Below, piece by piece: positions 1 through 64,000 of a stretch of 64,000 bases of DNA (positions are counted from its first letter, which is position 1; each line of letters begins with the position of its first letter). This stretch comes from an uncultured Candidatus Saccharibacteria bacterium. GTDB lineage: Bacteria > Patescibacteriota > Minisyncoccia > Phycocordibacterales > Phycocordibacteraceae. The notes under the pieces are model-generated. The model saw only the letters and a program-made list of their open reading frames with translations. It had not been told where the DNA came from and did not search any database. The DNA lies in contig CAYUQB010000001.1 of the NCBI GenBank assembly GCA_964446735.1, positions 380,460 through 444,459 on the forward strand, read 5' to 3'. The position numbers were made by a program, and so were the translations under genes.

Positions 1-721
1 TGGCAAGCGATTCGGTCGGCTTCTCGATGACAAGATACTTCTTGCTCATCAAATCGACCGGGTTGAGATTGCGCACTTCCTCCGTGATGAGACTACCAAT
101 GTTGCTGAAGGACTTCTCCGTGTTGGCGTCCTTCGCAGCAAGCGCGATCACTGCTGCGTTCTTACGCTTGGATGCGAGCATTTCCTGCCCCGCAGCCTTT
201 GCGATTGCGTGAAGCGCGCCGATCGCTTCTTTGGTCTTGGGTGCGGTAAAGGAAAACGAGTCGACAAAGATAATCTCACCGTCCTTGAGTTTGCGAGAGA
301 GTACGCTTGCGAGCGCTGCCGCGCGCATTTTGCGGTTGATTTTCACGGCATAGACTTTCTCAGCGCGTGGACCGTGCGTGGTACCACCACCTACCCAGAT
401 AGGAGAACGGTTCGAACCGTGACGAGCGCGGCCAGTACCCTTCTGCTTCCACGGCTTCTTACCGCCGCCGGCTACTTCACCACGGAACTTCGTGTGTGCG
501 ATGGTCGGTCGTGCATTCGCCTGCATGCCCGTAACGACCTGGTGCACGAGATCAGCATTCCAGGGAGCGGTGAAGAGTTCTGCCGGGAGCGAGACGGTAC
601 CCGTGGTACCACCCTTCATATCGAACACGGTTGCTTCAGTTGAAGAGACGGATTCAGTCTTCTTCACCGCTTTTTTGGCGGGTGCCTTCTTTGCTGCTGG
701 TTTGGTTGCTGCGGTTGCCAT
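1..721 (-). CDS. rplD: 50S ribosomal protein L4, 5' part only (gene runs off window start)
   Basis: Minus-strand ORF reading MATAATKPAAKKAPAKK...GSNRSPIWVGGGTTHGPRAEKV; start codon at 719-721 directly downstream of rplC in S10-operon order; not in the ORF track because it is open at the window edge. Confidence 0.75.
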   Translation of the reverse strand, partial: MATAATKPAAKKAPAKKAVKKTESVSSTEATVFDMKGGTTGTVSLPAELFTAPWNADLVHQVVTGMQANARPTIAHTKFRGEVAGGGKKPWKQKGTGRARHGSNRSPIWVGGGTTHGPRAEKVYAVKINRKMRAAALASVLSRKLKDGEIIFVDSFSFTAPKTKEAIGALHAIAKAAGQEMLASKRKNAAVIALAAKDANTEKSFSNIGSLITEEVRNLNPVDLMSKKYLVIEKPTESLA

Positions 722-732
722 ACGTACGTAAA

Positions 733-1338
733 TTATTTGGCGACTATCTCGACCAGGGAACCCGGTGCACCAGGAACCGCTCCCGAAACGATGATCTGGT
801 TATTTGCGGCATCAACACGAAGCACCTTGAGGTTCTTCACGGTGACACGATCGCTGCCCATGCGGCCGGCCATGCGAATGCCCTTTGCAACCTTACCGCC
901 TGCACGACCTGGACCGCCACCGATGGAGCCTGCTTCGCGCTCGGAATGTTTCTGACCGTGAGTGCGGCGCCCGCCATGGAACCCATGACGCTTCACGACG
1001 CCAGCGAAGCCTCGACCCTTGCTGGTTCCGGCGACTTCGATGACGTCACCTTGTGCGAAGGTGTCAGCGGCGATGGCAGTACCAACGGTAAAGTCAGCAG
1101 GGTTCTCAACTTTGAACTCCTTAAGGACCTTGAATGCCTTAGCGTGCTGGGGCTTGGCCAGACGCTCGATCTTCTGAGTGTCGTACCCGACCTGCACGGC
1201 GGTGTATCCGTCGACATCCGTCGTCTTAACCTGGGTAACGACGTTAGGACCCACCAGAAGGATGGTTCCAGCATTCACACGCCCATCTTCTTCGAAGACT
1301 TGGGTCATGCGGCCTTTGCGGGCAAGGATGAATTTCAT
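733..1338 (-). CDS. rplC: 50S ribosomal protein L3
   Basis: 201 aa, MKFILARKGRMTQVF...GTSKGRGFAGVVKRHGFHGG, the typical L3 signature; position in S10 operon. Confidence 0.9.
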   Translation of the reverse strand: MKFILARKGRMTQVFEEDGRVNAGTILLVGPNVVTQVKTTDVDGYTAVQVGYDTQKIERLAKPQHAKAFKVLKEFKVENPADFTVGTAIAADTFAQGDVIEVAGTSKGRGFAGVVKRHGFHGGRRTHGQKHSEREAGSIGGGPGRAGGKVAKGIRMAGRMGSDRVTVKNLKVLRVDAANNQIIVSGAVPGAPGSLVEIVAK

Positions 1339-1507
1339 AAAAATTTGAATCCGCGCTCAATGGCGCGGTTTTGGAAAACCTGCGGCCATTGGTCCGAGCG
1401 AAACCTCGTACGTAGCGTGTAGGCGCACAGTACACGTCCGCGCCAGAAATTGCAAATCAGGGAAACGAAAGAGCCGGGTGTCCCCACCCGGCTCCAACTC
1501 GCCTGCC

Positions 1508-1774
1508 TTACGCGGCCTTCTTCAGGGGCCGCTCTTCGCTTTTCCTCTTCGCCCGCTCGATGCGAGCGACCACGAACCGTCGCTCTGCGTAGAGTCGCTC
1601 CGTGTGCTGTCGGCTCGCCTCGATGTAGACCACCTCCTGCGCCCGAAGTTGCGGGAGCGAGCTCATTTCCGCCCGAAACATCTTTTCCGATTCGAGCAGC
1701 TTGTCGATCTTTTCGAGTTCGGACTCAAGCTCCGCGAGCGTTGCGGGCCGCAAGAATTTGAACAGGTGCAACAT
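1508..1774 (-). CDS. hypothetical 88-aa coiled-coil protein inserted between rpsJ and rplC
   Basis: ORF on the same strand as the flanking r-protein genes; charged and helical; no recognisable family. Confidence 0.3.
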   Translation of the reverse strand: MLHLFKFLRPATLAELESELEKIDKLLESEKMFRAEMSSLPQLRAQEVVYIEASRQHTERLYAERRFVVARIERAKRKSEERPLKKAA

Positions 1775-2128
1775 CTATCCCCCGTTGGCACATGAGAAAA
1801 GAAAATTGCCGCGAATGCGGCAGGTGAGTAAAAGACCTCACCGATTTCGATTTAAGCATGAAAAGCATATTCATTCAAGCTGCGTGCTATCGTATATATG
1901 CCACGCATGAGGTGGCGCAGGAGTTCCTACGATGAGGTACGCCGTCATATTTTCCCCAGGAGGGGATGGGTGCGACCCCGCGGCGCAACAGTCAACCTAA
2001 GGAGGTGATCCTCATCTCGCTCCGCACCTGCGCGGAGTGTCGTCGGTCCGGGGTGGCTTGCTGCCCCGGACTTCTTATTTCAATAGAACGCATATCGGCC
2101 ACGGTCCTGACTTCACATAAAAACAAAA

Positions 2129-2150
2129 CGCCCCGGTTACCCGGGGACGT
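2129..2150 (-). terminator. hairpin terminator downstream of guaA-remnant mini-ORF
   Basis: cgccccgg-ttac-ccggggacg stem-loop, followed on the minus strand by TTTTGTTTTT. Confidence 0.5.
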
Positions 2151-2169
2151 TCGCGTCGAAGTTCAAGAT

Positions 2170-2343
2170 CTATTCGGCGAGGGCTTCGCGAACCAGTCTG
2201 GCAGCGACTGCGGGGTCCACACCACCCGAAAGGCCGCAGATCACCTTCCCGTCGCCGACCTGGTCCCTGATGCGTTTGACCGCTTCGTCACGGAATTCGT
2301 CACGAAGCTGACCCTGCCGGGTCGCCTTTGATTTGCCTGTCAT
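2170..2343 (-). pseudogene. guaA: 57-aa remnant of the GMP synthase ATP-pyrophosphatase (PP-loop) domain
   Basis: [57 protein letters not shown] aligns to the start of the GuaA ATP-PPase domain (consensus FIEEAVxxIReQVGDxKVILGLSGGVDSSVxAxLL); PP-loop SGGVDS is mutated to SGGVDP; stop comes right after; AGGAGG RBS 7 nt upstream; below the ORF-track size cutoff. Confidence 0.6.
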
Positions 2344-2369
2344 TGGGCACCTCCTGGCTATAGCATAGC

Positions 2370-2397
2370 AAAACGCCCCGATCTCTCGGGGCGTTTT
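2370..2397 (-). terminator. intrinsic terminator immediately after rpsJ
   Basis: 12-bp perfect stem aaaacgccccga/tcggggcgtttt with 4-nt loop, followed by a U-run on the minus strand. Confidence 0.65.
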
Positions 2398-2411
2398 GCT
2401 AGTTGGTCCGT

Positions 2412-2774
2412 TTAGACCATCTTCACATCAATCGTCACACCGGACGGAAGATTGAGGTTCGTGAGAGCCTCAATCACTTTCGGATTCGGTGAGAGGATAT
2501 CGATGAGGCGCTTGTGGATGCGCATCTCGAACTGCTCGCGTGCGTCCTTATGAACGAAGGTCGAGCGGTTCACAGTCCATCGCTTGATCTCGGTAGGAAG
2601 CGGAACAGGACCAACGATTTTCGCGTCGAAGCGGTTCGCCGTATCCATGATCTGCTTGACCGAGAGGTCGAGGATCTTGTGCTCGTAGGCACGCACGCGG
2701 ATGCGGAGCTTTGGCTCTGTCGCGGCATCCGCGCCAGCTGCCTTCTTCGAGCTCTTCTTTGCGGTAGCGGCCAT
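2412..2774 (-). CDS. rpsJ: 30S ribosomal protein S10 with ~20-aa Lys/Ala-rich N-terminal extension
   Basis: [21 protein letters not shown]...[25 protein letters not shown]; conserved S10 core. Confidence 0.9.
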
Positions 2775-2795
2775 ACGAGTACTGGTCGTTCGCTA

Positions 2796-3995
2796 TTACG
2801 CGGTGATCTTCGTCACGACGCCGGCACCGACGGTCTTACCACCTTCGCGAATAGCGAAGCGGGTGTTGTCCTCAAGCGCGATCGGCGCAGTGAGCTTGAC
2901 CTTGAAGGTAACGGTATCGCCCGGCATGACCATTTCCTTGCCTTCCGGAAGGGTAACCTCGCCGGTGACATCGGTCGTGCGAACGTAGAACTGCGGCTTG
3001 TAGCCAGTGAAGAACGGCGTGTGACGGCCACCCTCATCCTTAGAAAGGATGTACACCTCTGCCTCAAAGTCGGTGTGCGGGGTAACGGTGCCGCTCTTTG
3101 CGAGCACCTGACCACGATGCACATCCTCCTTCTTCGTGCCGCGCAGGAGGATACCAGCGTTGTCGCCAGCCTGACCTTCCTGAAGCTGCTTGTTGAACAT
3201 TTCGATGCCAGTGACGGTCGTCTTGGCCGTCGGCTTAAGACCAACGATTTCGACTTCCTCACCAACCTTCACAATGCCGCGGTCGATGCGGCCCGTAACG
3301 ACGGTGCCACGACCTTCAATCGAGAAGATGTCCTCGATTGCCATGAGGAACGGCTTGTCGGTCTCACGGACTGGGTCCGGGAAGTAGGAGTCCATGGTGT
3401 CCACGAGCTCCTTAACCTTGAGCGCCCACTCGTCTTCAGCGCTGGTCGCCTCAAGCGCCTTAAGACCGGAGCCCTTGATGACGGGAGTGTCCTTATCAAA
3501 GCCCTGCTTGGTGAGAAGGTCACGAATTTCCTCTTCAACGAGGTCTACCATGTCCTTGTCATCCACCATGTCTACCTTGTTGAGGAAGACAATGAGCTTC
3601 GGCACACCCACCTGCTTTGCAAGAAGAATGTGCTCGCGGGTCTGCGGCATTGCGCCGTCAGTTGCGGCGACCACGAGAACTGCGCCGTCCATCTGGGCGG
3701 CACCCGTGATCATGTTCTTGATGTAGTCTGCGTGGCCCGGAGCGTCGATGTGCGCGTAGTGGCGGTTCGGCGTCTCATATTCCGAGTGGTGAAGCGCGAT
3801 GGTAATACCGCGCGCCTTCTCCTCGGGCGCGTTGTCGATGTTTTCGACCTTCTCTGCGCGAGCCTTGTAGCCAGCGCCAGAGTTGAGGTTGAGAACATTC
3901 AGAATGGAAGCCGTGAGCGTGGTCTTACCATGGTCGACGTGACCGATAGTACCTACGTTCATGTGCGGCTTGCTGCGATCGAATGCATCTGCCAT
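2796..3995 (-). CDS. tuf: elongation factor Tu
   Basis: 399 aa, [31 protein letters not shown] motifs. Confidence 0.95.
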
Positions 3996-4204
3996 AGGTT
4001 CGTAAATTACTGGTAGCTAAGTAAGCTGCCGTCCCGCCTGCCTGCGGTTGAAGGCAGGCGACCAAGGCGCTCCGGCGATTCCCCCGCGCAGCGCCTTTCA
4101 GCCGTCCTCCTCCCCTGTGGTCGGATAACATCGAAAAGAGCGCCGTACTCGCGTTAGGTGTAAAGGTACACGGCACGTTATGAAGCGTCAAGGAAATAAA
4201 AGGT

Positions 4205-4232
4205 CAGCCTCGCCGTTCTACCGGCGAGGCTG
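4205..4232 (-). terminator. hairpin terminator after GC-rich ORF 4259-4852
   Basis: 11-bp stem cagcctcgccg/cggcgaggctg. Confidence 0.5.
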
Positions 4233-4258
4233 GTGCAAAGCACGTAGGACAGGGTGAC

Positions 4259-4852
4259 TTACCCGGCGGCGAAGGCCGGCGTCTTGCCGCGGAAGCCACT
4301 TTTGGGCTTCTCCTCCCCGCGGGCGGCGGCCTTGCGGGCCTTCTTGCCGCACGGGTTCTGCTTGCGAGGCGCGTGACCTGGCTCGAACATCGTTTCGGCG
4401 AGCGGCGGCTCCTCATTGCGCAGGGCCGCCACCAGTTCCGCCTCGATGGTGACCGGGTCGACGACCGGCAGCGGATCGACGCATGGCTTGGGCTCGGCTG
4501 ACCACTGGAGTTGCCGCGGCCCGAAGAGCGCGGTCAGCTCGGCGTTCGGGAAGACCAGGCCGCTGGTGGCGACGAAGTGGCGGATCATGCCCATCGTGGC
4601 GCGGTCGCCCAGGTCGTAGAGGACCTGGTAGGCGCGGTCGAGCGGCTCGGGCTCGCTGAAGGTCCAGCCGTTGCCGACGCGGACCATGATGACGACGAAG
4701 GCGTGCTCTTTCTCAAAGAGCCGGCCGGCCTCGAGCATCTGCCACAGCGTGGCTTCGTCGTAGACGGGCTGCTTGAAGCGCGAGATCAGGTAGCCGACGC
4801 CGAATTCGGACTTCGGCTTGGTGTAGCTGCTGGCATCCGGAATCTTGGACAT
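4259..4852 (-). CDS. hypothetical protein (GC-rich cassette between tuf and fusA) with basic C-terminal tail
   Basis: 197-aa ORF, locally elevated GC, C-terminus APRKQNPCGKKARKAAARGEEKPKSGFRGK; no family recognised. Confidence 0.45.
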   Translation of the reverse strand: MSKIPDASSYTKPKSEFGVGYLISRFKQPVYDEATLWQMLEAGRLFEKEHAFVVIMVRVGNGWTFSEPEPLDRAYQVLYDLGDRATMGMIRHFVATSGLVFPNAELTALFGPRQLQWSAEPKPCVDPLPVVDPVTIEAELVAALRNEEPPLAETMFEPGHAPRKQNPCGKKARKAAARGEEKPKSGFRGKTPAFAAG

Positions 4853-4962
4853 GCTTTCCCTTTCGCTGTCCGTACTGGTTGATGAAAAGACGCCAGAGGC
4901 GCCGACTAACTGAACATTAGAGTAATAGAATTATTGAAAAAGTCAATGGGTTGGGGTCTTTC

Positions 4963-5409
4963 CTAGTGATGCCCACCGCCATGCCCACCGTGTGCCTCAG
5001 CCTTTTTTTGACCGCCGCCGCCGCCTCCTTCTCCTCGTATGGATTCAACCGCCCCCTTAAGAAGACCGCCCCCAATCGTCTTAACTCCTATGTGCCACCC
5101 CCAAAACCAGAGGAATCCAAAGAATCCTCCCACTCCTCCATGACCATGGCCGCCCTCATGATGTGCGGAGGCATGGTTGCCACTCGAGATTGGTGCACCT
5201 ACCGATATTCTGCCCGGAGCTGTAGCACTAGTCCGAGCAAGGTTCGCTTTGGTCTGTTCAATGGCTTGAGCGTTCTCTCCGGTTGCGGGGGGCGTCTGTG
5301 CATGTGCTTCGGCAGCTTGTGCCTCGGCTTCTACTGCGGCCTCATGATCTTCTTGAGTCTCTGGCACCTTGGGAGTTCGTTCAGGTCCAGCGGGAGGGTT
5401 TTCTGACAT
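4963..5409 (-). CDS. hypothetical His/Gly-rich low-complexity protein
   Basis: 148 aa with HHEGGHGHGGVGGFFGFLWFWGWHIGV and GGGGGGQKKAEAHGGHGGGHH; an alternative ORF on the opposite strand (4951-5406) is also open, so the strand is uncertain. Confidence 0.3.
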   Translation of the reverse strand: MSENPPAGPERTPKVPETQEDHEAAVEAEAQAAEAHAQTPPATGENAQAIEQTKANLARTSATAPGRISVGAPISSGNHASAHHEGGHGHGGVGGFFGFLWFWGWHIGVKTIGGGLLKGAVESIRGEGGGGGGQKKAEAHGGHGGGHH

Positions 5410-5444
5410 GTCTCAAGCTTAGCATCTCTCCCTAAAACGCAAGA

Positions 5445-5462
5445 AACCGCCTGTGGGCGGTT
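5445..5462 (-). terminator. terminator after fusA
   Basis: aaccgcc-tgtg-ggcggtt hairpin, then a U-rich run on the minus strand. Confidence 0.5.
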
Positions 5463-5484
5463 CCGTGCTGCACGCTCTGATCCT

Positions 5485-7632
5485 TTATTTCCTCGATGCA
5501 ATGATGTCTTGCGCAACGTTTTGAGGGACTACTTCGTAGTGATCGAACTCCATGGTCATTGAACCGCGACCTTCAGTCATGGAACGGAGGCTTGTGGTGT
5601 AGCCGAACATTTCTGAGAGCGGAACCTTCGCATGCACCGCCTTGTTCATACCGCGATCTTCCATTCCTTCGATGGCGCCGCGCTTTCCGGAAAGGTTGCC
5701 TGTGATATCACCCATGAACTGCTCGGGGATAACCACTTCGACATTCATGATTGGTTCGAGTATGACCGGCTTAGCTTTGTGTGCCGCTTCCTGGAAGGCC
5801 TGACTTGCTGCAATCTTGAACGCAATTTCAGATGAGTCGACTTCGTGGAAAGAACCATCGTAGAGGTCGACCGATACATCCACCATTGGGTAGCCGGCAA
5901 GCACGCCGCGTCCCATAGCTTCGCGAATACCCTTTTCGATCGGGTTGATGTATTCCGTCGGGATGACACCACCCTTGATGTTGTTGATGAACTCAAAGTG
6001 GTCCTCACGGGTAACGTTCTTGGGAATCTTGGCATCTTCTGCAAGCGGCTCGAGGTGCTTCACCTTGATCTTCACGTGGCCGTACTGACCCTTACCACCC
6101 GTCTGCTTGATGTACTTGTTCTCGACATCGGCGGCGCCAAGAATTGTCTCGCGGTATGCCACCTGTGGCTTACCCACATTCGCTTCCACGTTGAACTCTC
6201 GCTTCATGCGATCCACGAGGATCTCCAGATGGAGCTCACCCATACCTGCCATGATGGTCTCGCCGGTCTCCTCATCCGAAGAAATCTTGAAGGTTGGGTC
6301 CTCGTCCGAAAGCTTACGAAGTGCCATACCCATCTTTTCCTGGTCGGCCTTAGTCTTCGGCTCGATGCGAAGAGAAACCACTGGCTCAGGGAACTTAATC
6401 TCCTCAAGGAGGATCGGATTCGCTTCGTCGCAGAGCGTGTGCGACGTCTTAGTGTCCTTAAGACCTACCATTGCCGCAATCTCACCCGTGAAGACGGTCT
6501 CGACTTCCTCACGCTTATCCGCCTGGAGTCGCACGATGCGACCGACACGCTCTTTGTTACCGGTGTTGGCATTGTAGACATACGAGCCGGCAGAGACGGT
6601 ACCGGAATACACACGGAAGAAGGTAAGCGCACCAACGAAGGGATCGGTCTGAAGTTTGAATGCAAGTGCCGTGAACGGCTCCTTGTCGTCTGCCGTACGC
6701 TCTACTTCTTCACCAGTCTTGGGGTTCGTTCCCTTTACCGGAGGGAGATCAAGCGGACTGGGGAGATAGTCGACAACCGCATCAAGTACGAGCTGTACGC
6801 CCTTGTTCTTCAAGGCTGAACCGGTGTAGACCGGGAAGATTTCATTTGCGATCACCGCCTTGCGGAGGGTCTTCTTCAGATCCTCGACGGAAGGTTCGTT
6901 ACCCTCGAAGTATGCATTCATCTGCGCCTCGTCATGTTCGACAATGCGCTCAATGAGCTCGGCGCGGTACTTCTGTGCCTCAGCTTTGTACTGTTCCGGT
7001 ACTTCGCCCTCGGTGACTTCTTCGCCCATATTGCCGCTGAAGGTGTAGGCCTTCATGGACAGGAGATCGATGACACCCTCAAAATCGTTCTCAGCACCCA
7101 TAGGGAGCTGCGCACGCACGGCCTTCTTCGACAGGCGGTCGAGGATCGACTTATAGGAGTCTTCGAACGATGCGCCCGTGCGATCCAATTTATTGATGAA
7201 ACAGACGCGTGGCACATTGGCTTCGTCTGCATAGCGCCAGTTGGTTTCCGACTGTGGCTCTACTCCTGCCACACCGTCAAACACCACAATCGCACCATCC
7301 AAAACGCGCATCGAGCGCTTCACTTCTGCGGTGAAGTCGATGTGTCCTGGGGTATCGATGATGTTGAAACGAAACTTCTTCGACGTATCCTTCTTATCCG
7401 GTTCGCTGGTTTTGCTCCAGAAGCAGGTGATGGCAGCAGCGGTGATGGTGATACCGCGCTCACGCTCCTGCTCCATCCAGTCGGTGGTCGTCTGGCCCTC
7501 ATGCACCTCGCCGATTTTATGCTGGGAGCCCGTGTAGAAGAGCACACGCTCGGACGTGGTCGTTTTACCTGCGTCGACGTGGGCGACGATGCCGAAGTTG
7601 CGCACTTTTTCCAGGGGATAATCGCGATTCAT
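5485..7632 (-). CDS. fusA: elongation factor G
   Basis: 715 aa, [28 protein letters not shown]. Confidence 0.95.
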
Positions 7633-7713
7633 AGAGTAAATGACTAAATAAAAAAGCCCGCAGATGCGTTAGCTACAAGATACGTTTTGGAGACTGAAAA
7701 CGCAAGAAAAGAA

Positions 7714-7741
7714 ACGGGCGCCCCAGCGATGGGACGCCCGT
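7714..7741 (-). terminator. hairpin after KGG-protein gene
   Basis: acgggcg...cgcccgt stem followed by a U-rich tract on the minus strand. Confidence 0.4.
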
Positions 7742-7770
7742 CGGTCGTGGGCCGGGAGGCTGGGGTCGGT

Positions 7771-7977
7771 CTAGAGGCCGTGCGCCCTGCCGCCGCCGCG
7801 CGAGGCCTCGCCGCCCTTCTTGCCGGCGCTGGCCGCGAGGTCGCGGTCCTTCGCGAAGGACCGCTTTTCGCCGGGGACGGCCGCGCCGCCCTTCCTCGCG
7901 ATCTCGCGCCTGCGCTCAGGGTTCATTGCGGCGAAACCGCGCCTGGCGCGGGGCTTTCCGGTGGTGTCGGTCGGCAT
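7771..7977 (-). CDS. KGG-repeat stress-induced protein (YciG-like)
   Basis: RGFAAMNPERRREIARKGGAAVPGEK...SAGKKGGEASRGGG matches the KGG motif GFASMDPEKQREIASKGG; GC-rich. Confidence 0.55.
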   Translation of the reverse strand: MPTDTTGKPRARRGFAAMNPERRREIARKGGAAVPGEKRSFAKDRDLAASAGKKGGEASRGGGRAHGL

Positions 7978-8124
7978 GCTGGGGTTCCTTCCCTCGATGC
8001 GGTTGAACGTTGTACGCTACTGGCCGGGATAATACGTCTATTGTAGAAAAAAGCAAGTGATGGGAAGACAAGCCACACAAGAAGTGCTACGCTCCACGCT
8101 AGTTGTAGTGCAGGGGGAATACCA

Positions 8125-8628
8125 ATGTTGATCGCTCGATTACAACATCATGAGCCCGAACAGCTAACCTCCCCGCTTGCTGTTTCGAAAGTGCGCGAAG
8201 GAGATTTCCCACGCTTCGCTCCTGGGTTTGAGGCCGACCTTATCTGCCTTTTGGGGCAGATCGAGGCCACCTTCCAGATCAGGGACCTGGAGTACGTGCC
8301 GTGGCAGATCGTTGCGGGCGTGGTGATCTTCGAACCTCCGAGCGGGTTTGCGCAGGCACCGTACGGCGCCCCGATCCAGTACCCGCAGAACGCACTCGCA
8401 TTCGAGGGAACCGCTCTCTCGTTCTGGTGCTGTCGGGGAAAGTTCGAATCAGACGCGTGGCTCCCGAGCTCCTGCCTGCGGCTGTGCGTCGTGGAGCTCG
8501 CCCGACTGCATCACGCGTATGCCTACGGGAAATGCGTGAACCCATGCATGATGCTCCACCTGGTGGCGCACTCGATGGGTCGTAGCGTCAAACGAAATGT
8601 CGAGGGCATCCGGAGTGTACTGACCTGA
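8125..8628 (+). CDS. hypothetical Cys/His-rich protein (GC-rich cassette)
   Basis: 167-aa ORF divergent from the KGG gene; followed by a bidirectional terminator; several overlapping ORFs in other frames because of the high GC. Confidence 0.35.
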   Translation: MLIARLQHHEPEQLTSPLAVSKVREGDFPRFAPGFEADLICLLGQIEATFQIRDLEYVPWQIVAGVVIFEPPSGFAQAPYGAPIQYPQNALAFEGTALSFWCCRGKFESDAWLPSSCLRLCVVELARLHHAYAYGKCVNPCMMLHLVAHSMGRSVKRNVEGIRSVLT

Positions 8629-8652
8629 TGCCCATTGTTCCTGACAAAGAAA

Positions 8653-8690
8653 GCGCGCCCTTCTCGGGCGCGCAATCTTTTTTTTATCGG
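8653..8690. terminator. bidirectional terminator (serves ORF 8125-8628 on + and rpsG on -)
   Basis: 8-bp GC stem gcgcgccc/gggcgcgc followed by TTTTTTTTT on + and TTTCTTTG on -. Confidence 0.6.
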
Positions 8691-8699
8691 TATCTGAAC

Positions 8700-9164
8700 T
8701 TACCAAGCAAAGTGGGCGAACGCTTTGTTCGCATCGGCCATGCGGTGCATGTCCTCCTTTTTCTTGATTGCTTCGCCCTCGTTCTTGGCGGCCATGAGGA
8801 TCTCGTTGGCAAGCTTCTCGGCCATAGGCTTTCCCTTCTTGGCACGGGCGGCGTTGATGAGCCAACGGTACGCGAGAGAAACGCGGCGCTGCTGGGGAAC
8901 CTCGCGCGGGACCTGGTAGTTAGCACCACCAACACGGCGTGAGCGGACTTCCATCAATGGCGAGACGTTACGAATGGCGGTCTCGAAGGTTTCGAGCGGA
9001 TCCTGTTCATTCTTCTTGATGATCTCAAGTGCGTCGTAGACGACTTTGCGTGCCGTGTCCTTCTTTCCATCCCACATAACGGTATTGATGAAGCGAGAAA
9101 TCGCATCGGACTGGTAGACGAGGTCGGGACGGCGAACCGGCTTGTTTTTGATAGGACGGCGCAT
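8700..9164 (-). CDS. rpsG: 30S ribosomal protein S7
   Basis: [35 protein letters not shown]. Confidence 0.9.
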
Positions 9165-9169
9165 AGGGA

Positions 9170-9577
9170 TTACTTAGGCTTCTTAGCTCCGTAGCGCGAG
9201 CGGCCACGACGACGCTTATCAATACCGGCGGTATCAAGCTTGCCGCGGACGATGGTGTACTGGACACCAATGTCCTTCACGCGACCGCCGCGAAGCAGCA
9301 CCACTGAGTGCTCCTGGAGGTTGTGGCCCTCACCCGGAATGTAGGCGGTCACTTCCATACCGTTAGAAAGGCGTACACGAGCAATCTTGCGGATTGCGGA
9401 GTTTGGCTTACGAGGGGTCTTCGTGGTGACCTTCACGCACACACCGCGCTTAAAGGGTGCCGGGTAGTATTCCGGACGATTCTTGAGCGCGTTGAAGCCA
9501 CGCGAAAGAGCCGCAGTCCGGTCTTTGCGTGTCCGGTCCTTGCGGGACTTCTTCGTGAGCTGATTGATGGTGGCCAT
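9170..9577 (-). CDS. rpsL: 30S ribosomal protein S12
   Basis: [16 protein letters not shown]...[37 protein letters not shown]. Confidence 0.95.
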
Positions 9578-9695
9578 TGGTCAAATGAAAACCCGCCGTG
9601 CGGGATGGGCTCACTATATAGAAAGGCCTATATAAATGCAAACAGGGGTACCTTGCCGACTTCTCCATACCGGTCGATAATCCGGCCAGTGGGCG

Positions 9696-10940
9696 TTGTA
9701 CTCGACAATTCAACCTGCACATCGGGAGCACACGATGGATATCGCATCCGTTCAAACCGTTACCCTGCCCGATGGCAGGAAAGTGAACGTATCCGCCACC
9801 GAAGAGCCGTGGTGGAGTATGGACGACACGTCCGGCTACGTCGACCCGCACACCATAGCCGCAGATCCGGACCAGCCACGACGCTTCATGAAAGCGACCG
9901 ATCTGGAGGAGCTGGAGGAAAGCGTACGGGAATGTGGCGTCAGACAACACATCGTCGTCACTCCCCGACATCTGGCCCCGTGGGCTCGGGTCCTCCCCGA
10001 GGAAGAGCACTGCTTCTTCCTCAACGTGAGCGGACACCGCCGAAAGAAGTGCGCGGTCAAGTCCGGTCAACGCGCGGTTCCGATCCACATCCGGGTTTAC
10101 GCTGACCAAGATGCGCACGAACGCGATCGTTCGGTCCTGAATGCCGCGCACTCGGAGCTCACTGCCCTTGAAGAAGGGTGGGAGATGCTCAATCACCGCG
10201 AGCGTGGCTGGAAGATCGAGAAGATTGCGCGCACCTTCGGCAAGTCCGTGCCGGAAGTCTACCGGCGCATCAACCTGACGAGGCTTCATCCAGAGATCCA
10301 GGCGCTCTTGTCGCCCGAGCTTGAGGAGAAGAAGCGATTGTCGGTGGTGGTGGGCTCGGCGCTCGGCGGGCTCAAGGAACCGACGCGGGAGGAACTTCTC
10401 GACCTGTACCGGAAATTCGGCGAGGGCCTGCCCGGCTTCGAGCACCTGGCTGACCTCGATGAAGAAGAGGAGGACTTCGAGGAAGAATCGGACTCGAACG
10501 ACCGGGCCGCAGCCGACGTGCGCCGGTTTACCGCCCAGAAGCTTCTGTTGGCGTACACGGCCAGCAAGTACATGAGCGGAGTGCGCGCTGCAGCCTTCAT
10601 CAAGGACGAGTCGCACCACCTCGAAGCTTCTCGCGGACATTCCGGAGCGGGCCGACCGGTCACTCGGTTCGAGCCCCGCAAGCGCAAAGAGGTCATCAAG
10701 GGACTCGTGAAGCTTGTCACCGGTTCGCCGGTGATGGACTGGAACCCACGGGAGCTTGAGCGCATTTTCGATCTTTCCTCCCGCGAGGAGATCGAAGAAG
10801 TGATCGGGCAGCTCAAGAGCGTCACCGGATTCCTCGAGGGTCTCATCACGGTCCTCGAGCGACTCCGTGATCGTAAGCAGCCCATGCGTCCAGAAACACG
10901 CCGCATTATGGAGCAGCGAGCGCGGGCGGCGGGCGGCTGA
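9696..10940 (+). CDS. ParB/Srx-like nuclease-domain protein with HTH (atypical GHRR box)
   Basis: DPDQPRRFMKATDLEELEESVRECGVRQHIVV...FFLNVSGHRRKKCAVKSGQRAVPIHI resembles the ParB N-terminal box (GERRxRA becomes GHRRKKCA); GWKIEKIARTFGKSVPEVYRRINLTRL is a ParB-type HTH; acidic stretch LDEEEEDFEEESD; GC-rich; the antisense ORF 9450-10640 is judged spurious. Confidence 0.6.
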   Translation: MYSTIQPAHREHTMDIASVQTVTLPDGRKVNVSATEEPWWSMDDTSGYVDPHTIAADPDQPRRFMKATDLEELEESVRECGVRQHIVVTPRHLAPWARVLPEEEHCFFLNVSGHRRKKCAVKSGQRAVPIHIRVYADQDAHERDRSVLNAAHSELTALEEGWEMLNHRERGWKIEKIARTFGKSVPEVYRRINLTRLHPEIQALLSPELEEKKRLSVVVGSALGGLKEPTREELLDLYRKFGEGLPGFEHLADLDEEEEDFEEESDSNDRAAADVRRFTAQKLLLAYTASKYMSGVRAAAFIKDESHHLEASRGHSGAGRPVTRFEPRKRKEVIKGLVKLVTGSPVMDWNPRELERIFDLSSREEIEEVIGQLKSVTGFLEGLITVLERLRDRKQPMRPETRRIMEQRARAAGG

Positions 10941-10959
10941 TAGTTTGTACAGTAAATTG

Positions 10960-10983
10960 TGGGCGCGCCTCGCGGCGCGCCCA
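10960..10983. terminator. bidirectional GC hairpin between ParB-like gene and CYTH gene
   Basis: tgggcgcgcc-tcgc-ggcgcgccca. Confidence 0.5.
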
Positions 10984-10995
10984 CGTTAATTATGC

Positions 10996-11565
10996 TCACT
11001 CGTTTGTCCCGAACCGCTTCTCCAAAAGTTGAATGTCGTACCGACGCACTCCGATATCCGCAGGCGAAATCCCAAGAGATACTAAGAATTCCCGAAGCTG
11101 TTGACTTATCGTATCGACATCTGCGTCATGGTCGGCACACTGCTCCACTTCGATAAAAGACCCCAGACCCTCCACCTCATCCAAACAAATCTCCCAATTC
11201 TTGAGATGCGCGCTTGTTCGCGTCTTAGTAATTTCAAGCATAGGTTCAAACCCCAAGAGAGTGAGCATCGCTTCCAGTTCGGAACGAGAGCTCACATCCA
11301 CCTCATGCTCTATCGGCATCGACGCGTCACGTACATCACGCGTTCGGTCCGGATGATATTTCAGGGTGAACGTGACGGTTGTTGGTGTCTGGCGAATACG
11401 AAGGAATACCTCATTCCCAAGAAATGCATCCATGGATTGGGTACGCCTGGCGTACACGACGTCTTCCTGCCGCACTGCTTCGACAAATGACGCTCCTAAT
11501 TCCTCGAGCTTTCGCTTTACCTCCTCCCGATCGCGCAGATGCGCCTTCACTTCAATCTCGCGCAT
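10996..11565 (-). CDS. CYTH-domain protein (class IV adenylate cyclase/CyaB-like, triphosphate tunnel)
   Basis: MREIEVKAHL... start and EIEVK/EICLDEVEGLGSFIEVE pattern typical of the CYTH/CyaB family. Confidence 0.55.
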   Translation of the reverse strand: MREIEVKAHLRDREEVKRKLEELGASFVEAVRQEDVVYARRTQSMDAFLGNEVFLRIRQTPTTVTFTLKYHPDRTRDVRDASMPIEHEVDVSSRSELEAMLTLLGFEPMLEITKTRTSAHLKNWEICLDEVEGLGSFIEVEQCADHDADVDTISQQLREFLVSLGISPADIGVRRYDIQLLEKRFGTNE

Positions 11566-11566
11566 A

Positions 11567-11959
11567 TCAGTTCTTCCCCTCTCTGCGATACCGTTCTTTC
11601 ACCTCCTTGTACGCTGCTTCGGTACCGGGATTTGCGCCATGCGCTTCCCGGTTGAATATCTCAACCGGGTATTTCTCCTCCACTTTCTCCAGTTTCTCCC
11701 GAAGAATCTCCTCAACATCAAGGTTGAGCGTCACCGCCATTTCGAAACAATAGATCATCACGTCGGCAAGTTCCTTGCGGATCGCTTCCATTTTCTCTGC
11801 GTCCGCCTGTACCTCATGCGGTGGTTGGTTATCCCACTGAAAAACCTCAAGAAGCTCCGCGCCTTCGATCATGACCGACTTGGCAAGATCTGCGGGACGA
11901 AGTTCATCCCACCCACGCTCCGCAAGGTGCTTGCGTATGATCTCTGAAAATTCCTGCAT
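11567..11959 (-). CDS. MazG-like nucleotide pyrophosphohydrolase
   Basis: DLAKSVMIEGAELLEVFQW and ELADVMIYCFEMA, the EExxE/D metal-binding helices of all-alpha NTP-PPases. Confidence 0.6.
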   Translation of the reverse strand: MQEFSEIIRKHLAERGWDELRPADLAKSVMIEGAELLEVFQWDNQPPHEVQADAEKMEAIRKELADVMIYCFEMAVTLNLDVEEILREKLEKVEEKYPVEIFNREAHGANPGTEAAYKEVKERYRREGKN

Positions 11960-11976
11960 GAAGGCAGTATATCTCG

Positions 11977-12627
11977 CTAGATTCCTACCAAAAGTCTAAA
12001 GAGATACGACACAAACGCCGAGAACGGTGCAGCCAAAAGGAAATAAAAGACGAGAAGAAATGCAACCAGTGTCATGATGCCCCCTTGTGCAAAGCGTGCC
12101 TCGAACTGACGGAATCCCATCGCGTACTTATAAGGGAGTAGCCCTCGAATGAAAGTAAACCCATCGAGGGGTGGGATAGGAATGAGATTAAAAAGACCGA
12201 GGAAGAGGTTTACGAGTGCAATGATGCCGCAGGCCTGCGCGAATACGTCCATACCAGATGCAAGCGTGTACCGGGCGAGAAGTCCAAACACAACCGCAAG
12301 GAGGAGGTTCGTTGCAACACCCGCGAGTGCAACGACCGCCTCTCCCCATCGCTGATTCCGCAGGTTGTAGGGATTGTAGGGAACCGGTTTCGCCCAACCA
12401 AAGAGAAACCCTCCCGGTGAGATAACGCAGAGAAACGGCACCAAAATGGAGCCGATCGGATCAATATGAGGGGCCGGATTGAGGGTAAGCCGTCCTGCGA
12501 ACTTGGCGGTGGTGTCCCCCAGCATGAGTGCCGCGTATCCATGCGCCACTTCGTGGATGATGATGGAGATGATGAGGATGACGAAATAGAAGATCTGCAG
12601 CTCTAATTGCATACGATGTTGCCACAT
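11977..12627 (-). CDS. site-2 protease family (M50) zinc metalloprotease
   Basis: HEVAHG motif inside a TM helix; polytopic membrane protein. Confidence 0.7.
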   Translation of the reverse strand: MWQHRMQLELQIFYFVILIISIIIHEVAHGYAALMLGDTTAKFAGRLTLNPAPHIDPIGSILVPFLCVISPGGFLFGWAKPVPYNPYNLRNQRWGEAVVALAGVATNLLLAVVFGLLARYTLASGMDVFAQACGIIALVNLFLGLFNLIPIPPLDGFTFIRGLLPYKYAMGFRQFEARFAQGGIMTLVAFLLVFYFLLAAPFSAFVSYLFRLLVGI

Positions 12628-12644
12628 GCTAGCATGGCGAAACT

Positions 12645-12887
12645 ATGGCACGAAGCTGCGATATAACCGGAAAGAGCACCCAGATCGGCGGACGGTATAG
12701 CAACCGGACGCGTGCGACGCAGTTCAATCCAACCGGAAAAGTTCGCCGCAAAGCCAATCTCCAGAAGCGACGTATTTACGTTGCGGAGCTCGGTAAGTCA
12801 GTACTGATAGACGTTTCCGCAAAAGGTATGCGACACGTGAAGCGGAACGGTGCGTACGCCACCCTCAAGAAAGCAGGAATTGTGTAA
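12645..12887 (+). CDS. rpmB: 50S ribosomal protein L28
   Basis: MARSCDITGKSTQIGGRYSN...SAKGMRHVKRNG. Confidence 0.8.
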   Translation: MARSCDITGKSTQIGGRYSNRTRATQFNPTGKVRRKANLQKRRIYVAELGKSVLIDVSAKGMRHVKRNGAYATLKKAGIV

Positions 12888-12919
12888 AGAACAGGCCGGT
12901 CCCAAGACCGGCCTTTTCT

Positions 12920-13789
12920 TTATTCACGCACGACCGTTTTCCCATCACTGACAAAGGTAACCGTACCCTCTATAGTCGAGACCATTGCTGCTCCCTCTTG
13001 TCTTATACGCTCAACCGTCTCTGCGTGCGGATGTCCGTATGAGTTATCTTCCCCTGCCGAGATCACCACAATCTTGGGATCGACTGCCGCGAGCCACAAA
13101 CTGTCGGTCGAGTGACGAGAACCATGGTGACCGGCCTTGAGAACATCACTTCGCAACCGCCCACTTCCTTCGTCGAGTGCAACGAGATAGTCCTCGGAAG
13201 GACTTCCAAGATCACCAGTGAACATAAATGAGGTTTCGCCATACCTCACCTGGAGTACGATCGACCCCTCGTTGGTCTCTTTCTGCTGCGATTGGTCGCG
13301 GTCAGGATAGAGGACATCCGCATATACACCTCCACCAAGATGAAGCCGCATACCCCGCCGCACGATGGTGTGTGCCACACCAGATTCCTTTTCAACCATC
13401 TCGGCAACGTGTCGCGCATGGGGTGTGGCGTCAGGAATGCCCGACTCAAGGTACGCCCTTACCTGGTAGCGTTCGAGTACATCACCGAGGCCAGCGATGT
13501 GATCTTTGTCCGGATGGGTCTCTATGACTACATCAAGTGTTCGGTCCCAAGGAGGAACCTCTCGTGAGAGCTGCCTCAGCACGGACCGGTCAGGACCGCC
13601 GTCAATGAGCATCTGCACTCCTGTAGGACTCTCAATCAAGAGCGCGTCGCCCTGACCGACATCGAGAAAAGAAACCGTGAGCACCCGATGATTCGGACGA
13701 AACGCATACAGTATGATCACGCTGTTAATGAGTACCAAGACAAGCAGTACGAATGTGTACCACGCAATTCGTCGGCTGCTCGGCTGCAT
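12920..13789 (-). CDS. ComEC/Rec2-type MBL-fold metallo-hydrolase (membrane anchored)
   Basis: N-terminal TM; DVGQGDALLIE, HPDKDHIAG and GHHGS motifs characteristic of the ComEC beta-lactamase domain. Confidence 0.65.
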   Translation of the reverse strand: MQPSSRRIAWYTFVLLVLVLINSVIILYAFRPNHRVLTVSFLDVGQGDALLIESPTGVQMLIDGGPDRSVLRQLSREVPPWDRTLDVVIETHPDKDHIAGLGDVLERYQVRAYLESGIPDATPHARHVAEMVEKESGVAHTIVRRGMRLHLGGGVYADVLYPDRDQSQQKETNEGSIVLQVRYGETSFMFTGDLGSPSEDYLVALDEGSGRLRSDVLKAGHHGSRHSTDSLWLAAVDPKIVVISAGEDNSYGHPHAETVERIRQEGAAMVSTIEGTVTFVSDGKTVVRE

Positions 13790-13806
13790 AGCCGTAAGTA
13801 TAGATT

Positions 13807-14133
13807 GTGTACACTAGGCGTATGAAGGACTACCAAAAAGAAGTGGATGCCTGGTTCACCCAAAAGGGCTGGGAGTACTGGGAACCACTTGCCATCACCG
13901 CTCGGCTGTATGAAGAAGGCGGAGAGTTCGCGCGCCTCGTGAATCACGTGTATGGACCTAAAAAGAAACGCCTGGACGAGAAGGTCCAGGATATGGAAGA
14001 GGAGATAGGCGATATCATTTACACGCTTATCTGTTTTGCGAATTCACACGGTATCAACCTCGATGACGCGATACGCAAGTCGCTCGATAAAGTAATGGAG
14101 CGAGACAAAGATCGCTACTCGAAAGAGAGCTAG
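13807..14133 (+). CDS. MazG-like nucleotide pyrophosphohydrolase (second copy)
   Basis: EEGGEFARLV and EEIGDIIYTLICFANSHGINLDDAI. Confidence 0.6.
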   Translation: MYTRRMKDYQKEVDAWFTQKGWEYWEPLAITARLYEEGGEFARLVNHVYGPKKKRLDEKVQDMEEEIGDIIYTLICFANSHGINLDDAIRKSLDKVMERDKDRYSKES

Positions 14134-14396
14134 TGCAGCGTCGGCTTTATACCTAGTTCGCGTAGCACGGTATCAAGTGCCGCTTCACTTGTTTCGTCGA
14201 CGCGTTTTGGATGAGCTTCAAGCCATCGGTCAAAGCGAGCCGACGGCGAAGACTCGCTTCCGTCAGCTATCCAAGCAAGAATCGGAGACTCTTTCGTAGG
14301 AAACGCGCGTTGAGCAAGTGCTGCTTGGAGGTGATTCTTATACCGCAACGCCTCTTCACGAGGGTCAGGTCGAGACTCCATCGGGAGTGCTTCCAT
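14130..14396 (-). CDS. hypothetical protein
   Basis: 88-aa ORF, no family recognised. Confidence 0.25.
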   Translation of the reverse strand: MEALPMESRPDPREEALRYKNHLQAALAQRAFPTKESPILAWIADGSESSPSARFDRWLEAHPKRVDETSEAALDTVLRELGIKPTLH

Positions 14397-14446
14397 ATGA
14401 AAAGCATACCACCACCCTTCATTCGCACTTGGTATACTGCCGGCAT

Positions 14447-15040
14447 ATGACCTATACCGCCCGCACGTTTTCCCTTCCAGAACTCACCGGCCTCTCGCCT
14501 AAGCAAATCGAGGTCCATCTTGCTCTCTATCAGGGCTACGTAAAGCATGTGAATCTCATCATGGAGAAGATCGCTGCATACAAAGCTGCTGACGCCGAAG
14601 GTAACGCCTATGCCATTAATGAGCTGCGGCGGCGCCTCGGATTCGAGTTCGATGGTATGCGAATGCACGAGTACTACTTCGAGCAATTGGAAGGAGGATT
14701 ACATCCTCCAGAGGCTTCTGGTCCGCTCATGAACGCCGCGACCGAAAAATACGGGAGCTGGGACGCGTTCATTGGACATATCAAAGAAGTGTCTGGAACA
14801 CGCGGTATTGGATGGACCGTCGTGTACCACGACCCCATCGGCACGACACTCCACACTGCCTTCGTTGAGGATCATCAACTTGGTCAGCTCGCCGGCCTCC
14901 CCATTATTCTTGCAGTCGATCTGTGGGAGCACGCATACATGGTCGACTACGTCCCAGCACAAAAAGCCACCTACGTCGAAGCGTTTCTGGATAACGTCAA
15001 CTGGGCGGCGGTTGAGGCGCGATTTTCAAACGCAAGTTAG
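14447..15040 (+). CDS. sodA: Fe/Mn superoxide dismutase
   Basis: FSLPELTGLSPKQIEVHLALYQGYVKHVN N-terminus and C-terminal DLWEHAYMVDY (DxWEHAYY ligand motif); start chosen at internal ATG 14447, in frame with ORF 14318. Confidence 0.7.
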   Translation: MTYTARTFSLPELTGLSPKQIEVHLALYQGYVKHVNLIMEKIAAYKAADAEGNAYAINELRRRLGFEFDGMRMHEYYFEQLEGGLHPPEASGPLMNAATEKYGSWDAFIGHIKEVSGTRGIGWTVVYHDPIGTTLHTAFVEDHQLGQLAGLPIILAVDLWEHAYMVDYVPAQKATYVEAFLDNVNWAAVEARFSNAS

Positions 15041-15073
15041 TAAGACGCAGAAAGCTCCGGTTTTGCTGAGGGA

Positions 15074-15505
15074 TTAGGAATCGAACCTTGCTTTATCCAT
15101 TGCACGGTTCGCAAGCGCATCAGCGTCTGTATTGTTCTCGCGATACACATGCTCGAAAGAAACGGTACCGAACGAACGGGTAAGCAAATTCTTCACCTCA
15201 AGATACCGGGGAACGAGATTTGGATGCTTCACCTTATACGCTCCTTTTAGTTGTTCGATAACAAGTTTGCTGTCCATCCGAATAACGAGCGGAATGGTTT
15301 TCAGATGGTCGGGTGGGTATGCACCTATGAGCTCCTTCAGACCTCGAATAACCGCCTCGTATTCAGCAATGTTATTCGTCGCAACGCCTAAGTAATCAGA
15401 CACTTCGACAACGCGTTTGCCGAGCTCGTCAAAGACCACCGCACCAGCACCTGCGGGTCCCGGATTTCCCCGAGCGCCGCCATCGGCATACAGTGTAAAT
15501 TGCAT
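15074..15505 (-). CDS. rnhA: ribonuclease HI
   Basis: MQFTLYADGGARGNPGPAGAG...AEYEAVIRGL...TDADALANRA. Confidence 0.85.
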   Translation of the reverse strand: MQFTLYADGGARGNPGPAGAGAVVFDELGKRVVEVSDYLGVATNNIAEYEAVIRGLKELIGAYPPDHLKTIPLVIRMDSKLVIEQLKGAYKVKHPNLVPRYLEVKNLLTRSFGTVSFEHVYRENNTDADALANRAMDKARFDS

Positions 15506-15522
15506 GACGTTCAGTATACGCT

Positions 15523-17244
15523 CTAGCGCACTGCGAGAATGCGCAGTCGTACCGGCGAACGCCGTGAAAACTGATTGCGTTCAAGATGTCCCAAGAGGTT
15601 GATGCGACTACCCGATGCAAGCTCTGCGCACGAACGGCCGAGTCCGCGTTTTGCATAGAACGAGATCGCCTCGACCACACCTGTATTGAACTCGTCTCGA
15701 GCGAGTGTGAGCCGTAGATGCTCCCCGGATTTTCCGAACCATGCTACGTCAGTCAGTAACACGTCATGGAACGCGAAGATCGGCTTGTCATTTTTCATGC
15801 CAAACGGCGCGAAACGCTCGAGTGATGCAAGCAGTCTTGGGGAGATGTCGGTTGGTGTAAGCGGGGCATCGGCCTTCCATTCCTCGACGTCATGGGAAGG
15901 AAGTTTCTGGAATGCAGCACAGAGCCGCGATTCGAGTTCAAAAATGTTCTCCGGAGCGACTGAAAATCCACCCGAAGCGGCATGTCCGCCAAATTCAAGA
16001 AATGCATCTGTCGCCATATGCATCAGTTCATTCACGTTCGTCTTTCCCCCTGCGCGACACGACCCCTTGAGTGTGTTGTTTCCCTCCCGACCCCATAGGA
16101 AGACCGGCCGTTCGTACTCTTCTGCGATGCCGTTTGCAACTAATCCAAGAAGTCCTGGTCGCCACTCAGGATCACCGAGTACGATGACCTCCGGAAGCGG
16201 GCTTGTGAGTGCCCGCGTAGCGAGCCGTTCGTGTGCCGCCTTCGTGATAGCGCCCGCACTTGCCCTGCGAGAACGGTTCGCTGACTCCAACACCTTTGCA
16301 AGCGTCTCTGCTTCAGCTTCGTCCGGAGTCGTGAAGAGTCGAAATGCGTCCCGCGGATCGCCCATCCTCGATGCAGCGTTCACCCGAGGCGCAAGTGAAA
16401 ACCCCACATCATCCTCAGTGATTCGTCGTTGATCAACGCGCGCGATTTTGCACAACTTCTGCAATCCCAATCGAGGAGACTTTCGCATGACCAGAAGACC
16501 GTACGCAGCGATCACACGATTCTCTCCAATGAGCGGAACCATATCAGCTATGGTGGAAAGTCCTGCCATATCAAGAAGCCATTTCTCCCACCCCGCCGGT
16601 ATCTCTTCTCGTCCGGGAAATCCGTGTGAGAGCGTTGCGCACACGAGCTTCCATGCGAGCCCGCCGCCACACAACTCTTTAAAAGGATACGGTTCATTCG
16701 GTCGAGCCTTTGGATCGATGACTGCATAGGCAGGGGGCAGCTCGCCGGATGGTAAGTGGTGGTCGGTCACAATGACTTCCATACCAAGCTCATGTGCACG
16801 TGCCACTGCTTCGTTGTCGACAATGCCGACGTCGACCGTCACGATGAGTTTCGTTCCCTCCCGTGCAAGTTTTTCAATACCGGAGATATTAATGCCATAC
16901 CCTTCGAGATGGCGATGCGGGATGTAATTATCGAAATTCGCACCCGCTTTCTTCAGAAAGTCATGGAGGACAACTGCACCCGGTATACCGTCACAGTCGT
17001 AATCGCTCCAGACAGTAATGCGCTCTCCACTCCCAATTGCACGTGCGACACGCTCTGCCGCCTTGGGCATATCCGTAAGAAGCATCGGGTCGTGAATATG
17101 TTCGTCATATGAGGGCGAGAAGAAGGCTTCTGCCGCTTCGGGCGTAGTAATACCGCGTCGTACCAGGAGCGCTGCGGTAAAGTCGTCGTATGCAGTCAGT
17201 GCATCACGGAGATCAGGAGTAAGAGGATCATGGAGCGAGAACAT
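15523..17244 (-). CDS. recJ: single-stranded-DNA-specific exonuclease RecJ
   Basis: DHH family: VWSDYDCDGIPGAVVLHDFL, VTDHHLP; 573 aa. Confidence 0.85.
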   Translation of the reverse strand: MFSLHDPLTPDLRDALTAYDDFTAALLVRRGITTPEAAEAFFSPSYDEHIHDPMLLTDMPKAAERVARAIGSGERITVWSDYDCDGIPGAVVLHDFLKKAGANFDNYIPHRHLEGYGINISGIEKLAREGTKLIVTVDVGIVDNEAVARAHELGMEVIVTDHHLPSGELPPAYAVIDPKARPNEPYPFKELCGGGLAWKLVCATLSHGFPGREEIPAGWEKWLLDMAGLSTIADMVPLIGENRVIAAYGLLVMRKSPRLGLQKLCKIARVDQRRITEDDVGFSLAPRVNAASRMGDPRDAFRLFTTPDEAEAETLAKVLESANRSRRASAGAITKAAHERLATRALTSPLPEVIVLGDPEWRPGLLGLVANGIAEEYERPVFLWGREGNNTLKGSCRAGGKTNVNELMHMATDAFLEFGGHAASGGFSVAPENIFELESRLCAAFQKLPSHDVEEWKADAPLTPTDISPRLLASLERFAPFGMKNDKPIFAFHDVLLTDVAWFGKSGEHLRLTLARDEFNTGVVEAISFYAKRGLGRSCAELASGSRINLLGHLERNQFSRRSPVRLRILAVR

Positions 17245-17289
17245 CGTTCCGAGATTGTATCAAAATTTGGGTGCGGTATCCTACCTGCT

Positions 17290-17712
17290 ATGGAAGACAC
17301 CGTATTCGGAAAGATTCTGCGGGGAGAAATCCCTCCTGGGGCAGGGCTCGTATACGAAAATGCCGATACGCTTGCATTCCTCGACATCCATCCCAACCAC
17401 CCCGGTCACACGCTCGTCATCCCGAAGCAACCCTCACGCAACGTTCTCGATATTAGTGAGGAATCATGGCTGGCATTGATGCGAACTGCCCGGATGCTTG
17501 CCCCAATCATCATGAAGGCAATGAACGCTGACGGAGTGAACATATATATGAACAACGAACCCGCGGGAAGCCAGGCAGTGTTTTACACGCACGTCCATAT
17601 TATTCCTCGTTTTACTGGAGACGGGTTCCCCACCTTTCCGCCCGGTGCCTACAAAGAAGGTGAGGCTGACGCTACCCTACGCACTATCCGAGAAGCGCTC
17701 AACGCTTCGTAA
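17290..17712 (+). CDS. HIT-family hydrolase
   Basis: MEDTVFGKILRGEIP start and histidine-triad HVHIIPR; start set at the internal ATG (17290) rather than the ORF-track 17230. Confidence 0.75.
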   Translation: MEDTVFGKILRGEIPPGAGLVYENADTLAFLDIHPNHPGHTLVIPKQPSRNVLDISEESWLALMRTARMLAPIIMKAMNADGVNIYMNNEPAGSQAVFYTHVHIIPRFTGDGFPTFPPGAYKEGEADATLRTIREALNAS

Positions 17713-18838
17713 GCGCTTCAATACCAGGGAGGGTACCGTACGCAAGAAAGTCGAGCATCGCACCGCCGCCAGTTGATACGAACGAGAACTTCGAGGTAAG
17801 TCCGAGTACCTCAAGTGCCGCTACCGTATCTCCCCCACCAAGTACGCTGAAGGCCGAGCTCGCCGTAATCATACGGGCGAGTTGTTCGGTCGCTTTCGTA
17901 TACCCCGTCTCGTATCGTCCGAGCGTGCCGTTCCAGAGAATGGTTTTTGCTTTCTTAATGTATGGGCCGAGTGCTTCAATAGAGGCCGGACCAATATCAA
18001 GTATGGCCACATCCTTAGGCACACTATCGACACCAACCACTCGGGAAGAGCCCACAGCGGCATCAGGTGCGTTCACGATAACGTCGCGTGGTACTAGAAG
18101 ATCAAGATTGGTGAGGAGGCGACGCATCTCGCGCATGTCACCACCTGAAGTGAGTGAACGACCTACTTCGTGCCCTTCTGCTTGAATGAAATCATTGGCA
18201 AGCGCACCGCCGATGAACACCTTGTCGTATCCTCCGAGCAACGAAACAATGACTGGCTCCTTGGTCGCAAACTTCGCACCAGCAATGATCGCCAGAGAGG
18301 GAGCCTTCGGCGTGAGCGCTTTCCGTAACTGCCGTACTTCTTCTTCAAGAAGAAACCCTGCGTAACTCGGGAGGTGACGGGGAACCCCCACCACGGATGC
18401 ATGTTCGCGGTGGCATACATCAAATGAATCCTCGACAAACATATCAGCAAGCGAGGCGAGTTCGTGCGCAAATTCCGGATCGTTCATTTTCTCCCCACGA
18501 TGACGACGTAGGTTCTCGAGCATCAGCACATCGCCAGGACGCATACGCGCGACGGCATCTTGCGCTTCACTACCAATCGACACCGGACAGAATGAGAGCG
18601 ACGGAACGAATGACTGGAGCGCTCGGTATACCGGCTCGAGAGTTTCAGTGCCGTGGTCGCCAATATGACCACACAAAATAACCCGAGCTCCCTTTTTCTG
18701 GAGATAGTGGATCGTGGGTAGTGCCTGACGAAGTCGGTACGTATTAACGACGGTGCCGTTTTCAACCGGTACATTAAGTGCCGCGCGCACCAGCACGGCC
18801 GCTCCCATTGGCCGAGAAATCTTCTTGACGCTCCGCAT
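17699..18838 (-). CDS. pgk: phosphoglycerate kinase
   Basis: LVRAALNVP, GGGDT, STGGGAMLDFL motifs. Confidence 0.85.
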   Translation of the reverse strand: MRSVKKISRPMGAAVLVRAALNVPVENGTVVNTYRLRQALPTIHYLQKKGARVILCGHIGDHGTETLEPVYRALQSFVPSLSFCPVSIGSEAQDAVARMRPGDVLMLENLRRHRGEKMNDPEFAHELASLADMFVEDSFDVCHREHASVVGVPRHLPSYAGFLLEEEVRQLRKALTPKAPSLAIIAGAKFATKEPVIVSLLGGYDKVFIGGALANDFIQAEGHEVGRSLTSGGDMREMRRLLTNLDLLVPRDVIVNAPDAAVGSSRVVGVDSVPKDVAILDIGPASIEALGPYIKKAKTILWNGTLGRYETGYTKATEQLARMITASSAFSVLGGGDTVAALEVLGLTSKFSFVSTGGGAMLDFLAYGTLPGIEALTKR

Positions 18839-18839
18839 A

Positions 18840-19580
18840 CTACGATACCGCTTTTACCAGTGCGCCGAACATCGTTGTGTCGGTACTCGCACGTCCTATG
18901 AGAAAGCCATCAATACCAGTTGCCGCTGCAAGTGTGCGTGCATTCACGGGCTCCACGGAGCCACCATACAAAATACGCACTTTCTGGTTTCCCTTTCCCG
19001 GAAGATACTCTCCCAGAAGTTTTCGTAGATAGAGCACCATTTCAGTTAGATCTGAAGGGGTGATCGCGCTACTCGCGGCTTTGCCAATCGCCCAGATAGG
19101 CTCATACGCAATCACCAACCCTCGACGGTCTTTTTCTGAAAGGGACGAGAACACCGAATCAATCTGGGTACGCAGACGGGATAGGTAGCGAGCTTCTGGA
19201 TCGCGTTCCGTCTCCCCAATGCACACGATGGGCGTGAGCCCCTGGGCAAGCGCCAGACGAACTTTCTCGCTGACCGTCAGGTCGGTCTCGCCCATAGCAC
19301 GGCGTTCGGAATGTCCGATGATGACATACGAGACTCGCATGTTCGCAAGAAGACTAGCCGTGACTTCTCCGGTTGCTGCACCTCCTGCATGTACCGATAC
19401 GTCCTGCGCAGCAAATAAGACTTTCGAACGGTTACTGGCGACGAGGTACCCCAGGTGCGGGAGCGAGGGTGCGAGCACAATCTCGTGTGTGCCGCTGGTG
19501 AGGCGTTTTGCGGTCGCATACAACCGCTTGGCCTTTTCAAGGGTTTCGACGTACGCTTTCCAGTTTCCGACGATGAGCAT
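18840..19580 (-). CDS. tpiA: triosephosphate isomerase
   Basis: MLIVGNWKAY, IGHSERR, AYEPIWAIG; start at internal Met of ORF 18840-19625. Confidence 0.85.
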   Translation of the reverse strand: MLIVGNWKAYVETLEKAKRLYATAKRLTSGTHEIVLAPSLPHLGYLVASNRSKVLFAAQDVSVHAGGAATGEVTASLLANMRVSYVIIGHSERRAMGETDLTVSEKVRLALAQGLTPIVCIGETERDPEARYLSRLRTQIDSVFSSLSEKDRRGLVIAYEPIWAIGKAASSAITPSDLTEMVLYLRKLLGEYLPGKGNQKVRILYGGSVEPVNARTLAAATGIDGFLIGRASTDTTMFGALVKAVS

Positions 19581-19609
19581 GCCTCTATCATAGCAGGCGG
19601 CTCCAGCCG

Positions 19610-21031
19610 CTATTCCTGGCGCCAATCTACGAATTGGAAGTCAGAAGAGGTGAATGGAGTAAAGGGCGGAGGACTCGTCGAGAGCTTGCGATCATAGGCA
19701 TCAATACGAGTTTGGTAACCACCGTTGCTCCCACTCCCGCACCCATTGGTCCATTTTGTTCCGGTACGCTTATTGGAAACCGTCGTTCCAAGAATCGTGA
19801 GCGTGGTACGTGGTTCCCACGAACTCGGGCAACTATAGAGATTCCTTCCAAATGCGCCGCTTTGCGCAATGAAAATACCATTGAGGGTCATCGTGCTCGG
19901 CGAGTTGGGTGTAATGAGAATATTCTTTTCGGCGATAACCGTGATCCCGTTCGTGCCATCAGTCGTGACGTAGGTGAGATTGCCCGGAAGCATGATGTTA
20001 GGGTCGACGCCTGAATGTACGGTGTCGGCAGCAATAACGGTCACCTTGGTGTTAACCGTACCCTCCACCCATACATGATCCTCAACGTAGATAACCGGAC
20101 AGGTCACCGGTATCGTACGGGTTTCATACAGAGTCTCGTTTCGAATACGGGTGTAGTCAGACGTATCTGAAGAACCGTCTACTGCCGCTTGAATGCTGGT
20201 GTTGTATTCATTTGTGACTCGGTACACGGACACCGTGTTATCAGCATTAAAAACAAGATGGTAGCCCTTGTAATACGAAACACCTCCACCGCCCGAGCTG
20301 TAGCGAGGATAGTAGATACCACCGTTATTCTGCACGACGGTCTTCACGGTACCAAAGTCAGCAGCAATAGCACTGAAATCCACCTGCGGCGTTGGGTAGC
20401 TCCAAAGATCCTGGTTTGGGCCTGCGCCGAACACCCCTGGCTGAACGGTCGTTGGGCTGCATCCGTAGGACGACGTGCACGACCAGGTAGCAAGTGAGCT
20501 CGTCACGGGAGCGTTCGCGGTACCATCCATGCGAACTCCTCCGTTTGAGTGATACGGTCCTGAAATAACGCGGTCGGAACCGGCCCAAACTGACGCATTC
20601 ACTATATAGGAATAGCGGGCCACCGAGGGTCGTGCGTAGCGTGCGTTCACGGTAGCAGAACTAGCACTCCCCTCTGCTCGCCCGGTCGATTCGAGATCGA
20701 TAGATGTAATCGATCCGCATGCAGTATTGCCCGTCACCGCAAGTGTAATTGTGCCTGCCGTACCCCCTTCCGGATCGCTAAAGGGAATCACGTACGGACC
20801 CGGTGCCCCCGTGCCGTTTTGTAGATCATCCGGGAAATGGGCGAGGTGCCATTTGTAGTATTCAATGCCGGCCTCAGCAATGGCGAGTCCCTTGCTTTGG
20901 TCTGTTTGTGACGATTGAAGTTTATTTTCGGTCAGCACGAAACTCGAGAGTGCGAAGATGACCATCAGAAACACCGACCCAAACACGAGGGCTAGAAGCA
21001 TCAAATATCCACGCGGGGAGGGAGTAACCAT
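19610..21031 (-). CDS. pilus-associated protein with prepilin-like N-terminus (no Glu5), Ser/Thr/Gly-rich
   Basis: MVTPSPRG|YLMLLALVFGSVFLMV N-terminus; in operon with pilins, pilC and pilB. Confidence 0.45.
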   Translation of the reverse strand: MVTPSPRGYLMLLALVFGSVFLMVIFALSSFVLTENKLQSSQTDQSKGLAIAEAGIEYYKWHLAHFPDDLQNGTGAPGPYVIPFSDPEGGTAGTITLAVTGNTACGSITSIDLESTGRAEGSASSATVNARYARPSVARYSYIVNASVWAGSDRVISGPYHSNGGVRMDGTANAPVTSSLATWSCTSSYGCSPTTVQPGVFGAGPNQDLWSYPTPQVDFSAIAADFGTVKTVVQNNGGIYYPRYSSGGGGVSYYKGYHLVFNADNTVSVYRVTNEYNTSIQAAVDGSSDTSDYTRIRNETLYETRTIPVTCPVIYVEDHVWVEGTVNTKVTVIAADTVHSGVDPNIMLPGNLTYVTTDGTNGITVIAEKNILITPNSPSTMTLNGIFIAQSGAFGRNLYSCPSSWEPRTTLTILGTTVSNKRTGTKWTNGCGSGSNGGYQTRIDAYDRKLSTSPPPFTPFTSSDFQFVDWRQE

Positions 21032-21033
21032 TA

Positions 21034-21609
21034 CTATCGTAAATTGCGGAGCGTTGCGGTCTCCTGCAAGGTAATGATATCAGGAGCGCGCATTGGATTG
21101 AGATCGACCATGATGGACGTGGTGATGGCTTCGATCAGTGATACGTCTATCGTCGATGAGGAAATCTCAGTACCCGTTGAATCGTAGTAGCGGAATAGGG
21201 GCGACGAGGTGCCATTGCGTACATAGGTGGCGATAGTCGATGTTGAAGTCGTTCCGGTATACTCCGGCGGATTGCCCGTTGCCTCGGTAATGGTTCGGTA
21301 GAATGTCTCACCGTCGAGAGAAAGTCGGATACGCTCCACCGAATTGTCGCCATCGACATCGCTATAAAACGTAATGGACGACGTGGCTGCGCTTTGGATA
21401 GGAAATGAGCCATCTTCGCCATATGCAGCTTGGCGCAGGTTCTCGAAAGAAATGCGCATACCGCGACGCGCACTATCAATAGCGGAAGTCTGCTGGAGAA
21501 TATAAGAATTCGTACGGTAAAAGTTCACGATGAGACTGTTGATCGTGATGCCCAGAAGCACCGTCACAGAGAGAAGAACCATAACTTCGATTAATGTGAG
21601 GCCGCGCAT
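21034..21609 (-). CDS. type IV pilin / pseudopilin (prepilin N-terminal methylation motif)
   Basis: MRGLTLIEVMVLLSV, a class-III signal G|LTLIE with Glu5; start moved to this internal Met. Confidence 0.65.
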   Translation of the reverse strand: MRGLTLIEVMVLLSVTVLLGITINSLIVNFYRTNSYILQQTSAIDSARRGMRISFENLRQAAYGEDGSFPIQSAATSSITFYSDVDGDNSVERIRLSLDGETFYRTITEATGNPPEYTGTTSTSTIATYVRNGTSSPLFRYYDSTGTEISSSTIDVSLIEAITTSIMVDLNPMRAPDIITLQETATLRNLR

Positions 21610-21619
21610 ATGGGATGTG

Positions 21620-23335
21620 TTATGGGAAGGATGCTGCATAGAAAAGATGGCCGGAAATGGTTACGTCGGTGTAGTTCGTAGTGGTGTATCCGGTCTTGGC
21701 GATCGTAATGGTATAGGTACCACTTGCGAGTCCTCCAAAATACGCGGTTCCGCAGGTGGACGTCGTAACGATTTCCGAACCGCTTGAGCTGTCAGTAAGC
21801 GTAACGGTAGCACCTGAAACACTCGCACCCGTAGTATCTCGTACCCACACGAGCGCACGATGCGTTGTCGCATCTCCTAAGTAGAGCGCAGCTGAATTGG
21901 TTGATCCAGGAGAAAGTGCGTACGGTGGGGCGGCACAAGCCTCAACGACATCATATCCGGTTATAGAAAACGTATAGGAGTCCCACTCAAGTGACAGTGG
22001 GGCTATGCCTGACGCATTCGTTGAGGTACTGAGTGTCGTCTTCAAAATAGGGGCACCACCACCCGTGGACCCGATAACCTTGGTGCCCGAGAGTGTGAAC
22101 GGAACATTCGGTTCGGGAACCGGGCCGACTCGCGAATTAAGGCTCCACGTATCAACTGATGGGGTACTCGACGCGTCAGTCGTGCTCATGGTCGCAACGA
22201 GCGAGAGTGATGGGTAGGTAGAAGTTGAAACAGTGGAGAGATCAATGGAGGTCGATGTAAACCCTGCACTGTTACCAGGCACATCGGCATCAGGAAGTAT
22301 CGTGCCAGCTGCGTCAGCGACCTGCACGCGCACAGTGGTATTACTCGGAGTCAGGAGTGTCGTACTTGCCGTAGTCCAGTACGCAAGCAACGCTGGAGCA
22401 ACTGCGGTTGAACGTGCCGATCCATTGGCGAGATAGCCACCCGCATCGCTTCCTAACTGAAGGCGGCCGCCCGACACCGTTGCGTTGGTGAGAGAGGCAA
22501 GTTGCGAGGAATCGGCAAACGTATCAGTAGTCGAGGTCGCACGTATGGGGTAGTAGGTTGCGAGCGTGAGTGTTGCGAGGGTGTCGATAGCAAACGTTGC
22601 GGTCGTTGTCGTATTTTCAACGACGGTGAAGTATCCCGGAGTGGGGTTCTGATTCACCGCATCGCGCGCATACGTCTGCGCGCTTGAGTAGCCATCCTTG
22701 GATACATATATCTGATATTGCGTTGATGTTGCCGCTCCACCCAGGTACACTGTTCCCGTCACATCCGAGAATGTTGTCACATCGATTGTCGGACTCGTGC
22801 TCGCATTTACTACCTGCACACTTGCACCAGCAACTGGGTCGCCAGTCGCATTCACGACCACGATCTTGAGCGTTCCTCCACCCGTAGTCGTCTCTATCGA
22901 AGCGGGCGCATACGTTGATACGAACGGAAGCTCATAGTACTTACCGCGTAGTTCGTAGGTAACTTCGACTTTTATTCTCTTATAGTCAGTAGTAATGCCG
23001 TTTGTGTCTGCGGCATCGCTCCCATCCGCAGGGTCATCTACGTATCCAATAAAGGTACGGACGCTATACGTAATACCGTTCATGGTCGTAGTCGCGTACT
23101 GCGGAACCACGCCCGCAGGAATGCCTCCAACCGTTCCTACTGAATCATAGGAAAGTGAGCGAACATACTCCATGTGCGTGTTCCCTACCGCAGTTGCACC
23201 GGCGCGAGCCTTCGCGACCGATGCGATGAGAAGCGAACTGCGCAGTAATCCGATCAGCGCAAGAAAAATAATGAGCACTAGCGTAGAACCAACGAGGACA
23301 TCAACCATCGAAAGGCCTCGAGGAGCAGCAGTCAT
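21620..23335 (-). CDS. large (571 aa) pilin-like protein, prepilin-type N-terminus with Asp at +5
   Basis: MTAAPRG|LSMVDVLVGSTLVLIIFLALIG then a Thr/Ser/Gly-rich beta-rich body; candidate tip adhesin or minor pilin. Confidence 0.5.
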   Translation of the reverse strand: MTAAPRGLSMVDVLVGSTLVLIIFLALIGLLRSSLLIASVAKARAGATAVGNTHMEYVRSLSYDSVGTVGGIPAGVVPQYATTTMNGITYSVRTFIGYVDDPADGSDAADTNGITTDYKRIKVEVTYELRGKYYELPFVSTYAPASIETTTGGGTLKIVVVNATGDPVAGASVQVVNASTSPTIDVTTFSDVTGTVYLGGAATSTQYQIYVSKDGYSSAQTYARDAVNQNPTPGYFTVVENTTTTATFAIDTLATLTLATYYPIRATSTTDTFADSSQLASLTNATVSGGRLQLGSDAGGYLANGSARSTAVAPALLAYWTTASTTLLTPSNTTVRVQVADAAGTILPDADVPGNSAGFTSTSIDLSTVSTSTYPSLSLVATMSTTDASSTPSVDTWSLNSRVGPVPEPNVPFTLSGTKVIGSTGGGAPILKTTLSTSTNASGIAPLSLEWDSYTFSITGYDVVEACAAPPYALSPGSTNSAALYLGDATTHRALVWVRDTTGASVSGATVTLTDSSSGSEIVTTSTCGTAYFGGLASGTYTITIAKTGYTTTNYTDVTISGHLFYAASFP

Positions 23336-23360
23336 GCGGATATGATACCGCGAGTATCGC

Positions 23361-24575
23361 CTAGATTTTCGACGACAGAGAGTAAATCGGACTGATCATC
23401 GCGAGTGCAAAGATACCTACCGCCACACCGATTACGAGCATGAGTATCGGCTCAATGATGGTGGAGAGATCTTTGGTACGGTCTTCAACATCCGTCTCGT
23501 AGTACTCCGCTACCTGCCCAAGCATGTCAGCAACTTTTCCGGTTTCCTCACCCACCGCGATCATATCGGCCATAAAGAAGGGATAGAGTTTCCCGTGTTC
23601 AGAGAAGGGAGCCGAGAGCGGGTCGCCCTTCTTCACGCGCTCACTCGCATCACTGACCACCCGACCGAATATGTTATCTCCCACAACCTCGGCAGCGATA
23701 TCGATGGCAGTGACCATTTCAACGCCAGAAGAGAGCAGTGAGGAAAGGGAACGTGCGGCACGAGCGGCAAATGTTTCGCGAACGAGTTCCCCAATGACTG
23801 GTATGCGGAGCGATACCGCAAGAATGATGCGATGCCCGAACCGTGAGTGCGAGAATATGAAGATCCCGCCAAATACCAGAATGAGCGCGAGAAATACGAG
23901 CCCGACGTTTTGTGCCATGAAGTCGGAACTGGCAATGATGATCCGAGTTGCAGTCGGAAGCGCAACCCCGAGCGATTTGAAGGTTGCTGAAAGAGTCGGC
24001 ACGACGTAGATCATCATCAGTACGGCGATGACCACAATGGCCGAAAGAATGATCCCTGGATAAATCATCGCGCCCCGAATCTTCTTCTCGAGTGTGAAGG
24101 AACGGTCCATCTGGCGTGCGACCACCCGAAGCGATTCAGCGAGCTTCCCCGATTCTTCGCCGGCCTTGGTCATCGAAATGAAGAGTCGCGAGAAGATATT
24201 TCGATGCTCAGCAAGGGCCTCATGAAATGCCATACCTTCTTTGATACGCTCTTCAAGCGATCCGACGATTTCTTTTAATCGTCTGTTACGCGTCTGCCGC
24301 GCAATGACCGAGAGTGCTCGAGAAAGCGTGAGGCCCGCCGAGAGCATGGCGGCAAGGTTTTTGGTAAAGGTGATGCGTTCCTCGGTCTTAACACCACTGC
24401 CAATCGTAATGTTCGCAATCTTCGAGATCGAAATGCCACCACCTCCCTCTTCAATGGCAAGGACTCGTCCTCCTTCTTTCTCTATATCTCCGTAAATAGT
24501 GAAGCGCGATGGCGCTTCCATAACGCGCGTCTCTTCTCCACCGTCTTCGCGTTTCATCTTCACGCGGTATTTCAT
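23361..24575 (-). CDS. pilC: type IV pilus assembly platform protein PilC (GspF family)
   Basis: 404 aa; two GspF repeats each with 3 TM segments; MAFHEALAEHRNIFSRLFISM...GEESGKL. Confidence 0.85.
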   Translation of the reverse strand: MKYRVKMKREDGGEETRVMEAPSRFTIYGDIEKEGGRVLAIEEGGGGISISKIANITIGSGVKTEERITFTKNLAAMLSAGLTLSRALSVIARQTRNRRLKEIVGSLEERIKEGMAFHEALAEHRNIFSRLFISMTKAGEESGKLAESLRVVARQMDRSFTLEKKIRGAMIYPGIILSAIVVIAVLMMIYVVPTLSATFKSLGVALPTATRIIIASSDFMAQNVGLVFLALILVFGGIFIFSHSRFGHRIILAVSLRIPVIGELVRETFAARAARSLSSLLSSGVEMVTAIDIAAEVVGDNIFGRVVSDASERVKKGDPLSAPFSEHGKLYPFFMADMIAVGEETGKVADMLGQVAEYYETDVEDRTKDLSTIIEPILMLVIGVAVGIFALAMISPIYSLSSKI

Positions 24576-24602
24576 AAAAAAATTCTAGCACGCAAAAAGC
24601 TC

Positions 24603-24634
24603 GGAGCCGGGTTTCTCGTTCGAGAAACCCGGCT
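24603..24634 (-). terminator. hairpin terminator after small GC-rich membrane ORF
   Basis: 14-bp stem gagccgggtttctc/gagaaacccggctc, then GCTTTTTGCG on the minus strand. Confidence 0.55.
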
Positions 24635-24658
24635 CACGTGCGGCCGATGGAGTGACCG

Positions 24659-24997
24659 CTAGCGCGCGCGAGCGCGCGAGCCGCCGAACAAGGGGGCGAA
24701 GAGGCCTCCGAGGTAGCTCGCGACGACGCCTAGAGCGAACGCAGCGCTGATGTCGTACCCGTCCTCATAGGCGAGGACATTGCGGCACAGCACCGCGCCG
24801 ATGACGCCCAGAAGGACGAAGACGCCTGATGCGAGCAGGCCCTCCGCCCTGATCTTCTGCGCGAGCCAGGTCCAGACGAGGCCCGCTCCCATGATGCCGA
24901 TGGCCCAGGGGATGAAGCCGCCGTCCACCACTGGTAGGCCAAGGGCGGTGCCGGCGAGCACCACTCCGAGTATGGCGGTTAAAACGAACTTGGACAT
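24659..24997 (-). CDS. small GC-rich membrane protein inserted between pilC and pilB
   Basis: 112 aa, 3-4 predicted TM helices, Gly/Ala/Leu-rich; own terminator. Confidence 0.45.
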   Translation of the reverse strand: MSKFVLTAILGVVLAGTALGLPVVDGGFIPWAIGIMGAGLVWTWLAQKIRAEGLLASGVFVLLGVIGAVLCRNVLAYEDGYDISAAFALGVVASYLGGLFAPLFGGSRARAR

Positions 24998-25086
24998 TCT
25001 CTCTATCCTCGCTGAGTCGCGCGTCCATAGCGAACGTTTTCATGCAACTCCTGTCCGCGTTATACCACTCTCACGCTCGGACGCAA

Positions 25087-26841
25087 TTAGCCGTCGTTCA
25101 CTGCGCGAAGCACTTCCTCAACCGAAGTGATGCCCCGTGCTGCTTTGTAAATTCCGTCTTCAAGCATAGTGAGCATGCCTTCTTTGCGTGCCTGCGCTTC
25201 AATGGCGTCGGGGGATGCACTATGCAGCACGAGATCACGAATGGTAGGTGATACGGTCAGAATCTCATGAATGCCAATGCGGCTCTTGTAGCCATCCTCG
25301 CATTCAGCTGAAGGTTTCGGATGGTAAAACGGGAGCGTATCGAGCTTGGTGCCTTCCTTCACCAACTTCTCCTCTTTAAGGGAGGTAAACGCCGCTTCGA
25401 ACTTATCCGCGGTCGCCACTTTATCACGCGCTTGTTGGTCGAGCGTGTACTCTTCTTTGTCATCGCACAGACGACGCACGAGCCGCTGTCCCACGACGAG
25501 TCTGAGCGTGGAGACGAGGAGGAAGGGTTCCACTCCCATGTCCATGAGACGAGGGATGGCACCAGCAGCCGAGTTGGTGTGAATCGTCGAAAGCACGATG
25601 TGACCAGTGAGCGCCGCATTGATCGCAAGCGATGCCGTTTCGCTATCGCGGATCTCACCCACCATGATGATGTTTGGGTCCTGACGCAGCAGTGCGCGCA
25701 GGCCTGCCGCAAAGGTCATACCAATTTGTGGGTTCACCTGCGTTTGGTTGACCCGTTTCATTTGGTATTCAATTGGATCCTCGATGGTGGAAATGTTTAC
25801 GTCCGGCGTATTGAGAATATCGAGAATGGTATAGAGCGTTGTCGTCTTGCCGGAACCGGTCGGACCCGATACCAAAATGATGCCGGTCGTCTGTTTCGTC
25901 GCCATATGAATCCGCTCCAGGGTTTCTCCGTGGAACCCGAGCGCTTCAAGAGTGAAGCCTTCGCCCGTCTCGCGCAGAAGGCGCATCACGATCTTCTCGC
26001 CGTAGTAGGTCGGAAGAAGAGAAACACGGAAGGAAACCTTCTCACCATCGGTCTCCATTTTGAAGCGACCGTCCTGCGGGAGACGCTTCTCATCGAGCTT
26101 TAGGTTCGAGAGCACTTTGATACGTGCGGTGATACCAGGTCCTGCATTCTTCGGAAGCGTCATCGCGTCGTGGAGCATACCGTCAATTCGGTATCGCACG
26201 AGCGTCGCCTCTTCCATGGGCTCAATGTGAATGTCAGACGCGTCCTGAATGATTGCATGACGCAGCAATGTGTCCACGATACGAACGATTGGGAGATCTT
26301 CCGCCATCTTCTTGAGGTCTTCACCCGACGCATCCTCACCGATGGCTTCTTTCACTAAATTAATGCGCCCAGCTTCGGTGGTGATAAGATCGCCGAATTC
26401 TTCTTTGAGAGACTTCTGATATTGCAGGAGGGCGTGCTTGAGCGACTCATCATCCGTAAGTCGGGGCTGAATATTAAAGCCAGTCTTTTTACGTACCGAG
26501 TCGATTGCGGGCAGATCCTGTGTATCGAGCATTGCTACTTCCAGATCGGAACCATCCTTACGAAAGGCGACGATGCTGTGAGTGCGCGCAATAGGCTCTG
26601 GAATAAGTGAAAGCACTTCAAGCGGGATCTTCTTGTCCTTCAGATTCACGAACGGAATGCCAAGAACGTACGCCTTAATGCGACGGAGCGCATCTTGGGT
26701 AAGCGCGCCTTGCGACACGAGAATGTCGCCGATTGATTGCTGACGTTCTTTCGCTTCTGTGTCAGCCGCTTCAACATCTTTGCGCGGCACGAGACCAGAA
26801 TCGAGAATGAACGACTTCAACTCGCTTTCAGAAACTTGCAT
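25087..26841 (-). CDS. pilB: type IV pilus assembly ATPase PilB (GspE family)
   Basis: Walker A LVSGPTGSGKTTTL, Asp box, His box IRDSETASLAINAALTGH; start taken at MQVSESELKSFILD. Confidence 0.9.
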   Translation of the reverse strand: MQVSESELKSFILDSGLVPRKDVEAADTEAKERQQSIGDILVSQGALTQDALRRIKAYVLGIPFVNLKDKKIPLEVLSLIPEPIARTHSIVAFRKDGSDLEVAMLDTQDLPAIDSVRKKTGFNIQPRLTDDESLKHALLQYQKSLKEEFGDLITTEAGRINLVKEAIGEDASGEDLKKMAEDLPIVRIVDTLLRHAIIQDASDIHIEPMEEATLVRYRIDGMLHDAMTLPKNAGPGITARIKVLSNLKLDEKRLPQDGRFKMETDGEKVSFRVSLLPTYYGEKIVMRLLRETGEGFTLEALGFHGETLERIHMATKQTTGIILVSGPTGSGKTTTLYTILDILNTPDVNISTIEDPIEYQMKRVNQTQVNPQIGMTFAAGLRALLRQDPNIIMVGEIRDSETASLAINAALTGHIVLSTIHTNSAAGAIPRLMDMGVEPFLLVSTLRLVVGQRLVRRLCDDKEEYTLDQQARDKVATADKFEAAFTSLKEEKLVKEGTKLDTLPFYHPKPSAECEDGYKSRIGIHEILTVSPTIRDLVLHSASPDAIEAQARKEGMLTMLEDGIYKAARGITSVEEVLRAVNDG

Positions 26842-27353
26842 ATCTATACCAAAAGTATAGCGCGTAACGTGTAACACGCTTGCGATAAAAAGAATAATTG
26901 TGAATCGGAACCCTAGGTTCGCTCTGGTTTCGTTCCAGCAATTTCCAATCGAAAAGTTTTATTGATCCGTGAAACTCGAGCAAGTGCAGAATGTCTCTTC
27001 TGGGTGTCGGCTACTGTATGAAATTGAATAACTTTTTAGCGATGCGCCCAACTACTTGGGGGGAGAACTTACTATCGACTCCTACATTCCGCTACGCGTG
27101 AAATTATTCTTGCTTCAATAATTAATATGAGCGTGAAAGATCTCTTTATACCAGCAGGGATATCGGACTCGTATTAATTTCAAATGGAAGCAGCATGAAA
27201 CGTTTATACACTCAGGACGCGAAGATAAGTTCCGCTCCATCTTGTCTGGATTGACGCCATACCTATATATGGTATCCTTCCGCTATCTGAGATGTCCGCA
27301 CCCGCGGGCATTTCTCTTTAAAAAGGTGCGACAACTGAATAACGCATGGGCTT

Positions 27354-28757
27354 ATGTTGGATCTAAAAACAATCAATTCGGTTCTCGGTGAGTTCGAAGA
27401 GCGTGGTATCAGCAAGGAAGTGATGGTCGACGCGATTGAAAGCGCGATGGCCACTGCCTACAAGAAGGAGTACGGAAAGCGCGGGCAAGTCATCCGCGGT
27501 AAGCTCGACATGAACACGGGCACCGTTGTCTTTGAGCAGGTGAAAACGGTAGTGGACGATACTATGGTGCGCTTCCCCGAAGAGGGTGAAGTCGTGGAAG
27601 AACTCCCGCATCATCATCCCCACCATGACCGTGAAGAGGAGGTGGCAGAAGGTGAACTTCCCCGCTACGACGCTGAGAAGCACATGCTCATCGATGACGC
27701 ACGTCGTATCAAGCGCGATGCACAGCTCGGCGACGAGATCATCTTTCCGCTTGAGCCCCAGGACGACTTCGGCCGCATCGCAGCACAGACTGCAAAACAA
27801 GTGGTGATCCAGAAAATCCGCGAAGCAGAGAAGCTGTCCATCCTCGACGAGTTCGGTCACAAAAAGGGAGAGATTGTTTCAGGTGTCGTTCAACGCGTTG
27901 AGCGTGGCGCCATCTTCATCGATCTTGGTCGTGCAACCGGCATCATCCCGTATGAGGAGCAGATTCCTGGCGAACGGTATCGTCCCGGTGAGCGTATCCG
28001 TGCCTACCTCTATGCCGTAGATGAAGGGTTCCGTGGGGTATACCTGCGCCTCTCGCGCAGTCATCCGCGATTCCTTATCCGCCTCTTTGAAATGGAGGCT
28101 CCCGAACTCGCTTCAGGTGCGATCGAGGTAAAGGGTATCGCTCGAGAACCAGGCAGCCGCACTAAGATTGCGATTGCTTCGGTTGATCCGCATGTCGACC
28201 CAGTTGGTTCCCTCGTCGGTCAGCGCGGCGTACGCGTTTCAACCGTAATGAGCGAATTGGGTGGTGAGCGCATTGATATTATCGAGTGGAGCGAAGACCA
28301 GACTGCATTCATCAAAGAATCTTTGTCTCCCGCCTCCGTGCTTTCGGTCGACCTGAACGAGGACGACCACCGCGCGACCGTGGCTGTCTCTTCGGATCAA
28401 CAGTCGCTTGCGATCGGTCGAGGTGGGCAGAACGTACGCCTTGCAGCAAAACTCACCGGCTGGAACATTGATATCAACTCAACTGGTGGCGATGAGGTCG
28501 CCGCGGCTCCTGCCGCTGAGGAAGCTGCAGGCGTATCGGACGAGACGATCACTGAAGCAGACAACACCGAAGATCCCGATCCAGCGGTTGCTGCCGGTAT
28601 CGATCCTGTTGAAAGCGAATCGGTTGTCGTAGATGACGATGCTCAGAACAACACACTCCCTGCAGAGGAAGAGAGCACACTCTCAGAGAACGCCTCTATC
28701 GCTGACGCTCAGGAAGCGCGAGACGAGACGTCTGAAACCATCGCAGACAACGCGTAG
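27354..28757 (+). CDS. nusA: transcription termination/antitermination factor NusA
   Basis: N-terminal domain, S1 (GEIVSGVVQRVERGAIFIDLG), two KH domains, acidic tail; His-rich insert HHHPHHDREEE. Confidence 0.85.
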   Translation: MLDLKTINSVLGEFEERGISKEVMVDAIESAMATAYKKEYGKRGQVIRGKLDMNTGTVVFEQVKTVVDDTMVRFPEEGEVVEELPHHHPHHDREEEVAEGELPRYDAEKHMLIDDARRIKRDAQLGDEIIFPLEPQDDFGRIAAQTAKQVVIQKIREAEKLSILDEFGHKKGEIVSGVVQRVERGAIFIDLGRATGIIPYEEQIPGERYRPGERIRAYLYAVDEGFRGVYLRLSRSHPRFLIRLFEMEAPELASGAIEVKGIAREPGSRTKIAIASVDPHVDPVGSLVGQRGVRVSTVMSELGGERIDIIEWSEDQTAFIKESLSPASVLSVDLNEDDHRATVAVSSDQQSLAIGRGGQNVRLAAKLTGWNIDINSTGGDEVAAAPAAEEAAGVSDETITEADNTEDPDPAVAAGIDPVESESVVVDDDAQNNTLPAEEESTLSENASIADAQEARDETSETIADNA

Positions 28758-28789
28758 TATTAGGAGACATACTCTGATCTAACCTACCC

Positions 28790-29314
28790 ATGAATCTTCT
28801 TCACGACATCCCCGCAGGCTCCGCAGATGAAATTAATGTCATCATCGAGGTGCCAAAAGGTTCTCAGAACAAGTACGAGGTTGATAAAGAAACTGGTCTC
28901 ATCAAGCTCGACCGCGCCAACTACTCCGCTGCTGCATTTCCGTGTGAATACGGATTTGTCCCGCAGACCCTATGGGACGATGGCGACGCACTCGATGTAG
29001 TGGTGCTGGCCACATTTCCTATCCCGTCCGGGGTACTCGTAAAAGTACGACCAGTCGCACTCATGGAAATGATTGATACTGGCGAGAATGACTACAAAGT
29101 CATTGCGGTTCCGGTAAAGGATAAGCGGTGGGAAGATGTGCAGGACTTGGCGGACATCAACAAGCACACGCTCAAAGAAGTCCAGCATTTCTTTGAAACC
29201 TATAAGCAGCTAAAGGGTGGTGAAGCAGTCGTCACTATTAATGGATTCAAAGGCAAAGAGGACGCACGCGCAGCATTCGAACGTGCTCGTCAGTTGTATT
29301 CAGAGAAGAAATAA
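28790..29314 (+). CDS. ppa: inorganic pyrophosphatase
   Basis: NVIIEVPKGSQNKYEVDKETG...DGDALDVVVL. Confidence 0.9.
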   Translation: MNLLHDIPAGSADEINVIIEVPKGSQNKYEVDKETGLIKLDRANYSAAAFPCEYGFVPQTLWDDGDALDVVVLATFPIPSGVLVKVRPVALMEMIDTGENDYKVIAVPVKDKRWEDVQDLADINKHTLKEVQHFFETYKQLKGGEAVVTINGFKGKEDARAAFERARQLYSEKK

Positions 29315-29401
29315 CTCGATCAAGAAATCGCCCCGGTTTATGACCGGGGCGATTTCTTATACACCATTCACCTTTCTCAATTCCATCCTATACTTATATA
29401 T

Positions 29402-29644
29402 ATGGACACAGCATCATCTACTCCATCTGTTGATTCGGGCGCACCGGTAACAAACACTTCCGACGTTGCAGTACCCTTTGTGGCACCAGCTTCCGACGAA
29501 CCGACCCATCGTATGGGTTCAGCAGGCAGTGTGCTTGCGGTTCTGCTCATAGTTTTTCTTTTGGTGGTCGGTGCATTTTATGTGTGGGGCCAGCGAATAT
29601 CGGAACGCAATGCTGAGGAAGTAGTCCCTGCAATCGCGCAGTAG
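29402..29644 (+). CDS. small hypothetical membrane protein
   Basis: 80 aa, single C-terminal TM helix [19 protein letters not shown]. Confidence 0.35.
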
Positions 29645-29694
29645 TGCGCTTACACCTTCTTTTTGCTACCATGCGCGCATCTAACGGCTTTCCT

Positions 29695-30303
29695 ATGAAT
29701 ATCAACTCTTCACCACGCGCATCCATGCTTGTCCCGATGGTCATCGAAAAATCGCAGTTCGGTGAGCGCGCATATGACATCTATTCGCGTCTCCTGCGCG
29801 AGCGCATCATTTTCCTTGGTGGACCAGTTGATGACGACACCGCAAATCTCATAATTGCGCAGCTTCTCTTACCCGAAGCAGAGTATCACAAAAAGGACAT
29901 ATTGCTCTACATCAACTCACCCGGTGGCTCGGTGACCGCGGGACTCGCCATCCTCGACACCATGAATCACGTGAAGCCTCCCGTCGCGACAGTGTGCGTC
30001 GGTATGGCGGCCTCTGCGGCAGCAGTAATTCTCTCTGCTGGCGAGAAGGGTAAGCGTTTCGCGCTTCCCAATGCGGAAGTGATGATACATCAGCCATGGG
30101 GTGGTGCGCAGGGCCAGGCGACTGATATTGAGATCACGGCAAAGCACATCATCGCGACCCGTGAACGATTGAACCGCATCCTTGCGAAAAACACTGGCCA
30201 ACCGCTTGAAAAGATCGAGAAGGATGTCGAACGTGACTACTTCATGACTGCTGACGAAGGTAAGAAATACGGTGTCGTCGATCAGGTCTACAAGAGCAAA
30301 TAG
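29695..30303 (+). CDS. clpP: ATP-dependent Clp protease proteolytic subunit
   Basis: [27 protein letters not shown], catalytic triad context [13 protein letters not shown]; exact start uncertain (ORF opens at 29644). Confidence 0.85.
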
Positions 30304-30312
30304 ATCTGCGAA

Positions 30313-30350
30313 AACCACCCCGGCTGCGTAAAAGGCGGCCGGGGTGGTTT
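30313..30350 (+). terminator. intrinsic terminator after clpP
   Basis: accaccccggc...gccggggtggt stem followed by TTTTG. Confidence 0.6.
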
Positions 30351-30464
30351 TGTGCTACCCTGCCCTCGTAGCTGATCTTCTGCACGATCGATACGACTGA
30401 ATTCCAGAATTCCTTTGAAAATGAGCCTAATCCGTACGTTCCCTAAGGGACTACGGCATGTGAT

Positions 30465-31994
30465 ATGTCTATAAAACTTATATTGAGCTTGCTCGCCCTT
30501 TCCGGGCTTGCCGGCATCGCGCTGGGGTATGTGCTTCGCCTGCTCATCGCACTGGGGCAGCGTGGCTCTTTGGAGCTTGAGATCAAGCAGCAAATGCTTG
30601 AAGCAAAAGAGCGCGCCTCAAAAATCATTTCGGAGGCAGAAACTCGTGCCCAAATAGTAATCGAGGAGGAGGAAAAACCGCTTCGTGAACGCGAAGAGAC
30701 TCTGAATAAGACAGCTGAACGCCTTGCCAAACGCGAGGAGTTTTTGGATGAACGCGAACGCAACCTTGCGGAGGAGGCGGAGGACGTTCGTAACCGTGAG
30801 AATGAAGCCGCTAATATAAAGCGCGAAGCAGAACGGCTCCGTGAGGAACGTCGACTTGAACTCGTACGACTTGGCGGGCTTTCAGAGCAGGCAGCACGCG
30901 ATGCGCTCATGAAGGATCTTGAAGAGAGTCAGTCGGATGCTCTGCTTGCACGACTGCAGAAGCTCGAAACCCATGGACGTGAGCTCTTGGAAGAGAAGGC
31001 AAACGCTATTCTTCTGACTACCATTCATCGCATGGCAACCAACGTGAATAGCGAGGTGATGACGCTATCAGTGGCTATTCCTTCTGAAGAGATCAAAGGA
31101 AAGATTATCGGTAAGGAAGGCCGTAACATCAAAGCATTCGAGCGTGCTACCGGAGTGGATGTGCTGATCGACGACGCACCCGATAAAATCACCCTCTCTT
31201 CATTTGACCCGCTTCGTCGTCATATTGCGAAGATTGCGCTTGAGCGACTCATTGAGGATGGTCGCATTCAACCCACCAAGATCGAGGAGATCGTGGAGAA
31301 AACTCGTGCCGAAATGAGTGACTTGGTGAAACAAAAGGGTGAGGAGGCGGCATACGAAGTGGGAGTTGTTGGCCTTGATCCACGTCTCGTCACGCTTCTT
31401 GGTCGTCTCTACTTCCGTACGAGCTACGGCCAGAACGTTCTCCAGCACTCAATTGAAATGGCGCACATCGCAAGCATACTCGCCTCTCAATTGGGCGCGG
31501 ATGCGGAAATCGCACGTATAGGGGCTCTCCTTCACGACATTGGTAAGGCGGTGGATCATGAAGTACAGGGCACCCATGTCGAAATCGGACGACGTATTCT
31601 TGAGAAATTTGGTATCGCTAAGCCAGTGATCCAAGCAATGCAGTCACATCATGAAGAGTATCCGTACGAGACCGCGGAATCTATCATCGTGCAGGTGGCA
31701 GATGCTATATCCGCAGGTCGTCCGGGTGCCAGACGCGATACAGTCGAGAGATATCTTGAACGATTAGGAGACCTAGAGCGTATTGCACAGGGGTTTGAAG
31801 GAGTTGAAAAGACGTATGCCATCCAAGCCGGACGTGAAATTCGCATCTTTGTGAATCCAGGCAAGGTATCAGACCTCGCGATGCATAAACTGGCGCGCGA
31901 CATTGCCGAACGAGTGCAGCAGGAACTCAAATATCCTGGCGAAATCAAGGTAAACGTTATTCGAGAAAACCGTGTAGTCGAGTTTGCGCGATAA
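30465..31994 (+). CDS. rny: ribonuclease Y
   Basis: N-terminal TM, coiled coil, KH domain (GKIIGKEGRNIKAFE), HD domain (LLHDIGKA). Confidence 0.85.
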   Translation: MSIKLILSLLALSGLAGIALGYVLRLLIALGQRGSLELEIKQQMLEAKERASKIISEAETRAQIVIEEEEKPLREREETLNKTAERLAKREEFLDERERNLAEEAEDVRNRENEAANIKREAERLREERRLELVRLGGLSEQAARDALMKDLEESQSDALLARLQKLETHGRELLEEKANAILLTTIHRMATNVNSEVMTLSVAIPSEEIKGKIIGKEGRNIKAFERATGVDVLIDDAPDKITLSSFDPLRRHIAKIALERLIEDGRIQPTKIEEIVEKTRAEMSDLVKQKGEEAAYEVGVVGLDPRLVTLLGRLYFRTSYGQNVLQHSIEMAHIASILASQLGADAEIARIGALLHDIGKAVDHEVQGTHVEIGRRILEKFGIAKPVIQAMQSHHEEYPYETAESIIVQVADAISAGRPGARRDTVERYLERLGDLERIAQGFEGVEKTYAIQAGREIRIFVNPGKVSDLAMHKLARDIAERVQQELKYPGEIKVNVIRENRVVEFAR

Positions 31995-32196
31995 AAGCAA
32001 GTAGATAGGCCGCGAAATAAGCAGTCGTATACCGACTGCTTATTTCATATACCAGACCACAAAAGCAGCGTTTGAGCCACTATCCCCAGGTTTTCTGGGC
32101 CCTATTGCACAAAATGGCTCATTTCCTATACTTTTTGACGTAGCCCTTCCATCGGGCTCTGTGCGGCCCGAAAGGGATTAAATCTAACGACCTACC

Positions 32197-32469
32197 ATGA
32201 ACAAAGCAGACATCGTAGCAAAGGTGCAGGAAACCCTCGGTGGTACGAAGGCTGATGCCGATCGCGCTGTCGAGACTGTCATCGATTCCATCACGTCTGG
32301 ACTCAAGTCCGGCGACGAAGTATCGATTGCAGGACTCGGCATCTTCCAGGCAAAGGCACGCCCGGCTCGCACCGGCCGCAACCCGCGCACTGGCGAGACC
32401 ATCAAGATCGCTGCTACCCGCACTCCGAAGTTCCGCGCCGCTAAGGCACTTAAGGACGCGGTCAAGTAA
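32197..32469 (+). CDS. hup: DNA-binding protein HU
   Basis: MNKADIVAKVQE...GLGIFQAKARPARTGRNPRTGETIKI. Confidence 0.9.
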   Translation: MNKADIVAKVQETLGGTKADADRAVETVIDSITSGLKSGDEVSIAGLGIFQAKARPARTGRNPRTGETIKIAATRTPKFRAAKALKDAVK

Positions 32470-32483
32470 GACCTCTCTCCTAC

Positions 32484-32515
32484 GAAACAGCCCCGCATAA
32501 AGCGGGGCTGTTTCG
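32484..32515 (+). terminator. intrinsic terminator after hup
   Basis: aaacagccccgc-ataa-gcggggctgttt perfect hairpin + TCGTTT. Confidence 0.65.
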
Positions 32516-32516
32516 T

Positions 32517-33281
32517 TTATACGAGTGGCCAAAGGTTTTTAAATACTTCTCGTTGATCATGGGCCATGAGCTTGTCATGGATCTCCACTAAGTAGAAAGG
32601 GCGGGTACGAGTGTTGATCATAATGAGATAGTCCCCTACCGCCCACATGGTAGATAGAAAATTGTCCGCTTCACCCCAGAATTTTATGTTGCGCCGCTCA
32701 AGATTCTCATAATTCTTCGCGAACTGGACTTCAACAGGTGCGCGGTTCGATAAAAGCTTGAGATCTATACGCTCGTCCGACTGCTTCCAGTACCAAGCGA
32801 TCCAATCTCCGTAGTGCTCGACGAATGTGTGATCCTGGACTCCCCACCACGTAGGCTCTGAAGCGAGTAGGTTAGCATCCCATACTGGTGTCTGCTGACG
32901 CATGAATGAATCTATCTTCCCTTCCTCAATGAATCGCACGGTCGGGACGGGATAGGAAGATTTCGCAGAGATCTTCGAGAGTTCAGCCGCTAGCTTTAAT
33001 AGCGAGGCTTCGCGTATGGCCATCTGCTTCTTATCCCCTTCAACAAGGCTAAGCACCTGTTCGGCATTCGCTAGTGTAAATGAGCGGGGACGTTTTGTAG
33101 CATCTTCAATAATAAGGCCTTTTTCGATGAGGGAGCGCGCAACGCTGTAGGCTGTGGTTCGTTTCAGGCCAGCCGTTTTGGCTAGAGCTGCAGGAGGCAG
33201 ACTGCCAGCTTTGAGAATGGCCTGGTAGAGAGATAGCTCGCTTTCGTTCAAACCCAACGGCTCAAGCAATTTCGGATCCAT
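32517..33281 (-). CDS. TrmB-family HTH transcriptional regulator
   Basis: N-terminus LGLNESELSLYQAILKAGSLPPAALAKTAGLKRTTAYSVARSLIEKGLI is a typical TrmB wHTH. Confidence 0.6.
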   Translation of the reverse strand: MDPKLLEPLGLNESELSLYQAILKAGSLPPAALAKTAGLKRTTAYSVARSLIEKGLIIEDATKRPRSFTLANAEQVLSLVEGDKKQMAIREASLLKLAAELSKISAKSSYPVPTVRFIEEGKIDSFMRQQTPVWDANLLASEPTWWGVQDHTFVEHYGDWIAWYWKQSDERIDLKLLSNRAPVEVQFAKNYENLERRNIKFWGEADNFLSTMWAVGDYLIMINTRTRPFYLVEIHDKLMAHDQREVFKNLWPLV

Positions 33282-33436
33282 ACCTGTAGCCTATCTGTTG
33301 TCGGAAGTTTGTCAACAAACGTTCGACAATCATTGACGTTATGTAAATTTATGACACACTTCTATCAGAACTCAAGAGAACCTTGAATTCAAAGCACACG
33401 GCGCAAGGCGCCACAGCCCTAAGGAGGCTATGAACT

Positions 33437-33748
33437 ATGCCTACGTTCCAAGCTCGCATGACGTACCGCCATGATCGTTGCGGCGGACGGGGCTGCAATG
33501 ACTGCAGGACCCACGACATCTTCTACGTGCATAAAGGGGTCCTAAAAGGAACTCCTCGTGACACGCTGCAGGGCGCCATGGGAGATATTCTTAGATGCGA
33601 CCCTTACGTGCGCATTCGAGACTATTTCCTCGGAGAAGGTGGCCAGTACATCTGGGAAGGAACCTACTCTAGGATCCTTGTCGAAGAGGTATCGATCCAG
33701 GTTCTTGGATTAGAACTCAGATACGATCCCGGCCCGCACCTTCCGTAG
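33437..33748 (+). CDS. hypothetical Cys-rich small protein
   Basis: 103 aa with CGGRGCNDC near the N-terminus; GGAGG RBS upstream. Confidence 0.35.
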   Translation: MPTFQARMTYRHDRCGGRGCNDCRTHDIFYVHKGVLKGTPRDTLQGAMGDILRCDPYVRIRDYFLGEGGQYIWEGTYSRILVEEVSIQVLGLELRYDPGPHLP

Positions 33749-34060
33749 GCATCGGAGCCGGCGTAATCCGGCTTGGCAACAGAAGGTCCGAGTACTCGAA
33801 AGAGGCAGTAGGACCAAAACTAAACTTGAGGTGACATTGGTCGCCTCTCTTATTCAGGCGCTGAATGGTTCGGCGACTGACTGGAGAAGGAGAAATGGAA
33901 ATGTTGCGGCGTATCCAAGAAAAATGGAGCGAACTGCGTTACGTCACGAATTGCTGGCCATGCGCCATCGGCTACGTGTTGATGCATATATTATTCATCG
34001 GCGTGGGCGTGTGGGCAGCCATGAATAGGGAAATGTGTCCCTGACCACAGCAGATGAAAA

Positions 34061-34345
34061 ATGGAGATCCCAATGGACGACAGTTGCATTGATGTTGAAT
34101 TCGGCGACGACGAAATCGGTGAGGTCTGGTGGAGACCGCCGGAACACCTCAGGGGAAAGCTCATGTCGCTTCCGGAGCATGTGCGTGTGACACTCCTGCG
34201 TGTCGTAGGAACTCATATGCAAGCGCAGATGATTCTCTCCATCAATGCCTTGAACCTTGGAGAAGAGGCTGCCGAAGCGCTACAGATGATGACCGACACC
34301 TACCACGAGCTTAATCGCAAACTCCTGGCTCGATACGAAAACTAG
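34061..34345 (+). CDS. hypothetical protein
   Basis: 94-aa ORF, no family recognised. Confidence 0.3.
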   Translation: MEIPMDDSCIDVEFGDDEIGEVWWRPPEHLRGKLMSLPEHVRVTLLRVVGTHMQAQMILSINALNLGEEAAEALQMMTDTYHELNRKLLARYEN

Positions 34346-34368
34346 TCTCGAGGCCAATCACCGCGCCG

Positions 34369-35529
34369 TTAATCGGCGCGGTCCTTATTTCCAAAATACT
34401 TTTTATCCTTCAGTTTTGTCGGTAGATAGCTTTCAGCATCATATTTCTTGTATCCCTTCCCATAACCAAACTCCTTCATAAGCTTGGTGGGAGCGTTTCG
34501 AATATTCATCGGGACTGGTAGATTTCCAAACTTGCGTACATCTTCCTGCGCTGAACGCAGCGCATCATATGCGGAACGATCTTTGGTCGCGTTAGCCAAA
34601 TAAGCGACACCGTGAGCAAGATTTATGGCACATTCTGGATAGCCAATGGTTTCGCAGGCACGAAATACCTCATTAGCGACTACCAGTGCTGTAGGCTGCG
34701 CTAACCCGATATCCTCAGATGCAAAAATAACCATACGTCTGGCGATGAAAAGCGGATCTTCTCCCGCCTCCACCATACGGGCGAGATAGTACATGGCAGC
34801 ATCTGGCTGGCTGGCTCGCATGCTTTTAATAAAGGCACTGATGGTGTCGTAATGCTCCTCACCTTTCTTGTCGTAGCGCAAATGAGGTGATTCCAGCGCC
34901 TTGTTGAGATTTGCTACCGTTATCCGCTTTCCGTAGAGCGCCATGGCGCCCTCCAGCATGCCAAGTGCTTTTCGAGCGTCACCATTGGCATACCCTAGGA
35001 GCCATGCGAACGCATCTTCAGAAAGCTTCACGCCTGCACGTTCGATAATGGCTCGAAGTGATTCTTCAGAAAGTGGTTCGAGTACAAAAACTCGAGTACG
35101 GGAGAGGAGCGCTGGAATAACTTCAAACGAGGGATTTTCGGTTGTGGCACCAATGAGTGTGAGTTCCCCACTTTCGACATACGGGAGCAGGAAATCTTGT
35201 TGCGACTTATTAAAACGGTGAATTTCATCAAGAAAAAGTACTTTGGGACGAAGCTCGAGCGTCTTAGTTTTTGATTCACCAATAATCTTTCGTATATCTT
35301 CCTTCCCTGCCGAGACTGCTGAGAGCTCGAACAACTCCGCTTCGAGTGCCCGAGCATAGATGCGAGCGATGGTGGTCTTCCCGGTGCCAGGAGGTCCCCA
35401 GAGTATGAATGAGAAAAGGTGCTTCTTTTCAATAGCAACTCGCAGCGGCTTTCCGGGTCCAATAAGGTGCTCTTGTCCCACCACGTCATCCAGATCTTGG
35501 GGTCTGAGGCGGTTGGCTAGCGGCTCCAT
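34369..35529 (-). CDS. rarA: replication-associated recombination protein A (AAA+ ATPase RarA/MgsA)
   Basis: Walker A GPPGTGKTT, Walker B LFLDEIHRFNK, sensor motifs, MgsA C-terminal helical domain. Confidence 0.85.
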   Translation of the reverse strand: MEPLANRLRPQDLDDVVGQEHLIGPGKPLRVAIEKKHLFSFILWGPPGTGKTTIARIYARALEAELFELSAVSAGKEDIRKIIGESKTKTLELRPKVLFLDEIHRFNKSQQDFLLPYVESGELTLIGATTENPSFEVIPALLSRTRVFVLEPLSEESLRAIIERAGVKLSEDAFAWLLGYANGDARKALGMLEGAMALYGKRITVANLNKALESPHLRYDKKGEEHYDTISAFIKSMRASQPDAAMYYLARMVEAGEDPLFIARRMVIFASEDIGLAQPTALVVANEVFRACETIGYPECAINLAHGVAYLANATKDRSAYDALRSAQEDVRKFGNLPVPMNIRNAPTKLMKEFGYGKGYKKYDAESYLPTKLKDKKYFGNKDRAD

Positions 35530-35568
35530 ATCAAAAGCCTACGCTTGCGCCTATGAAAATCAATTAAG

Positions 35569-35639
35569 TGCGGGATAGGAGAATCGAACTCCTGCTCTCA
35601 GTTTGGAAAACTGATGTTCTACCATTAAACTAATCCCGC
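35569..35639 (-). tRNA. tRNA-Gly (anticodon TCC)
   Basis: GCGGGATTAGTTTAATGGTAGAACATCAGTTTTCCAAACTGAGAGCAGGAGTTCGATTCTCCTATCCCGCA; 7-bp acceptor, anticodon stem TCAGT/ACTGA, loop TTTCCAA; T-arm identical to the tRNA-Gly(GCC) at 37179; CCA not encoded. Confidence 0.6.
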
Positions 35640-35686
35640 GTATCGCGAGGATAGCATAAGAGTCGTATTTACCGTAGCATTCCCCT

Positions 35687-36856
35687 ATGCGCGAGCACTA
35701 TGAGCATTTAGCGGCGGCGGTAGGATTACTTATTCTCGCAGTTCTTGTCTCCTGGTTTCGTACGGAGCCTCTCTTTTTAGACACATCCCCCGCAGGCTCG
35801 ACCGCAGAGCTTACTCCCCTCCCACCAGAGCGTTCCGAGTGGTTTGCGACGAGCACTGGACCTAGTATCAAATTTGCGACCTCAACCTTTGAGGTGCTCT
35901 TCCCTACTCGTCCAGCAACGACCACAAAGCCAACCCCCACAACACCTCCGGTTTCTCCGTCGAAACCAATGCCTAAGCCGGTTGCGACCTCAACACCCAC
36001 CGCTCCTCAAACGGATACTTTAGAACCTGCAGAACTTTCTCGTCTCAGGAACTCCATAGTCAATATTCTCTGTATTTCGCACGTTAAACCGCTACGTTCC
36101 ACTTCCGGTTCCGGTGTCATAGTAGATTCTCGTGGCATCGTTCTTACCGTTGCGCACGTTGCGCAGTCTTTACTACTTGAGCATGAACTGGGAGCGGAGA
36201 AAATATCCTGTACGATCCGCACAGGCAGCCCTGCTGTAAACGCATACACCGCCCGTCCTATATATGTCTCTGAAGACTGGATAAAGGACAATCCAACCAC
36301 ACTCATAAGCTCTCAGCCAACTGGCACGGGCGAACACGACTATGCCTTCTTGGCGATCACGGGCAGCGCCGGGAAAACTATCCCCAGTTCGTTCCCGGCA
36401 GTTGCTCTCGCAACGACTGACGCACGAGGGGGTGATCGAGTCTATATTGGCTCGTACGGTGCCCAGGACCTCACGAGTACACAAGTACGTACAAGCCTTC
36501 GCCCAACCCTTGTTGAGAGTTCGGTAAAGACACGCTACACGTTCAGGAATAACACTCCGGATGTGCTCGCAATCTCTGGTTCCGCTGCATCTCAAAGTGG
36601 CTCATCAGGAGGAGCTGTCGTTAATGCGGATGGTCAACTTATAGGACTGATCACCACGAGCGAGGTGACCGGTGACACAGCCTCCCGAGAAATGCGTGTA
36701 ATCACGCCCAGTTATATACAGCGAAGTTTTAAGGAGGATGCTGGAAAAACCCTTGAAGAATATTTAGGTCCAAATATCAGCACTCTTGTGAACTCCTACG
36801 CTGCTACGGTTGCGAGACTTGGAGATTTTCTAGCCTCGAAGATAGGCCTCAAATAA
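35687..36856 (+). CDS. membrane-anchored trypsin-like (S1) serine protease with Pro/Thr-rich linker
   Basis: TSGSGVIVDSRGIVLTVAHV (His region), GSSGGAVVNADGQLIGL (GDSGG-like Ser); N-terminal TM. Confidence 0.6.
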   Translation: MREHYEHLAAAVGLLILAVLVSWFRTEPLFLDTSPAGSTAELTPLPPERSEWFATSTGPSIKFATSTFEVLFPTRPATTTKPTPTTPPVSPSKPMPKPVATSTPTAPQTDTLEPAELSRLRNSIVNILCISHVKPLRSTSGSGVIVDSRGIVLTVAHVAQSLLLEHELGAEKISCTIRTGSPAVNAYTARPIYVSEDWIKDNPTTLISSQPTGTGEHDYAFLAITGSAGKTIPSSFPAVALATTDARGGDRVYIGSYGAQDLTSTQVRTSLRPTLVESSVKTRYTFRNNTPDVLAISGSAASQSGSSGGAVVNADGQLIGLITTSEVTGDTASREMRVITPSYIQRSFKEDAGKTLEEYLGPNISTLVNSYAATVARLGDFLASKIGLK

Positions 36857-36867
36857 ATCAGAACTAG

Positions 36868-36938
36868 TCGGGCCGCGGAGAATCGAACTCCGTCATCATC
36901 CTCCCAAAGGATGCGTACTACCGGTATACGACGGCCCG
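36868..36938 (-). tRNA. tRNA-Pro (anticodon TGG)
   Basis: CGGGCCGTCGTATACCGGTAGTACGCATCCTTTGGGAGGATGATGACGGAGTTCGATTCTCCGCGGCCCGA; anticodon loop TTTGGGA. Confidence 0.7.
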
Positions 36939-37178
36939 TTGTGCTCGAATCCTAGCAGGTTTATACAATTTGGGGCAGTTGGGTATTTTCGAACTTAAAG
37001 GACCTCATGCACTTGATTTTAAATTATCCTTTATTTACTCGATTTTTTAACGACAACCCTTTAATCAAGCCGTTAAGGATATGTCCTTTATCCCCACTGT
37101 TAACACCTTTATCCACCTTTATTCAAGATGTCTCTGTAACCAAATCGCCCCAAATATTGGGGCGATTTGGTATCCAGG

Positions 37179-37249
37179 TGCGGCTAAGGAGAATCGAACT
37201 CCTGTCTCGTCCTTGGCAAGGACGCGTTCTACCACTAAACCATAGCCGC
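37179..37249 (-). tRNA. tRNA-Gly (anticodon GCC)
   Basis: GCGGCTATGGTTTAGTGGTAGAACGCGTCCTTGCCAAGGACGAGACAGGAGTTCGATTCTCCTTAGCCGCA; anticodon loop TTGCCAA. Confidence 0.75.
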
Positions 37250-37290
37250 TTCGGCAGGCATAATAGCACAGCCCTCCCCCGCCCCACTAG

Positions 37291-37362
37291 TGCTCTCGCC
37301 AGGACTCGAACCTGGAACAGCGGTTCCGAAGACCGATGTGATATCCATTTCACCACGAGAGC
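37291..37362 (-). tRNA. tRNA-Arg (anticodon TCG), anticodon stem has one 27-43 mismatch
   Basis: GCTCTCGTGGTGAAATGGATATCACATCGGTCTTCGGAACCGCTGTTCCAGGTTCGAGTCCTGGCGAGAGCA; anticodon loop CTTCGGA. Confidence 0.55.
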
Positions 37363-37424
37363 TCGTGCATCTCATACTACCTTCCGCCTAGGCGAATGGC
37401 CACTCGCATACTAGTATTTTTCTA

Positions 37425-38888
37425 ATGTCCTATCCTATTCCACCAGAGGTAAGTTCCGTAGCCACGAACCTTCGTAAAGAAGGCTTTGAGGCGTACCTCG
37501 TAGGTGGCTGCGTACGTGACCTATTTCTCAAACGAAGCCCTAAAGACTGGGATATTACTACAAATGCAAAACCTGAGGACATCCAGCGCATTTTCCCCGA
37601 CTCATTTTATGAGAATGACTACGGCACAGTTGGGGTTAAAACCGGATCAGAAGACCCTACCCTTTCGATTATTGAAGTTACCCCCTATCGCACAGAATCG
37701 GGGTATTCCGACAAGCGTAGGCCTGACGCCGTTGTGTTCGGCGAAAGTCTCGAGGGGGACCTGGCGCGCCGTGATTTCACCATAAACGCCATTGCCCTCG
37801 ACGAGTCTAAAGGACAAATCATTGATCCGTATAAAGGACAAAAGGACATCGAGGCCAAAGTGCTCCGCACCGTAGGTGACCCGAGTGAAAGATTTGAAGA
37901 GGACGCTCTCCGACTTATGCGGGCTGTACGCCTACTCGCTGAGCTTGGTTTTGCTCTCGATGCTGAAACTGCGAGCGCGATACAGGAAAAAGCCCAAAAT
38001 CTGAGGCATATTTCACGTGAAAGGATTAGGGACGAATTTGTCCGAATTCTTGAATCTGACCAGCCAATGATGGCTCTCGCACTCGCTCAAAAGCTTGGTT
38101 TGCTGGAATTCATCGCTCCTGACGTTTCACGTGGAATAGGTGTAGATCAGAATCAAGCTCACAGCTATGACGTTTTTGAGCACAATTTGCGGGCTCTGCA
38201 GCATGCTGCCGACAAGGGTTGGGCTCTGGATCTTCGGCTCGCAGCGCTTTTTCATGACATTTCTAAGCCTGAGACTCGTAGATGGTCTGATGAAAAGAGG
38301 GACTGGACATTCCATGGTCACGAAGTAGTTGGAGCACGCGTCGCTAAAAGGGCGCTAGAAGACCTCCGTTTTTCACGTGAAATCATCGAAAAAGTGACTA
38401 AATTGGTTCGTTGGCACATGTTCTTCTCTGATCCGGAACAAATAACTCTTTCTGCTGTTAGGCGAATGATAAGGAACGTCAATCAGGAAAACATATGGGA
38501 TTTGCTTAACTTGCGGATTTGCGACCGTATTGGCACGGGTCGGCCAAAGGAGCAGCCGTTCCGCTTCAGGAAGTACAAGGCGATGGTGGAAGAAGCGCTC
38601 AGAGACCCAATTTCCGTCGGAATGCTCAAAACCGATGGTAGCCGGATTATGAGCCGCTTTCACGTGGAACCGGGTCCCAAAATAGGCCATATTCTTCACG
38701 CCTTGCTTGAGGAAGTCCTTGAGGACCCTCAAAAAAACTCCGAAGAGCTTCTCGATAAGAGAACGGAGGAGCTCCTAAGCCTCTCAGAGGCTGAACTTGC
38801 AAAGCGGGGCGAGGCTGGAAAACGTAAGAAAAGCGAGGAAGAGGAGAGGGAAGTCCAGGAAATACTCAAAAAACACCACGTGGCCTAG
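37425..38888 (+). CDS. cca: CCA-adding tRNA nucleotidyltransferase (PolyA-pol head + HD domain)
   Basis: AYLVGGCVRDLFL, DWDITT, RRDFTINA; HD domain FHDISKPE; 487 aa. Confidence 0.85.
   Translation: MSYPIPPEVSSVATNLRKEGFEAYLVGGCVRDLFLKRSPKDWDITTNAKPEDIQRIFPDSFYENDYGTVGVKTGSEDPTLSIIEVTPYRTESGYSDKRRPDAVVFGESLEGDLARRDFTINAIALDESKGQIIDPYKGQKDIEAKVLRTVGDPSERFEEDALRLMRAVRLLAELGFALDAETASAIQEKAQNLRHISRERIRDEFVRILESDQPMMALALAQKLGLLEFIAPDVSRGIGVDQNQAHSYDVFEHNLRALQHAADKGWALDLRLAALFHDISKPETRRWSDEKRDWTFHGHEVVGARVAKRALEDLRFSREIIEKVTKLVRWHMFFSDPEQITLSAVRRMIRNVNQENIWDLLNLRICDRIGTGRPKEQPFRFRKYKAMVEEALRDPISVGMLKTDGSRIMSRFHVEPGPKIGHILHALLEEVLEDPQKNSEELLDKRTEELLSLSEAELAKRGEAGKRKKSEEEEREVQEILKKHHVA
38011..38022. 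repeat. parS-like palindrome TTTCACGTGAAA (copy 1, inside cca)
   Basis: perfect 12-bp palindrome; core of the canonical ParB-binding parS tGTTtCACGTGAAACa. Confidence 0.5.
38125..38136. repeat. degenerate parS-like site TTTCACGTGGAA (inside cca)
   Basis: 11/12 match to the repeated palindrome. Confidence 0.3.
38371..38382. repeat. parS-like palindrome TTTCACGTGAAA (copy 2, inside cca)
   Basis: perfect 12-bp palindrome, in a different codon frame and context than copy 1. Confidence 0.5.
38658..38669. repeat. degenerate parS-like site TTTCACGTGGAA (inside cca)
   Basis: 11/12 match. Confidence 0.3.
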
Positions 38889-38889
38889 C

Positions 38890-38901
38890 TTTCACGTGAA
38901 A
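38890..38901. repeat. parS-like palindrome TTTCACGTGAAA (copy 3, just after cca stop)
   Basis: perfect 12-bp palindrome. Confidence 0.5.
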
Positions 38902-38914
38902 TACCTCAAATAGA

Positions 38915-38967
38915 AAGAGGCCCTACGAAATGGACATAAGCTTTACGTGCATTTCGTAGGGCCTCTT
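38915..38967. repeat. 18-bp perfect inverted repeat with 17-nt loop (long hairpin) downstream of cca
   Basis: aagaggccctacgaaatg ... catttcgtagggcctctt; could act as a terminator but is unusually long; flanked by parS-like sites. Confidence 0.5.
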
Positions 38968-39077
38968 CACTTTCGATGCATACCGCGTTTGGAGGCGTAA
39001 AATTGGAGCTGGGGCTTGTTTTGGTTTCCTCCAGGAGATATGTGGGTTTGCATCGATCTTCAAAGAACTTGATGCGC

Positions 39078-39089
39078 TTTCACGTGAAA
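39078..39089. repeat. parS-like palindrome TTTCACGTGAAA (copy 4, intergenic)
   Basis: perfect 12-bp palindrome. Confidence 0.5.
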
Positions 39090-39300
39090 TCACGGCTGAA
39101 CCCTCTTTTAATTCAGGAGATACGCTCCGATTACGTAGGACGGCCTTTTTCGCGTGTTTACGCCTGATCGAAAGAACTCTCAAAGAACAACCGTCCCGGG
39201 ATTGCTCTTTGAAGTCTCTCGACCATTGAGCCGTCCCGCTGTTCTTTAGTATATTTCCTTATAGGACAATGTAAAGGACATGGATCTGTGGATATGTCCT

Positions 39301-40092
39301 TTAGATTTCTATAGACACTGGGCAGTGATCTGACCCCTCTACTTCTGGGTGCACATCTCCTTTCTGTATATGTTTTGCGAAAGATTTGGTCGCGAACACG
39401 TAATCAATGCGCCAACCGACATTTCGCTCCCGAGCGTTACCCCAGTGGCTCCACCACGTATAGAATCCATTCCCTTGTTTAAACATTCGGAACGTATCAA
39501 CGAAGCCCGCATTGATGATATTATCGATACCCTCACGCTCCTCTCTCGTAAATCCTTTCATCCCTTCATTTTCCTTTGGTCGAGCAAGGTCGTCTGCGGT
39601 GTGTGCAACGTTTAAATCACCACAGAAAATAACAGGTTTTTCTTCTTCAAGGCGCTTCATGTATTCAAGGAAAGCGGGGTCCCAATGTTTGTGACGAAGG
39701 GTGAGACGCGAAAGATCATCCTTGGCATTCGGCGTGTAGACCGACACTACGTAAAAATCATGCATATCGGCTGCGACGATTCTTCCTTCCTGGTTCGGGT
39801 CGCCATATCCATCTCCTGCAAGTCCCCATTTTTCTGCTAGGTCGTCGGGCATGCCGAAGATGACGTCGTTGGGTGTCATCTTGGTGAATATTGCGGTACC
39901 GCTGTACCCCTTCTTTTTCGCGGAACTCCAGAACTCCTCATAGTCCGGGAGATCCAGCGGAGATTGGTGCTGCTCTGCTTTTGTTTCTTGAAGGCAGAGA
40001 ATATCTGGCTTGTACTTCTTAATGAAGGGGAGGAAGAGTCCTTTCTTATGAACGGCGCGTATGCCGTTCACGTTCCAGCTCATGATGCGCAT
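39301..40092 (-). CDS. xth: exodeoxyribonuclease III (AP endonuclease)
   Basis: MRIMSWNVNGIRA, CLQETK, SDHCPVSIEI. Confidence 0.9.
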   Translation of the reverse strand: MRIMSWNVNGIRAVHKKGLFLPFIKKYKPDILCLQETKAEQHQSPLDLPDYEEFWSSAKKKGYSGTAIFTKMTPNDVIFGMPDDLAEKWGLAGDGYGDPNQEGRIVAADMHDFYVVSVYTPNAKDDLSRLTLRHKHWDPAFLEYMKRLEEEKPVIFCGDLNVAHTADDLARPKENEGMKGFTREEREGIDNIINAGFVDTFRMFKQGNGFYTWWSHWGNARERNVGWRIDYVFATKSFAKHIQKGDVHPEVEGSDHCPVSIEI

Positions 40093-40113
40093 ACCCGTAT
40101 TCTACGCTATCAC

Positions 40114-41031
40114 CTATTGCTGACGGGAGTGGAACCGTTTATGAATTTCGCGTAAATGTGAGTCGGTAACGTGTGTATAGATCTGAGTAGTATTGATAGA
40201 CGCGTGCCCAAGAAGGGCCTGAACGCTACGTAAATCGGCGCCGTTAGATAAAAGATCGGTGGCGAACACATGACGAAGCGTGTGGGGCGTGACCTTGGTG
40301 GTAATGCCTGCTTTGGCAGCGTACGTCTTAATGTGTCGTTGCACATCTCGGGGGGTAATGCGGTGGAGTCGATTTGGTCGCCCTTCGACAAAAAGAGCTT
40401 CTTCCATGTCTTTGCGTTCTTTTAGGTACTCCATGACCGCAGCTTTCGCAGCAGGCGAGAGAAAGACTACTCGAACTTTCTCACCCTTACCTCGCACGGA
40501 CAGGTCATCGCGGGATAGATCGATATCAGCATTCAAGGCACAAAGCTCTGCGACACGTAGGCCAGTTGAGAAAAGAAGCTCCAATATGGCTTTATCGCGC
40601 AACAACCTAATACGTTTGTCTTGATCTTCTTCCTTCTTCAGCGCGTCCTCTGGAGCACGAAGGAGTCGAGTTAGTTCCTGAGCAGTGACGACGTCGATCT
40701 GTCGTTCGGGGAGTTTTGCAAGTTCAATACGTTCCGGATTTAGGCCCTCAATACCACGCCTACGCAGATACTTGAGGAATGCTCGCAGTGCGATGAGGTA
40801 GTAGTTTTGCGTGCGACGCTTCATGGTCGCATTCCCCGTACCCGGCTGACGATTGAGCCAGAGTCGGAATTCGCGAATTCGATCTTCCGTAATGTCTCCG
40901 ACCTGCTCGATCTTCATTTGATCGAAGAACACTGCAAGGTAGTGGTCGTAGTTTTCGACTGTTTTCACGGCTCGCCCCTTCTCAATCTCGGTGTATTCGA
41001 GAAATTCGCGCTTCATTTGAGCCGCATTCAT
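40114..41031 (-). CDS. xerC: tyrosine site-specific recombinase XerC/XerD family
   Basis: RDKAILELLFSTGLRVAEL, HTLRHVFATDLLSNGADLRSVQALLGHASINTTQIYTHV with catalytic R..HxxR..Y; start set at internal MNAAQMKREF (ORF track opens at 41145). Confidence 0.8.
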   Translation of the reverse strand: MNAAQMKREFLEYTEIEKGRAVKTVENYDHYLAVFFDQMKIEQVGDITEDRIREFRLWLNRQPGTGNATMKRRTQNYYLIALRAFLKYLRRRGIEGLNPERIELAKLPERQIDVVTAQELTRLLRAPEDALKKEEDQDKRIRLLRDKAILELLFSTGLRVAELCALNADIDLSRDDLSVRGKGEKVRVVFLSPAAKAAVMEYLKERKDMEEALFVEGRPNRLHRITPRDVQRHIKTYAAKAGITTKVTPHTLRHVFATDLLSNGADLRSVQALLGHASINTTQIYTHVTDSHLREIHKRFHSRQQ

Positions 41032-41068
41032 AGCAAAAGTATACCAAGCAGAGTGCGCACAATATGGA

Positions 41069-41093
41069 GCTGCCCGGGGAGGACCCGGGCAGC
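41069..41093 (-). terminator. hairpin after GC-rich ORF 41102-41437
   Basis: gctgcccggg-gagga-cccgggcagc. Confidence 0.45.
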
Positions 41094-41101
41094 CACAAGG
41101 T

Positions 41102-41437
41102 TCATTGTGCAGCAACGCGAAGCGCTTGCGGTGCGATGCACTCAACGACCCAACATCCGGCGCCGCATCTCATGAGCGCAACGTGCTCGAACATCAGGTG
41201 CGCTTCCTGCTGAGCAGGGAAGTGCCAGTAGCAGAACTGTTCGTCCTGACACTGCGGTGGTGCAAGGAAGCGGTCGAACCCCGCGGTCTCGGCAACCGGC
41301 ACGAGCACCACAAAGCGGTCGATGTCGCTTTGCAAGCCAGCAAAGTGTCGAGCGGAGAAGTCTGCGACATCCTCTTCGTCGAGGGAGGGGCAGACTTCGC
41401 TCGGACACCAAGAAATTATTCGTACAAAAGTGTCCAT
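41102..41437 (-). CDS. hypothetical Cys-rich protein (GC-rich cassette)
   Basis: ORF 41102-41488, probably starting at MDTFVRIISW; elevated GC; no family recognised. Confidence 0.35.
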   Translation of the reverse strand: MDTFVRIISWCPSEVCPSLDEEDVADFSARHFAGLQSDIDRFVVLVPVAETAGFDRFLAPPQCQDEQFCYWHFPAQQEAHLMFEHVALMRCGAGCWVVECIAPQALRVAAQ

Positions 41438-41534
41438 TTCAGCCCCCATCTCACAGGAAAGAGGAACGCCACTACGGCCTTTCTTCACCCTACAACACTT
41501 GCGCTTTTAATCAAGGTGTGGTAAGGTATGGCCA

Positions 41535-41801
41535 ATGCTTACGAAACGAGTAAAGACGGCCGCAATTAAAGATGCGGCTCGCCACGAAGGTGACACTGGC
41601 TCGCCAGAGGTTCAGGTGGCAGTTTTGTCGCGCAAGATCGACGAGCTAACGAAGCACCTGAAGAAAAATCAGAAGGACTTCCATAGCCGCCGTGGCCTCC
41701 TACAGATGGTGGCTGACCGCCGCGCACATCTGCGCTACCTCGAGAAGAATGACAAGCGTCGCTACAGCGCGCTCATCAAGAAGCTCGGCCTCAAGAAGTA
41801 G
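41535..41801 (+). CDS. rpsO: 30S ribosomal protein S15
   Basis: GDTGSPEVQVAVLSRKIDELTKHLKKNQKDFHSRRGLLQMVADRRAHLRYL. Confidence 0.9.
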   Translation: MLTKRVKTAAIKDAARHEGDTGSPEVQVAVLSRKIDELTKHLKKNQKDFHSRRGLLQMVADRRAHLRYLEKNDKRRYSALIKKLGLKK

Positions 41802-41916
41802 CCTCGCGTAAGCCCCGACAGGGGTTTTCGCTTTTACCTAGAGTCAGTAAGCAGGTGCTAGGATAGGGAACAGAGTTCCTCCAAGCACGATTTTATGAAA
41901 CGTTAGTTTATTTTTT

Positions 41917-42432
41917 ATGCCTGTAATCAAGCACCCAGCGCAGCGTGTAGGAGTGTTCATCGATACCCAGAACCTCTACCACAGTGCCAAGCATCTCTAT
42001 AAAGCGCGAGTTAATTTCGCGAAAGTTCTCGAAGAAGCAGTAGGGGACCGCGTCCTCGTCCGGGCCATTGCCTATGTAATTTCGACCGAAAGCGGAGAGG
42101 AGTCAGCATTCTTCGAAGCACTTACTAAGATTGGCATCGAGACCAAAGTGAAGGATCTTCAAGTCTTTTCCGATGGCGCCAAGAAGGCTGATTGGGACGT
42201 AGGACTTGCCATCGATGCAGTGAAATTGGCTCCGAAATTGGATACGGTCATTATCGCTTCTGGAGATGGTGACTTCGTCCCACTCATCGAATACCTCGAT
42301 ATGAATGAAGGCTGCCAAGTCGAAGTTATTTCATTCGGCAAGTCATCATCCTCGAAACTGAAGGAGGCGGCGCATGCATTCACTGACATGTGCGAAGACC
42401 CCAAACAATTCCTCATCGGGCATCGCGGATAA
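41917..42432 (+). CDS. NYN-domain (LabA/YacP-like PIN-fold) protein
   Basis: VGVFIDTQNLYHS and IIASGDGDFVPLIEYL, typical NYN acidic residues. Confidence 0.6.
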   Translation: MPVIKHPAQRVGVFIDTQNLYHSAKHLYKARVNFAKVLEEAVGDRVLVRAIAYVISTESGEESAFFEALTKIGIETKVKDLQVFSDGAKKADWDVGLAIDAVKLAPKLDTVIIASGDGDFVPLIEYLDMNEGCQVEVISFGKSSSSKLKEAAHAFTDMCEDPKQFLIGHRG

Positions 42433-42500
42433 CATCTACCAGAAGAACCGCTACATGCACATGCAGGTAGCGGTTCTTCTCTACCGACACCGGTTATACT

Positions 42501-43847
42501 TTGCACATGGCTGATGCCGGCTCCGATAATCCGTACATTCGTACGTATGCGAAAGATTTTGCTGCGCTTTCAGGTAAGCCGCAGTCACCGACCGCTACAC
42601 TCACTCCACCTCCTGCCGATACGGCGGCTCCATCTCCTGAATCAGACCGAGACGCGGTGCTCACCCGCCTACGGGAACGTGCGGTAAAAGACCCCGTATC
42701 AGAAAGTCAGCTTCTGCCGAACAAACTCCCGACTCCACAGCCAATTGCTGAAGCGCTTCCTACCCAGAACCCGCCCGAACCCGTGCATTCTGAACTACCT
42801 CCTCCGCCACCGGCCCCAGTCCTTACTCCGCCTCCACTTCCTCCAACTCCGATCCCACCACCTCCACCCCCCATACCGCTCACACCTAAGCTCGCGCCAC
42901 CTCCAGCAAAGCCGGAGGGTCCGAGTCCTATCCATACATATACGAGCGATTTTGCGGACCGCATTGATCAAGACAAAGCATCAACATTCTCCGTGCTCGC
43001 AGCCCAGTCAGATGCCGCGCCCCATCAAGCGATGCGACTCCCATCGGGTCCTGCGTTCCGCAATATTGGTATCGCGGTCGCCGGAATAGTTCTGGTCATT
43101 CTAGGAGGCGGAGGGGCATATGCCGCATATCGCTATGTCGCTTCGCGAGGATTTGTTCCAGTACTGCCCACAGTGCCGTCGCTCATATTTGCAGATGACC
43201 GTCAGATGCTCTCGGGAGAGGGGAGGGACTTACTTGAAGCGCTCGCCACCTCGGCGGCAAACGGACCAGCGACCGGAGAGGTGCGTGTTGTGTACATCGC
43301 GGTAGCAACCAGCACTCCTGACGGAGGAACGACAAACACGCCGCTTACGGGAGGACGCCTCGTCGGTGCACTCCAACTCACGGCGCCTGACATTCTGCTA
43401 CGCAACATTGGCCCAGAAAGTACGGTGGGGGTTGTGCATGCTGGGGAGGAAAGTCGGGCATTCTTTATCCTAAAAGTCCTCTCATACGAGCGAACGTTTG
43501 CAGGCATGCTGCAATGGGAACGAGACATGCAAGACGATCTTGCTGTTCTGTATCCCTTGTATCCGGAAGCTCCTCTCGCAGCACCCACCATCGCGACCAC
43601 TACGAAAGTTGTGAACGGAAAGACAATAGTGGCCACTACCACTGTGGCCGCACCCTTACCTCGCACCGACCCCCCTCGCTTTATCGACGAAATAGTTGCC
43701 AATCACGACGTCCGTGCGCTCAAAGACGGGGCAGGGAGAACCATTCTGTTGTACGGGTACAAAGGGAAGGATCTGCTAGTCATTGCACGGGATGAAGCAG
43801 CATTCACCGAGTTGGTACGACGACTTTCCGCTACCAAGCAGCAATGA
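42501..43847 (+). CDS. hypothetical Pro-rich single-pass membrane protein
   Basis: 448 aa; PPPPAPVLTPPPLPPTPIPPPPPP tract; TM IGIAVAGIVLVILGG; internal duplicated motif IRTYAKDFA / IHTYTSDFA. Confidence 0.4.
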   Translation: MHMADAGSDNPYIRTYAKDFAALSGKPQSPTATLTPPPADTAAPSPESDRDAVLTRLRERAVKDPVSESQLLPNKLPTPQPIAEALPTQNPPEPVHSELPPPPPAPVLTPPPLPPTPIPPPPPPIPLTPKLAPPPAKPEGPSPIHTYTSDFADRIDQDKASTFSVLAAQSDAAPHQAMRLPSGPAFRNIGIAVAGIVLVILGGGGAYAAYRYVASRGFVPVLPTVPSLIFADDRQMLSGEGRDLLEALATSAANGPATGEVRVVYIAVATSTPDGGTTNTPLTGGRLVGALQLTAPDILLRNIGPESTVGVVHAGEESRAFFILKVLSYERTFAGMLQWERDMQDDLAVLYPLYPEAPLAAPTIATTTKVVNGKTIVATTTVAAPLPRTDPPRFIDEIVANHDVRALKDGAGRTILLYGYKGKDLLVIARDEAAFTELVRRLSATKQQ

Positions 43848-43880
43848 TTTTGCTGGTCCACAGCATGCTACAGTACTCGC

Positions 43881-44231
43881 ATGGAAACCGGACCGTATAA
43901 AGAATTACTCGAACAGGAGAAAGCGACGCTTGAGGCGGAGCTTGCAACTGTAGGGCGCCGCAACCCCGCGAACCCCGCAGACTGGGAAGCAGTTCCAACT
44001 GAAACGGGTCTTGAATCTGACCCGAATGACCAGGCTGACCTCATGGAAGGCTACAGCGAAAACAACGCTATCCTGACCGACCTTGAAACACGCTATCAGC
44101 ACATTCTTGATGCGCTCGGTCGCATCGACGCGGGAACCTATGGAATCTGCAGCGTGGGAGGGGAACCGATAGAGGCTGAACGGCTCGCTGCCGATCCTGC
44201 AGCAACAACTTGTAAGGCACATCTAACATAA
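43881..44231 (+). CDS. DksA/TraR-family protein with degenerate C4 zinc finger
   Basis: coiled-coil N-terminus then GTYGICSVGGEPIEAERLAADPAATTCKAH; only 2 of the 4 canonical Cys retained. Confidence 0.5.
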   Translation: METGPYKELLEQEKATLEAELATVGRRNPANPADWEAVPTETGLESDPNDQADLMEGYSENNAILTDLETRYQHILDALGRIDAGTYGICSVGGEPIEAERLAADPAATTCKAHLT

Positions 44232-44237
44232 CTATCC

Positions 44238-44873
44238 ATGAACACTTTTTCTATTAAAGAGAGCCTCGCCTTCGGATGGCGCACGTTCAAGCTTCGGCCG
44301 TGGTTCTTTGTCTCCGTTTCTCTCATGGTGCTTGTGGTGAGCATGCTCTCTGGATTCCTTCAGGGTGTCATTACTGACCTTTCTGGCCAGACGATTGGTA
44401 GCATCGCATCACTTGCGATCTCGCTTGCAGTCAACACATTCATCAGCATGGGTGTCATCGCGCTGTACCTCAAAGCTCATGACGGTGTGGGCGCGGCCCG
44501 TCTTGCTCACCTGTGGCATCCGGCTCCCTTCTGGCGCTATCTTAGTACGATTCTTCTTCTTGCCATTGGTACACTCATCGGTCTCATTCTTCTCATCATT
44601 CCAGGCATCATCTTTGCTCTTGCGTGCGGTTTCGCACGCGTCATCGTGATCGATCGAGAACTTTCGCCTGTCCACGCACTCAAAGAAAGCGCACGCATGA
44701 CAAAGGGGAAGCGTCTACATATCCTTCTCTTTGTACTCAGTATTACGGCCATAAACTTCCTTGGCGCACTTGCGCTCCTGGTTGGCCTCTTCGTTACGAT
44801 GCCGGTCTCAGTTCTGGCAACTATGCACGTATACCGCTCACTTGCGCGGGAAAACGTACCGGTAGCAGCCTAA
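44238..44873 (+). CDS. hypothetical polytopic membrane protein (DUF975-like architecture)
   Basis: 211 aa, 5-6 TM helices. Confidence 0.4.
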   Translation: MNTFSIKESLAFGWRTFKLRPWFFVSVSLMVLVVSMLSGFLQGVITDLSGQTIGSIASLAISLAVNTFISMGVIALYLKAHDGVGAARLAHLWHPAPFWRYLSTILLLAIGTLIGLILLIIPGIIFALACGFARVIVIDRELSPVHALKESARMTKGKRLHILLFVLSITAINFLGALALLVGLFVTMPVSVLATMHVYRSLARENVPVAA

Positions 44874-44953
44874 CGAACACCTCGACAAAGACCTCGCCGA
44901 AATAATCGGCGAGGTCTTTATATATTCCCTATTGAAGTAGACGCCGGAGCGAG

Positions 44954-46054
44954 CTAGCGGCAGAACGGATTCGCCGCCTTGTGAACTTCGAAGTGGAGGT
45001 GGTTACCGGTAGATTTACCAGTAGATCCCACATATCCGATGAGTTCACCCTTACCAACGGTTGCCCCTGCGGCCGTTGCCGTACGTGTCATGTGGGCATA
45101 TAGCGTCTGGGCACCGCTCGCATGGTTGATCACGACGTAATTGCCGTACCCGCCGTTCCACCCACCATTTGCGAGAGAGATGATGACCTTACCAGCTGCA
45201 GATGCATAAATAGGAGTGCCATTCGGAGCAGCGATATCGACACCGTTATTACCGTGACGAGTCTGCGTACAGCGTCCAGCTGGAAGCGGATTGCTGAAGC
45301 CTGAAATCGTCGGGAGCGTTACCGTCTTCTTGGCACCTGGCTTCTTCGTCGGTGTGGGGGCCGCTACCGGTTCGCCGTTCGGGATGATGATCTTTGTCCC
45401 TACAATGAGCGGTTCACCCGAATCAAGGCCGTTATATGAAAGTATGTCCTCGGTACTGCCGCCGTACTTCTTTGCAAGTGATGCGACGGTCTCACCCGAA
45501 CGTACCGTGTGTTCAATACCAGTGACCGGAAGGATGACGAGGGTCTGGCCAGGGGTGAGTTTGCTCTTAGCCGTGAGATTGTTGGCCCAGAGGATGGTAT
45601 TTACTGAAATACCGTTCTTCGCCGCAATGGAAGAGAGCGTATCGCCTGATTCGATGATATAGGTACGGATTTCGCCACCTTCTGCTCGATGCACGATATC
45701 GGCAAGGGTCCCATCTGGACCAGCGTTCGCCATAAGTGCGGAACCTTCGGAAACATATACGCCACTCTCTCCCTTTTCCGGATTCGGATCAGGGTTTAAT
45801 GCAGCGGCAAGGAGCGGGAGGTTACTGCTATGGACGATAGGGGGCTCACCTCCTGACGAAGACGCACGCAGCATAGTAAAAGGCCAAAACGCGTTGGTCG
45901 CGATGGGAAGGGAAAGCAATGAGGCGCCCGCTAGAAGCGCCAAGGTGCCAGTGGCTACCGTGTTCCAATATGCATTCCGACTGCGCGAGCGATTATGAGT
46001 TGAATCGGAAGGTGTAGGTGTGGAAGAAATACGTGGTCGAGGGCGTTCAGGCAA
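44954..46054 (-). CDS. LysM-domain M23 peptidoglycan endopeptidase
   Basis: two LysM repeats (YIIESGDTLSSIAAKNGISV; HTVRSGETVASLAKKYG) and M23 core HMTRTATAAGATVGKGELIGYVGSTGKSTGNHLHFEV. Confidence 0.8.
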   Translation of the reverse strand: MPERPRPRISSTPTPSDSTHNRSRSRNAYWNTVATGTLALLAGASLLSLPIATNAFWPFTMLRASSSGGEPPIVHSSNLPLLAAALNPDPNPEKGESGVYVSEGSALMANAGPDGTLADIVHRAEGGEIRTYIIESGDTLSSIAAKNGISVNTILWANNLTAKSKLTPGQTLVILPVTGIEHTVRSGETVASLAKKYGGSTEDILSYNGLDSGEPLIVGTKIIIPNGEPVAAPTPTKKPGAKKTVTLPTISGFSNPLPAGRCTQTRHGNNGVDIAAPNGTPIYASAAGKVIISLANGGWNGGYGNYVVINHASGAQTLYAHMTRTATAAGATVGKGELIGYVGSTGKSTGNHLHFEVHKAANPFCR

Positions 46055-46235
46055 TCTTCATGGGTACAAAATAAGGCTCTATCGAGCCATATTCTTGCGT
46101 ATCAGCGTATCGAGTGACCTCGCTAGTATACCGTCCGGGGAGGGGTGGTCAACGGGTTGACAGGGTACCTGTTGAAAATGTGAAGAATGCGCCCTATTTT
46201 TGGCGCCATAAAAACGCTCGCGTTATAGTAAGCAG

Positions 46236-48152
46236 ATGCAGTACCTCGACGGCCTCAATGAACGACAGAAAGAGGCCGTTCTTACCACCGAGGGACCAAT
46301 TTCGGTACTTGCGGGTGCAGGCTCAGGAAAAACCCGCGTACTTACAACACGTATCTACCATCTCATCCGTCAGGGTACGCCCGCTGAGAAAATTCTTGCC
46401 GTCACCTTCACCAATAAGGCGGCACGTGAGATGCGAGAACGACTCGGGAAGCTCCTGGGGGATGGATCAGTGCCATTTGTTGCAACCTTCCATGGACTAG
46501 GACGTGAGCTCCTACAGAAATACGGCCAAGCGATTGGGGTCCCACGCTATTTCAGCGTGTACGATCGGGATGATTCCGAACGTGCCATCAAAGAAGCTCT
46601 GAAGAGTTTGGACATCGATCCCAAAGAGATTCCACCGCGCTCAATACTCGCCCGTATCAGCAGAGCGAAAGGGGAGGGGGAAACCCCAGAGACATTTAAG
46701 AGTCGTCACGCCTCGGAAGGATTCCGCTCACGCATCGCATCACAGGTATGGGATAAGTACGAAGAAACACTTACACATGAGAAGGCACTTGATTTCGACG
46801 ATCTGATCGCGAAACCCGTTGCACTTCTTCGAGAACATAAAGAAGCACGTACACTCGCTCAAGAGCGTTTCTCCTATGTGCACGTTGATGAATACCAAGA
46901 CACCAATGAACTTCAAGGAACACTTGCAAATCTCCTAGTCGAAACGCATCGAAACCTTTTTGTCGTCGGTGACATCGACCAAACTATCTATACCTGGCGA
47001 GGCGCAACCATCGAGAACCTGCTGTCGTTTGACGAGACCTACCCGGAAGCAAAAACTATTGTGCTGGAGCACAACTATCGCTCGAGCAAGACTATAGTTG
47101 AGGCGAGTAACCGCATCATTGAGAAGAATCGCAATCGTAAGGAGAAGCGCGCGGTAACTGATAATCCTGATGGTCATCCCATACGGCTTCTGGTAGCTGA
47201 CACTGCAGAAGAAGAAGCACGTCGGATTGCACGAGAGGCGCGCGAATATATACGTTCGGGCGTTGCCCCGGAACAAATAGCAGTGCTATATCGTACAAAC
47301 TTCCAGTCACGAGTACTCGAAGAAGCCTTTCTTAGCGAAGGTATTCCGTATCGTTTACTGGGTACCCGCTTTCTTGATCGCAAGGAAGTGAAAGACGTTA
47401 TCGCCTGGGTACGACTCGCTCTTGATCCGTTACGACAGAGCGATCGCGTGCGCGCGGTGCAAGCCCCGTCTCGTGGAATCGGTAAGGTCACGGTCGCAAA
47501 GATGGCGACAGGAACACTTGATGGCCTCACGCCTTCTGTGCGAGCAAAGATAGAAGCGTTTGAGAGTACCGTCCGTACGCTTCACGAAGAAAGTAAAACT
47601 GCGGCACCCTCTGCATTCGTGCGACGAGTACTAGAGCTCTCGGGTATGCAGGGAGTACTCGAGAAGGGAGGGGAGGATGACCTGGAGCGTCTTGAGAACG
47701 CTAAAGAGCTCGCGACACTGGCGAGTCGATACGACCATATCCCAGGTACCGAAGGACTGGATGCATTTCTTGCAGACACAGCTCTGGCGGGGGACCAAGA
47801 CGAGCTCGATCGCCCGCAAACGAAGCAGAAGGAGGGAGTAACACTCATGACCGTGCATGCGGCCAAGGGCCTCGAGTTTGAAGCAGTGTTCGTCTCTGGT
47901 CTTGAGGAGGGTCTATTTCCGCATGAGGGGATGGGCGAGAACGAGGAACGAGACGAGGAAGAGGAGCGACGCCTGTTCTATGTCGCTATGACACGGGCAA
48001 AATCTCGTTTGATCCTTACTATGGCCCGCGTTCGGCGTATTTACGGTACAGATTATCTCTCCGAGCCTTCTTCATTCCTCCATGACATTGATCCAGGTCT
48101 TATGCGCATTGAATACGGCGAACGGGAAGAGGAAGGGGTGATACATATATAG
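46236..48152 (+). CDS. pcrA: ATP-dependent DNA helicase UvrD/PcrA family
   Basis: LNERQKEAVLTTEGPISVLAGAGSGKTRVLT, DEYQDTN, VLEHNYRS, TVHAAKGLEF; 638 aa. Confidence 0.85.
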   Translation: MQYLDGLNERQKEAVLTTEGPISVLAGAGSGKTRVLTTRIYHLIRQGTPAEKILAVTFTNKAAREMRERLGKLLGDGSVPFVATFHGLGRELLQKYGQAIGVPRYFSVYDRDDSERAIKEALKSLDIDPKEIPPRSILARISRAKGEGETPETFKSRHASEGFRSRIASQVWDKYEETLTHEKALDFDDLIAKPVALLREHKEARTLAQERFSYVHVDEYQDTNELQGTLANLLVETHRNLFVVGDIDQTIYTWRGATIENLLSFDETYPEAKTIVLEHNYRSSKTIVEASNRIIEKNRNRKEKRAVTDNPDGHPIRLLVADTAEEEARRIAREAREYIRSGVAPEQIAVLYRTNFQSRVLEEAFLSEGIPYRLLGTRFLDRKEVKDVIAWVRLALDPLRQSDRVRAVQAPSRGIGKVTVAKMATGTLDGLTPSVRAKIEAFESTVRTLHEESKTAAPSAFVRRVLELSGMQGVLEKGGEDDLERLENAKELATLASRYDHIPGTEGLDAFLADTALAGDQDELDRPQTKQKEGVTLMTVHAAKGLEFEAVFVSGLEEGLFPHEGMGENEERDEEEERRLFYVAMTRAKSRLILTMARVRRIYGTDYLSEPSSFLHDIDPGLMRIEYGEREEEGVIHI

Positions 48153-48154
48153 GT

Positions 48155-48949
48155 ATGCGCGCGAAGCAGGCACTCGGGCAGAACTTCCTCATGCACCAGG
48201 CGACCGCCGATCGTATTGCCGATGCCGCAGGACTATTGCCCGATGCGACAGTGCTCGAGATCGGACCAGGTACCGGAATCCTCACCCGCGCACTTCTTAG
48301 ACGGGCGGCACGAGTTATTGCAATCGAGACGGATCAAGATCTTATTCCAGGGTTGGAGGAAACATTTGCAGACGAAATCAGAGAGGGGAGACTCGAAGTC
48401 ATTAAAGACGACATACGTTCGTTCGATCTCTCCCGAATTACGAATGGGTATGCCGTAGTCGCAAATATTCCGTACTACATCACCGGTGAAATCATTCGCA
48501 CCCTTCTTTCAGCGTCCCATAAGCCCTCATCAGTGACACTCTTGGTGCAAAAGGAGGTTGCGCAGCGGGTGGCGCGCGAAAAGAAAGAGAGTTTACTTTC
48601 ACTTTCAGTAAAAATATATGGAACTCCTCGTTATGTCTTTACGGTGCCGCGTGGCGCGTTTCGACCAGCTCCTAACGTGGACTCAGCAGTGCTGCACATA
48701 GCAAATATCACCTCTCCGTTTAGAAATAAAGCTGAGGAAGTGCGTTTCTTTGAGATTCTTCATGCAGGCTTTGCACATAAACGAAAACGGTTGGCGAAGA
48801 ATCTTGAAGAATTCGCATCACAAGAACGCGTAATGGAAGCGCTTGAGGCAGCCGGTATTCCGCGTGACGCCCGAGCAGAAGATGTGCCGCTCGCGGCATG
48901 GGGGAAACTTTCGGGGATACTATCGGGACAACATGGGGAAAAGATGTGA
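48155..48949 (+). CDS. rsmA: 16S rRNA (adenine1518/1519-N6)-dimethyltransferase
   Basis: ALGQNFLMHQATADRI...VLEIGPGTGILT...ANIPYYIT. Confidence 0.85.
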   Translation: MRAKQALGQNFLMHQATADRIADAAGLLPDATVLEIGPGTGILTRALLRRAARVIAIETDQDLIPGLEETFADEIREGRLEVIKDDIRSFDLSRITNGYAVVANIPYYITGEIIRTLLSASHKPSSVTLLVQKEVAQRVAREKKESLLSLSVKIYGTPRYVFTVPRGAFRPAPNVDSAVLHIANITSPFRNKAEEVRFFEILHAGFAHKRKRLAKNLEEFASQERVMEALEAAGIPRDARAEDVPLAAWGKLSGILSGQHGEKM

Positions 48950-49018
48950 GTAGTGCACAGAAGTGCTCATGGTTTCCTCATGAAATAACGCCCACGTGCT
49001 AGTATTTTTGTATATACC

Positions 49019-50008
49019 GTGGCGTATTCTAACCGAACCATCGGCATCATCATCGCTTCGGCTATCTCGATAGTCCTTATTATCGGTGCCGTTTTGATCT
49101 CAGGTCCACTTCCATTCAAATGGAATCGGGTGAGCGCCACCTCAACGCATGATCTCCTCGTTTCATATGCATCTAAGGACACGGACGCGGATGGGTTGCC
49201 TGATTGGCAGGAGGCACTCTACGCAACAGACCCGAACGACGCCCACTCGGTTCGGGCTGACATCTTAGACGGGCAGGCCGTTGCCCAAGGATTGGTTGCG
49301 CCGAAGTTTGCTACAGCAACAACGACAACTGACACCACTGCAATACCGGGAGTAGAGAGCGGTCCTGATACCCTGACCGATCAGTTCGCACGTGAGCTTT
49401 TCACACAGTATGTGTCGCAGGCAGGGAATTCAACACCAACTCCCGAGACGATCGCTTCGTTTGTTGAACAGGCAGTTGCGAATCTCACCGCACGCAATTC
49501 AAGCGTAAACGAATTTGATCAGAGTGACGTTAAGACGAGTGGTACCGGAGAGGACGCATTGCTTGTGTACGCTGCACAAATTGAAGGAGTGTTTGCCAAA
49601 AATACAGCTCCATCTGAAAAAAGTGAAATCGAGTATCTCGCCGATGCGGTGCAGAAGAATGACAAGGCGGCACTCAAGGAAGTGAAGCGTATTGGTGCAA
49701 CGTACACCTCGCTCGCAAAAGGGTATGTTGCAACCGCGGTGCCGTCCGAGGCAGTGACCCCTCATCTTGAAGTGGCGAATGCACTCGCCCGTATTGGTAC
49801 CGATATTACCGACTTCTCAATGATGGATACGGATCCGCTTCGTGCCTATTTTGGTCTTGCCAAGTATCAAGAAGACGTCCCGAAGCTTGTGGCGGGTCTG
49901 AAGGCGCTGAATGCCGTGTACACGAGCGAAGGGGTAGTGGTCCCTGAAGGAACTTCCGGATTCTACTTCTTCAGACTCCTTACCCGCTCAGCAACACAAG
50001 AACTATGA
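49019..50008 (+). CDS. membrane-anchored hypothetical protein (first gene of T4SS-like locus)
   Basis: N-terminal TM IGIIIASAISIVLIIGAVLI; DTDADGLPDWQE calcium-binding-like repeat. Confidence 0.4.
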   Translation: MAYSNRTIGIIIASAISIVLIIGAVLISGPLPFKWNRVSATSTHDLLVSYASKDTDADGLPDWQEALYATDPNDAHSVRADILDGQAVAQGLVAPKFATATTTTDTTAIPGVESGPDTLTDQFARELFTQYVSQAGNSTPTPETIASFVEQAVANLTARNSSVNEFDQSDVKTSGTGEDALLVYAAQIEGVFAKNTAPSEKSEIEYLADAVQKNDKAALKEVKRIGATYTSLAKGYVATAVPSEAVTPHLEVANALARIGTDITDFSMMDTDPLRAYFGLAKYQEDVPKLVAGLKALNAVYTSEGVVVPEGTSGFYFFRLLTRSATQEL

Positions 50009-51507
50009 GTTCCCTCCGTAAACCCGTTGCGCTATTCCTTTGTGGACTCATAGTCGCAGGCGGTGCGGTTGGACTTGCTCCTCGACCGGCGCATGCGCAG
50101 TTGTTCGGAGCTTCCCTCGTCCTCGACCCGGTAAACCTTGTGCAGAATACAATCTCGGCGGTCGCGAACGCGAAGACCCTTCTCAATCCTATCTTCTATC
50201 GCATTGCACAGGCAGCCATTCAATCGATGGTGCGCAGTACCGTTAACTGGATAAACAATGGATTCGAAGGTTCCCCGGCATTCGCTACGGATCTTAAATA
50301 CACCCTCCTGGATGCAGCCGACCGGGAAGCGGAACGGTTCGTGCGACAGATTGGAAGCGACCTATCAATAAGCTCTCCGTTTCAGAATAGGATCGCCCAG
50401 AACGTACTTGCTGCATACTACCTGTCCACCAGTCGAGATGGGTTCGCACTCGCTAATCCCTATACGCTCAACCGGGTGAGCGAAGACGATGCGGCATTCT
50501 TGCGTGGTGATTTTACGAAGGGCGGGTTCTCGGCATGGTTCGCCGCCACGTTGAATCTTCCGAATACGCCTCGTGGCTTTAATGAACTAGCTCGTTCAGC
50601 GTTCTATGATCGAGTCGCCGATGTTAAAGGTCAGATTCACGAAGAAGTTGGGTGGGGGGATGGCTTTCTGTCCTGGCGTAAGTGTGACAAAGAGGGAACC
50701 AAACTCGTCGACAATTCGAAGACTTCCACTATTACGACACTTGATGGCAAGCAAGAGCAGCTTAAGACACTCAACCTGCAGGAAAAGAAAACCTGTCTTG
50801 AGAGTCACATTGAAACCCCCGGCTCAATTATTTCCTCAGCCGGGGCCAAGGCTCTCGGTCTCGGAGCAGATTCACTGATCCAAGCGGATAGTTTCGACGA
50901 AATCGTAAATGCGCTTCTTGGACAACTCATGAACCAGGTACTTGGTGGGGGAGGAGGGCTTCGTGGGGTATCACGTCCGTCAGCAGCACGGGGCGGCGGA
51001 ACCTACTTCGATCAACAAACAAGTACGACCGCGAGTGCTGGAGTCTCAGTCGTAAGTTCATTCACTCAGATACTCGACGAACAAGCGACACAAATCCAAA
51101 TATATCTGCGTAATTGGCAGACCATTAGTGCTGCTGCAGTGGCTGCGAAAGCTGCACTTGAAGCAAGCACCTGCACCGCTAACAAAGACTCAATTATTAG
51201 TACTCAGATAGAACCAGTTATTACTCGCGCAGCGACAATTGCAGGAAGTATACCCAGCGTACTTTCAGAGATTGAACGTATTCGCTCGTCAGCGTTGAGT
51301 GTCGTTACGGACGATACCACTGAGCAACTCACAGTGCTCCAGCAAGCAAATGCTGACTACCAAAATCTGCTATCTAATACCGCATTCCCAAGCGTGAGTG
51401 ATATGACATATGCGATAGAGCAGTCGCAAGACACCGGCAACGAAACACCCGCATCACTCCTTACGGAACTCAACCGCATTGCAGCACAAGCCCGGTGCAG
51501 TACCTAA
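50005..51507 (+). CDS. secreted hypothetical protein
   Basis: signal peptide ...GLAPRPAHA|QLF; 500 aa; 4-bp overlap with upstream gene. Confidence 0.4.
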   Translation: MSSLRKPVALFLCGLIVAGGAVGLAPRPAHAQLFGASLVLDPVNLVQNTISAVANAKTLLNPIFYRIAQAAIQSMVRSTVNWINNGFEGSPAFATDLKYTLLDAADREAERFVRQIGSDLSISSPFQNRIAQNVLAAYYLSTSRDGFALANPYTLNRVSEDDAAFLRGDFTKGGFSAWFAATLNLPNTPRGFNELARSAFYDRVADVKGQIHEEVGWGDGFLSWRKCDKEGTKLVDNSKTSTITTLDGKQEQLKTLNLQEKKTCLESHIETPGSIISSAGAKALGLGADSLIQADSFDEIVNALLGQLMNQVLGGGGGLRGVSRPSAARGGGTYFDQQTSTTASAGVSVVSSFTQILDEQATQIQIYLRNWQTISAAAVAAKAALEASTCTANKDSIISTQIEPVITRAATIAGSIPSVLSEIERIRSSALSVVTDDTTEQLTVLQQANADYQNLLSNTAFPSVSDMTYAIEQSQDTGNETPASLLTELNRIAAQARCST

Positions 51508-51511
51508 ACGT

Positions 51512-54500
51512 ATGGCAACGTACTTGCACATAATTCGCAGCCTTGGACTCGGGATACTGATAGCTGTATCCCTTCTGCTCTTTGCTGCTCCTAGTGCGAA
51601 TGCCGCCGATCCCGCTATCGCGATACCGAACGGGAAAACACTTAAACCAAACGGTCAGGTGTGTAAGGCTATCAACCCGCTCACCGGCATGCAGGATGGC
51701 TCAGTCGCACTGGTACTTGAGACCGGGGGATTCTGCCAGCTGCAGTTTACTGACGGCACGCAACTCACGGTTGAATTCAGTGCAGGGAAGCAGACCCAGA
51801 CCGGAACACTTCGGGATGCGAACGGTAAAACTATCGGTACCCCAGAAACGAAGTCGTGGATTGAAGGAGCGCAAGAAGCTGTTGATCAAGCGGCAGCGGC
51901 AACAACGGCAGCAGAGAAAAGCGCCGTCACTGCAGCACGTGCGGCGGTCGCTGCACCATCAACCGGAGCCCGAAATACGCCACTCTCAGCCAATGAAGCG
52001 ACCGCATTGTACAAAAAAGTTGAGTACTTGAGTTCCCGTAACCTCATAACGATCGCAGAAAGGGATAAGCTCAATAGCATCATATTTGCAGCAGGTACGG
52101 GGGGTGCGTCACAGGCACAGCTCGATAGTGTCCGAAAAATGGGGACGGCGGTCGATACACTTAATGCAAACGTTGGGCGGTCCGCCGACGTAAATACCGC
52201 TGCTAAAGAGGCAGCGTCTGCACAACAGGAGACCGCCGCTGAAGCAGAGAAGTCCTGCAACATTGTGAGTTTCAATCTTGGGACCTGTCTTCAGAGCATT
52301 ATGTGGGCAATTATTAAGAAAATCGGTCTTTTCTTCCTCTACCTCGCTGCATTCTTTGCTGGGTTTGCAGGCTTCCTCTTCAATTGGATTATTTACATAA
52401 CGGTATTTCAGTTTGGAAACTTGATTGGAAATAACGCGGGCATGCTTGCGGCATGGGGTGTACTGCGCGATATCGGCAATCTGGTACTTCTGTTCGGATT
52501 CATTTTCATGGGCTTGAGTACCATTCTGAGTCTTCCTGGAAATGAGTTCACCGCCCGTAGAGCACTTCCTGCCCTCATCATTTTTGCCATACTCATGAAC
52601 TTCAGCCTCTTCGCTGCAGAGGCGGTTATTGATACGAGTAACGCGCTGGGGACCACACTATACCGACAAGCCGCGAACGGCATGTGCGGGGAAGGTGAGT
52701 CAATGCTTACGTGTGTCACCCAAAAGGGAATCGGCGGACGCATCATGCAAATCACCGGAATCGCCTCAATATTTAGTCTCGACCCCGACAAAGAGGATGT
52801 GATCGCTAACGATGATCTTGGTGGAGCGATAGAAGTCATCGGCCTCACCATATTTGCGGCGGTCACTGCATTTGTGTTCCTGGCTGCGGTCTTCATGCTC
52901 ATTGCGCGTGCAATCATGCTCGCCTTCCTTATGGCGGTGTCGCCCATCGGATTTGCTGGCATGGCGATACCACCCCTTCACCGCTACGCCTCTATGTGGT
53001 GGGAACAACTACTCAAGCAGTCATTCTTTGCACCTATATATATCCTCCTGGTGCTTATTAGCATTAAATTCATGGAGGGAATTATCGTGGCGCTGAATGC
53101 CGCGGCAGGAGCAGGTAGCACCACTGAAGTTTCTACACTCGCAAGCGCCTTCAGCCGTTCTGGCATCACGAACGTGAGCATGGTGGTCAACTTCATGCTC
53201 ATTACTGGCTTCATGCTTGGTGCAGTCATAATCGCCAAAAGCATGGGTGCGGCAGGGGCAAGTGGCGCTACTCGCATGGCTGGTGCAGTGGTCTTTGGTG
53301 GTATGGCTCGGGCTTCAAACTTCGGCATCGGCGGAGCATCACGACTTGCACGACTAGGAGTACAGCGCACACTTGGCAAAAGCGACAGTGCATTCGTTCG
53401 TGGGATTGGTTCTGGTGCCTCAGCCTTTCTCAAGGGTGGTGAGAAACTCAACACTGACTTGCGTGGTGTAGCAGGGAAGCGCGGAGCGGACCTCTTTGGC
53501 GCTCCTGCACAAAAAGCATCGTATGACGACGTGCAGAACAAGATCCAGGAAGTACGAGAAGGTATTCGTGCGAATCAGGCTACATTCGATCGCGATGCCT
53601 CGCTCCAGCGCCTGCGAAGTGAGGTTGGTAGAAAGGGAGGTCTCTCTCCAGAAAGCGAGCGTTTCCTCGCAACCCTTTCTGCGGACGAAATTGCACACGA
53701 TCATGACCTTGAACACAAGATTGGAGATCTTGCACCGCTTCTGTCTGCAAGCCAGTTCGAAAACCTCACGCGCAGCGACAAGGTTCCGCAGAAACTCAAG
53801 GACGAGGCTCGTCGCGAACGCTATGCTGAACTCAAGGATGCAATTCTCAATTCTAGGAAGGGTGGTATACGCAAGATGACTCCAAAGGATCTCGAGCAGT
53901 TCTTCCTTTCGCCGATCTATGCAGAACTTAAGACGGAGAACGAAGAAGCACTCAAGGAATTCGTGACACTCATGAATGGTGGCCAGTACGATACTCTACG
54001 CGCAAGTACTGTGCTCACGAATGCACAACGTTCAGAAATCAAGAGGTGGCGCGATGATGATCGCTTCAACTTCGGTGAATTCAACGATCTCCGCAGTGGC
54101 AAGCAGGTTGAATTCAAGCAGGCTATCAGCATGGACGGTAACCGTAAGCCGCTCTATGTCGACCCATCCACGGGTAGAGTCACCGAAGATGTCACCTCAG
54201 TTAAGGCTACCCGTATCGACCGCACGCTCGACGATCTCAACACCGCCGATCGAGCAAAGCTTGAAGACAAGATCCTCGCTCGTGAGGAAGTATTTACGCG
54301 TCTCGCACCGGAAGACTTCGCCGCGATCCAGCGTGCCGACAAGCTCGAACCTCCGCAACGAAGAGCCGTCAGTGCTCACCTTAATGCTGTATTTAATGAG
54401 AAATCAGCTCGCGGCGATCGCTTCCGCGCGTACCGCGATACCATGAGCGATAATGCGTGGAAGTCGATGAAAGCCTTCTACCAACTTAGTACGGACAAAG

Positions 54501-54559
54501 CGAAGACGAAACGCTCGAAAGCAACAACTGACGATGGTAGCGACGACGGCACAACATGA
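51512..54559 (+). CDS. giant polytopic membrane protein, candidate VirB6/TrbL-like channel component
   Basis: signal/anchor, ~270-aa extracytoplasmic domain, 6-7 TM helices, ~450-aa charged C-terminal domain; ORF opens at 51479, start set at MATYLHII. Confidence 0.4.
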   Translation: MATYLHIIRSLGLGILIAVSLLLFAAPSANAADPAIAIPNGKTLKPNGQVCKAINPLTGMQDGSVALVLETGGFCQLQFTDGTQLTVEFSAGKQTQTGTLRDANGKTIGTPETKSWIEGAQEAVDQAAAATTAAEKSAVTAARAAVAAPSTGARNTPLSANEATALYKKVEYLSSRNLITIAERDKLNSIIFAAGTGGASQAQLDSVRKMGTAVDTLNANVGRSADVNTAAKEAASAQQETAAEAEKSCNIVSFNLGTCLQSIMWAIIKKIGLFFLYLAAFFAGFAGFLFNWIIYITVFQFGNLIGNNAGMLAAWGVLRDIGNLVLLFGFIFMGLSTILSLPGNEFTARRALPALIIFAILMNFSLFAAEAVIDTSNALGTTLYRQAANGMCGEGESMLTCVTQKGIGGRIMQITGIASIFSLDPDKEDVIANDDLGGAIEVIGLTIFAAVTAFVFLAAVFMLIARAIMLAFLMAVSPIGFAGMAIPPLHRYASMWWEQLLKQSFFAPIYILLVLISIKFMEGIIVALNAAAGAGSTTEVSTLASAFSRSGITNVSMVVNFMLITGFMLGAVIIAKSMGAAGASGATRMAGAVVFGGMARASNFGIGGASRLARLGVQRTLGKSDSAFVRGIGSGASAFLKGGEKLNTDLRGVAGKRGADLFGAPAQKASYDDVQNKIQEVREGIRANQATFDRDASLQRLRSEVGRKGGLSPESERFLATLSADEIAHDHDLEHKIGDLAPLLSASQFENLTRSDKVPQKLKDEARRERYAELKDAILNSRKGGIRKMTPKDLEQFFLSPIYAELKTENEEALKEFVTLMNGGQYDTLRASTVLTNAQRSEIKRWRDDDRFNFGEFNDLRSGKQVEFKQAISMDGNRKPLYVDPSTGRVTEDVTSVKATRIDRTLDDLNTADRAKLEDKILAREEVFTRLAPEDFAAIQRADKLEPPQRRAVSAHLNAVFNEKSARGDRFRAYRDTMSDNAWKSMKAFYQLSTDKAKTKRSKATTDDGSDDGTT

Positions 54560-55332
54560 TTCCCGACGAAACTGCCATTGATAAAGCCCTAGAGACCGCA
54601 CCGCAACCCGTGTCTGACTTCATCGTGGGTGGCCATCTCGCCAACGCGGTCGTCGCCATTGCGCATGAACACCAACTTCATGTCGATACAATCGGAACGC
54701 TCGCAGAGCTTTCTCGTAACATGCTCCTCGGACTTTCAAGCCCTGCCGAAACACTGGGCGAGCTCATTGTTGCAGGTGTGGACACTGCAACTGCACAAAC
54801 AGTGCTCGCAGACCTTAACGTGAAGGTGTTTATGCCAGTTCGAGACGCGGTGAAGACTGGTACTAATCCGTTCGCACTCGATCGGGATACAGATGAGACG
54901 CCCGAGGTACGCACGGCAGCTGTCGCACCCACACCTGCACCAGCGTCGTCCGCAAGGCCTTCCTCCCCGCCCCTCGTACCACCGCTAGAGCTTGTCGAAC
55001 GTCCGGTACCTGCACCTATTGTTCCGCCAGTGTCCGTAAGTCGGCCTGTCGAAGTTCCAGTGCCGAACGTCGTTGCACCCAACGTGGCAGCCTCAGGTCT
55101 GCCGGACGAAGCGGTACGCACGATGGCATCGGATATGCAGGCAGTGAAAGAACACCGCACGCCCACCCCAATAGTTCCTTCCGTGGTGATTCCAACGACA
55201 CAAGTACAGACAATAGCAGCACCGCCACTTCCTCCGACGCCACCTCGCACCGCACCTCCTCCGGCAAATCTTCCTGGTGCAGCAGCGGTAAAGCCATACA
55301 GTGTAGATCCGTATCGTGAACCGATAGAGTAG
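54556..55332 (+). CDS. hypothetical Pro-rich protein
   Basis: 258 aa; PTPAPASSARPSSPPLVPPLE and PPLPPTPPRTAPPPANLP tracts; translationally coupled to upstream gene. Confidence 0.35.
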   Translation: MIPDETAIDKALETAPQPVSDFIVGGHLANAVVAIAHEHQLHVDTIGTLAELSRNMLLGLSSPAETLGELIVAGVDTATAQTVLADLNVKVFMPVRDAVKTGTNPFALDRDTDETPEVRTAAVAPTPAPASSARPSSPPLVPPLELVERPVPAPIVPPVSVSRPVEVPVPNVVAPNVAASGLPDEAVRTMASDMQAVKEHRTPTPIVPSVVIPTTQVQTIAAPPLPPTPPRTAPPPANLPGAAAVKPYSVDPYREPIE

Positions 55333-55378
55333 AAAATTTTGTGCATACCGCTGCTAGAGCGCGGTATACTTACGTACG

Positions 55379-55801
55379 ATGGAGTACCAGGTACCGCAGT
55401 TCATCGAGGTAGAGGACAAGATTTTCGGTCCATTCACCCTAAAACAGTTTATCTACCTTGCTGGCGGAGGCGGTCTTTCAGCAGTCATTCTCCTGTATGT
55501 GCGTCCACTCTTTCTCGCATTCGTTCTTGTTGCACCTATCGCAGCGCTCTCTGCCGCACTTGCATTCTATAGAGTAAACAACAAGTCTTTTGTTGAGGTG
55601 CTCGAAGCAGCGTTCAACTATTACACCAAGGGACGTCTCTACCTGTGGCGTAAGGAGAAAAAGGAAGAGTCTGCTTCGGTTCCCCAGGCACCGACACCAG
55701 TAGTTCCCGAACGTCAAAAACTTGGCCTGTCCCAGCGCAAGCTTCAGGATCTGGCATGGTCGCTGGATATTAAGGACGCAAGTTCGAACCAGAATTCATA
55801 A
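55379..55801 (+). CDS. PrgI/VirB3-like small T4SS membrane protein
   Basis: MEYQVPQFIEVEDKIFGPFTLKQFIYLAGGGG + two TM helices; pattern shared by PrgI/TcpE-type proteins that precede VirB4. Confidence 0.55.
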   Translation: MEYQVPQFIEVEDKIFGPFTLKQFIYLAGGGGLSAVILLYVRPLFLAFVLVAPIAALSAALAFYRVNNKSFVEVLEAAFNYYTKGRLYLWRKEKKEESASVPQAPTPVVPERQKLGLSQRKLQDLAWSLDIKDASSNQNS

Positions 55802-55804
55802 GAT

Positions 55805-56443
55805 ATGCCTACTCCCCAAGCAGCGCAGGCATTCGTGCCCGTCAAAGAAGTCCGCAACGGTGTCGTTATCCTCAAGGAGGGAGGGTACCGGGGTATCCTC
55901 ATGTGCTCAGCAATGAACTTCGCGCTTAAATCTGAACCGGAGCAGGCAGCCATTATCGGAGGGTTCCAATCCCTCCTCAATACGCTCGATTTCTCAATCG
56001 AAATGGTCGTGCACTCTCGCCGTATGGACATTCGTCCATATCTCGCACTCCTTGAGGAGCGACTCGCGGCTCAACAGAGTGAACTTATGCGCATTCAACT
56101 ACGTGAGTACATTAGCTTCATTCGAGGATTTACCGAGAGTACCGACATCATGACCAAGCTCTTCTATGTAGTCGTGCCATATACCCCAGCGGTTGCAGTG
56201 AAGGTAAGTCAGGCATTCCCACTTCCAGGACGAAAGAAGGAAGGCGCTCAGGGAGCCACTGAATCATTCGAAGAGGATCGGGTGCAGCTTGAGCAACGCA
56301 TGCTTCTAGTTGCAAGCGGACTTTCGGCCGCAGGTATTCGCGCGGTTGCACTTGATACAGAAGAAATCATCGAGCTTCTATACCGTTCCTTCAACATTGG
56401 GCAAACCGAGACGCCAATACGTCTCGCTGAAGCCGGCATCTAA
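55805..56443 (+). CDS. VirB4-family ATPase, N-terminal portion (separate reading frame)
   Basis: VPVKEVRNGVVILKEGGYRGILMCSAMNFALKSEPEQAAIIGGFQSLLNT matches the N-terminal domain of Gram-positive VirB4 homologs (Tn916 Orf16/PrgJ/TcpF style). Confidence 0.6.
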   Translation: MPTPQAAQAFVPVKEVRNGVVILKEGGYRGILMCSAMNFALKSEPEQAAIIGGFQSLLNTLDFSIEMVVHSRRMDIRPYLALLEERLAAQQSELMRIQLREYISFIRGFTESTDIMTKLFYVVVPYTPAVAVKVSQAFPLPGRKKEGAQGATESFEEDRVQLEQRMLLVASGLSAAGIRAVALDTEEIIELLYRSFNIGQTETPIRLAEAGI

Positions 56444-56444
56444 T

Positions 56445-58265
56445 ATGGCACTCCTCGACTTCCTCTCCCGCTCAAAGAAAAATGAAGTACCGACTATGAC
56501 ACCGGTGCTTCCAAAGGATATTTACTCCCAGGGGGTGCTCGAGCTCGCTGACGCCATTGCACCAGCAGCACTTCAGGTAGGTTCAAAGGACATCGAGCTT
56601 GGTGAGAAGGTATCGCGTTCCTTCTACACGATCTCGTACCCTCGATTCCTCACTGATGGTTGGTTCATGGAGATCATTAATTTGGCACGAGAATTTGATA
56701 TTGGTATCTTTGTGCACCCAATCGAGACCGGACAAGCACTTCGTAACTTCCAAAAAAAGGTTGCCGAGGTCCAAAGCCAGATTAGTGAGCGAGAAGACAA
56801 AGGGTTGGTGCGTGATCCGCTTCTTGATACGGCGTACCAGGACCTCGAGAACCTGCGCGATCAACTTCAACAAGCACAAGAGCGCCTTTTTGATGTTGGG
56901 CTCTATATGACACTGTACGAAAAAAACCGCGAACTCCTGGACCGGGTGGAAGGGGAAGTGCGTGGAATTCTCGATGCCAAGCTGGTGTATACCAAACCGG
57001 CACTGTTCCAACAAGAGCAGGGGTTCCGCTCAACACTTCCGCTTGCGCTCGATGAGCTCGAGGTCCACTCGAAACTGAATTCATCCCCACTTTCGTCCGT
57101 CTTTCCCTTTGTCTCGTTCGATCTCACGAGCGACCGCGGCATTCTATTTGGCATTAACCGCCACAACTCCTCACTCATTCTGTTCGATCGATTCTCCCTT
57201 GAGAACTACAACTCAGTAGTGTTCGCAAAGTCGGGATCCGGAAAATCCTATGCGGTGAAACTGGAGATCCTCCGATCCTTGATGTTCGATACGGATGTCA
57301 TTGTTATCGATCCTGAGCGTGAATATGAGTACTTGGCGGAAGCGACTGGCGGAAGGAACTTCAACATTTCACTCTCAAGCGACCACCACATTAATCCGTT
57401 TGATCTCCCGCCGGTGCGGGAAGGGGAGGAGCCTGGTGATGTGCTCCGTGCAAATATCATTAACCTGGTCGGCCTCTTCCGACTCATGCTCGGAGGACTT
57501 TCTCCTGAAGAGGATGCGATTGTCGACCTTGCCATCACCGAAACATACGCGCTCAAAGACATCACGCCTGATCGTGATTTCACTGGCATGGAACCTCCGC
57601 TTCTTTCTGATTTCGAGGTTGTGCTCGCTGGTATGGAGGGTAGCGATTCTCTCGTACAACGACTCTCCAAGTACACCCAAGGAACGTGGTCAGGGTTTAT
57701 TAATCGCCCCACCAATATCGATATTAATAAGCAGTTCGTGGTGTTCTCCGTGCGTGATATGGAAGACGAGTTGAAGCCGGTGGCAATGTACATCGTGACG
57801 CATCACATTTGGAACTCCGTCCGAAGAGAATTGAAGAAACGACTCTTGGTGATCGATGAGGCATGGTGGATGATGAAATCACCTGACACCGCATCGTTCG
57901 TTGCAATGCTTGCTAAACGCGGACGCAAGTACTACCTCGGCCTCGCAACCATCACGCAGGATGTGGAAGACTTCCTTCATTCAGAGTATGGCGGCACCAT
58001 CATCAAGAACTCGTCGATTCAACTACTTCTCAAACAGTCTCCGACTGCAATCGATATGCTCAAGAGCGCGTTCAATCTTACCGAGCAAGAGAAATTCCTG
58101 TTGCTTGAGTCAGGAGTAGGCGAGGGGCTCTTCTTTGCAGGTCAGAAACACGTCGCCATAAAAATAGTCGCTTCCTACACCGAGGATCAGATCATCACCT
58201 CAGATCCCTCACAGCTGCTTGCTATCCGACGTGAGAAGGAACGCCTGCAGGGTCAGGGAGGTTAG
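56445..58265 (+). CDS. VirB4-family conjugation/T4SS ATPase, C-terminal ATPase portion
   Basis: Walker A VVFAKSGSGKSY, Walker B LLVIDEAWWMM, RKYYLGLATITQDVEDF; start overlaps upstream stop in ATCTAATATGG (frame +2). Confidence 0.8.
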   Translation: MALLDFLSRSKKNEVPTMTPVLPKDIYSQGVLELADAIAPAALQVGSKDIELGEKVSRSFYTISYPRFLTDGWFMEIINLAREFDIGIFVHPIETGQALRNFQKKVAEVQSQISEREDKGLVRDPLLDTAYQDLENLRDQLQQAQERLFDVGLYMTLYEKNRELLDRVEGEVRGILDAKLVYTKPALFQQEQGFRSTLPLALDELEVHSKLNSSPLSSVFPFVSFDLTSDRGILFGINRHNSSLILFDRFSLENYNSVVFAKSGSGKSYAVKLEILRSLMFDTDVIVIDPEREYEYLAEATGGRNFNISLSSDHHINPFDLPPVREGEEPGDVLRANIINLVGLFRLMLGGLSPEEDAIVDLAITETYALKDITPDRDFTGMEPPLLSDFEVVLAGMEGSDSLVQRLSKYTQGTWSGFINRPTNIDINKQFVVFSVRDMEDELKPVAMYIVTHHIWNSVRRELKKRLLVIDEAWWMMKSPDTASFVAMLAKRGRKYYLGLATITQDVEDFLHSEYGGTIIKNSSIQLLLKQSPTAIDMLKSAFNLTEQEKFLLLESGVGEGLFFAGQKHVAIKIVASYTEDQIITSDPSQLLAIRREKERLQGQGG

Positions 58266-58274
58266 TAGCGAGAT

Positions 58275-58757
58275 ATGGCAACGAGGGAAGCCGCGAAGGT
58301 AGCGTACCGAGTGAGCGGCATCCAGGAACTGTTACTTAAACTCACCGCGGTAGTTCTCGACGGTGTTGGGTTCTTGCTCATGCTCACTGTTATCGGCGAA
58401 GTGGGTACTGAGGTCATTGGTCTTACGGGTGATGCGCTCTTCTTTATTTGGTTCTGGATGCTTGGCGCAAAGTTCTTGACCGGTCAGGCGGGAAGGAAAA
58501 TAGTCACGTTAGCTGGAAACGCGCTTGTTGAGGCTGTTCCATTTGCTAATGGCGTCTATCCTGGCTTTTCCATTGCAGTATGGCGACTCGTAAAGATTAT
58601 GAAAGAAGAGGACGAAGAGGAAGCACGGAACGCTGCTCGGAAGGCACGACAGGAGGACGAAGCTCGTATTCGACGCGTGCAAGCGATTCTTGCTGAGCGC
58701 GCACGACGCCAGGCCGCCAATACCAATACCCAGGAACCGGAAAGACAGGCCGCGTGA
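58275..58757 (+). CDS. hypothetical membrane protein with charged coiled-coil tail
   Basis: 2-3 TM helices then EEDEEEARNAARKARQEDEARIRR. Confidence 0.35.
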   Translation: MATREAAKVAYRVSGIQELLLKLTAVVLDGVGFLLMLTVIGEVGTEVIGLTGDALFFIWFWMLGAKFLTGQAGRKIVTLAGNALVEAVPFANGVYPGFSIAVWRLVKIMKEEDEEEARNAARKARQEDEARIRRVQAILAERARRQAANTNTQEPERQAA

Positions 58758-59743
58758 GGCGCTATACTACCTCTATGCGGCGGATGGCCCTTCTCGTCCT
58801 TCTTGCACTTGTCGCACTTCCTGCGCATGCGCAAATCAGCTCCACTGAATCCGTGGTGCTTTCTATTACACCAGAGAATCCGCGACCGTACGACACGGTA
58901 ACCGTGCTTCCGGAGAGTAGCTTGATAGATCTCGCGTCAGCCAAGATTAGCGTACTGGTGAACGGCACAGCCGTAGTGAGCGGGGGAGTACAGCGAGTTC
59001 CAGTAACGGTAGGGGGACCAGGAGACCGCACGACCATTCGTGTTGATGCGGTCGTTGGTGGCAAGACGTATACGGCCCAGCGGGTCATTCGACCAGCTGA
59101 CGTGTCGCTTATCACTGAGCCAGTTTCAAGCACACACCCTTTCTATCGGGGTGCACCGCTCATAGCGCCTAGTGGCCGCATCCGCGTCATTGCACTAGCT
59201 GATTTGCGAACAGCTCCTGCCACCCGTATTGCTCCAGCAAATCTTGTGTATACATGGAGCTGGGGGGACCGCGTACTTGCTGAATATTCAGGCATTGGGC
59301 GCTCGACCTTAAACCTTGCCGCCCCGGTTCGATATCGTGATGCTGAAATTAGCGTTACGGTAACCGATGCAACATCAAACCTCATCGCAAGCGCCTCGAC
59401 CTTCATTTCCCCAGTTGATGCAATTGCCCGCATCTATCCGACTGATCCACTTTCGGGTCCAGACTTCGACCATGCACTTTCAGGACGATTCGGACTTTCA
59501 GGGGAAGAGGCGGCATTTAGGGGAGTGGGGTACTTCTTTGGTGCGAAGCCATCCCTTACTTGGTCGATCAATAGCCAGCCAGCCAGCAACGACAACGAGG
59601 TGACGGTCCGTACAACGGGGAGTGGCCAGGGCTCAGCTGCGTTATCACTCACGGCACTTGAAAGCACGGCACAACAGAGTGCGACCGCGCGACTTCCAGT
59701 CGATTTTGGAACCGGAAGATCATTTAATATCTTTGGATTCTAG
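58754..59743 (+). CDS. secreted hypothetical protein
   Basis: signal peptide MRRMALLVLLALVALPAHA|QI; beta-rich. Confidence 0.4.
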   Translation: MRRYTTSMRRMALLVLLALVALPAHAQISSTESVVLSITPENPRPYDTVTVLPESSLIDLASAKISVLVNGTAVVSGGVQRVPVTVGGPGDRTTIRVDAVVGGKTYTAQRVIRPADVSLITEPVSSTHPFYRGAPLIAPSGRIRVIALADLRTAPATRIAPANLVYTWSWGDRVLAEYSGIGRSTLNLAAPVRYRDAEISVTVTDATSNLIASASTFISPVDAIARIYPTDPLSGPDFDHALSGRFGLSGEEAAFRGVGYFFGAKPSLTWSINSQPASNDNEVTVRTTGSGQGSAALSLTALESTAQQSATARLPVDFGTGRSFNIFGF

Positions 59744-59744
59744 T

Positions 59745-60710
59745 ATGATGCGCACGCTACTTTTCATCTCGCTTCTGCTTGCTCCCGCACTGGTATTTGC
59801 GCAGGGCACAGACTTTGTACCCTTGCTTCCATCGCTTCCCGGTATTGATACGCTTCAAACGCAAGATTCGCTCGCTCCATTCCTCTCTCAAATCTACAAG
59901 ATCTGTATCGGGCTTGCTGCCGTACTTGCGGTGCTCCAGATCATGCGGGCAGGAATCATGTACATGGGAGGCGACAGTATCACGGAGAAAAAGGAGGCGC
60001 GGGGTCTTATCGGCGCAGCGCTTGCGGGACTGTTGTTGGTTCTTTCACCTGTTATTGTGTTCAGCCTCATTAATCCGCAGATCCTTGAGCTCGATATTGG
60101 CGGCGACCGCTTGCGGTCTAACGTCGAGAGTCCGGGTCCTACAAGCTATACGGTTATTCCGGCAACTACCGCCGAGGAATGTAAAAAGAAGGGAGGCACC
60201 CCTACAGGAAACCCTCCCAACATTTTGTGCAAAGCACCCACCACCGAAGCGACCACTGCTGCGTCGTATGGTAATTGCAGCGATTACACAAACTTCCTGG
60301 TTACGACCGTTGATGGGAATTGTAACAACGCTGCAAATAACGACACTACGTACACCCGCATTCAGGTAAACAACCGATGTTGCTATGGGGGCAGCATCCA
60401 AACTGGATTCAAATGCTGTGCGGTGAACAAGAAAGACGTGACGGCACCACTCCCGGATGCAACAAAGCCCATAACTGTTATGGAATACGTTGACGGTACT
60501 ACCAAAAACTACGGACCACTCTCTGCCGCTGATAAAGAATCGTTCAGTAAATTCTCTGCCGCCTGTACCGCAGCACGAGGCAAGGTCATAAGAACGCAAA
60601 AAACCATTCGCGACTGTACTGCTGAGGAAGAAAAACTTATGACCGATGTCCCCGCTGAACGCCGACAATACATTGGATGCAAGACGGTGGATGTAGGATG
60701 TGCCTTATAG
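59745..60710 (+). CDS. VirB2/TrbC-like pilin with Cys-rich C-terminal extension
   Basis: signal peptide MMRTLLFISLLLAPALVFA|QG, then TM hairpin (IYKICIGLAAVLAVLQIMRAGIMYM - loop - LIGAALAGLLLVLSPVIVFSLI) typical of T4SS pilins, then ~200 aa with 12 Cys. Confidence 0.45.
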   Translation: MMRTLLFISLLLAPALVFAQGTDFVPLLPSLPGIDTLQTQDSLAPFLSQIYKICIGLAAVLAVLQIMRAGIMYMGGDSITEKKEARGLIGAALAGLLLVLSPVIVFSLINPQILELDIGGDRLRSNVESPGPTSYTVIPATTAEECKKKGGTPTGNPPNILCKAPTTEATTAASYGNCSDYTNFLVTTVDGNCNNAANNDTTYTRIQVNNRCCYGGSIQTGFKCCAVNKKDVTAPLPDATKPITVMEYVDGTTKNYGPLSAADKESFSKFSAACTAARGKVIRTQKTIRDCTAEEEKLMTDVPAERRQYIGCKTVDVGCAL

Positions 60711-60712
60711 CT

Positions 60713-61951
60713 ATGCGACGAATACTTCTCATCATCGGGGCGGTCATCATCCTCATCGGGATTGGAATTGGTATTTACTTCCTCTTCTTCCGAGGTGGCC
60801 CAGGACTGGTCATAGGTCCAGGCGATTTCCCAGGGTCAGGAAATACCGACGGCGAGCCAGAAGATGGGGTAGTCGGGGTGCAGGACATTGGGGTCGCACT
60901 CCCTGGTGCTGGTACGGAGATCGCACCACGGTTCCTGCGAATTTCGGATCGACCAGTTGCGTTCGGTGCGGCAGCGGTCTTTGTGCCGGGAACGACTCCG
61001 GTAGCAACCACGTCAGCAAGCAGCACCGTCGTAGCTCGGGATCCTGATGTGCGCGTGATGTATCTCGAACGCGAGAGTGGAAACGTCTACGCCTTTGAAG
61101 TCCACGCCCGCACACAGACTCGACGCTCAAACAAAACACTTCCTGGTATACAGGAAGCGAACTGGCTTTCTGATGGCTCCCTTGCGTTTGTGCGATTTCT
61201 TCAAGGAACAGGAGATGATGAACGTGTTGATACCTATGCACTCCCGGCTGATGGAGAAAATGGCTATTTCCTTGAACAGAACCTCGCCCAAGTCCTGGTG
61301 AAGGGAACAAGTACTTTGGTGACCGTACGCTCAACAACCGAAGGGTCTCAAGCGTCTGTTTCTACACCCACTGGCGGCGGTCTGCGCACACTTTTCTCGA
61401 CCCCACTTTCCTCAATTCTGATCGGCTACTCGGGTGCAAATTTCGTTGTGTGGACTAAGGGGTCTGCGCAAGCCAATAGCTACGCCTTCTTGGTTGATGC
61501 ACGAACCGGTGCGTTCACGCGTGCACTTGGTCCTTTGAAAGGATTTTCCGTGCTTCCAAGCCCAAGCGGCCGCTACCTTCTGTATAGCTACCTAGACCGA
61601 GGGAAGCTCGCGCTCGCAGCACTCGATCTCTCCACTCGAATTGCCACTCGGCTACCGCTTGCCACACTCCCAGAGAAATGTGCGTGGACCAGCGACGACC
61701 GAGCATTGTACTGTGGTGTCCCAACAGCGCTTCCTGGAACACTTCCTGATGACTGGTATCAAGGCGCCGTGCATTTTACCGACCGCATATGGAAAATCGA
61801 CTTGGGAAGTCGAGTGGCGACACTCGTCATAGATCCGAAGGAAGCAGGGGAGTTGGATGTTGACGCGGTTGGTCTTACGCTTGACCGCACGAATGACGTT
61901 CTGGTCTTCAAGAATCGACGTGACCACCTGCTCTACACCTACGACCTCTAG
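60713..61951 (+). CDS. membrane-anchored hypothetical protein (possible beta-propeller)
   Basis: MRRILLIIGAVIILIGIGIGIYFLFF anchor; ORF opens 60677. Confidence 0.4.
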   Translation: MRRILLIIGAVIILIGIGIGIYFLFFRGGPGLVIGPGDFPGSGNTDGEPEDGVVGVQDIGVALPGAGTEIAPRFLRISDRPVAFGAAAVFVPGTTPVATTSASSTVVARDPDVRVMYLERESGNVYAFEVHARTQTRRSNKTLPGIQEANWLSDGSLAFVRFLQGTGDDERVDTYALPADGENGYFLEQNLAQVLVKGTSTLVTVRSTTEGSQASVSTPTGGGLRTLFSTPLSSILIGYSGANFVVWTKGSAQANSYAFLVDARTGAFTRALGPLKGFSVLPSPSGRYLLYSYLDRGKLALAALDLSTRIATRLPLATLPEKCAWTSDDRALYCGVPTALPGTLPDDWYQGAVHFTDRIWKIDLGSRVATLVIDPKEAGELDVDAVGLTLDRTNDVLVFKNRRDHLLYTYDL

Positions 61952-62673
61952 ACCGTAGCGGGCGTTGGAGTGTTTGTGCGTCGCACAATGAATTCCTGGA
62001 AGATAGAAACGAGACTGCCGGTAATAAAGTAGAGGGCAATGGCGCCCGATGTGTACGCAGCAACGCCCACAATCAATGGGAGAATGTAGCGCATTTGGAG
62101 CGCCATTGCGCGTGCAATGTCAGCTCCTGGTCCTTCAACTTCTGCTGAAGGTGGCGGTACCGGAATGGCATACCAAGAATGAGCGAGCTGTGCGAATGCG
62201 GCAATGATCGCGAGGACAATGCTGTGACCGGTGATTGAAGCAAGTCCGAGAAATGCCACCGAGACAGCGTCCGGTACCGTAACAAACGGATACAGAATGC
62301 TTGGATCAATACCGGGCAATGACTTACTGCTAAATACCCAATACAGGCCAATAATCACCGGAATTTGAATAAGGAGGGGAAGGAGGCTGGCAAACGGATG
62401 CACCCCGTATTTCTTATACAGCGCCATCATTTCCTTCATCTGACGCTCTTGGTCGTTCTTGAATTTCTTGCGTACTTCCTTCAATTCAGGGTCCATTGCC
62501 TTCATGGCCTTTTGCGTGCGTGCGGCACTCATGGAGAGGGGCCAGAGCACAAACCGCACTATCAGCGTTGCCAGAATGACGGCAATCCCGAGGTCGCCCC
62601 CGGGGACTACATCAATCAATAAAACCAACAGGTTGTAGATCGGGGTATAGAGAACCGTGTGGAAGAATCCCAT
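61948..62673 (-). CDS. yidC: membrane protein insertase YidC/Oxa1 (short form)
   Basis: MGFFHTVLYTPIYNLL..., 241 aa, 5 TM; gene order with rnpA/rpmH. Confidence 0.85.
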   Translation of the reverse strand: MGFFHTVLYTPIYNLLVLLIDVVPGGDLGIAVILATLIVRFVLWPLSMSAARTQKAMKAMDPELKEVRKKFKNDQERQMKEMMALYKKYGVHPFASLLPLLIQIPVIIGLYWVFSSKSLPGIDPSILYPFVTVPDAVSVAFLGLASITGHSIVLAIIAAFAQLAHSWYAIPVPPPSAEVEGPGADIARAMALQMRYILPLIVGVAAYTSGAIALYFITGSLVSIFQEFIVRRTNTPTPATV

Positions 62674-62684
62674 ATCGCTCTACC

Positions 62685-63002
62685 TTATACTGTCGGCAAC
62701 GAAAGGAGAAGTCGATTGAGCTCGTCGGCAATCTTTTGGTAGGGAAGGGAAGGACCTCCGGCACGCGCATAGATAACGAATGAACGACCGGAACGTATAT
62801 GGGGTCGAATGGCAGTAAGTATGCGCCGCTTTAGTTGGTGCCGCGCAACAGACGTACGGGCAACCTTCTTTGAAACAACGGCGGCGGCCCTCCCTTCGAT
62901 TGAAGGCATAACAGTTACAGAAAAATGCTCAGACGCGGCACGATGGCCGCGTCCGGCGGTAGCGAAAGCGGCTCTAGAAAGACGCTTTGCTTTAGGAAGC
63001 AT
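62685..63002 (-). CDS. rnpA: ribonuclease P protein component
   Basis: MLPKAKRLSRAAFATAG...; basic 105 aa; position between rpmH and yidC. Confidence 0.8.
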   Translation of the reverse strand: MLPKAKRLSRAAFATAGRGHRAASEHFSVTVMPSIEGRAAAVVSKKVARTSVARHQLKRRILTAIRPHIRSGRSFVIYARAGGPSLPYQKIADELNRLLLSLPTV

Positions 63003-63004
63003 GG

Positions 63005-63148
63005 TTAGCCCGAAACGGAGAGGCTGGTGCGGCCTTTTCGGCGGCGGCGCGTGAGGACATTCTTGCCACCCGGAGTTGCAGAACGAGCTCGGAAACCGTG
63101 GGTAGTGGCGCGCTTACGCTTCTTGGGTTGATAGGTTCGCTTAGGCAT
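63005..63148 (-). CDS. rpmH: 50S ribosomal protein L34
   Basis: [47 protein letters not shown] (47 aa); found by manual translation, below ORF-track cutoff. Confidence 0.85.
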
Positions 63149-63155
63149 ATGATTG

Positions 63156-63164
63156 TTGTCCACA
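63156..63164. promoter_or_regulatory. candidate DnaA box (TTGTCCACA) in rpmH-dnaA intergenic region
   Basis: 8/9 match to TTATCCACA; partial TCCACAGA also at ~63275-63283 (reverse); putative oriC/dnaA promoter region. Confidence 0.35.
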
Positions 63165-63321
63165 GGATAGTACCAAGTTCTCCACTGGTGGGCAAGAACG
63201 CCTCATCCATAGGCTCATTTCTCAAGCTTTTTGAGCCACTAGCACACAGAGGGAACACCACGCAAGAGCAATTTTCTGTGGAGGTGTACGGACGGCATGC
63301 ACTCCCGTATACTTCACCCCA

Positions 63322-64000
63322 ATGCAGAAACTCGATGCGCGTGAACTTTGGGAATATGTGCTCACCCAAGTCGAGCTGTCTATCTCTCCTGCAAACTTCA
63401 ATACCTGGTTTCGGGATAGTTCTATCGTAAAAATCGAGGACGGTATTGTATATGTCGGTGTACCGAGCCAATTCTTTCGCGATTGGTACCTCAAGAAGTT
63501 CCATACGCTTCTTTTGAAAATCATCCGCTCTGTCTCATACGAGTACCGGAATATTGAATACGTGATTGTGAAGGACGATCGCCGGAAACCTAAGGAAATA
63601 CGTCGTTCTTCTGGGCCAATCCAAGTAGCAGAACTCCCACTCGACGAGTTCTATGTAAATAAAAGCGACAATCTCAACCCTCGCTATACGTTCGATACCT
63701 TCGTCGTCGGAGCGTTTAATGAGCTCGCGCATACTGCCGCGCAGGCGATTTTGAAGCGTCCAGGCATTATGTACAATCCACTCTTCATTTATGGAGAGAC
63801 TGGTCGTGGTAAGACACATCTTATCCAGTCCATTGGAAATCAGTACAAGAAGCTCTATCCGAACCGGAAAGTCTTCTACCTCACTGCGGACAAATTCGGA
63901 AACGAATACACCGATTCAATTCAACACGGAACGGCAAATCGCTTTAAAGAGAAGTACCGTCAGTACGACTTGCTCATCATGGATGATATTCAGTTCTTCG
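63322..64000 (+). CDS. dnaA: chromosomal replication initiator DnaA, N-terminal part (runs off window end)
   Basis: MQKLDARELWEYVLTQVELSISPANFNTWF...NPLFIYGETGRGKTHLIQSIGN (Walker A)...LLIMDDIQFF; upstream in-frame stop at 63232; not in ORF track because it is open-ended. Confidence 0.9.
   Translation, partial: MQKLDARELWEYVLTQVELSISPANFNTWFRDSSIVKIEDGIVYVGVPSQFFRDWYLKKFHTLLLKIIRSVSYEYRNIEYVIVKDDRRKPKEIRRSSGPIQVAELPLDEFYVNKSDNLNPRYTFDTFVVGAFNELAHTAAQAILKRPGIMYNPLFIYGETGRGKTHLIQSIGNQYKKLYPNRKVFYLTADKFGNEYTDSIQHGTANRFKEKYRQYDLLIMDDIQFF

Follow-up and report, generated by a model that had tools for sequence, protein, structure and literature searches.

Organisation of the locus

The window, that is the whole stretch of 64,000 nucleotides that was analysed, contains fusA (EF-G, 715 aa, 5485-7632) and tuf (EF-Tu, 399 aa, 2796-3995) on its minus strand. 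rpsJ (2412-2774) lies 21 nt past tuf. In the ORF list fusA and tuf are the upstream and downstream boundary genes of an interval of 1,489 bp (3996-5484), which includes two further minus-strand ORFs. ORF148 (4963-5409, 148 aa) is next to fusA and ORF197 (4259-4852, 197 aa) is next to tuf, at the coordinates given in a preliminary description of this DNA. The same description placed tuf at about 52% GC; the measured content is 57.7%, with 54.1% for fusA and a window mean of 53.3%. The fusA gene shares 65-94% identity with its counterparts in related Patescibacteria.

A strain contig (L119) that is 97.9% identical over window positions 4112-7059 was the reference for dN/dS counts. Against this contig fusA has 26 synonymous and no non-synonymous changes. 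The ratios for the two ORFs rest on small counts of 14 and 10 substitutions: ORF148 has 11 synonymous and three non-synonymous changes (dN/dS 0.084, binomial P = 3.6e-5), and ORF197 has six and four (dN/dS 0.20, P = 0.016). ORF148 also has one 12-nt indel, which keeps the frame. All four non-synonymous changes of ORF197 fall in residues 125-154, a predicted disordered linker, and residues 1-124 have three synonymous and no non-synonymous changes. In alternative frames across the two ORFs the substitutions are mostly non-synonymous, with dN/dS of 1.5-1.9 or zero synonymous changes (approximately 1.9 or zero synonymous changes over ORF148, 1.55-1.68 in the shifted frames of ORF197). The codon log-likelihood over the ORF148 region peaks in the ORF148 frame. 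The antisense ORF opposite ORF148 (4951-5406, plus strand) has a dN/dS of 1.87 and a negative codon score, and was rejected for these reasons. ORF148 and ORF197 are both real genes under purifying selection, and ORF148 is one that gene callers missed. The possibility, allowed for in the preliminary description, that the ORFs have no coding signal is not the case, since the selection on both is frame-specific.

Searches of Pfam, NCBIfam, PHROGs and PADLOC gave no match for ORF148, ORF197 or their homologues, in agreement with the initial impression that neither belongs to a known family. A profile search of PDB sequences gave no match under E = 1. The two genes may be regarded as adding two tiny orphan families to the pool of CPR hypothetical proteins, which is a modest result.

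ORF148

The ORF148 protein has an acidic N-terminal half rich in Ala, Glu and Pro, followed by a His/Gly segment, an aromatic and Gly-containing helix (residues 94-124) and a tail of HGG and HGGG units ending in GGGHH. It contains 31 Gly and 12 His residues, mostly within residues 76-148. The Phe/Trp-rich patch that had been noticed earlier is present as GGFFGFLWFWGWHIGV at residues 93-108. The protein is predicted to be mostly disordered; its AlphaFold model has a pLDDT of 52, with helix 94-124 as the sole moderately confident element.

An orthologue of ORF148 is present in L005 (718-1287). It occupies the matching site and has matching architecture and termini (M-x-E-x-P-P ... GGGHH), and was detected only by blastp without composition correction. 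The exact ORF148 sequence was not found in a collection of 15 billion proteins. A single-sequence search for homologues was empty, and a profile search gave only the L005 protein, which is itself part of the profile. The composition of ORF148 is native, and its codon adaptation index relative to the str/S10 genes is 0.45, which is under the genome average.

In Hpn, His makes up approximately 47% of the residues and there are both poly-His runs and Cys pairs; HypB has a GTPase domain. ORF148 shares small size and His enrichment with Hpn and with the His-rich part of HypB, and metal binding is plausible. Unlike these proteins it is 8% His overall (14% in the C-terminal half), lacks Cys, a GTPase domain and any Pfam or NCBIfam domain, and has its His residues placed in HGG/HGGG units with no run longer than HH. 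An Hpn/HypB type was therefore rejected. The His/Gly-rich segment seen in the preliminary description is confirmed, and the comparison with Hpn and HypB made there can serve as a loose analogy only, because ORF148 has no poly-His run and little His overall.

The HGGG(W) units of the prion-protein octarepeat bind copper. ORF148 is similar in having repeated H-G-G-G units beside a Trp-rich sequence, and in that a 12-nt in-frame slippage changes the copy number. The two are not homologous in sequence, and ORF148 has only 2-5 units, placed at its extreme C-terminus. We suggest that the HGG/HGGG tail may grow and shrink through slippage of the 12-nt repeat.

ORF148 was also considered as an integral membrane protein. 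A transmembrane segment was taken to be a hydrophobic stretch of about 19 residues whose mean Kyte-Doolittle value is about 1.6 or higher. Over 19 residues ORF148 reaches at most 1.01 (residues 91-109), and the L005 orthologue 1.34. The predicted helix at residues 94-124 contains Lys, Glu and Arg, and the idea was rejected. The most likely role, judged from sequence features, would be that of a small protein, peripheral at the membrane, which binds metal ions (Cu/Ni/Zn) or is of a stress type.

ORF197

The ORF197 protein consists of a helical N-terminal domain (residues approximately 19-109), an acidic, Pro-containing linker (125-158) and a basic tail (159-197). The tail had been described as Lys/Arg-rich, and its 39 residues indeed include 11 Lys or Arg, with a pI of 11.1. 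The structure model has a mean pLDDT of 54, rising to 70-82 over residues 31-80.

ORF197 is foreign-like in composition. Its GC content is 67.3%, close to the earlier estimate of about 65%, compared with 53.3 +/- 2.5, and its GC3 is 0.90 compared with 0.56 +/- 0.07 in 39 window genes (maximum 0.73), so that the compositional check proposed at the outset finds it atypical. A+T makes up 9% of third positions, against 32% in the str/S10 genes, and CTG accounts for 53% of Leu codons, against 11%. The codon adaptation index relative to the str/S10 genes is 0.74, equal to that of fusA, with 0.52 +/- 0.05 in other genes. Codons ending in T that the str/S10 genes prefer (GGT, CGT, CTT and GTT) are avoided in ORF197, so high expression is unlikely to be the main cause of the high GC3. 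The gene is preceded by a Shine-Dalgarno (SD)-like motif, which is found in front of only five of the 42 window genes.

In collections of 5.8 and 1.84 billion proteins the only homologues of ORF197 found are P0002 (approximately 40-45% identity), P0003 (33%) and a strain variant, P0005 (at least 90%). P0002 and P0003 are both encoded just downstream of a patescibacterial fusA, which makes a family of three divergent members that are each immediately 3' of fusA. The homologues also have a raised GC3. In L001 it is 0.76 compared with 0.69 in the adjacent fusA, and in L083 it is 0.82, the fusA portion there being 75 nt only. ORF197 had no matches in JGI metagenomes, IMG/VR, phages or plasmids. 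GC-rich small ORFs with Lys/Ala/Pro-rich tails in the spacers of L090, L091 and L114 were examined as relatives and rejected (hhalign probability 0.85%). No donor lineage was found among 15 billion proteins, so the case for a horizontal origin rests on the composition and the SD-like motif; from these ORF197 was probably acquired horizontally.

Basic tails rich in Lys, Ala and Pro occur in nucleoid- or ribosome-associated proteins, for example mycobacterial HupB/Hlp and chlamydial Hc1. ORF197 and its homologues resemble these in having disordered terminal tails rich in Lys, Arg, Ala and Pro. They differ in that searches gave neither an HU or H1 domain nor a match by sequence or fold for ORF197, and its tail is short and poorly conserved. 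The most likely role of ORF197 would be that of a nucleic-acid- or ribosome-binding accessory protein.

Transcription signals between fusA and tuf

A terminator-like hairpin follows fusA on the minus strand (5433-5464; stem-loop 5443-5464, tail TTGCGTTTTA). At the matching position after fusA, L005 has GGCCCCGG-ATAT-CCGGGGCC followed by GTTTTT. Reading of the sequence identifies a promoter-like element in front of ORF148 (5416-5442, minus strand), with TTGCGT (5437-5442), a 15-nt spacer and TAAGCT (5416-5421); its -35-like box overlaps the tail of the fusA terminator. The L005 orthologue is preceded by TTGCAT-15-TAAGCT-8-ATG, an arrangement that matches that of ORF148. The ATG of ORF148 is 6 nt past the TAAGCT box, so the ORF148 mRNA is probably leaderless or near-leaderless.

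For ORF197 a promoter-like element and 5' UTR (4853-4946, minus strand) emerge when its 5' flank is aligned with that of the L001 homologue. The candidate boxes are TTGACT (4941-4946) and either TACTCT (4919-4924) or TCTAAT (4916-4921) as the -10-like box. The 5' UTR has a hairpin (4889-4903), a conserved TCATCAACCAGTAC (4872-4885) and an SD-like AAGGGA (4855-4860). The L001 homologue is preceded by TTGACT-17-TATAAT (11 of 12 matches) and by a hairpin, TCATCAATCAGTAC and AAAGGAG. In L083, TTGACA-17-TATTAT and GAGGAG precede a GTG start codon. A strict sigma-70 consensus scan of 3800-5700 found no promoter, and the promoter-like boxes of ORF148 and ORF197 are supported by conservation in one or two orthologues only.

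ORF197 is followed by a hairpin of the intrinsic terminator type (4195-4232, minus strand) with an 11-bp stem, of which nine pairs are G-C, and a T-tract. Its stem-loop (4205-4232) is the inverted repeat I6, which is 100% complementary, and bears out the preliminary description in giving ORF197 a putative terminator of its own. In all, the consensus scan places terminator-like hairpins on the coding strand at 5443-5464, 4889-4903 and 4205-4232. The enrichment of terminator-like hairpins is modest, with five observed compared with 2.1 +/- 1.4 in shuffled sequences.

The tuf gene has a promoter-like element of its own (4163-4191, minus strand), identified by conservation and consisting of TTGACG (4186-4191), a 17-nt spacer and TACCTT (4163-4168). 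Among 37 unique tuf upstream regions of relatives TTGAC is invariant and a TAnnTT box is conserved.

A structured leader of tuf

The tuf promoter-like element is followed by a 5' leader of approximately 165 nt (3993-4159, minus strand), which was delineated by a pattern scan and a covariance model (R1). The leader has an invariant 5' strand, UAACGCGAGUACGGCGCUCUUU, and contains a long, variable hairpin (P2) and the hairpins P3 (AAGGCGCU...AGCGCCUU) and P4 (CGCCUGCCU...AGGCAGGCG). P3 is followed by U-rich sequence, and the invariant 5' strand could alternatively pair with the 5' arm of P3.

The pattern scan recovered 35 metagenome loci, and tuf is directly 3' of the element in 33 of the 33 in which that sequence is present. 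R1 recovered 42 loci at 40-151 bits and one marginal match in L021; tuf follows directly at each of the 42 for which the downstream sequence is available, and the element was met only in these close relatives. In a plain MAFFT alignment 82% of cells pair, compared with 38-50% in slid controls, and in the model-fitted alignment 84% do so (slid controls 40-51%). The model-fitted alignment has 132 compensatory cells compared with 49 +/- 6 in shuffles, a value reached in none of 500. Because the pattern used to gather the sequences fixes 26 bases, no information comes from the invariant strands. Rfam gave no match to the leader at gathering thresholds and no relevant match at E <= 5. From these alignments the tuf 5' UTR is a conserved structured leader RNA.

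In Escherichia coli the S10 leader is the site of an attenuation mediated by L4. Rho-dependent termination has a part in the autoregulation of tufB (Brandis et al. 2016, cited in PMC6735719). The leader described here is similar to these systems in being a structured, conserved 5' UTR, in this case before tuf-rpsJ. It has no sequence match to either and, as read from sequence, is a candidate regulator only. As an element absent from Rfam, it may regulate the expression of EF-Tu and the S10 cluster in Patescibacteria.

The fusA-tuf spacer in related Patescibacteria

The preliminary description started from the premise that tuf and fusA are usually adjacent and that the interval is an unusual interruption. 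Over 74 related Patescibacteria loci the fusA-tuf gap has a median of 1,314 bp and extremes of 110 and 5,726 bp, so the gap of 1,489 bp is typical for the clade. tuf follows fusA within 200 bp at only four of the 74. A gene-filled gap between fusA and tuf is ordinary for this lineage. The tuf-rpsJ distance is tight in relatives (median 102 bp), and the rpsG-fusA, rpsJ-rplC and fusA-tuf spacers are often expanded. The translation-gene cluster is not compact in this clade.

The content of the spacer differs between relatives. In nearly all of them unrelated genes occupy it, with products such as type IV pilin-like proteins, DcrB/PsbP-like proteins, a phosphoribosyltransferase and a nucleotidyltransferase. 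Queried with ORF148 and ORF197, tblastn found no match among the loci of relatives, of which 80 came from genomes and 35 from metagenomes, and the genes are not conserved core genes at this position. They are missing at approximately 110 related fusA/tuf loci, including those of the closest relatives (96-98% EF-Tu identity). The extra genes without a family noted between fusA and tuf in the first description are present, and they are restricted to the lineage. L005 has the ORF148 type only, and L001 and L083 (the latter a fragment of 791 bp) have only the ORF197 type in the sequence at hand. Each gene occurs without the other in relatives, and a two-gene module was therefore rejected. The fusA-tuf spacer is hypervariable in the Kaiserbacteria-like clade of Patescibacteria to which the analysed genome belongs.

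Insertions between the operons of the translation-gene supercluster have been described by Brandis, Cao and Hughes 2019 (PMC6735719). In Gammaproteobacteria fusA and tufA are adjacent and tufA is the final gene of the str operon (PMC6735719). The two situations share the gathering of extra genes between two transcription units of the translation machinery, with terminator and promoter signals close to one another. Unlike in the Gammaproteobacteria, the boundary here seems to fall between fusA and tuf, with tuf as the apparent head of the S10 genes. The turnover of the spacer here is at the level of genus or family, compared with a rare ancient event in the published comparison.

Interpretation of the interval

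We consider it probable that 3996-5484 is a variable spacer between two transcription units which holds ORF148 and ORF197 as independent genes, rather than the interior of an operon. The first unit would end at fusA and the second would start with the promoter and leader of tuf and seems to run on into rpsJ, with ORF148 and ORF197 each forming a transcription unit of its own; we infer these boundaries at fusA, ORF148, ORF197 and tuf from the signals described above. The spacer would be a hot spot of gene turnover, its content varying between close relatives, and in this genome it would hold two unrelated genes that are independently distributed and restricted to close relatives. ORF197 appears to be a self-contained cassette in which the coding sequence, with its SD-like motif and 5' UTR hairpin, stands between a promoter and a terminator of its own. 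It was probably gained horizontally and then kept or exchanged among relatives through homologous recombination in the conserved fusA and tuf flanks. With such fast turnover the spacer may be a natural place in which to study gene gain and loss in streamlined symbiont genomes, and it is a candidate neutral site for genetic engineering.

An unlikely alternative is that the ORFs were inserted within the str operon and are transcribed at high level together with EF-G and EF-Tu. They would then have a function in translation, for instance as a protein that associates with the ribosome or a factor and as a metal chaperone. High-level co-expression of this kind had been proposed in the preliminary description. 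All three divergent members of the ORF197 family are directly downstream of fusA, so ORF197 may be functionally linked to translation, and its basic tail would suit rRNA binding. Read-through of the terminators could occur. The codon adaptation index of ORF197, which equals that of fusA, could reflect selection for high expression; it stems from a near-total avoidance of A/T-ending codons and not from a preference for GGT, CGT and CTT, and the index of ORF148 is below the genome average. Membership of an operon rpsL-rpsG-fusA-...-tuf is not supported, on the grounds that promoter-like and terminator-like signals appear to separate the genes, with terminator-like hairpins after both fusA and ORF197, and that tuf has its own conserved promoter-like element and leader. 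The ORFs are also absent from the related loci, where the spacer has unrelated cargo.

A more elaborate form of the spacer reading seems distinctly unlikely. The spacer would be a dedicated gene-capture site in which recombination in the fusA and tuf flanks swaps cargo among relatives. ORF197 would be a new lineage-specific ribosome- or elongation-factor-associated protein with a helical domain and a basic tail, and would for that reason stay beside fusA. ORF148 would be a new HGGG-type metal-binding protein made from a leaderless mRNA, and the tuf leader a new autoregulatory RNA for the tuf-S10 genes.

We regard it as very improbable that ORF197, with or without ORF148, derives from a mobile element, prophage, toxin-antitoxin or defence module integrated beside tuf, whether as its remnant or as its cargo. 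The foreign-like composition and apparent cassette structure of ORF197 are consistent with such an origin, as are nucleotidyltransferase/HEPN-like and small toxin-antitoxin-like ORFs in the spacers of relatives. A 23-nt imperfect inverted repeat (4185-4207 / 5477-5499) brackets the interval. It was rejected as the ends of an element because both arms are native, one being the last codons of fusA and the other the tail of the ORF197 terminator together with the tuf -35 region, and the latter is conserved in relatives that have neither ORF. An integrase, a transposase and a flanking direct repeat were sought and not found, and PHROGs, PADLOC, INPHARED phages, PLSDB plasmids, IMG/VR and BFVD gave no match. 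The independent distribution of ORF148 and ORF197 also argues against a common element.

That the ORFs are spurious, or that contamination or a chimeric assembly produced the GC-rich block, is suggested by the absence of ORF148 from the genes called in public collections, by the near-equal codon-usage score of the antisense frame of ORF197 (0.18 compared with 0.22 bits per codon) and by the abrupt jump in GC, and is effectively refuted by the frame-specific selection on both ORFs, by the recurrence of the junctions in two more assemblies built from separate sequencing runs, L002 (SRR12113420, 100% identical) and L119 (SRR8426593, 97.9%), and by the orthologues at the matching site in L001, L083 and L005.

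A small protein in the neighbouring spacer

The window also contains KGG68 (7771-7977), a small disordered stress-type protein encoded in the rpsG-fusA spacer. ORF148 and ORF197 have neither KGG motifs nor a family match, whereas KGG68 is a member of the KGG-repeat/YciG general stress proteins (PF10685). It is approximately 90% identical, by eye, to a Phenylobacterium YciG protein. Its GC3 of 0.93 gives it a GC3-rich, foreign signature like that of ORF197.

Gene order and the fusA-tuf spacer

The ORF list places rpsL (9170-9577), rpsG (8700-9164), fusA (5485-7632), tuf (2796-3995), rpsJ (2412-2774) and rplC (733-1338) on the reverse strand. rpsG is followed by a 1.07-kb gap to fusA, and rpsJ, which lies 21 nt after tuf, by another 1.07-kb gap. 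The interval between fusA and tuf (3996-5484, 1,489 bp) holds two ORFs on the same strand, ORF148 (4963-5409, 148 aa) and ORF197 (4259-4852, 197 aa), located where the preliminary description had put them. The C-terminal 204 residues of EF-G retrieved 80 species-representative genomes, the best matches being 88-92% identical; almost all of them carry a Patescibacteria/CPR label (Kaiserbacteria, Paceibacteria, Parcubacteria and related groups).

fusA and tuf are usually neighbours across most bacteria (PMC6735719), and on this premise the interval had been described as an unusual insertion in the str operon. The premise is untrue in this clade. Among 50 genome and 24 metagenome loci in which both genes were found, the gap ranges from 110 to 5,726 bp (median 1,314 bp, close to that of the window) and is 200 bp or less in only four of the 74. 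The spacer is variable in nearly all relatives. In them it carries unrelated cargo, including type IV pilin-like and DcrB/PsbP-like proteins, a nucleotidyltransferase, an NAD-binding protein, a phosphoribosyltransferase with adjoining pyrimidine genes, and many small orphans. The rpsG-fusA spacer (median 413 bp) exceeds 500 bp in 26 of 61 loci, the rpsJ-rplC spacer (median 219 bp) in 13 of 31 and the tuf-rpsJ spacer (median 102 bp) in one of 39. No ORF197 homologue was detectable in 115 related loci, relatives with 96-98% identical EF-Tu included; the gene is lineage-restricted.

Type IV pilin-like genes recur in the fusA-tuf spacers of close relatives (loci L086, L088, L095, L100 and L113), with two copies each in L088 and L100. 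These were called by the N-terminal methylation motif FTLIELLVVIAII, and Pfam N_methyl/T2SSG matches were confirmed for L086 and L088. The spacers of the metagenome loci L090, L091, L114 and L115 contain other GC-rich small ORFs of 128-239 aa (62-66% GC versus 51-63% at the adjoining fusA end), with K/A/P-rich tails in L091 and L114. The L090, L091 and L114 ORFs are mutually related but were rejected as ORF197 relatives (hhalign probability 0.85%). Several such ORFs, and the ORF197 homologues, end in -AA (QAIAA, LQAA, LKAA, PLAA), reminiscent of ssrA-like C-terminal degrons. The interval is bracketed by an imperfect inverted repeat of 23 nt (4185-4207 and 5477-5499, 83% complementary), which was considered as mobile-element ends; its arms are the final fusA codons and the ORF197 terminator tail with the tuf -35 region, and it was judged coincidental.

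Coding status of the two ORFs

An assembly chimera at the interval is argued against by two contigs, L002, which is 100% identical over the whole interval, and L119, assembled from another sequencing run and 97.9% identical over 4112-7059. L119 carries a near-identical variant found in the ORF197 cluster. Compared with L119, fusA has 26 synonymous and no non-synonymous changes (dN/dS 0), ORF148 has 11 and three (dN/dS 0.084) and ORF197 six and four (dN/dS 0.20), the latter four all between residues 125 and 154 and so not in the N-terminal domain. The synonymous excess over chance has P = 3.6e-5 for ORF148 and P = 0.016 for ORF197. When these substitutions are scored in the alternative frames or in antisense ORF 4951-5406, dN/dS comes to 1.5-1.9, or no change is synonymous (ORF148 frame +2). 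This frame-specific pattern, together with the synonymous excess, indicates that both ORFs are real genes. ORF148 was not found in the protein collections searched and is not called as a gene on L002, a Logan contig.

ORF148 of L119 is shortened by one 12-nt in-frame deletion. It removes one HGGG unit from the tandem 12-nt repeat (4969-4990, ATGCCCACCG plus 2 nt) that specifies these units in the protein's tail. As exactly one unit is missing, the length of the His/Gly tail varies through in-frame slippage.

Predicted transcription units and the tuf leader

High-level co-expression of the ORFs with the elongation factors had been proposed. This is not indicated by the predicted signals, which speak against co-transcription. 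Terminator-like hairpins lie on the coding strand at 5443-5464, immediately 3' of fusA, at 4889-4903, and at 4205-4232, where an 11-bp stem and T-tract 3' of ORF197 match the terminator ascribed to that gene. tuf is preceded by promoter-like boxes (TTGACG-17-TACCTT, 4163-4191), of which TTGAC does not vary among 37 unique upstream regions. These signals, with the promoter-like boxes ahead of each ORF described below, indicate that the interval separates two transcription units and that each ORF would form a unit of its own; some read-through may occur.

The 3' end of the interval is a putative leader RNA of about 165 nt (3993-4159, reverse strand), conserved with related loci L001, L004, L005, L006 and L009. 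Searching with a 26-base gapped pattern derived from this leader brought up another 35 metagenome loci, and tuf lies directly 3' of the leader in all 33 pattern-found loci with downstream sequence. From 5' to 3' the leader comprises an invariant strand; P2, a long hairpin of variable sequence that folds in 35 of 35 sequences tested; the P3 hairpin (AAGGCGCU...AGCGCCUU) with three covarying pairs, followed by UUGG or UUUU; the P4 hairpin; and a conserved stretch before the AUG that has no Shine-Dalgarno motif. The 5' arm of P3 is also a possible pairing partner for the invariant strand, so that the layout resembles an attenuator.

The pattern used to gather the sequences keeps the invariant strands fixed. 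In a plain MAFFT alignment of these sequences, 82% of cells are paired versus 38-50% in slid controls, with 80 compensatory cells versus 34 +/- 6 in shuffles. A covariance model recovered 42 loci and one marginal match in L021; the model-fitted alignment, biased towards the structure on which it was built, has 132 compensatory cells versus 49 +/- 6. The leader has no match in Rfam. Its closest analogues are the Escherichia coli S10 leader and tufB, which is mentioned as autoregulated in PMC6735719, citing Brandis et al. 2016. The leader may regulate the tuf-rpsJ genes in cis.

Features and possible roles of ORF148 and ORF197

Neither ORF belongs to a recognised family, as already suspected: Pfam, NCBIfam, PHROGs and PADLOC gave no match. 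The biological functions that we infer for them are read from sequence features and models.

The C-terminal half of ORF148 contains most of its 31 Gly and 12 His; the protein also has an aromatic patch, GGFFGFLWFWGWHIGV. The preliminary description was right about this His/Gly richness and the patch; its comparison with Hpn/HypB fails on their defining features, since the histidines lie in HGG/HGGG units and poly-His runs are absent. The prion protein octarepeat binds Cu(II), and the HGGG units may be likened to it. One orthologue was detectable, a 189-aa ORF immediately 3' of fusA in L005. The two proteins have in common the N-terminus M-x-E-x-P-P, an acidic, disordered first half, the His/Gly segment, an aromatic/Gly helix and the C-terminus GGGHH. 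ORF148 is preceded by TTGCGT-15-TAAGCT, with the ATG 6 nt on, and its L005 orthologue, behind the fusA terminator of that locus, by TTGCAT-15-TAAGCT-8-ATG. This promoter-like spacing suggests a leaderless or near-leaderless mRNA. The AlphaFold model is of low confidence (pLDDT 52) and has a single helix (94-124) spanning the aromatic/Gly patch; the hydropathy maximum of 1.0 is under the usual level of a transmembrane segment. ORF148 is most likely, though with low confidence, a small metal-binding or stress-type protein associated peripherally with the membrane.

ORF197 was searched for by word index over 5.8 billion proteins and by exhaustive phmmer over 1.84 billion representatives. Besides the strain variant, the only homologues found were P0002 (about 40-45% identity) and P0003 (33%, residues 33-126). 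Both genes lie directly 3' of a patescibacterial fusA, and that of P0002 also directly 5' of the tuf leader. The three proteins share an N-terminal domain of ~110 residues, motifs including LW..L, E.AF, R.GNG..F.EPEP..R, LGD and LF.P, and a disordered K/R/A/P-rich tail; the basic tail reported for ORF197 is borne out by a pI of 11.1 for its last 39 residues. ORF197 is preceded by TTGACT, a -10-like box, a hairpin, the conserved TCATCAACCAGTAC and a Shine-Dalgarno-like AAGGGA. The L001 counterpart has TTGACT-17-TATAAT (11/12 matches), a hairpin, TCATCAATCAGTAC and AAAGGAG. That of L083 has TTGACA-17-TATTAT and GAGGAG 7 nt ahead of an in-frame GTG, which restores the family N-terminus M-x-K-I. 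AlphaFold gives a weak model (mean pLDDT 54, 70-82 at residues 31-80) with an all-helical core, its helices between residues 19 and 109, and disorder after it; Foldseek found no significant match in PDB or BFVD. From the modelled compact helical domain, the acidic/Pro linker and the basic tail, ORF197 may tentatively be taken for an accessory protein that binds nucleic acid or ribosomes.

L005 has no ORF197 homologue, and L001 and L083 have no ORF148 homologue within the available sequence (for L083 a 791-bp fragment), so the two genes are independent.

Composition and origin of ORF197

The GC contrast previously noted holds for ORF197 (67.3% GC); tuf has 57.7%, not the about 52% given for it, fusA 54.1%, and 39 reference genes of the window 53.3 +/- 2.5%. 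GC3 is 0.90, against 0.56 +/- 0.07 in the reference genes. Third positions are C 54%, G 37%, T 4% and A 5%, where A+T makes up 32% in str/S10 genes. The codon adaptation index of ORF197 (0.74, reference set str/S10 genes) could be taken for native adaptation; ORF197 shuns GGT, CGT, CTT, GTT and GCA, which str/S10 genes use, and 53% of its Leu codons are CTG (11% in str/S10 genes), so the index stems from a shared preference for C-ending codons and does not represent the native pattern of adaptation. Among 42 gene starts over the whole window, with reference-gene start codons uncurated, five have a Shine-Dalgarno-like motif within 20 nt; ORF197 and KGG68 are among them, and fusA, tuf, rpsJ, rpsG, rpsL and rplC have none. 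In GC3, codon use and this motif ORF197 looks foreign.

KGG68 (7771-7977, reverse strand, 68 aa), a KGG/YciG-type general stress protein in the rpsG-fusA spacer, matches Pfam KGG (E = 5e-11) and has 75% GC and GC3 0.93. It falls in a 90%-identity cluster with a Phenylobacterium YciG protein (~90% identical by eye) and looks like a gene common to the host and GC-rich Alphaproteobacteria; these spacers can thus apparently house genes shared with GC-rich bacteria. L003 and L004 carry KGG68 homologues (63-71% identical) in their rpsG-fusA spacers, and L107 has another. No ORF197 donor was found in the 5.8-billion and 1.84-billion protein searches or in JGI metagenome, IMG/VR, phage and plasmid searches, so we infer horizontal acquisition from composition and signals. 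The initial observation stands, with small corrections, and the insertion claim is partly supported, as to real, lineage-restricted genes and a foreign-looking ORF197.

Other observations were made in the window. The rpsJ-rplC gap contains a 57-aa guaA (GMP synthase) fragment (2170-2343, reverse strand; model positions 197-238 of 512, E = 1e-11), apparently the remnant of a pseudogene within the S10 cluster, beside an 88-aa coiled-coil-like orphan ORF (1508-1774). Divergent from rpsL is a 414-aa ParB-like protein (9696-10940, forward strand; ParB_N E = 3e-9) with moderately atypical composition (GC 61%, GC3 0.74). A 112-aa hydrophobic, membrane-like orphan (24659-24997, reverse strand) lies in a GC-rich island of up to 69% GC; judged by their translations, the genes on either side seem to encode a PilB-like ATPase (25087-26877) and a PilC-like protein (23361-24575). 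The island is a further case of a small GC-rich ORF placed between conserved neighbours.

Follow-up and report, generated by a model that had tools for sequence, protein, structure and literature searches.

The ParB-like gene next to rpsL in the 64-kb window (the whole stretch of DNA that was analyzed) probably encodes a chromosomal, ParA-independent, and nucleotide-gated DNA clamp of the ParB type, from a Patescibacteria (Parcubacteria) family. This family is uncharacterized and has been seen so far in Patescibacteria only. The family set, defined by E<=1e-30 with full-length matches, contained 83 representatives (about 83 representative clusters) and was coherent, and all the taxonomically labelled genome matches were Parcubacteria/Patescibacteria MAGs.

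The gene and the ParB fold of its product

The longest open reading frame spans positions 9696-10940 of the + strand and gives 414 aa from a TTG codon. The probable start is the ATG at 9735, which gives 401 aa; the public protein P0001 begins there, and the family N-termini all align at this position. The features of the gene and its product are listed below, with residue numbers referring to the 401-aa form.

9735-10940, + strand: ParB-like gene, 401 aa plus stop; the public protein P0001 is 100% identical
9724-9728, + strand: Shine-Dalgarno GGGAG, 6 nt before the ATG, read from the sequence
9613-9681, both strands: promoter-like sequences facing both ways in the interval from rpsL to the ParB-like gene, consensus matches only
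10958-10985, no strand assigned: GC-rich hairpin where the ParB-like and CYTH genes converge, from folding energy and stem
9735-9854, + strand: family-specific N-terminal extension, residues 1-40, from alignment and AF2 (pLDDT 80-98)
9864-9884, + strand: box I, DPDQPRR, with Q47 at the position of Caulobacter Q58 and R49 at that of R60
10029-10043, + strand: box II, SGHRR (in VSGHRRKKCAV); R102 and R103 correspond to Caulobacter R103 and R104
10137-10160, + strand: box III, LNAAHSEL; L135 for E135, invariant N136, and H139
10206-10304, + strand: ParB-type helix-turn-helix (HTH), residues 158-190, from profile, phmmer, and hhalign; recognition helix GKSVPEVYRRINLTRL
10416-10520, + strand: acidic, poorly ordered loop, residues 228-262, of low AF2 confidence; 15 D/E and 1 K/R
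10521-10937, + strand: family-specific basic helical C-terminal domain, residues 263-401, from AF2; pI 10.5

As the initial annotation had described, the gene is placed by rpsL (9170-9577, - strand), from which it is divergently oriented, and its GC content of 0.618 (whole window, 0.533) agrees with the value of about 60% given there. The region between both genes contains promoter-like sites on the + strand (TTGCCG-17-GATAAT) and the - strand (TTTGCA-18-TATAGT), i.e., two found versus 0.3 expected. The terminator attributed to the gene was also recovered, as a strong hairpin with an 11-12 bp stem, a folding energy of -29.4 kcal/mol, and z = -4.3, though without the classical T-run; it is likely a bidirectional terminator. 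An argument from base composition is weak because the ParB-like gene was the GC3-richest when compared with its neighbors in only 5 of 13 loci, being unremarkable in the others, and here its GC3 of 0.746 (0.75) is close to that of tuf, rpsG, and rpsL (0.68-0.72). Recent horizontal transfer deduced from GC was rejected on these grounds, with high GC3 being common to tuf/rpsG/rpsL and found in only some related loci. The analysis of the window with Rfam showed four tRNAs and nothing else.

The initial annotation had made its proposal dependent on a profile search for a ParB/Srx fold, and this fold was found: ParB_N (PF02195) scored 37.3 bits versus a curated cut-off of 26.3, with E 2.8e-9 (Pfam), and the variant form of the N-terminal box that had been noticed is the SGHRR of box II. 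The ParB-type HTH was likewise recovered by profile, sequence-to-PDB, and fold comparison, with the Pfam HTH_ParB model itself remaining sub-threshold (16.4 bits versus 22.6). In phmmer searches against the PDB, Caulobacter ParB (6t1f) was matched with E 5.9e-12 and Thermus Spo0J with 1.6e-7. The AF2 monomer model had a pLDDT of 90, and the structural comparison with Spo0J, KorB, and Noc that had been proposed gave a ParB fold, since Foldseek matched the first ~200 residues to ParB, Noc, and KorB with E 1e-10 to 1e-7; weaker matches were to PadC and sulfiredoxin. The hhalign comparison with canonical ParBs gave a probability of 99.8% over 241 columns, and its extension into the canonical C-terminal domain was held unreliable because the model is helical there.

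Outside this core, the N-terminal extension, which begins with MDIASVQTVTLPDGRKVNVSATEEPWW..., has three predicted beta strands and the conserved motifs LPdG, WW, and sGY, and it stands where canonical ParBs have the ParA-binding LG-R/K-GL peptide. The acidic loop interrupts the part of the protein covered by the alignment to the canonical ParB profile, and it varies in length and sequence across the family. An acidic and helical C-terminal region had been described earlier; the acidic loop and the helical character were both found, but the C-terminal domain is basic, as is the DNA-binding region (pI 9.9). The model of this domain is all-helical and the fold search gave no PDB match, nor was there a Pfam match to the ParB C-terminal dimerization domain past residue ~215 (residue 228 of the 414-aa form). 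The helical domain is presumed to be a dimerization module.

The nucleotide pocket and the lack of a ParA partner

In Caulobacter ParB, the R60A, R103A, R104A, N136A, R139A, G79S, and S74A mutants lose CTP binding (PMC8367383); Q58A and E135A bind CTP with no hydrolysis (PMC8367383), and E102A binds CTP, does not hydrolyze it, and is locked on DNA, hence the term 'clamp-locked' (PMC8367383). The positions R60, R103, R104, N136, S74, and G79 correspond here to R49, R102, R103, N136, S63, and G68, and are conserved. Across the family, R49, G68, G100, R102, R103, and N136 were invariant, and Q47, P48, and H101 were near-invariant. The strict family-wide conservation of R49, R102, R103, N136, S63, and G68 indicates selection on the pocket. 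Thus read from these motifs, the triphosphate-binding boxes I, II, and III are in place, save for a His at the position of Caulobacter R139 in this protein (H139), where most family members have Arg. Of the residues that Caulobacter ParB requires for hydrolysis, Q58 is kept as Q47, but E102 and E135 are systematically replaced, here by H101 and L135. The GHRR motif was present in 72 of 76 motif-bearing family sequences, whereas 39 of the 56 ParB-fold matches at greater distance had GERR. His101 could act as a substitute catalytic residue and restore some catalysis. With both glutamates gone and the CTP-binding residues kept, the family resembles the Caulobacter E102A and E135A mutants in sequence, and the replacements differ, as they are Ala in the mutants and His and Leu in the family.

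In the mechanism that we propose, the protein would dimerize via its C-terminal helices and contact DNA via the HTH, and binding of a nucleotide triphosphate, most likely CTP, would close the N-terminal gate. Hydrolysis would be slow or nil because both catalytic glutamates are missing, and this would therefore generate long-lived clamps, comparable to those of the Caulobacter E102A mutant. The role would be chromosome organization near the origin or local silencing, and not ParA-driven partition.

Next to known systems, the chromosomal ParB/Spo0J proteins (Caulobacter 6T1F/7BM8, B. subtilis 6SDK, and Thermus 1VZ0) were the best sequence and fold matches, with the same CTPase fold plus HTH, the same helix order, and the box I QPR, box II arginines, and box III Asn in common. 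They differ in having GERR and EN where this protein has GHRR and LN, a recognition helix GKSRSHVAN in place of GKSVPEVYRR, and the LG-R/K-GL peptide and a parA gene, both of which are absent here, whereas this protein contains the acidic insertion, the beta-stranded extension at its N-terminus, and a C-terminal domain of helices in which Pfam detects no ParB C-terminal domain. Noc (7NFU) and KorB (8QA9), also fold matches, employ the ParB fold and HTH outside partition. Noc has an N-terminal membrane-targeting amphipathic helix, whereas the N-terminus is predicted to form beta strands here; KorB has the partner KorA, whereas no such partner is conserved among the listed neighbors of this family, and the context here is chromosomal housekeeping. 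The class models scored below their cut-offs: 44.9 bits versus 58.45 for TIGR00180 (parB_part), 38.3 versus 315 for Noc (TIGR04285), 35.1 versus 278.6 for the PRTRC-system ParB (TIGR03734), and 26 versus 640 for plasmid partition PRK13832.

The lack of a ParA partner, already stated in the initial annotation, was confirmed within the 64-kb window. A deviant Walker A motif, KGGxGK[ST], was absent from the six frames of the window and from every family locus, with the same test finding ParA beside four canonical parB loci used as positive controls. Neither the window nor any of the family loci contained a second ParB. The ParA-binding motif, defined as LG-R/K-GL (10.1101/2025.10.10.680097), was found in 0 of 39 family members. 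Orphan ParBs outside parAB operons are widespread (Kaljevic et al. 2025, 10.1101/2025.10.10.680097), and this protein fits the definition of that class. Judged by its predicted ParB-CTPase fold, its location outside a parAB operon, and the absence of the ParA-binding motif, it is an orphan ParB. The main text of that study mentions neither Patescibacteria, CPR, nor a His-for-Glu change in box II, and does not describe the N- and C-terminal modules of the family (10.1101/2025.10.10.680097); in our literature search, nothing was found on ParB in Patescibacteria or on the GHRR box.

The genomic neighborhoods showed no recurrent partner gene in an all-against-all clustering of the neighbors listed for 14 related loci. 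These neighbors differ from locus to locus, and those recognized by eye were housekeeping genes, such as ftsA/ftsZ, nrdAB, and glmS, among others; the Pfam-annotated neighborhood was that of the window only, and those of the other loci were judged by eye. A sister family (P0091-P0130, 430-510 aa) was seen in the profile search. In common with the family described here, its members have LN in box III, a W..G.VP extension at the N-terminus, and, downstream of the HTH, a 'P....RL' segment; most of them retain GERR, and their conserved tail is a different one, Y..LWD.G.L.FQ.

The parS-like sites and the competing explanations

The palindromic sites that the initial annotation had placed 28 kb away do exist, as a compact cluster:

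38011-39089, no strand assigned: six parS-like 12-mers, TTTCACGTG(A/G)AA, candidate loading site whose link to the protein is only suggestive

The sites start at 38011, 38125, 38371, 38658, 38890, and 39078. Allowing <=1 mismatch, TTTCACGTGAAA was found six times in the window, all within this cluster, versus 0.26 expected, and six copies were obtained in none of 100 shuffles; canonical parS is TGTTTCACGTGAAACA. The cluster lies ~24 kb from dnaA in a genome of 517 kb (516,752 bp), showed no enrichment of DnaA boxes nearby, and there was no parAB beside it or beside yidC/rnpA/dnaA. The adjoining contig ends ~240 bp beyond the right edge of the window, inside dnaA. Guanine-1 of parS was present in only 2 of the 12 half-sites of the cluster. 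In canonical ParB, this base is read by the 'absolutely conserved' R173 (PMC7383237), whose counterpart in this protein is a Val. Of the eight parS contacts (Q162, G170, K171, S172, R173, N178, G201, and R204), three are kept, as G169, K170, and S171; N178 is changed to Arg, and, as aligned by hhalign with uncertain placement, Q162 and R204 are lost and G201 is a small residue. Family members differ in their recognition helix, and most of the parS-contact positions vary among them. Close to the gene, neither a repeated palindrome nor a parS-like site was found in 21 related loci or here, and the one repeat, in locus L028, was rejected as a binding site, as it is a hairpin. That the protein loads at the origin-proximal six-site cluster, the only candidate in view, is a tentative suggestion from these sequences; otherwise, it would have its own sites.

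The explanations for the protein diverge from here. It is doubtful that it is a centromere-binding protein in a lineage that lost canonical parAB, reading the six origin-proximal sites without ParA, for example, for SMC loading or origin organization. The cluster far beyond chance, its distance to dnaA, and the fact that the window encodes no further ParB-fold protein would fit, as would the joint loss of guanine-1 and of R173, with G-K-S kept and a small residue at G201 (uncertain placement). Streptococcus pneumoniae ParB, a canonical GERR protein, gives a parallel. This organism likewise has an orphan parB without parA and four parS near oriC, and the ParB-parS complex recruits SMC (PMC7022226); its parS keeps guanine-1 (AGTTTCACGTGAAACT, PMC7022226), unlike the sites in this window. 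A detectable chromosomal parB occurs in only 19% of Paceibacterales species, but in 89-100% of species in most of the Patescibacteria orders listed (10.1101/2025.10.10.680097 Table S1). Against the centromere role, the canonical parS core of the sites would be most simply explained by a canonical ParB whose gene lies beyond the window, Q162, N178, and R204 are lost as aligned (Q162 and R204 with uncertainty), and the exposed recognition-helix positions vary widely in the family, unlike in canonical ParB. Moreover, none of the 21 related genes has a parS-like site <10 kb away, and parS sites without guanine-1, GTTTTCACGTGAAAAC, also occur in locus L045, where parA and parB form a normal pair. 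The stronger version, i.e., that a Patescibacteria-specific ParB lineage replaced ParABS with a ParA-independent, built-in 'clamp-locked' centromere/origin clamp acting on 12-bp parS that lack the outer G:C and match the Arg loss, is unlikely.

It is possible, though we would not wager on it, that the protein is an accessory ParB-type regulator like KorB, VirB, or BisD, which would silence or activate genes from lineage-specific sites of its own while a canonical ParB elsewhere served the cluster. CTP-dependent ParB-like regulators of the Noc/KorB/VirB/BisD type are established (10.1101/2025.10.10.680097), the structural matches to KorB and Noc are about as good as those to ParB, and a recognition helix that varies between members is expected for lineage-specific operators. 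The patchy, non-syntenic distribution together with the anomalous GC3 in some loci suggests an accessory gene; on the other side, no locus showed an operator-like repeat near the gene, a KorA-type partner, or a conserved regulated neighbor. A degenerate ParB, that is, a plain HTH DNA-binding protein whose pocket is no longer a switch, is quite improbable: E102, E135, and R139 are His, Leu, and His here, and ParB-like PadC, with no noticeable CTPase activity, is a precedent (PMC8367383), but the family-wide retention of the six pocket residues speaks against it. The nuclease or mobile/defense element remnant that the initial annotation had entertained did not find support, and we consider it very improbable. 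The gene stands alone and has a higher GC content than its neighbors to the right, and a frequent association of orphan ParBs with mobile elements has been described in the literature. PADLOC-DB, however, gave 0 defense families at E<=1, no full-length relative was found in IMG/VR viral contigs, PHROGs gave generic 'ParB-like partition protein' matches only, and no integrase, transposase, or phage gene was present among the Pfam-annotated neighbors in the window or recognized among the neighbors listed for the 14 related loci, where those identified by eye are housekeeping genes. The catalytic Cys of sulfiredoxin sits in a G-C-H-R motif; this protein has S-G-H-R-R, lacking that Cys, and a complete ParB-type DNA-binding domain with its HTH, and both sulfiredoxin and ParB-like nuclease were rejected as identities.

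Implications for ParB and for ultra-small Patescibacteria

Among CTP-dependent molecular switches, ParB is the founding example, and engineered mutants, such as E102A, are still being used to find out how clamp opening is timed by hydrolysis. The family described here is a natural experiment, with the nucleotide-binding residues strongly conserved and both hydrolysis glutamates systematically replaced, in hosts whose genomes are tiny and with parAB absent from at least some relatives. If a canonical parAB is found elsewhere in the genome, the protein would simply be another uncharacterized orphan ParB. If CTP binding and DNA clamping hold true, it would show how a ParB can function independently of ParA while hydrolyzing its nucleotide slowly or not at all. 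If, in addition, the 12-bp sites are those that it reads, the loss of the Arg and of the guanine would be a matched change of protein and DNA at a centromere otherwise conserved across bacteria, and this would give insight into how the origin region is organized in ultra-small Patescibacteria.

Genomic setting of the ParB-like gene

The ParB-like gene lies in an open reading frame at 9696-10940 of the window (+ strand), and the ATG at 9735, with GGGAG six bases upstream, is its likely start. The 401-aa product from this ATG was identical to a public protein (P0001), and all aligned relatives begin at the same position. The gene is convergent with a CYTH-domain gene, and a 157-bp spacer with one promoter-like site per strand separates it from the following neighbor:

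9170-9577, - strand, rpsL, divergent from the ParB-like gene

A hairpin at 10958-10985, with a perfect 11-bp GC stem (-29.4 kcal/mol, z -4.3), begins 18 bp past the gene end. The GC content of the gene was 0.618, versus 0.533 for the window, and its GC3 of 0.746 resembled that of the adjoining tuf, rpsG, and rpsL. The variant box, VSGHRRKKCAV, was located at 10029-10043. The initial annotation, which had described a GC-rich gene beside rpsL with its own terminator, a variant ParB box, and no ParA partner, was correct in all these descriptive points. Regarding the last one, neither a deviant-Walker-A ATPase nor a second ParB-fold protein was encoded in the window or in 21 related loci, and the same test detected ParA beside four canonical parB genes.

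Clustering of all neighbors across loci revealed no recurrent partner gene. By eye, from translations, the immediate neighbors in related loci were ftsA-ftsZ (two loci), ribonucleotide reductase, glmS, IMP dehydrogenase, ABC transporters, CYTH proteins, and small hypotheticals. The ParB-like gene divergently adjoins ftsA-ftsZ in the loci L004 (1520-5290) and L029 (7354-11140), which probably reflects a single arrangement common to both and not independent evidence of a cell-division link. A mobile or defense origin had also been proposed; however, PADLOC gave no match for the protein, PHROGs returned generic ParB-like partition families only, and no integrase or transposase was found among the Pfam-annotated neighbors in the window. 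The gene exceeded its own locus in GC in most cases, and its GC3 was the highest among neighbors in only 5 of 13 loci. None of these results lends the proposal positive support. The distribution, scattered and without synteny, does suggest an accessory rather than universal gene.

Elsewhere in the window, the str operon has three small genes lodged among tuf, fusA, and rpsG, at 4259-4852 (-), 7771-7977 (-), and 8125-8628 (+), which resemble insertions into an operon that is compact as a rule. GC3 was extreme in two of them, reaching 0.90 in the gene of a 197-aa protein and 0.93 in that of a KGG-repeat stress protein; neither the 197-aa protein nor a 167-aa ORF had a Pfam match. A type IV pilus block at 19610-26877 (-) encodes three large proteins that resemble pilins and have hydrophobic segments at the N-terminus, along with:

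25087-26877, - strand, PilB-like ATPase (T2SSE)
23361-24575, - strand, PilC-like platform protein (T2SSF)

Family, fold, and nucleotide pocket

A word-indexed search retrieved only three relatives (35-48% identity), and a full HMMER scan with a profile of these gave 83 cluster representatives at E<=1e-30, mostly of 360-410 aa and matching end to end. Four loci came from species-representative genomes, three labelled Parcubacteria, Patescibacteria, or Paceibacterota MAGs and the fourth also a MAG, and a further 17 from metagenomes; IMG/VR held only two relatives, distant and matching the N-terminal part only. Residues R49, G68, G100, R102, R103, P116, Y122, N136, L181, L184, and G211 were invariant, and Q47, P48, S99, H101, and others nearly so. 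The GHRR box is a family signature, present in 72 of the 76 sequences covering the motif, versus GERR in 39 of 56 more distant ParB-fold matches of the same search. A sister group of orphan ParB-like proteins (P0091-P0130, 430-510 aa) resembles the family in its N-terminal W..G.VP extension and in box III, which reads LN; in most of its members GERR is retained, and the proteins end in a conserved tail, Y..LWD.G.L.FQ.

Pfam ParB_N matched the protein above threshold (37.3 bits versus 26.3) and HTH_ParB below it, and the NCBIfam models for chromosomal ParB, Noc, PRTRC ParB, and plasmid ParB matched the first ~200 residues, far under their cut-offs. The best PDB-sequence matches were Caulobacter ParB (E 5.9e-12), then Thermus Spo0J and B. 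subtilis ParB. An AlphaFold2 model built from 39 family sequences was confident (pLDDT 90.1), and its first ~200 residues matched crystal structures of ParB, Noc, and KorB at E 1e-10 to 1e-7, with much weaker matches to sulfiredoxin and PadC. Profile-profile comparison against 15 canonical ParBs gave 99.8% probability over 241 columns. Together, these matches identify a ParB N-terminal domain followed by a ParB-type DNA-binding domain, bearing out the fold and HTH first proposed; the protein is not a bare ParB/Srx nuclease-like domain.

In the model and the family alignment, the first 40 residues make up a three-stranded extension, predicted with confidence and bearing the conserved motifs LPdG, WW, and sGY, in the place of the LG-R/K-GL ParA-binding peptide of canonical ParBs, a motif found in no family member. 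An acidic loop of poor order and variable length (residues 228-262) interrupts the region aligning to the canonical profile. Residues 263-401 form a basic (pI 10.5), all-helical domain with a 31-residue helix; modelled alone it reached pLDDT 87, and it had no fold match in the PDB. This domain is presumed to dimerize the protein, as a clamp requires. The family is coherent and restricted to one lineage, and it is set apart by the substitution at its catalytic site and by two modules of its own.

The pocket residues were mapped by alignment to Caulobacter ParB and read against a published alanine scan, in which loss of R60, R103, R104, N136, S74, G79, or R139 abolishes CTP binding (PMC8367383). 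The first six correspond to R49, R102, R103, N136, S63, and G68, all conserved; the R139 position is Arg in most family members and His in this protein. Loss of Q58, E102, or E135 stops hydrolysis and leaves CTP binding (PMC8367383). Q58 is retained as Q47, the E102 position is His, and the E135 position is Leu in most members, this protein included. Caulobacter E102A binds CTP, closes its gate, and entraps DNA from which it barely dissociates, a 'clamp-locked' state (PMC8367383). Binding residues under selection and systematically replaced catalytic glutamates suggest, at the sequence level, a nucleotide-binding switch with slow or no turnover, and the His at the E102 position could be a substitute catalytic residue.

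parS-like palindromes and the origin region

On its right, the window ends in the replication-origin region. The dnaA start lies near 63322 (+), running off the window, as seen on a Logan contig overlapping this end (L048); therefore, ~24 kb separate the palindrome cluster from dnaA, in a genome of 517 kb. This is where a chromosomal centromere usually lies. No parAB was found beside yidC, rnpA, and dnaA on the window side.

38011-39089, six parS-like 12-mers TTTCACGTG(A/G)AA, nowhere else in the window (0.26 expected)
61948-62673, - strand, yidC, near dnaA
62685-63002, - strand, rnpA, between yidC and dnaA

Directly beside the origin, membrane and secretion genes follow one another at 49019-61951 (+) in an array that resembles a system for type IV secretion or a conjugation-like one; several further ORFs in it had no family match.

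Within 49019-61951, + strand, TrbL/VirB6-like protein, 1026 aa (weak match)
55805-56443, + strand, TraC-like protein
56310-58265, + strand, VirB4/DUF87 ATPase

Four 12-mers lie within the CCA-adding enzyme gene (cca), in frame-compatible codons (ISRE, VSRG, FSRE, FHVE), and two in a spacer of 412 bp that precedes xth and a xerC/D-like recombinase. The latter, a XerC/D-type tyrosine recombinase at 40114-41145 (-) with Phage_integrase and SAM-like N domains, directly adjoins xth and the cluster.

That the ParB-like protein reads these sites, as the initial annotation had raised, is a doubtful proposal. The 12-mer corresponds to the inner portion of canonical parS, TGTTNCACGTGAAACA (in S. pneumoniae, AGTTTCACGTGAAACT; PMC7022226), and the flanking guanine-1 occurred in just 2 of 12 half-sites, so that the outer G:C pair is not conserved. 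Caulobacter R173, 'absolutely conserved' in ParB orthologues, reads guanine-1 (PMC7383237), and our protein has Val there, with the preceding G-K-S kept and the G201 position occupied by a small residue as placed, with uncertainty, by hhalign. This co-variation is the best argument for the proposal. However, N178 is replaced, Q162 and R204 are not retained as aligned, the exposed recognition-helix positions vary widely across the family, and no such site was found near any related gene. Moreover, guanine-1-less parS is not unique to the window, because the metagenomic locus L045, where parA and parB form a normal pair, has two such sites, GTTTTCACGTGAAAAC, just upstream of parA (230-289).

A candidate ParA-independent clamp

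We consider it reasonably probable that, in general terms, the protein acts as a DNA clamp of the ParB type, gated by nucleotide and independent of ParA. It would dimerize via its C-terminal helices and contact DNA via the HTH, and the N-terminal gate would shut on binding an NTP, probably CTP. The clamp would then remain closed for long because both catalytic glutamates are absent. In working mode, it may be likened to chromosomal ParB, Noc, and KorB, but it could be assigned to none of them: scores fell under the model cut-offs, the GERR Glu, the ParA motif, and a parA partner are missing, and both the recognition helix and the C-terminal domain differ. It fits the recently defined 'orphan ParB' class (10.1101/2025.10.10.680097), in a report whose main text mentions neither Patescibacteria nor a His box II.

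Chromosomal parB occurs in only 19% of Paceibacterales species, versus 89-100% for most other Patescibacteria orders listed (Kaljevic et al., 10.1101/2025.10.10.680097), and the finding would carry substantially greater weight if this genome were without a canonical ParB. The protein would serve to organize the chromosome near the origin or act in local silencing, and would not take part in transport driven by ParA.

Follow-up and report, generated by a model that had tools for sequence, protein, structure and literature searches.

The six palindromes that cluster between positions 38011 and 39089 of the window (the whole 64-kb stretch of DNA that was analyzed) very probably constitute the chromosomal centromere of this genome, which belongs to a Patescibacteria bacterium (Paceibacteria/Kaiserbacteria-like), that is, a parS array of putative ParB nucleation sites. 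The central claim of the preliminary description, a parS-type centromere that is selected as DNA and located near the origin, withstood every test that we ran.

Rescanning of the window reproduced all six previously given coordinates and sequences. The perfect 12-mer TTTCACGTGAAA occurs at 38011, 38371, 38890, and 39078, and copies matching at 11 of 12 positions, TTTCACGTGGAA, occur at 38125 and 38658, their mismatch falling at the mirror of the N position. By chance, a mean of 0.26 copies is expected from dinucleotide shuffles versus the six seen, and six or more copies were obtained in 0 of 100 shuffles; no further match with up to two mismatches was found in the remainder of the 64-kb window. 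The sites are irregularly spaced (114-287 bp) within 1.1 kb, and a repeat comparison across the window found no similarity between the copies outside 12-16 bp.

Four of the sites, rather than three as described earlier, are located within the cca gene (37425..38888, plus strand), which encodes a CCA-adding tRNA nucleotidyltransferase with an HD domain (Pfam PolyA_pol, PolyA_pol_RNAbd, HD, and tRNA_NucTran2_2): (i) site 1 (38011..38022, perfect 12-mer taTTTCACGTGAAAgg) covers codons 196-200 (ISRER), (ii) site 2 (38125..38136, 11/12, cgTTTCACGTGGAAta) covers codons 234-238 (VSRGI), (iii) site 3 (38371..38382, perfect 12-mer ttTTTCACGTGAAAtc) covers codons 316-320 (FSREI), and (iv) site 4 (38658..38669, 11/12, gcTTTCACGTGGAAcc) covers codons 412-415 (FHVE) in another codon phase. 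Site 5 (38890..38901, perfect 12-mer gcTTTCACGTGAAAta) begins 2 nt past the cca stop codon, and site 6 (39078..39089, perfect 12-mer gcTTTCACGTGAAAtc) is intergenic, between the convergent genes cca and xth; no strand is assigned to any of the six. The in-gene copies had been described as lying in different codon frames, which holds for site 4 only. The other three share a single phase, xTT TCA CGT GRA Axx, encoding S-R-E/G, and the argument drawn from different frames is therefore weaker.

The chromosomal parS palindrome is TGTTNCACGTGAAACA, with TGTTTCACGTGAAACA as a canonical form. Over its central 12 of 16 positions, four of the sites match perfectly and two match at 11 of 12, and agreement over the full 16-mer reaches just 12-13 of 16 positions. 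The proposal that the motif is the core of parS is borne out by related genomes, as the pooled consensus over the relatives' sites, (t)GTTTCACGTGAAAC(a), extends to the canonical 16-mer. In the pooled logo, G is present at position -1 in 46% and C at position +13 in 57% of sites, and the share of G reaches 72% in the non-coding sites of a distant clade. The exact sequence TGTTNCACGTGAAACA was found 6 times in 5 relatives, and the form GTT[TC]CACGTG[AG]AAC 32 times in 27 relatives. Mismatches are mainly T>C at position 3 of the 12-mer and A>G at position 10, its mirror; they correspond to the N of the published parS consensus and agree with the TGTTCCACGTGGAAC variants known from Myxococcus and Pseudomonas (PMC7022226).

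The array is proximal to the origin, as is typical for chromosomal parS. The 5' part of dnaA, the marker of the origin region, was identified by its open frame and N-terminus at ~63322..64000 on the plus strand and runs past the window end; a DnaA AAA+ fragment matched positions 63802-63999 in a tblastn search with 45% identity (E 3e-13). A minus-strand block at 61948..63163, divergent from dnaA, contains its classical neighbors: yidC (61948-62673; Pfam 60KD_IMP, from an identical product), rnpA (62685-63002; Pfam Ribonuclease_P, from an identical product), and rpmH (63005-63163), recognized by its translation, the product of which we take to be L34 from its protein sequence. The distance from site 6, the last site, to the dnaA start is 24.2 kb, close to the ~25 kb estimated before; the source contig is 516,752 bp or longer. 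No enrichment of DnaA boxes marking oriC was found within the 64-kb window.

To describe the array in related genomes, we collected 575 candidate stretches in GTDB genomes that encode a relative of cca, and retained the best 80 (62-80% amino-acid identity) with ±10 kb around cca, 1.29 Mb in all. These 80 genomes contain 236 sites with at most one mismatch in the zone from -3.5 kb to +2 kb of cca and none in the other 857 kb, the counts not being independent, since many sites are homologous. The number of sites per genome in the cca zone has a median of 3 and a maximum of 7 at the same threshold, and each of the six site-free genomes has <2 kb of sequence upstream of cca. No copy with at most one mismatch was found in ~125 kb of other loci (L081-L088, which partly overlap the window and each other). 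Conservation of the array extends to at least 74 related species. Thus, instead of a similar density all over, the sites are few, absent from bulk DNA, and confined to one locus both in the window and in the cca-flanking loci of the 80 relatives.

A counterpart of site 5 is located at +1465 to +1476 from the cca start in many close relatives, and sites of the form gcTTTCACGTGGAAcN at +1650 to +1750 from the cca start look homologous to site 6. In a distant clade, the array is found in non-coding DNA upstream of cca, between tRNA-Pro and tRNA-Gly, and one relative (L058) has ~11 sites in 0.8 kb. The cluster is bound to a position and not to a gene, and single sites turn over between coding and non-coding DNA.

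Selection on the DNA, which had been suggested earlier from the window alone, was proven by codon comparison over the relatives, as synonymous codons are frozen at three sites. Most close relatives carry site 1 at the corresponding codons; site-bearing lineages have the fixed codons TCA CGT GAA AGR together with a K>R replacement, and in site-free relatives the peptide is ISKERI and the codons vary freely. By synonymous variation (codon entropy), site 1 ranks 19 of 485 in cca. Site 3, which ranks 50 of 485, is perfect in 31 aligned cca genes (window included), and most relatives have ACN after GAA, which yields the canonical C flank. Site 4 has the lowest synonymous variation among all four-codon windows of cca (rank 1 of 484), and in many relatives it reads xxG TT[TC] CAC GTG [AG]AA CCx, so that the 14-mer GTT[TC]CACGTG[AG]AAC is formed. 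Site 2 (38125) was found only in the window and in one relative (L013), where it arose by L>V and I/T>S replacements; the other relatives have DL[ITVE]RGIG with variable codons in this region, so that the site is a recent lineage-specific gain via amino-acid replacements. Frozen codons, amino-acid changes, and relocation into non-coding DNA together characterize an element that is conserved as DNA independently of coding.

The protein that reads the array was sought in the same loci. A tblastn search of the 64-kb window and the 1.29 Mb of related loci, with Spo0J and two canonical ParBs as queries, revealed no canonical ParB; it matched only the atypical ParB-like gene of the window, which is discussed below. 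No ParA (Soj homolog) was found by tblastn in the window or the 80 loci; the queries P0005 and P0006 were taken from a database. The occurrence of parS and ParB without ParA is known for some bacteria, e.g., S. pneumoniae (PMC7022226). In Saccharibacteria, another part of the phylum, canonical ParB with the HTH_ParB domain is common, and the best 120 matches are all of Saccharibacteria type. Two canonical ParBs share words with the atypical family described below, and their contexts look non-CPR.

A lineage that lacks canonical ParB, in which the array is bound by a divergent member of the ParB family or by some unrelated protein recognizing only the 12-bp core, is an unlikely alternative, one that would account for the outer G/C not being kept in this genome. 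Here, the outer positions G2/C15 and T1/A16 are at background frequency, and the outer G, to which R173 of ParB forms a hydrogen bond (10.1101/724823), is kept in only 2 of 12 half-sites, the lowest proportion among multi-site genomes. The failure to find canonical ParB in the loci searched also speaks for such a reader, as does the sole ParB-family gene of the window (9735-10940; GHRR/GKSV), the product of which carries V in place of R173 (canonical signature: GKSR...N, G201). Against it, low G/C flank scores occur in other relatives as well (e.g., 2/10 in L003 and 1/6 in L014), and the atypical family diverges also at the N178 position (R in the protein of the window) and at K171/S172. This family is small: three relatives were obtained by homolog search and ~15 clusters by profile search over 5.8 billion proteins, none of them assignable to any cca-bearing contig, including two complete genomes (CP174359 and CP174360), which is at odds with the wide conservation of the array. 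Its genes reside in variable contexts, and no parS-like motif was found within 10 kb of them. The atypical protein had been raised as a possible cognate binder; as a member of a small sporadic family without the parS-reading residues R173 and N178, encoded far from any site, it is unlikely to play this role. If a lineage without canonical ParB were nevertheless the case, the loss of the outer G/C would represent the DNA-side trace of a shift in ParB/parS specificity in a CPR bacterium.

The genomic context of the array is a tRNA/cca/xth/xerC-like synteny block rather than a parAB operon. Upstream of cca, tRNA-Pro(tgg), tRNA-Gly(gcc), and tRNA-Arg(tcg) form a block at 36867..37362 on the minus strand; a 135-aa ORF upstream of cca, considered as a candidate binder, was rejected as an artifact overlying tRNA genes. 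Between sites 5 and 6, a perfect 16-bp inverted repeat, GAGGCCCTACGAAATG / CATTTCGTAGGGCCTC, was read from the sequence at 38917..38965 (no strand assigned) and falls inside an inverted repeat (I1) recorded in the repeat comparison; it is a probable transcript-end hairpin of cca, missed by a simple terminator scan because it has no T-tract. The two non-coding sites (38890 and 39078) and the capability of ParB-type or other palindrome binders to repress nearby genes (PMC7022226) would suit an operator array, in which a transcription factor acting on CACGTG-type palindromes regulates cca, xth, or their neighbors. We consider this quite improbable, since four of the six sites are deep in coding sequence, the extended consensus is that of parS over 14-16 bp, and a window scan revealed no sigma-70-like promoter overlapping the sites and no association with promoters or terminators. 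Moreover, the array shifts among relatives from within cca to downstream of cca or to the upstream tRNA spacer, and therefore has no fixed relation to any promoter.

A generic feature is least credible of all, whether a dispersed repeat, the end of a mobile element, a motif for restriction-modification or methylation, or a side effect of conserved peptides and codon bias. In its favor, the core, CACGTG, is a palindrome typical of type II restriction sites, and the S-R-E/G peptide recurs in one codon phase. Against it, the copies are restricted to the locus, with none in the remaining 63 kb of the window or in the 857 kb of the relatives' flanks, and they share no flanking sequence beyond 12-16 bp. 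Relatives encode the same peptides by other codons without the motif, which is also kept in non-coding DNA, and the only Rfam matches in the region are to tRNA, which argues against an RNA element.

On the preferred reading, a ParABS-type centromere, the expected mode of action follows the established ParABS model. A ParB dimer would read each TTTCACGTG[A/G]AA core via its helix-turn-helix, site binding would lead to CTP-dependent closure of the clamp, and the clamps would slide away onto the neighboring DNA, so that the site could be loaded again. Given such sliding and reloading, we propose that six sites in 1.1 kb could serve as a high-throughput loading zone. One partition complex would be built ~24 kb from dnaA, would position and segregate the origin region, and would probably recruit SMC. 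ParB binding and spreading at these sites, and segregation through them, are what we infer from this model.

With this array, a probable ParABS-type centromere is assigned to Paceibacteria (CPR); in the literature searched, we found no account of parS or ParB for Patescibacteria, Parcubacteria, or Paceibacteria. It is an element of an ordinary kind and leaves the known picture of ParABS biology unchanged. It may be used as a marker of the origin domain in tiny and mostly fragmentary genomes, and it illustrates strong selection on a centromere, the sites being kept inside an essential tRNA-maturation gene by frozen codons and even by amino-acid changes. Single sites turn over, and the array stays in one synteny block. 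The question raised is which protein reads the array, with no canonical parAB nearby and the outer G missing.

Among known systems, the B. subtilis-type parS (TGTTNCACGTGAAACA) has the same central 12 bp, and variation is tolerated at the N position as well as at its mirror. The parS sites of B. subtilis are spread over the origin domain, and those described here are packed in 1.1 kb. As in other ParABS systems, the sites are origin-proximal, some are located within genes, and exact 16-mers are found in relatives (consensus and counts in PMC7022226). Unlike the parS sites of these systems, those of this genome have G2/C15 and T1/A16 at background, and parB and parA are not beside the sites, none being found in the window or related loci.

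The density of sites was initially regarded as unusual; however, clusters with 5-22 parS sites have been described on chromosomes (PMC7022226). Clustered arrays include 22 sites in Myxococcus xanthus, 5 in Caulobacter crescentus, 10 in Corynebacterium glutamicum, and parS1-4 in Pseudomonas aeruginosa (PMC7022226). Common features are closely spaced sites and one ParB nucleation zone near oriC, and the TTCCACGTGGAA-type variants of the Myxococcus and Pseudomonas consensus correspond to the TTTCACGTGGAA copies of the window (PMC7022226). The array described here is denser, with six sites per 1.1 kb (~11 per 0.8 kb in L058), it belongs to a far smaller genome (~0.5-0.7 Mb), and its anchor is the tRNA/cca/xth/xerC-like block instead of a parAB operon.

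The Noc binding sites (NBS, TATTTCCCGGGAAATA) of Firmicutes are also 16-bp palindromes; they stem from parS, are recognized by a ParB paralog, and are scattered over the chromosome rather than clustered (10.1101/724823). Site 1, taTTTCACGTGAAAgg, has an NBS-like A at the outer position, whereas the core is CACGTG in all six sites and not CCCGGG. No NBS-like TTTCCCGGGAAA was found in the window save the parS sites themselves, which match it at two mismatches. Identity with NBS, which would require a CCCGGG core (hence C at half-site position 6) together with A at position 1, was rejected. Finally, plasmid centromere arrays (F sopC, RK2/KorB) are similar in presenting dense short sites for ParB-family proteins as a loading platform. 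These arrays have plasmid-specific sequences, usually with regular tandem spacing beside a par operon, whereas the array described here combines irregular spacing, chromosomal core genes, and the chromosomal parS sequence.

A search of the whole 64-kb window with TTTCACGTGAAA, allowing at most one mismatch, recovered exactly the six palindromes of the preliminary description and no others: four perfect 12-mers at 38011, 38371, 38890 and 39078, and two TTTCACGTGGAA copies with one mismatch at 38125 and 38658. Dinucleotide-preserving shuffles gave a mean of 0.26 matches per 64 kb, and none of 100 shuffles reached six. Even with two mismatches allowed, the window contains no further copies of TTTCACGTGAAA; thus, the motif class is sharply bounded and is not the tail of a degenerate repeat. 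Four sites lie inside cca (37425-38888, plus strand), whose product, a CCA-adding enzyme, has a PolyA_pol head domain together with RNA-binding and HD domains. The fifth starts 2 nt past the cca stop codon, and the sixth occupies the spacer between cca and a convergent exonuclease III-family (xth-like) gene (39301-40092, minus strand). The in-gene sites had been counted as three and assigned to different codon frames; this holds for 38658, whereas the other three share one phase, xTT TCA CGT GRA Axx. Between the fifth and sixth sites, a perfect inverted repeat (38917-38965; 16-bp arms, 17-nt loop) probably forms the hairpin at the end of the cca transcript; it has no T-tract and therefore was not called by the terminator scan. 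Two other repeats were observed: an inverted repeat AAAGGACAT-N12-ATGTCCTTT at the 3' end of the exonuclease III gene (39268-39307), and the word AAAGGACA, which occurs twice in tandem within cca (37805-37850).

For comparison, the 80 cca loci nearest to that of the window were taken from GTDB genomes (62-80% amino-acid identity); every one belongs to a member of the Patescibacteria classed as Paceibacteria, Kaiserbacteria or Parcubacteria, and the set includes two complete genomes, CP174359 and CP174360 (PMC12239599). Together, these loci and the window contain 236 copies of the motif (at most one mismatch) in a zone reaching from 3.5 kb upstream of cca to 2 kb downstream, and none in the remaining 857 kb. 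Approximately 125 kb of other fetched loci (L081-L088, partly overlapping the window and one another) also contained no copies. The number of sites per genome has a median of 3 and a maximum of 7, with a median span of 0.9 kb. The distribution has several characteristic features: (i) close relatives share the window's codon positions for their sites within cca (offsets 586, 946 and 1233, counted from the gene start) and carry additional sites at variable positions just 3' of the gene, (ii) in a distant clade (<71% cca identity), these coding positions lack sites, and the cluster is found in non-coding DNA, in the tRNA-Pro/tRNA-Gly spacer upstream of cca, and (iii) the six site-free genomes all belong to the distant clade, and their contigs stop within 2 kb upstream of cca, on the side where this clade has its cluster. 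The position of the array is conserved across a large Paceibacteria clade. The CP174359 locus (L058) has about eleven sites within 0.8 kb, degenerate ones counted, two of them with the sequence TGTTTCACGTGAAACg; a 132-aa ORF (L058 7784-8182, minus strand) lies inside this non-coding array, and several degenerate copies overlap it.

Codon usage in cca bears out the proposal that selection acts on the DNA rather than on the protein. At site 38011, relatives without the site use mixed codons for the peptide ISKERI (TCA/TCT/TCC/TCG, AAA/AAG, GAA/GAG, CGN/AGR), whereas in genomes with the site the peptide is [IV]SRER[IV] and the codons TCA-CGT-GAA-AGR are essentially fixed; AGR is used in place of the commoner CGN so as to preserve the motif's final A. 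Among 58 close cca genes (the window and 57 relatives), codon entropy averages 1.41 bits, and the conserved sites 38011, 38371 and 38658 rank 19/485, 50/485 and 1/484, respectively. Site 38125, which the window shares with just a single relative, arose by replacement of DL[ITVE]RGIG with DVSRGIG. Together, the fixed codons, the low entropy and this replacement indicate that sites appear, persist and disappear as elements of the DNA, and that cca sometimes pays for them with amino-acid changes.

The logo pooled over 237 sites reaches beyond the 12-mer, to (t)GTTTCACGTGAAAC(a), with G before the 12-mer in 46% of sites and C after it in 57%; in the distant clade, 72% of the half-sites in non-coding DNA have the outer G. 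Exact TGTTNCACGTGAAACA occurs six times in five relatives, and GTT[TC]CACGTG[AG]AAC has 32 matches in 27 relatives, every one within the cluster zone. The commonest tolerated mismatches, T>C at position 3 of the 12-mer and A>G at the mirror position 10, fall on the degenerate N of the published parS consensus (PMC7022226). On this evidence, the motif, earlier recognized as the parS core, is in all likelihood canonical chromosomal parS, more than parS-like.

Other explanations of the cluster were considered. A transcription-factor operator array is at odds with sites deep in coding sequence and with an array that shifts relative to every promoter. A dispersed repeat or restriction-modification motif is ruled out by the locus restriction and by copies without shared flanks, a by-product of peptide or codon usage by the codon comparison among cca genes, and Noc-type sites by the CACGTG core. 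A structured RNA found no family match besides tRNA. The element is thus best read, with good though incomplete confidence, as a chromosomal parS array in and after cca, a presumptive ParB loading zone.

The suggested proximity to the origin was reproduced: dnaA, preceded by rpmH, rnpA and yidC in divergent orientation, starts at ~63322, 24.2 kb from the last site, and is cut off by the right-hand edge of the window; the source contig measures at least 516,752 bp. A type IV secretion/conjugation-like block (~49000-61950, plus strand) adjoins yidC-rnpA-rpmH|dnaA and encodes VirB6/TrbL-like (51479-54559), VirB4/TraG-like ATPase (56310-58265), VirB2/TrbC-like (59622-60710) and TraC-like proteins, and several large proteins without family match. 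Type IV pilus-type genes (19610-26877, minus strand) include a PilB-like T2SSE ATPase (25087-26877), a PilC-like T2SSF protein (23361-24575), a 571-aa protein with CarboxypepD_reg/SpaA-like domains and a 473-aa protein without family match. Around cca are genes for a RarA/MgsA-like ATPase, a trypsin-like protease, a XerC/D-type recombinase and an NYN-domain protein, as well as tRNA-Gly, tRNA-Pro, tRNA-Gly and tRNA-Arg; a 135-aa ORF (37007-37414, plus strand), without family match, is spurious and lies across tRNA-Gly and tRNA-Arg, which are encoded on the other strand. In the loci compared upstream of cca (L058, L060, L064, L066, L070 and L071), tRNAs Pro-tgg, Gly-gcc and Arg-tcg (window 36867-37362) keep their order and flip strand singly: in L058 all three are on the plus strand, in the window all three are on the minus strand, and in L060, L064 and L066 the strands are mixed, a pattern suggestive of recurrent small inversions around the centromere array.

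Residual doubt about the parS reading arises because no canonical ParB was seen in the window or the 80 loci. There, tblastn searches using Spo0J, Soj and two canonical ParBs from the database as queries turned up neither canonical ParB nor ParA; the sole match was the ParB-like gene at 9735-10940 (plus strand), in a region (window 1-12000, with EF-Tu, EF-G and S7/S12) of G+C ~0.57 versus ~0.52 beyond. Its 401-aa product matches ParB_N (TIGR00180 below threshold), has a long acidic/helical C-terminal extension, and is closest among solved structures to Caulobacter ParB (6T1F, E 1.5e-14). The family is small (3 relatives by sequence search, ~15 clusters by profile search among 5.8 billion), its one named member being from Patescibacteria. 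Its genes are solitary, in variable chromosomal contexts without a ParA neighbour; no member was placed on any cca-bearing contig, and no parS-like motif lies within 10 kb of members. GHRR replaces GERR across the family; in the window copy, GKSV for GKSR puts V at R173 (Caulobacter numbering), where other members have V, M or Y, and N178 is replaced by R. In Caulobacter ParB, R173 makes a hydrogen bond to the outer G of parS and, like G201, is invariant among ParB orthologues (10.1101/724823). Thus, this protein, previously put forward as a possible cognate binder, is unlikely to read the conserved array. Saccharibacteria have plentiful canonical ParB with HTH_ParB and C-terminal domains, which shows that ParB is not missing from the phylum.

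In this genome, the outer G/C is kept in 2/12 half-sites, the lowest among multi-site genomes; L003 (2/10) and L014 (1/6) are similar. It is likewise missing from both non-coding window sites, which means that coding constraint is not the explanation of the loss. It may reflect drift, tolerated since six sites act jointly, or may signal an altered reading protein. The loss coincides with V173 of the ParB-like protein; a link between them is not supported by the distribution.

A literature search found no published description of parS in Paceibacteria. The mismatches tolerated at positions 3 and 10 match TGTTCCACGTGGAAC variants known from Myxococcus and Pseudomonas (PMC7022226). The density of sites had been regarded as unusual; it is neat, like the in-gene maintenance, yet both fit known ParABS biology, in which chromosomes carry 2-22 origin-proximal parS sites (PMC7022226).
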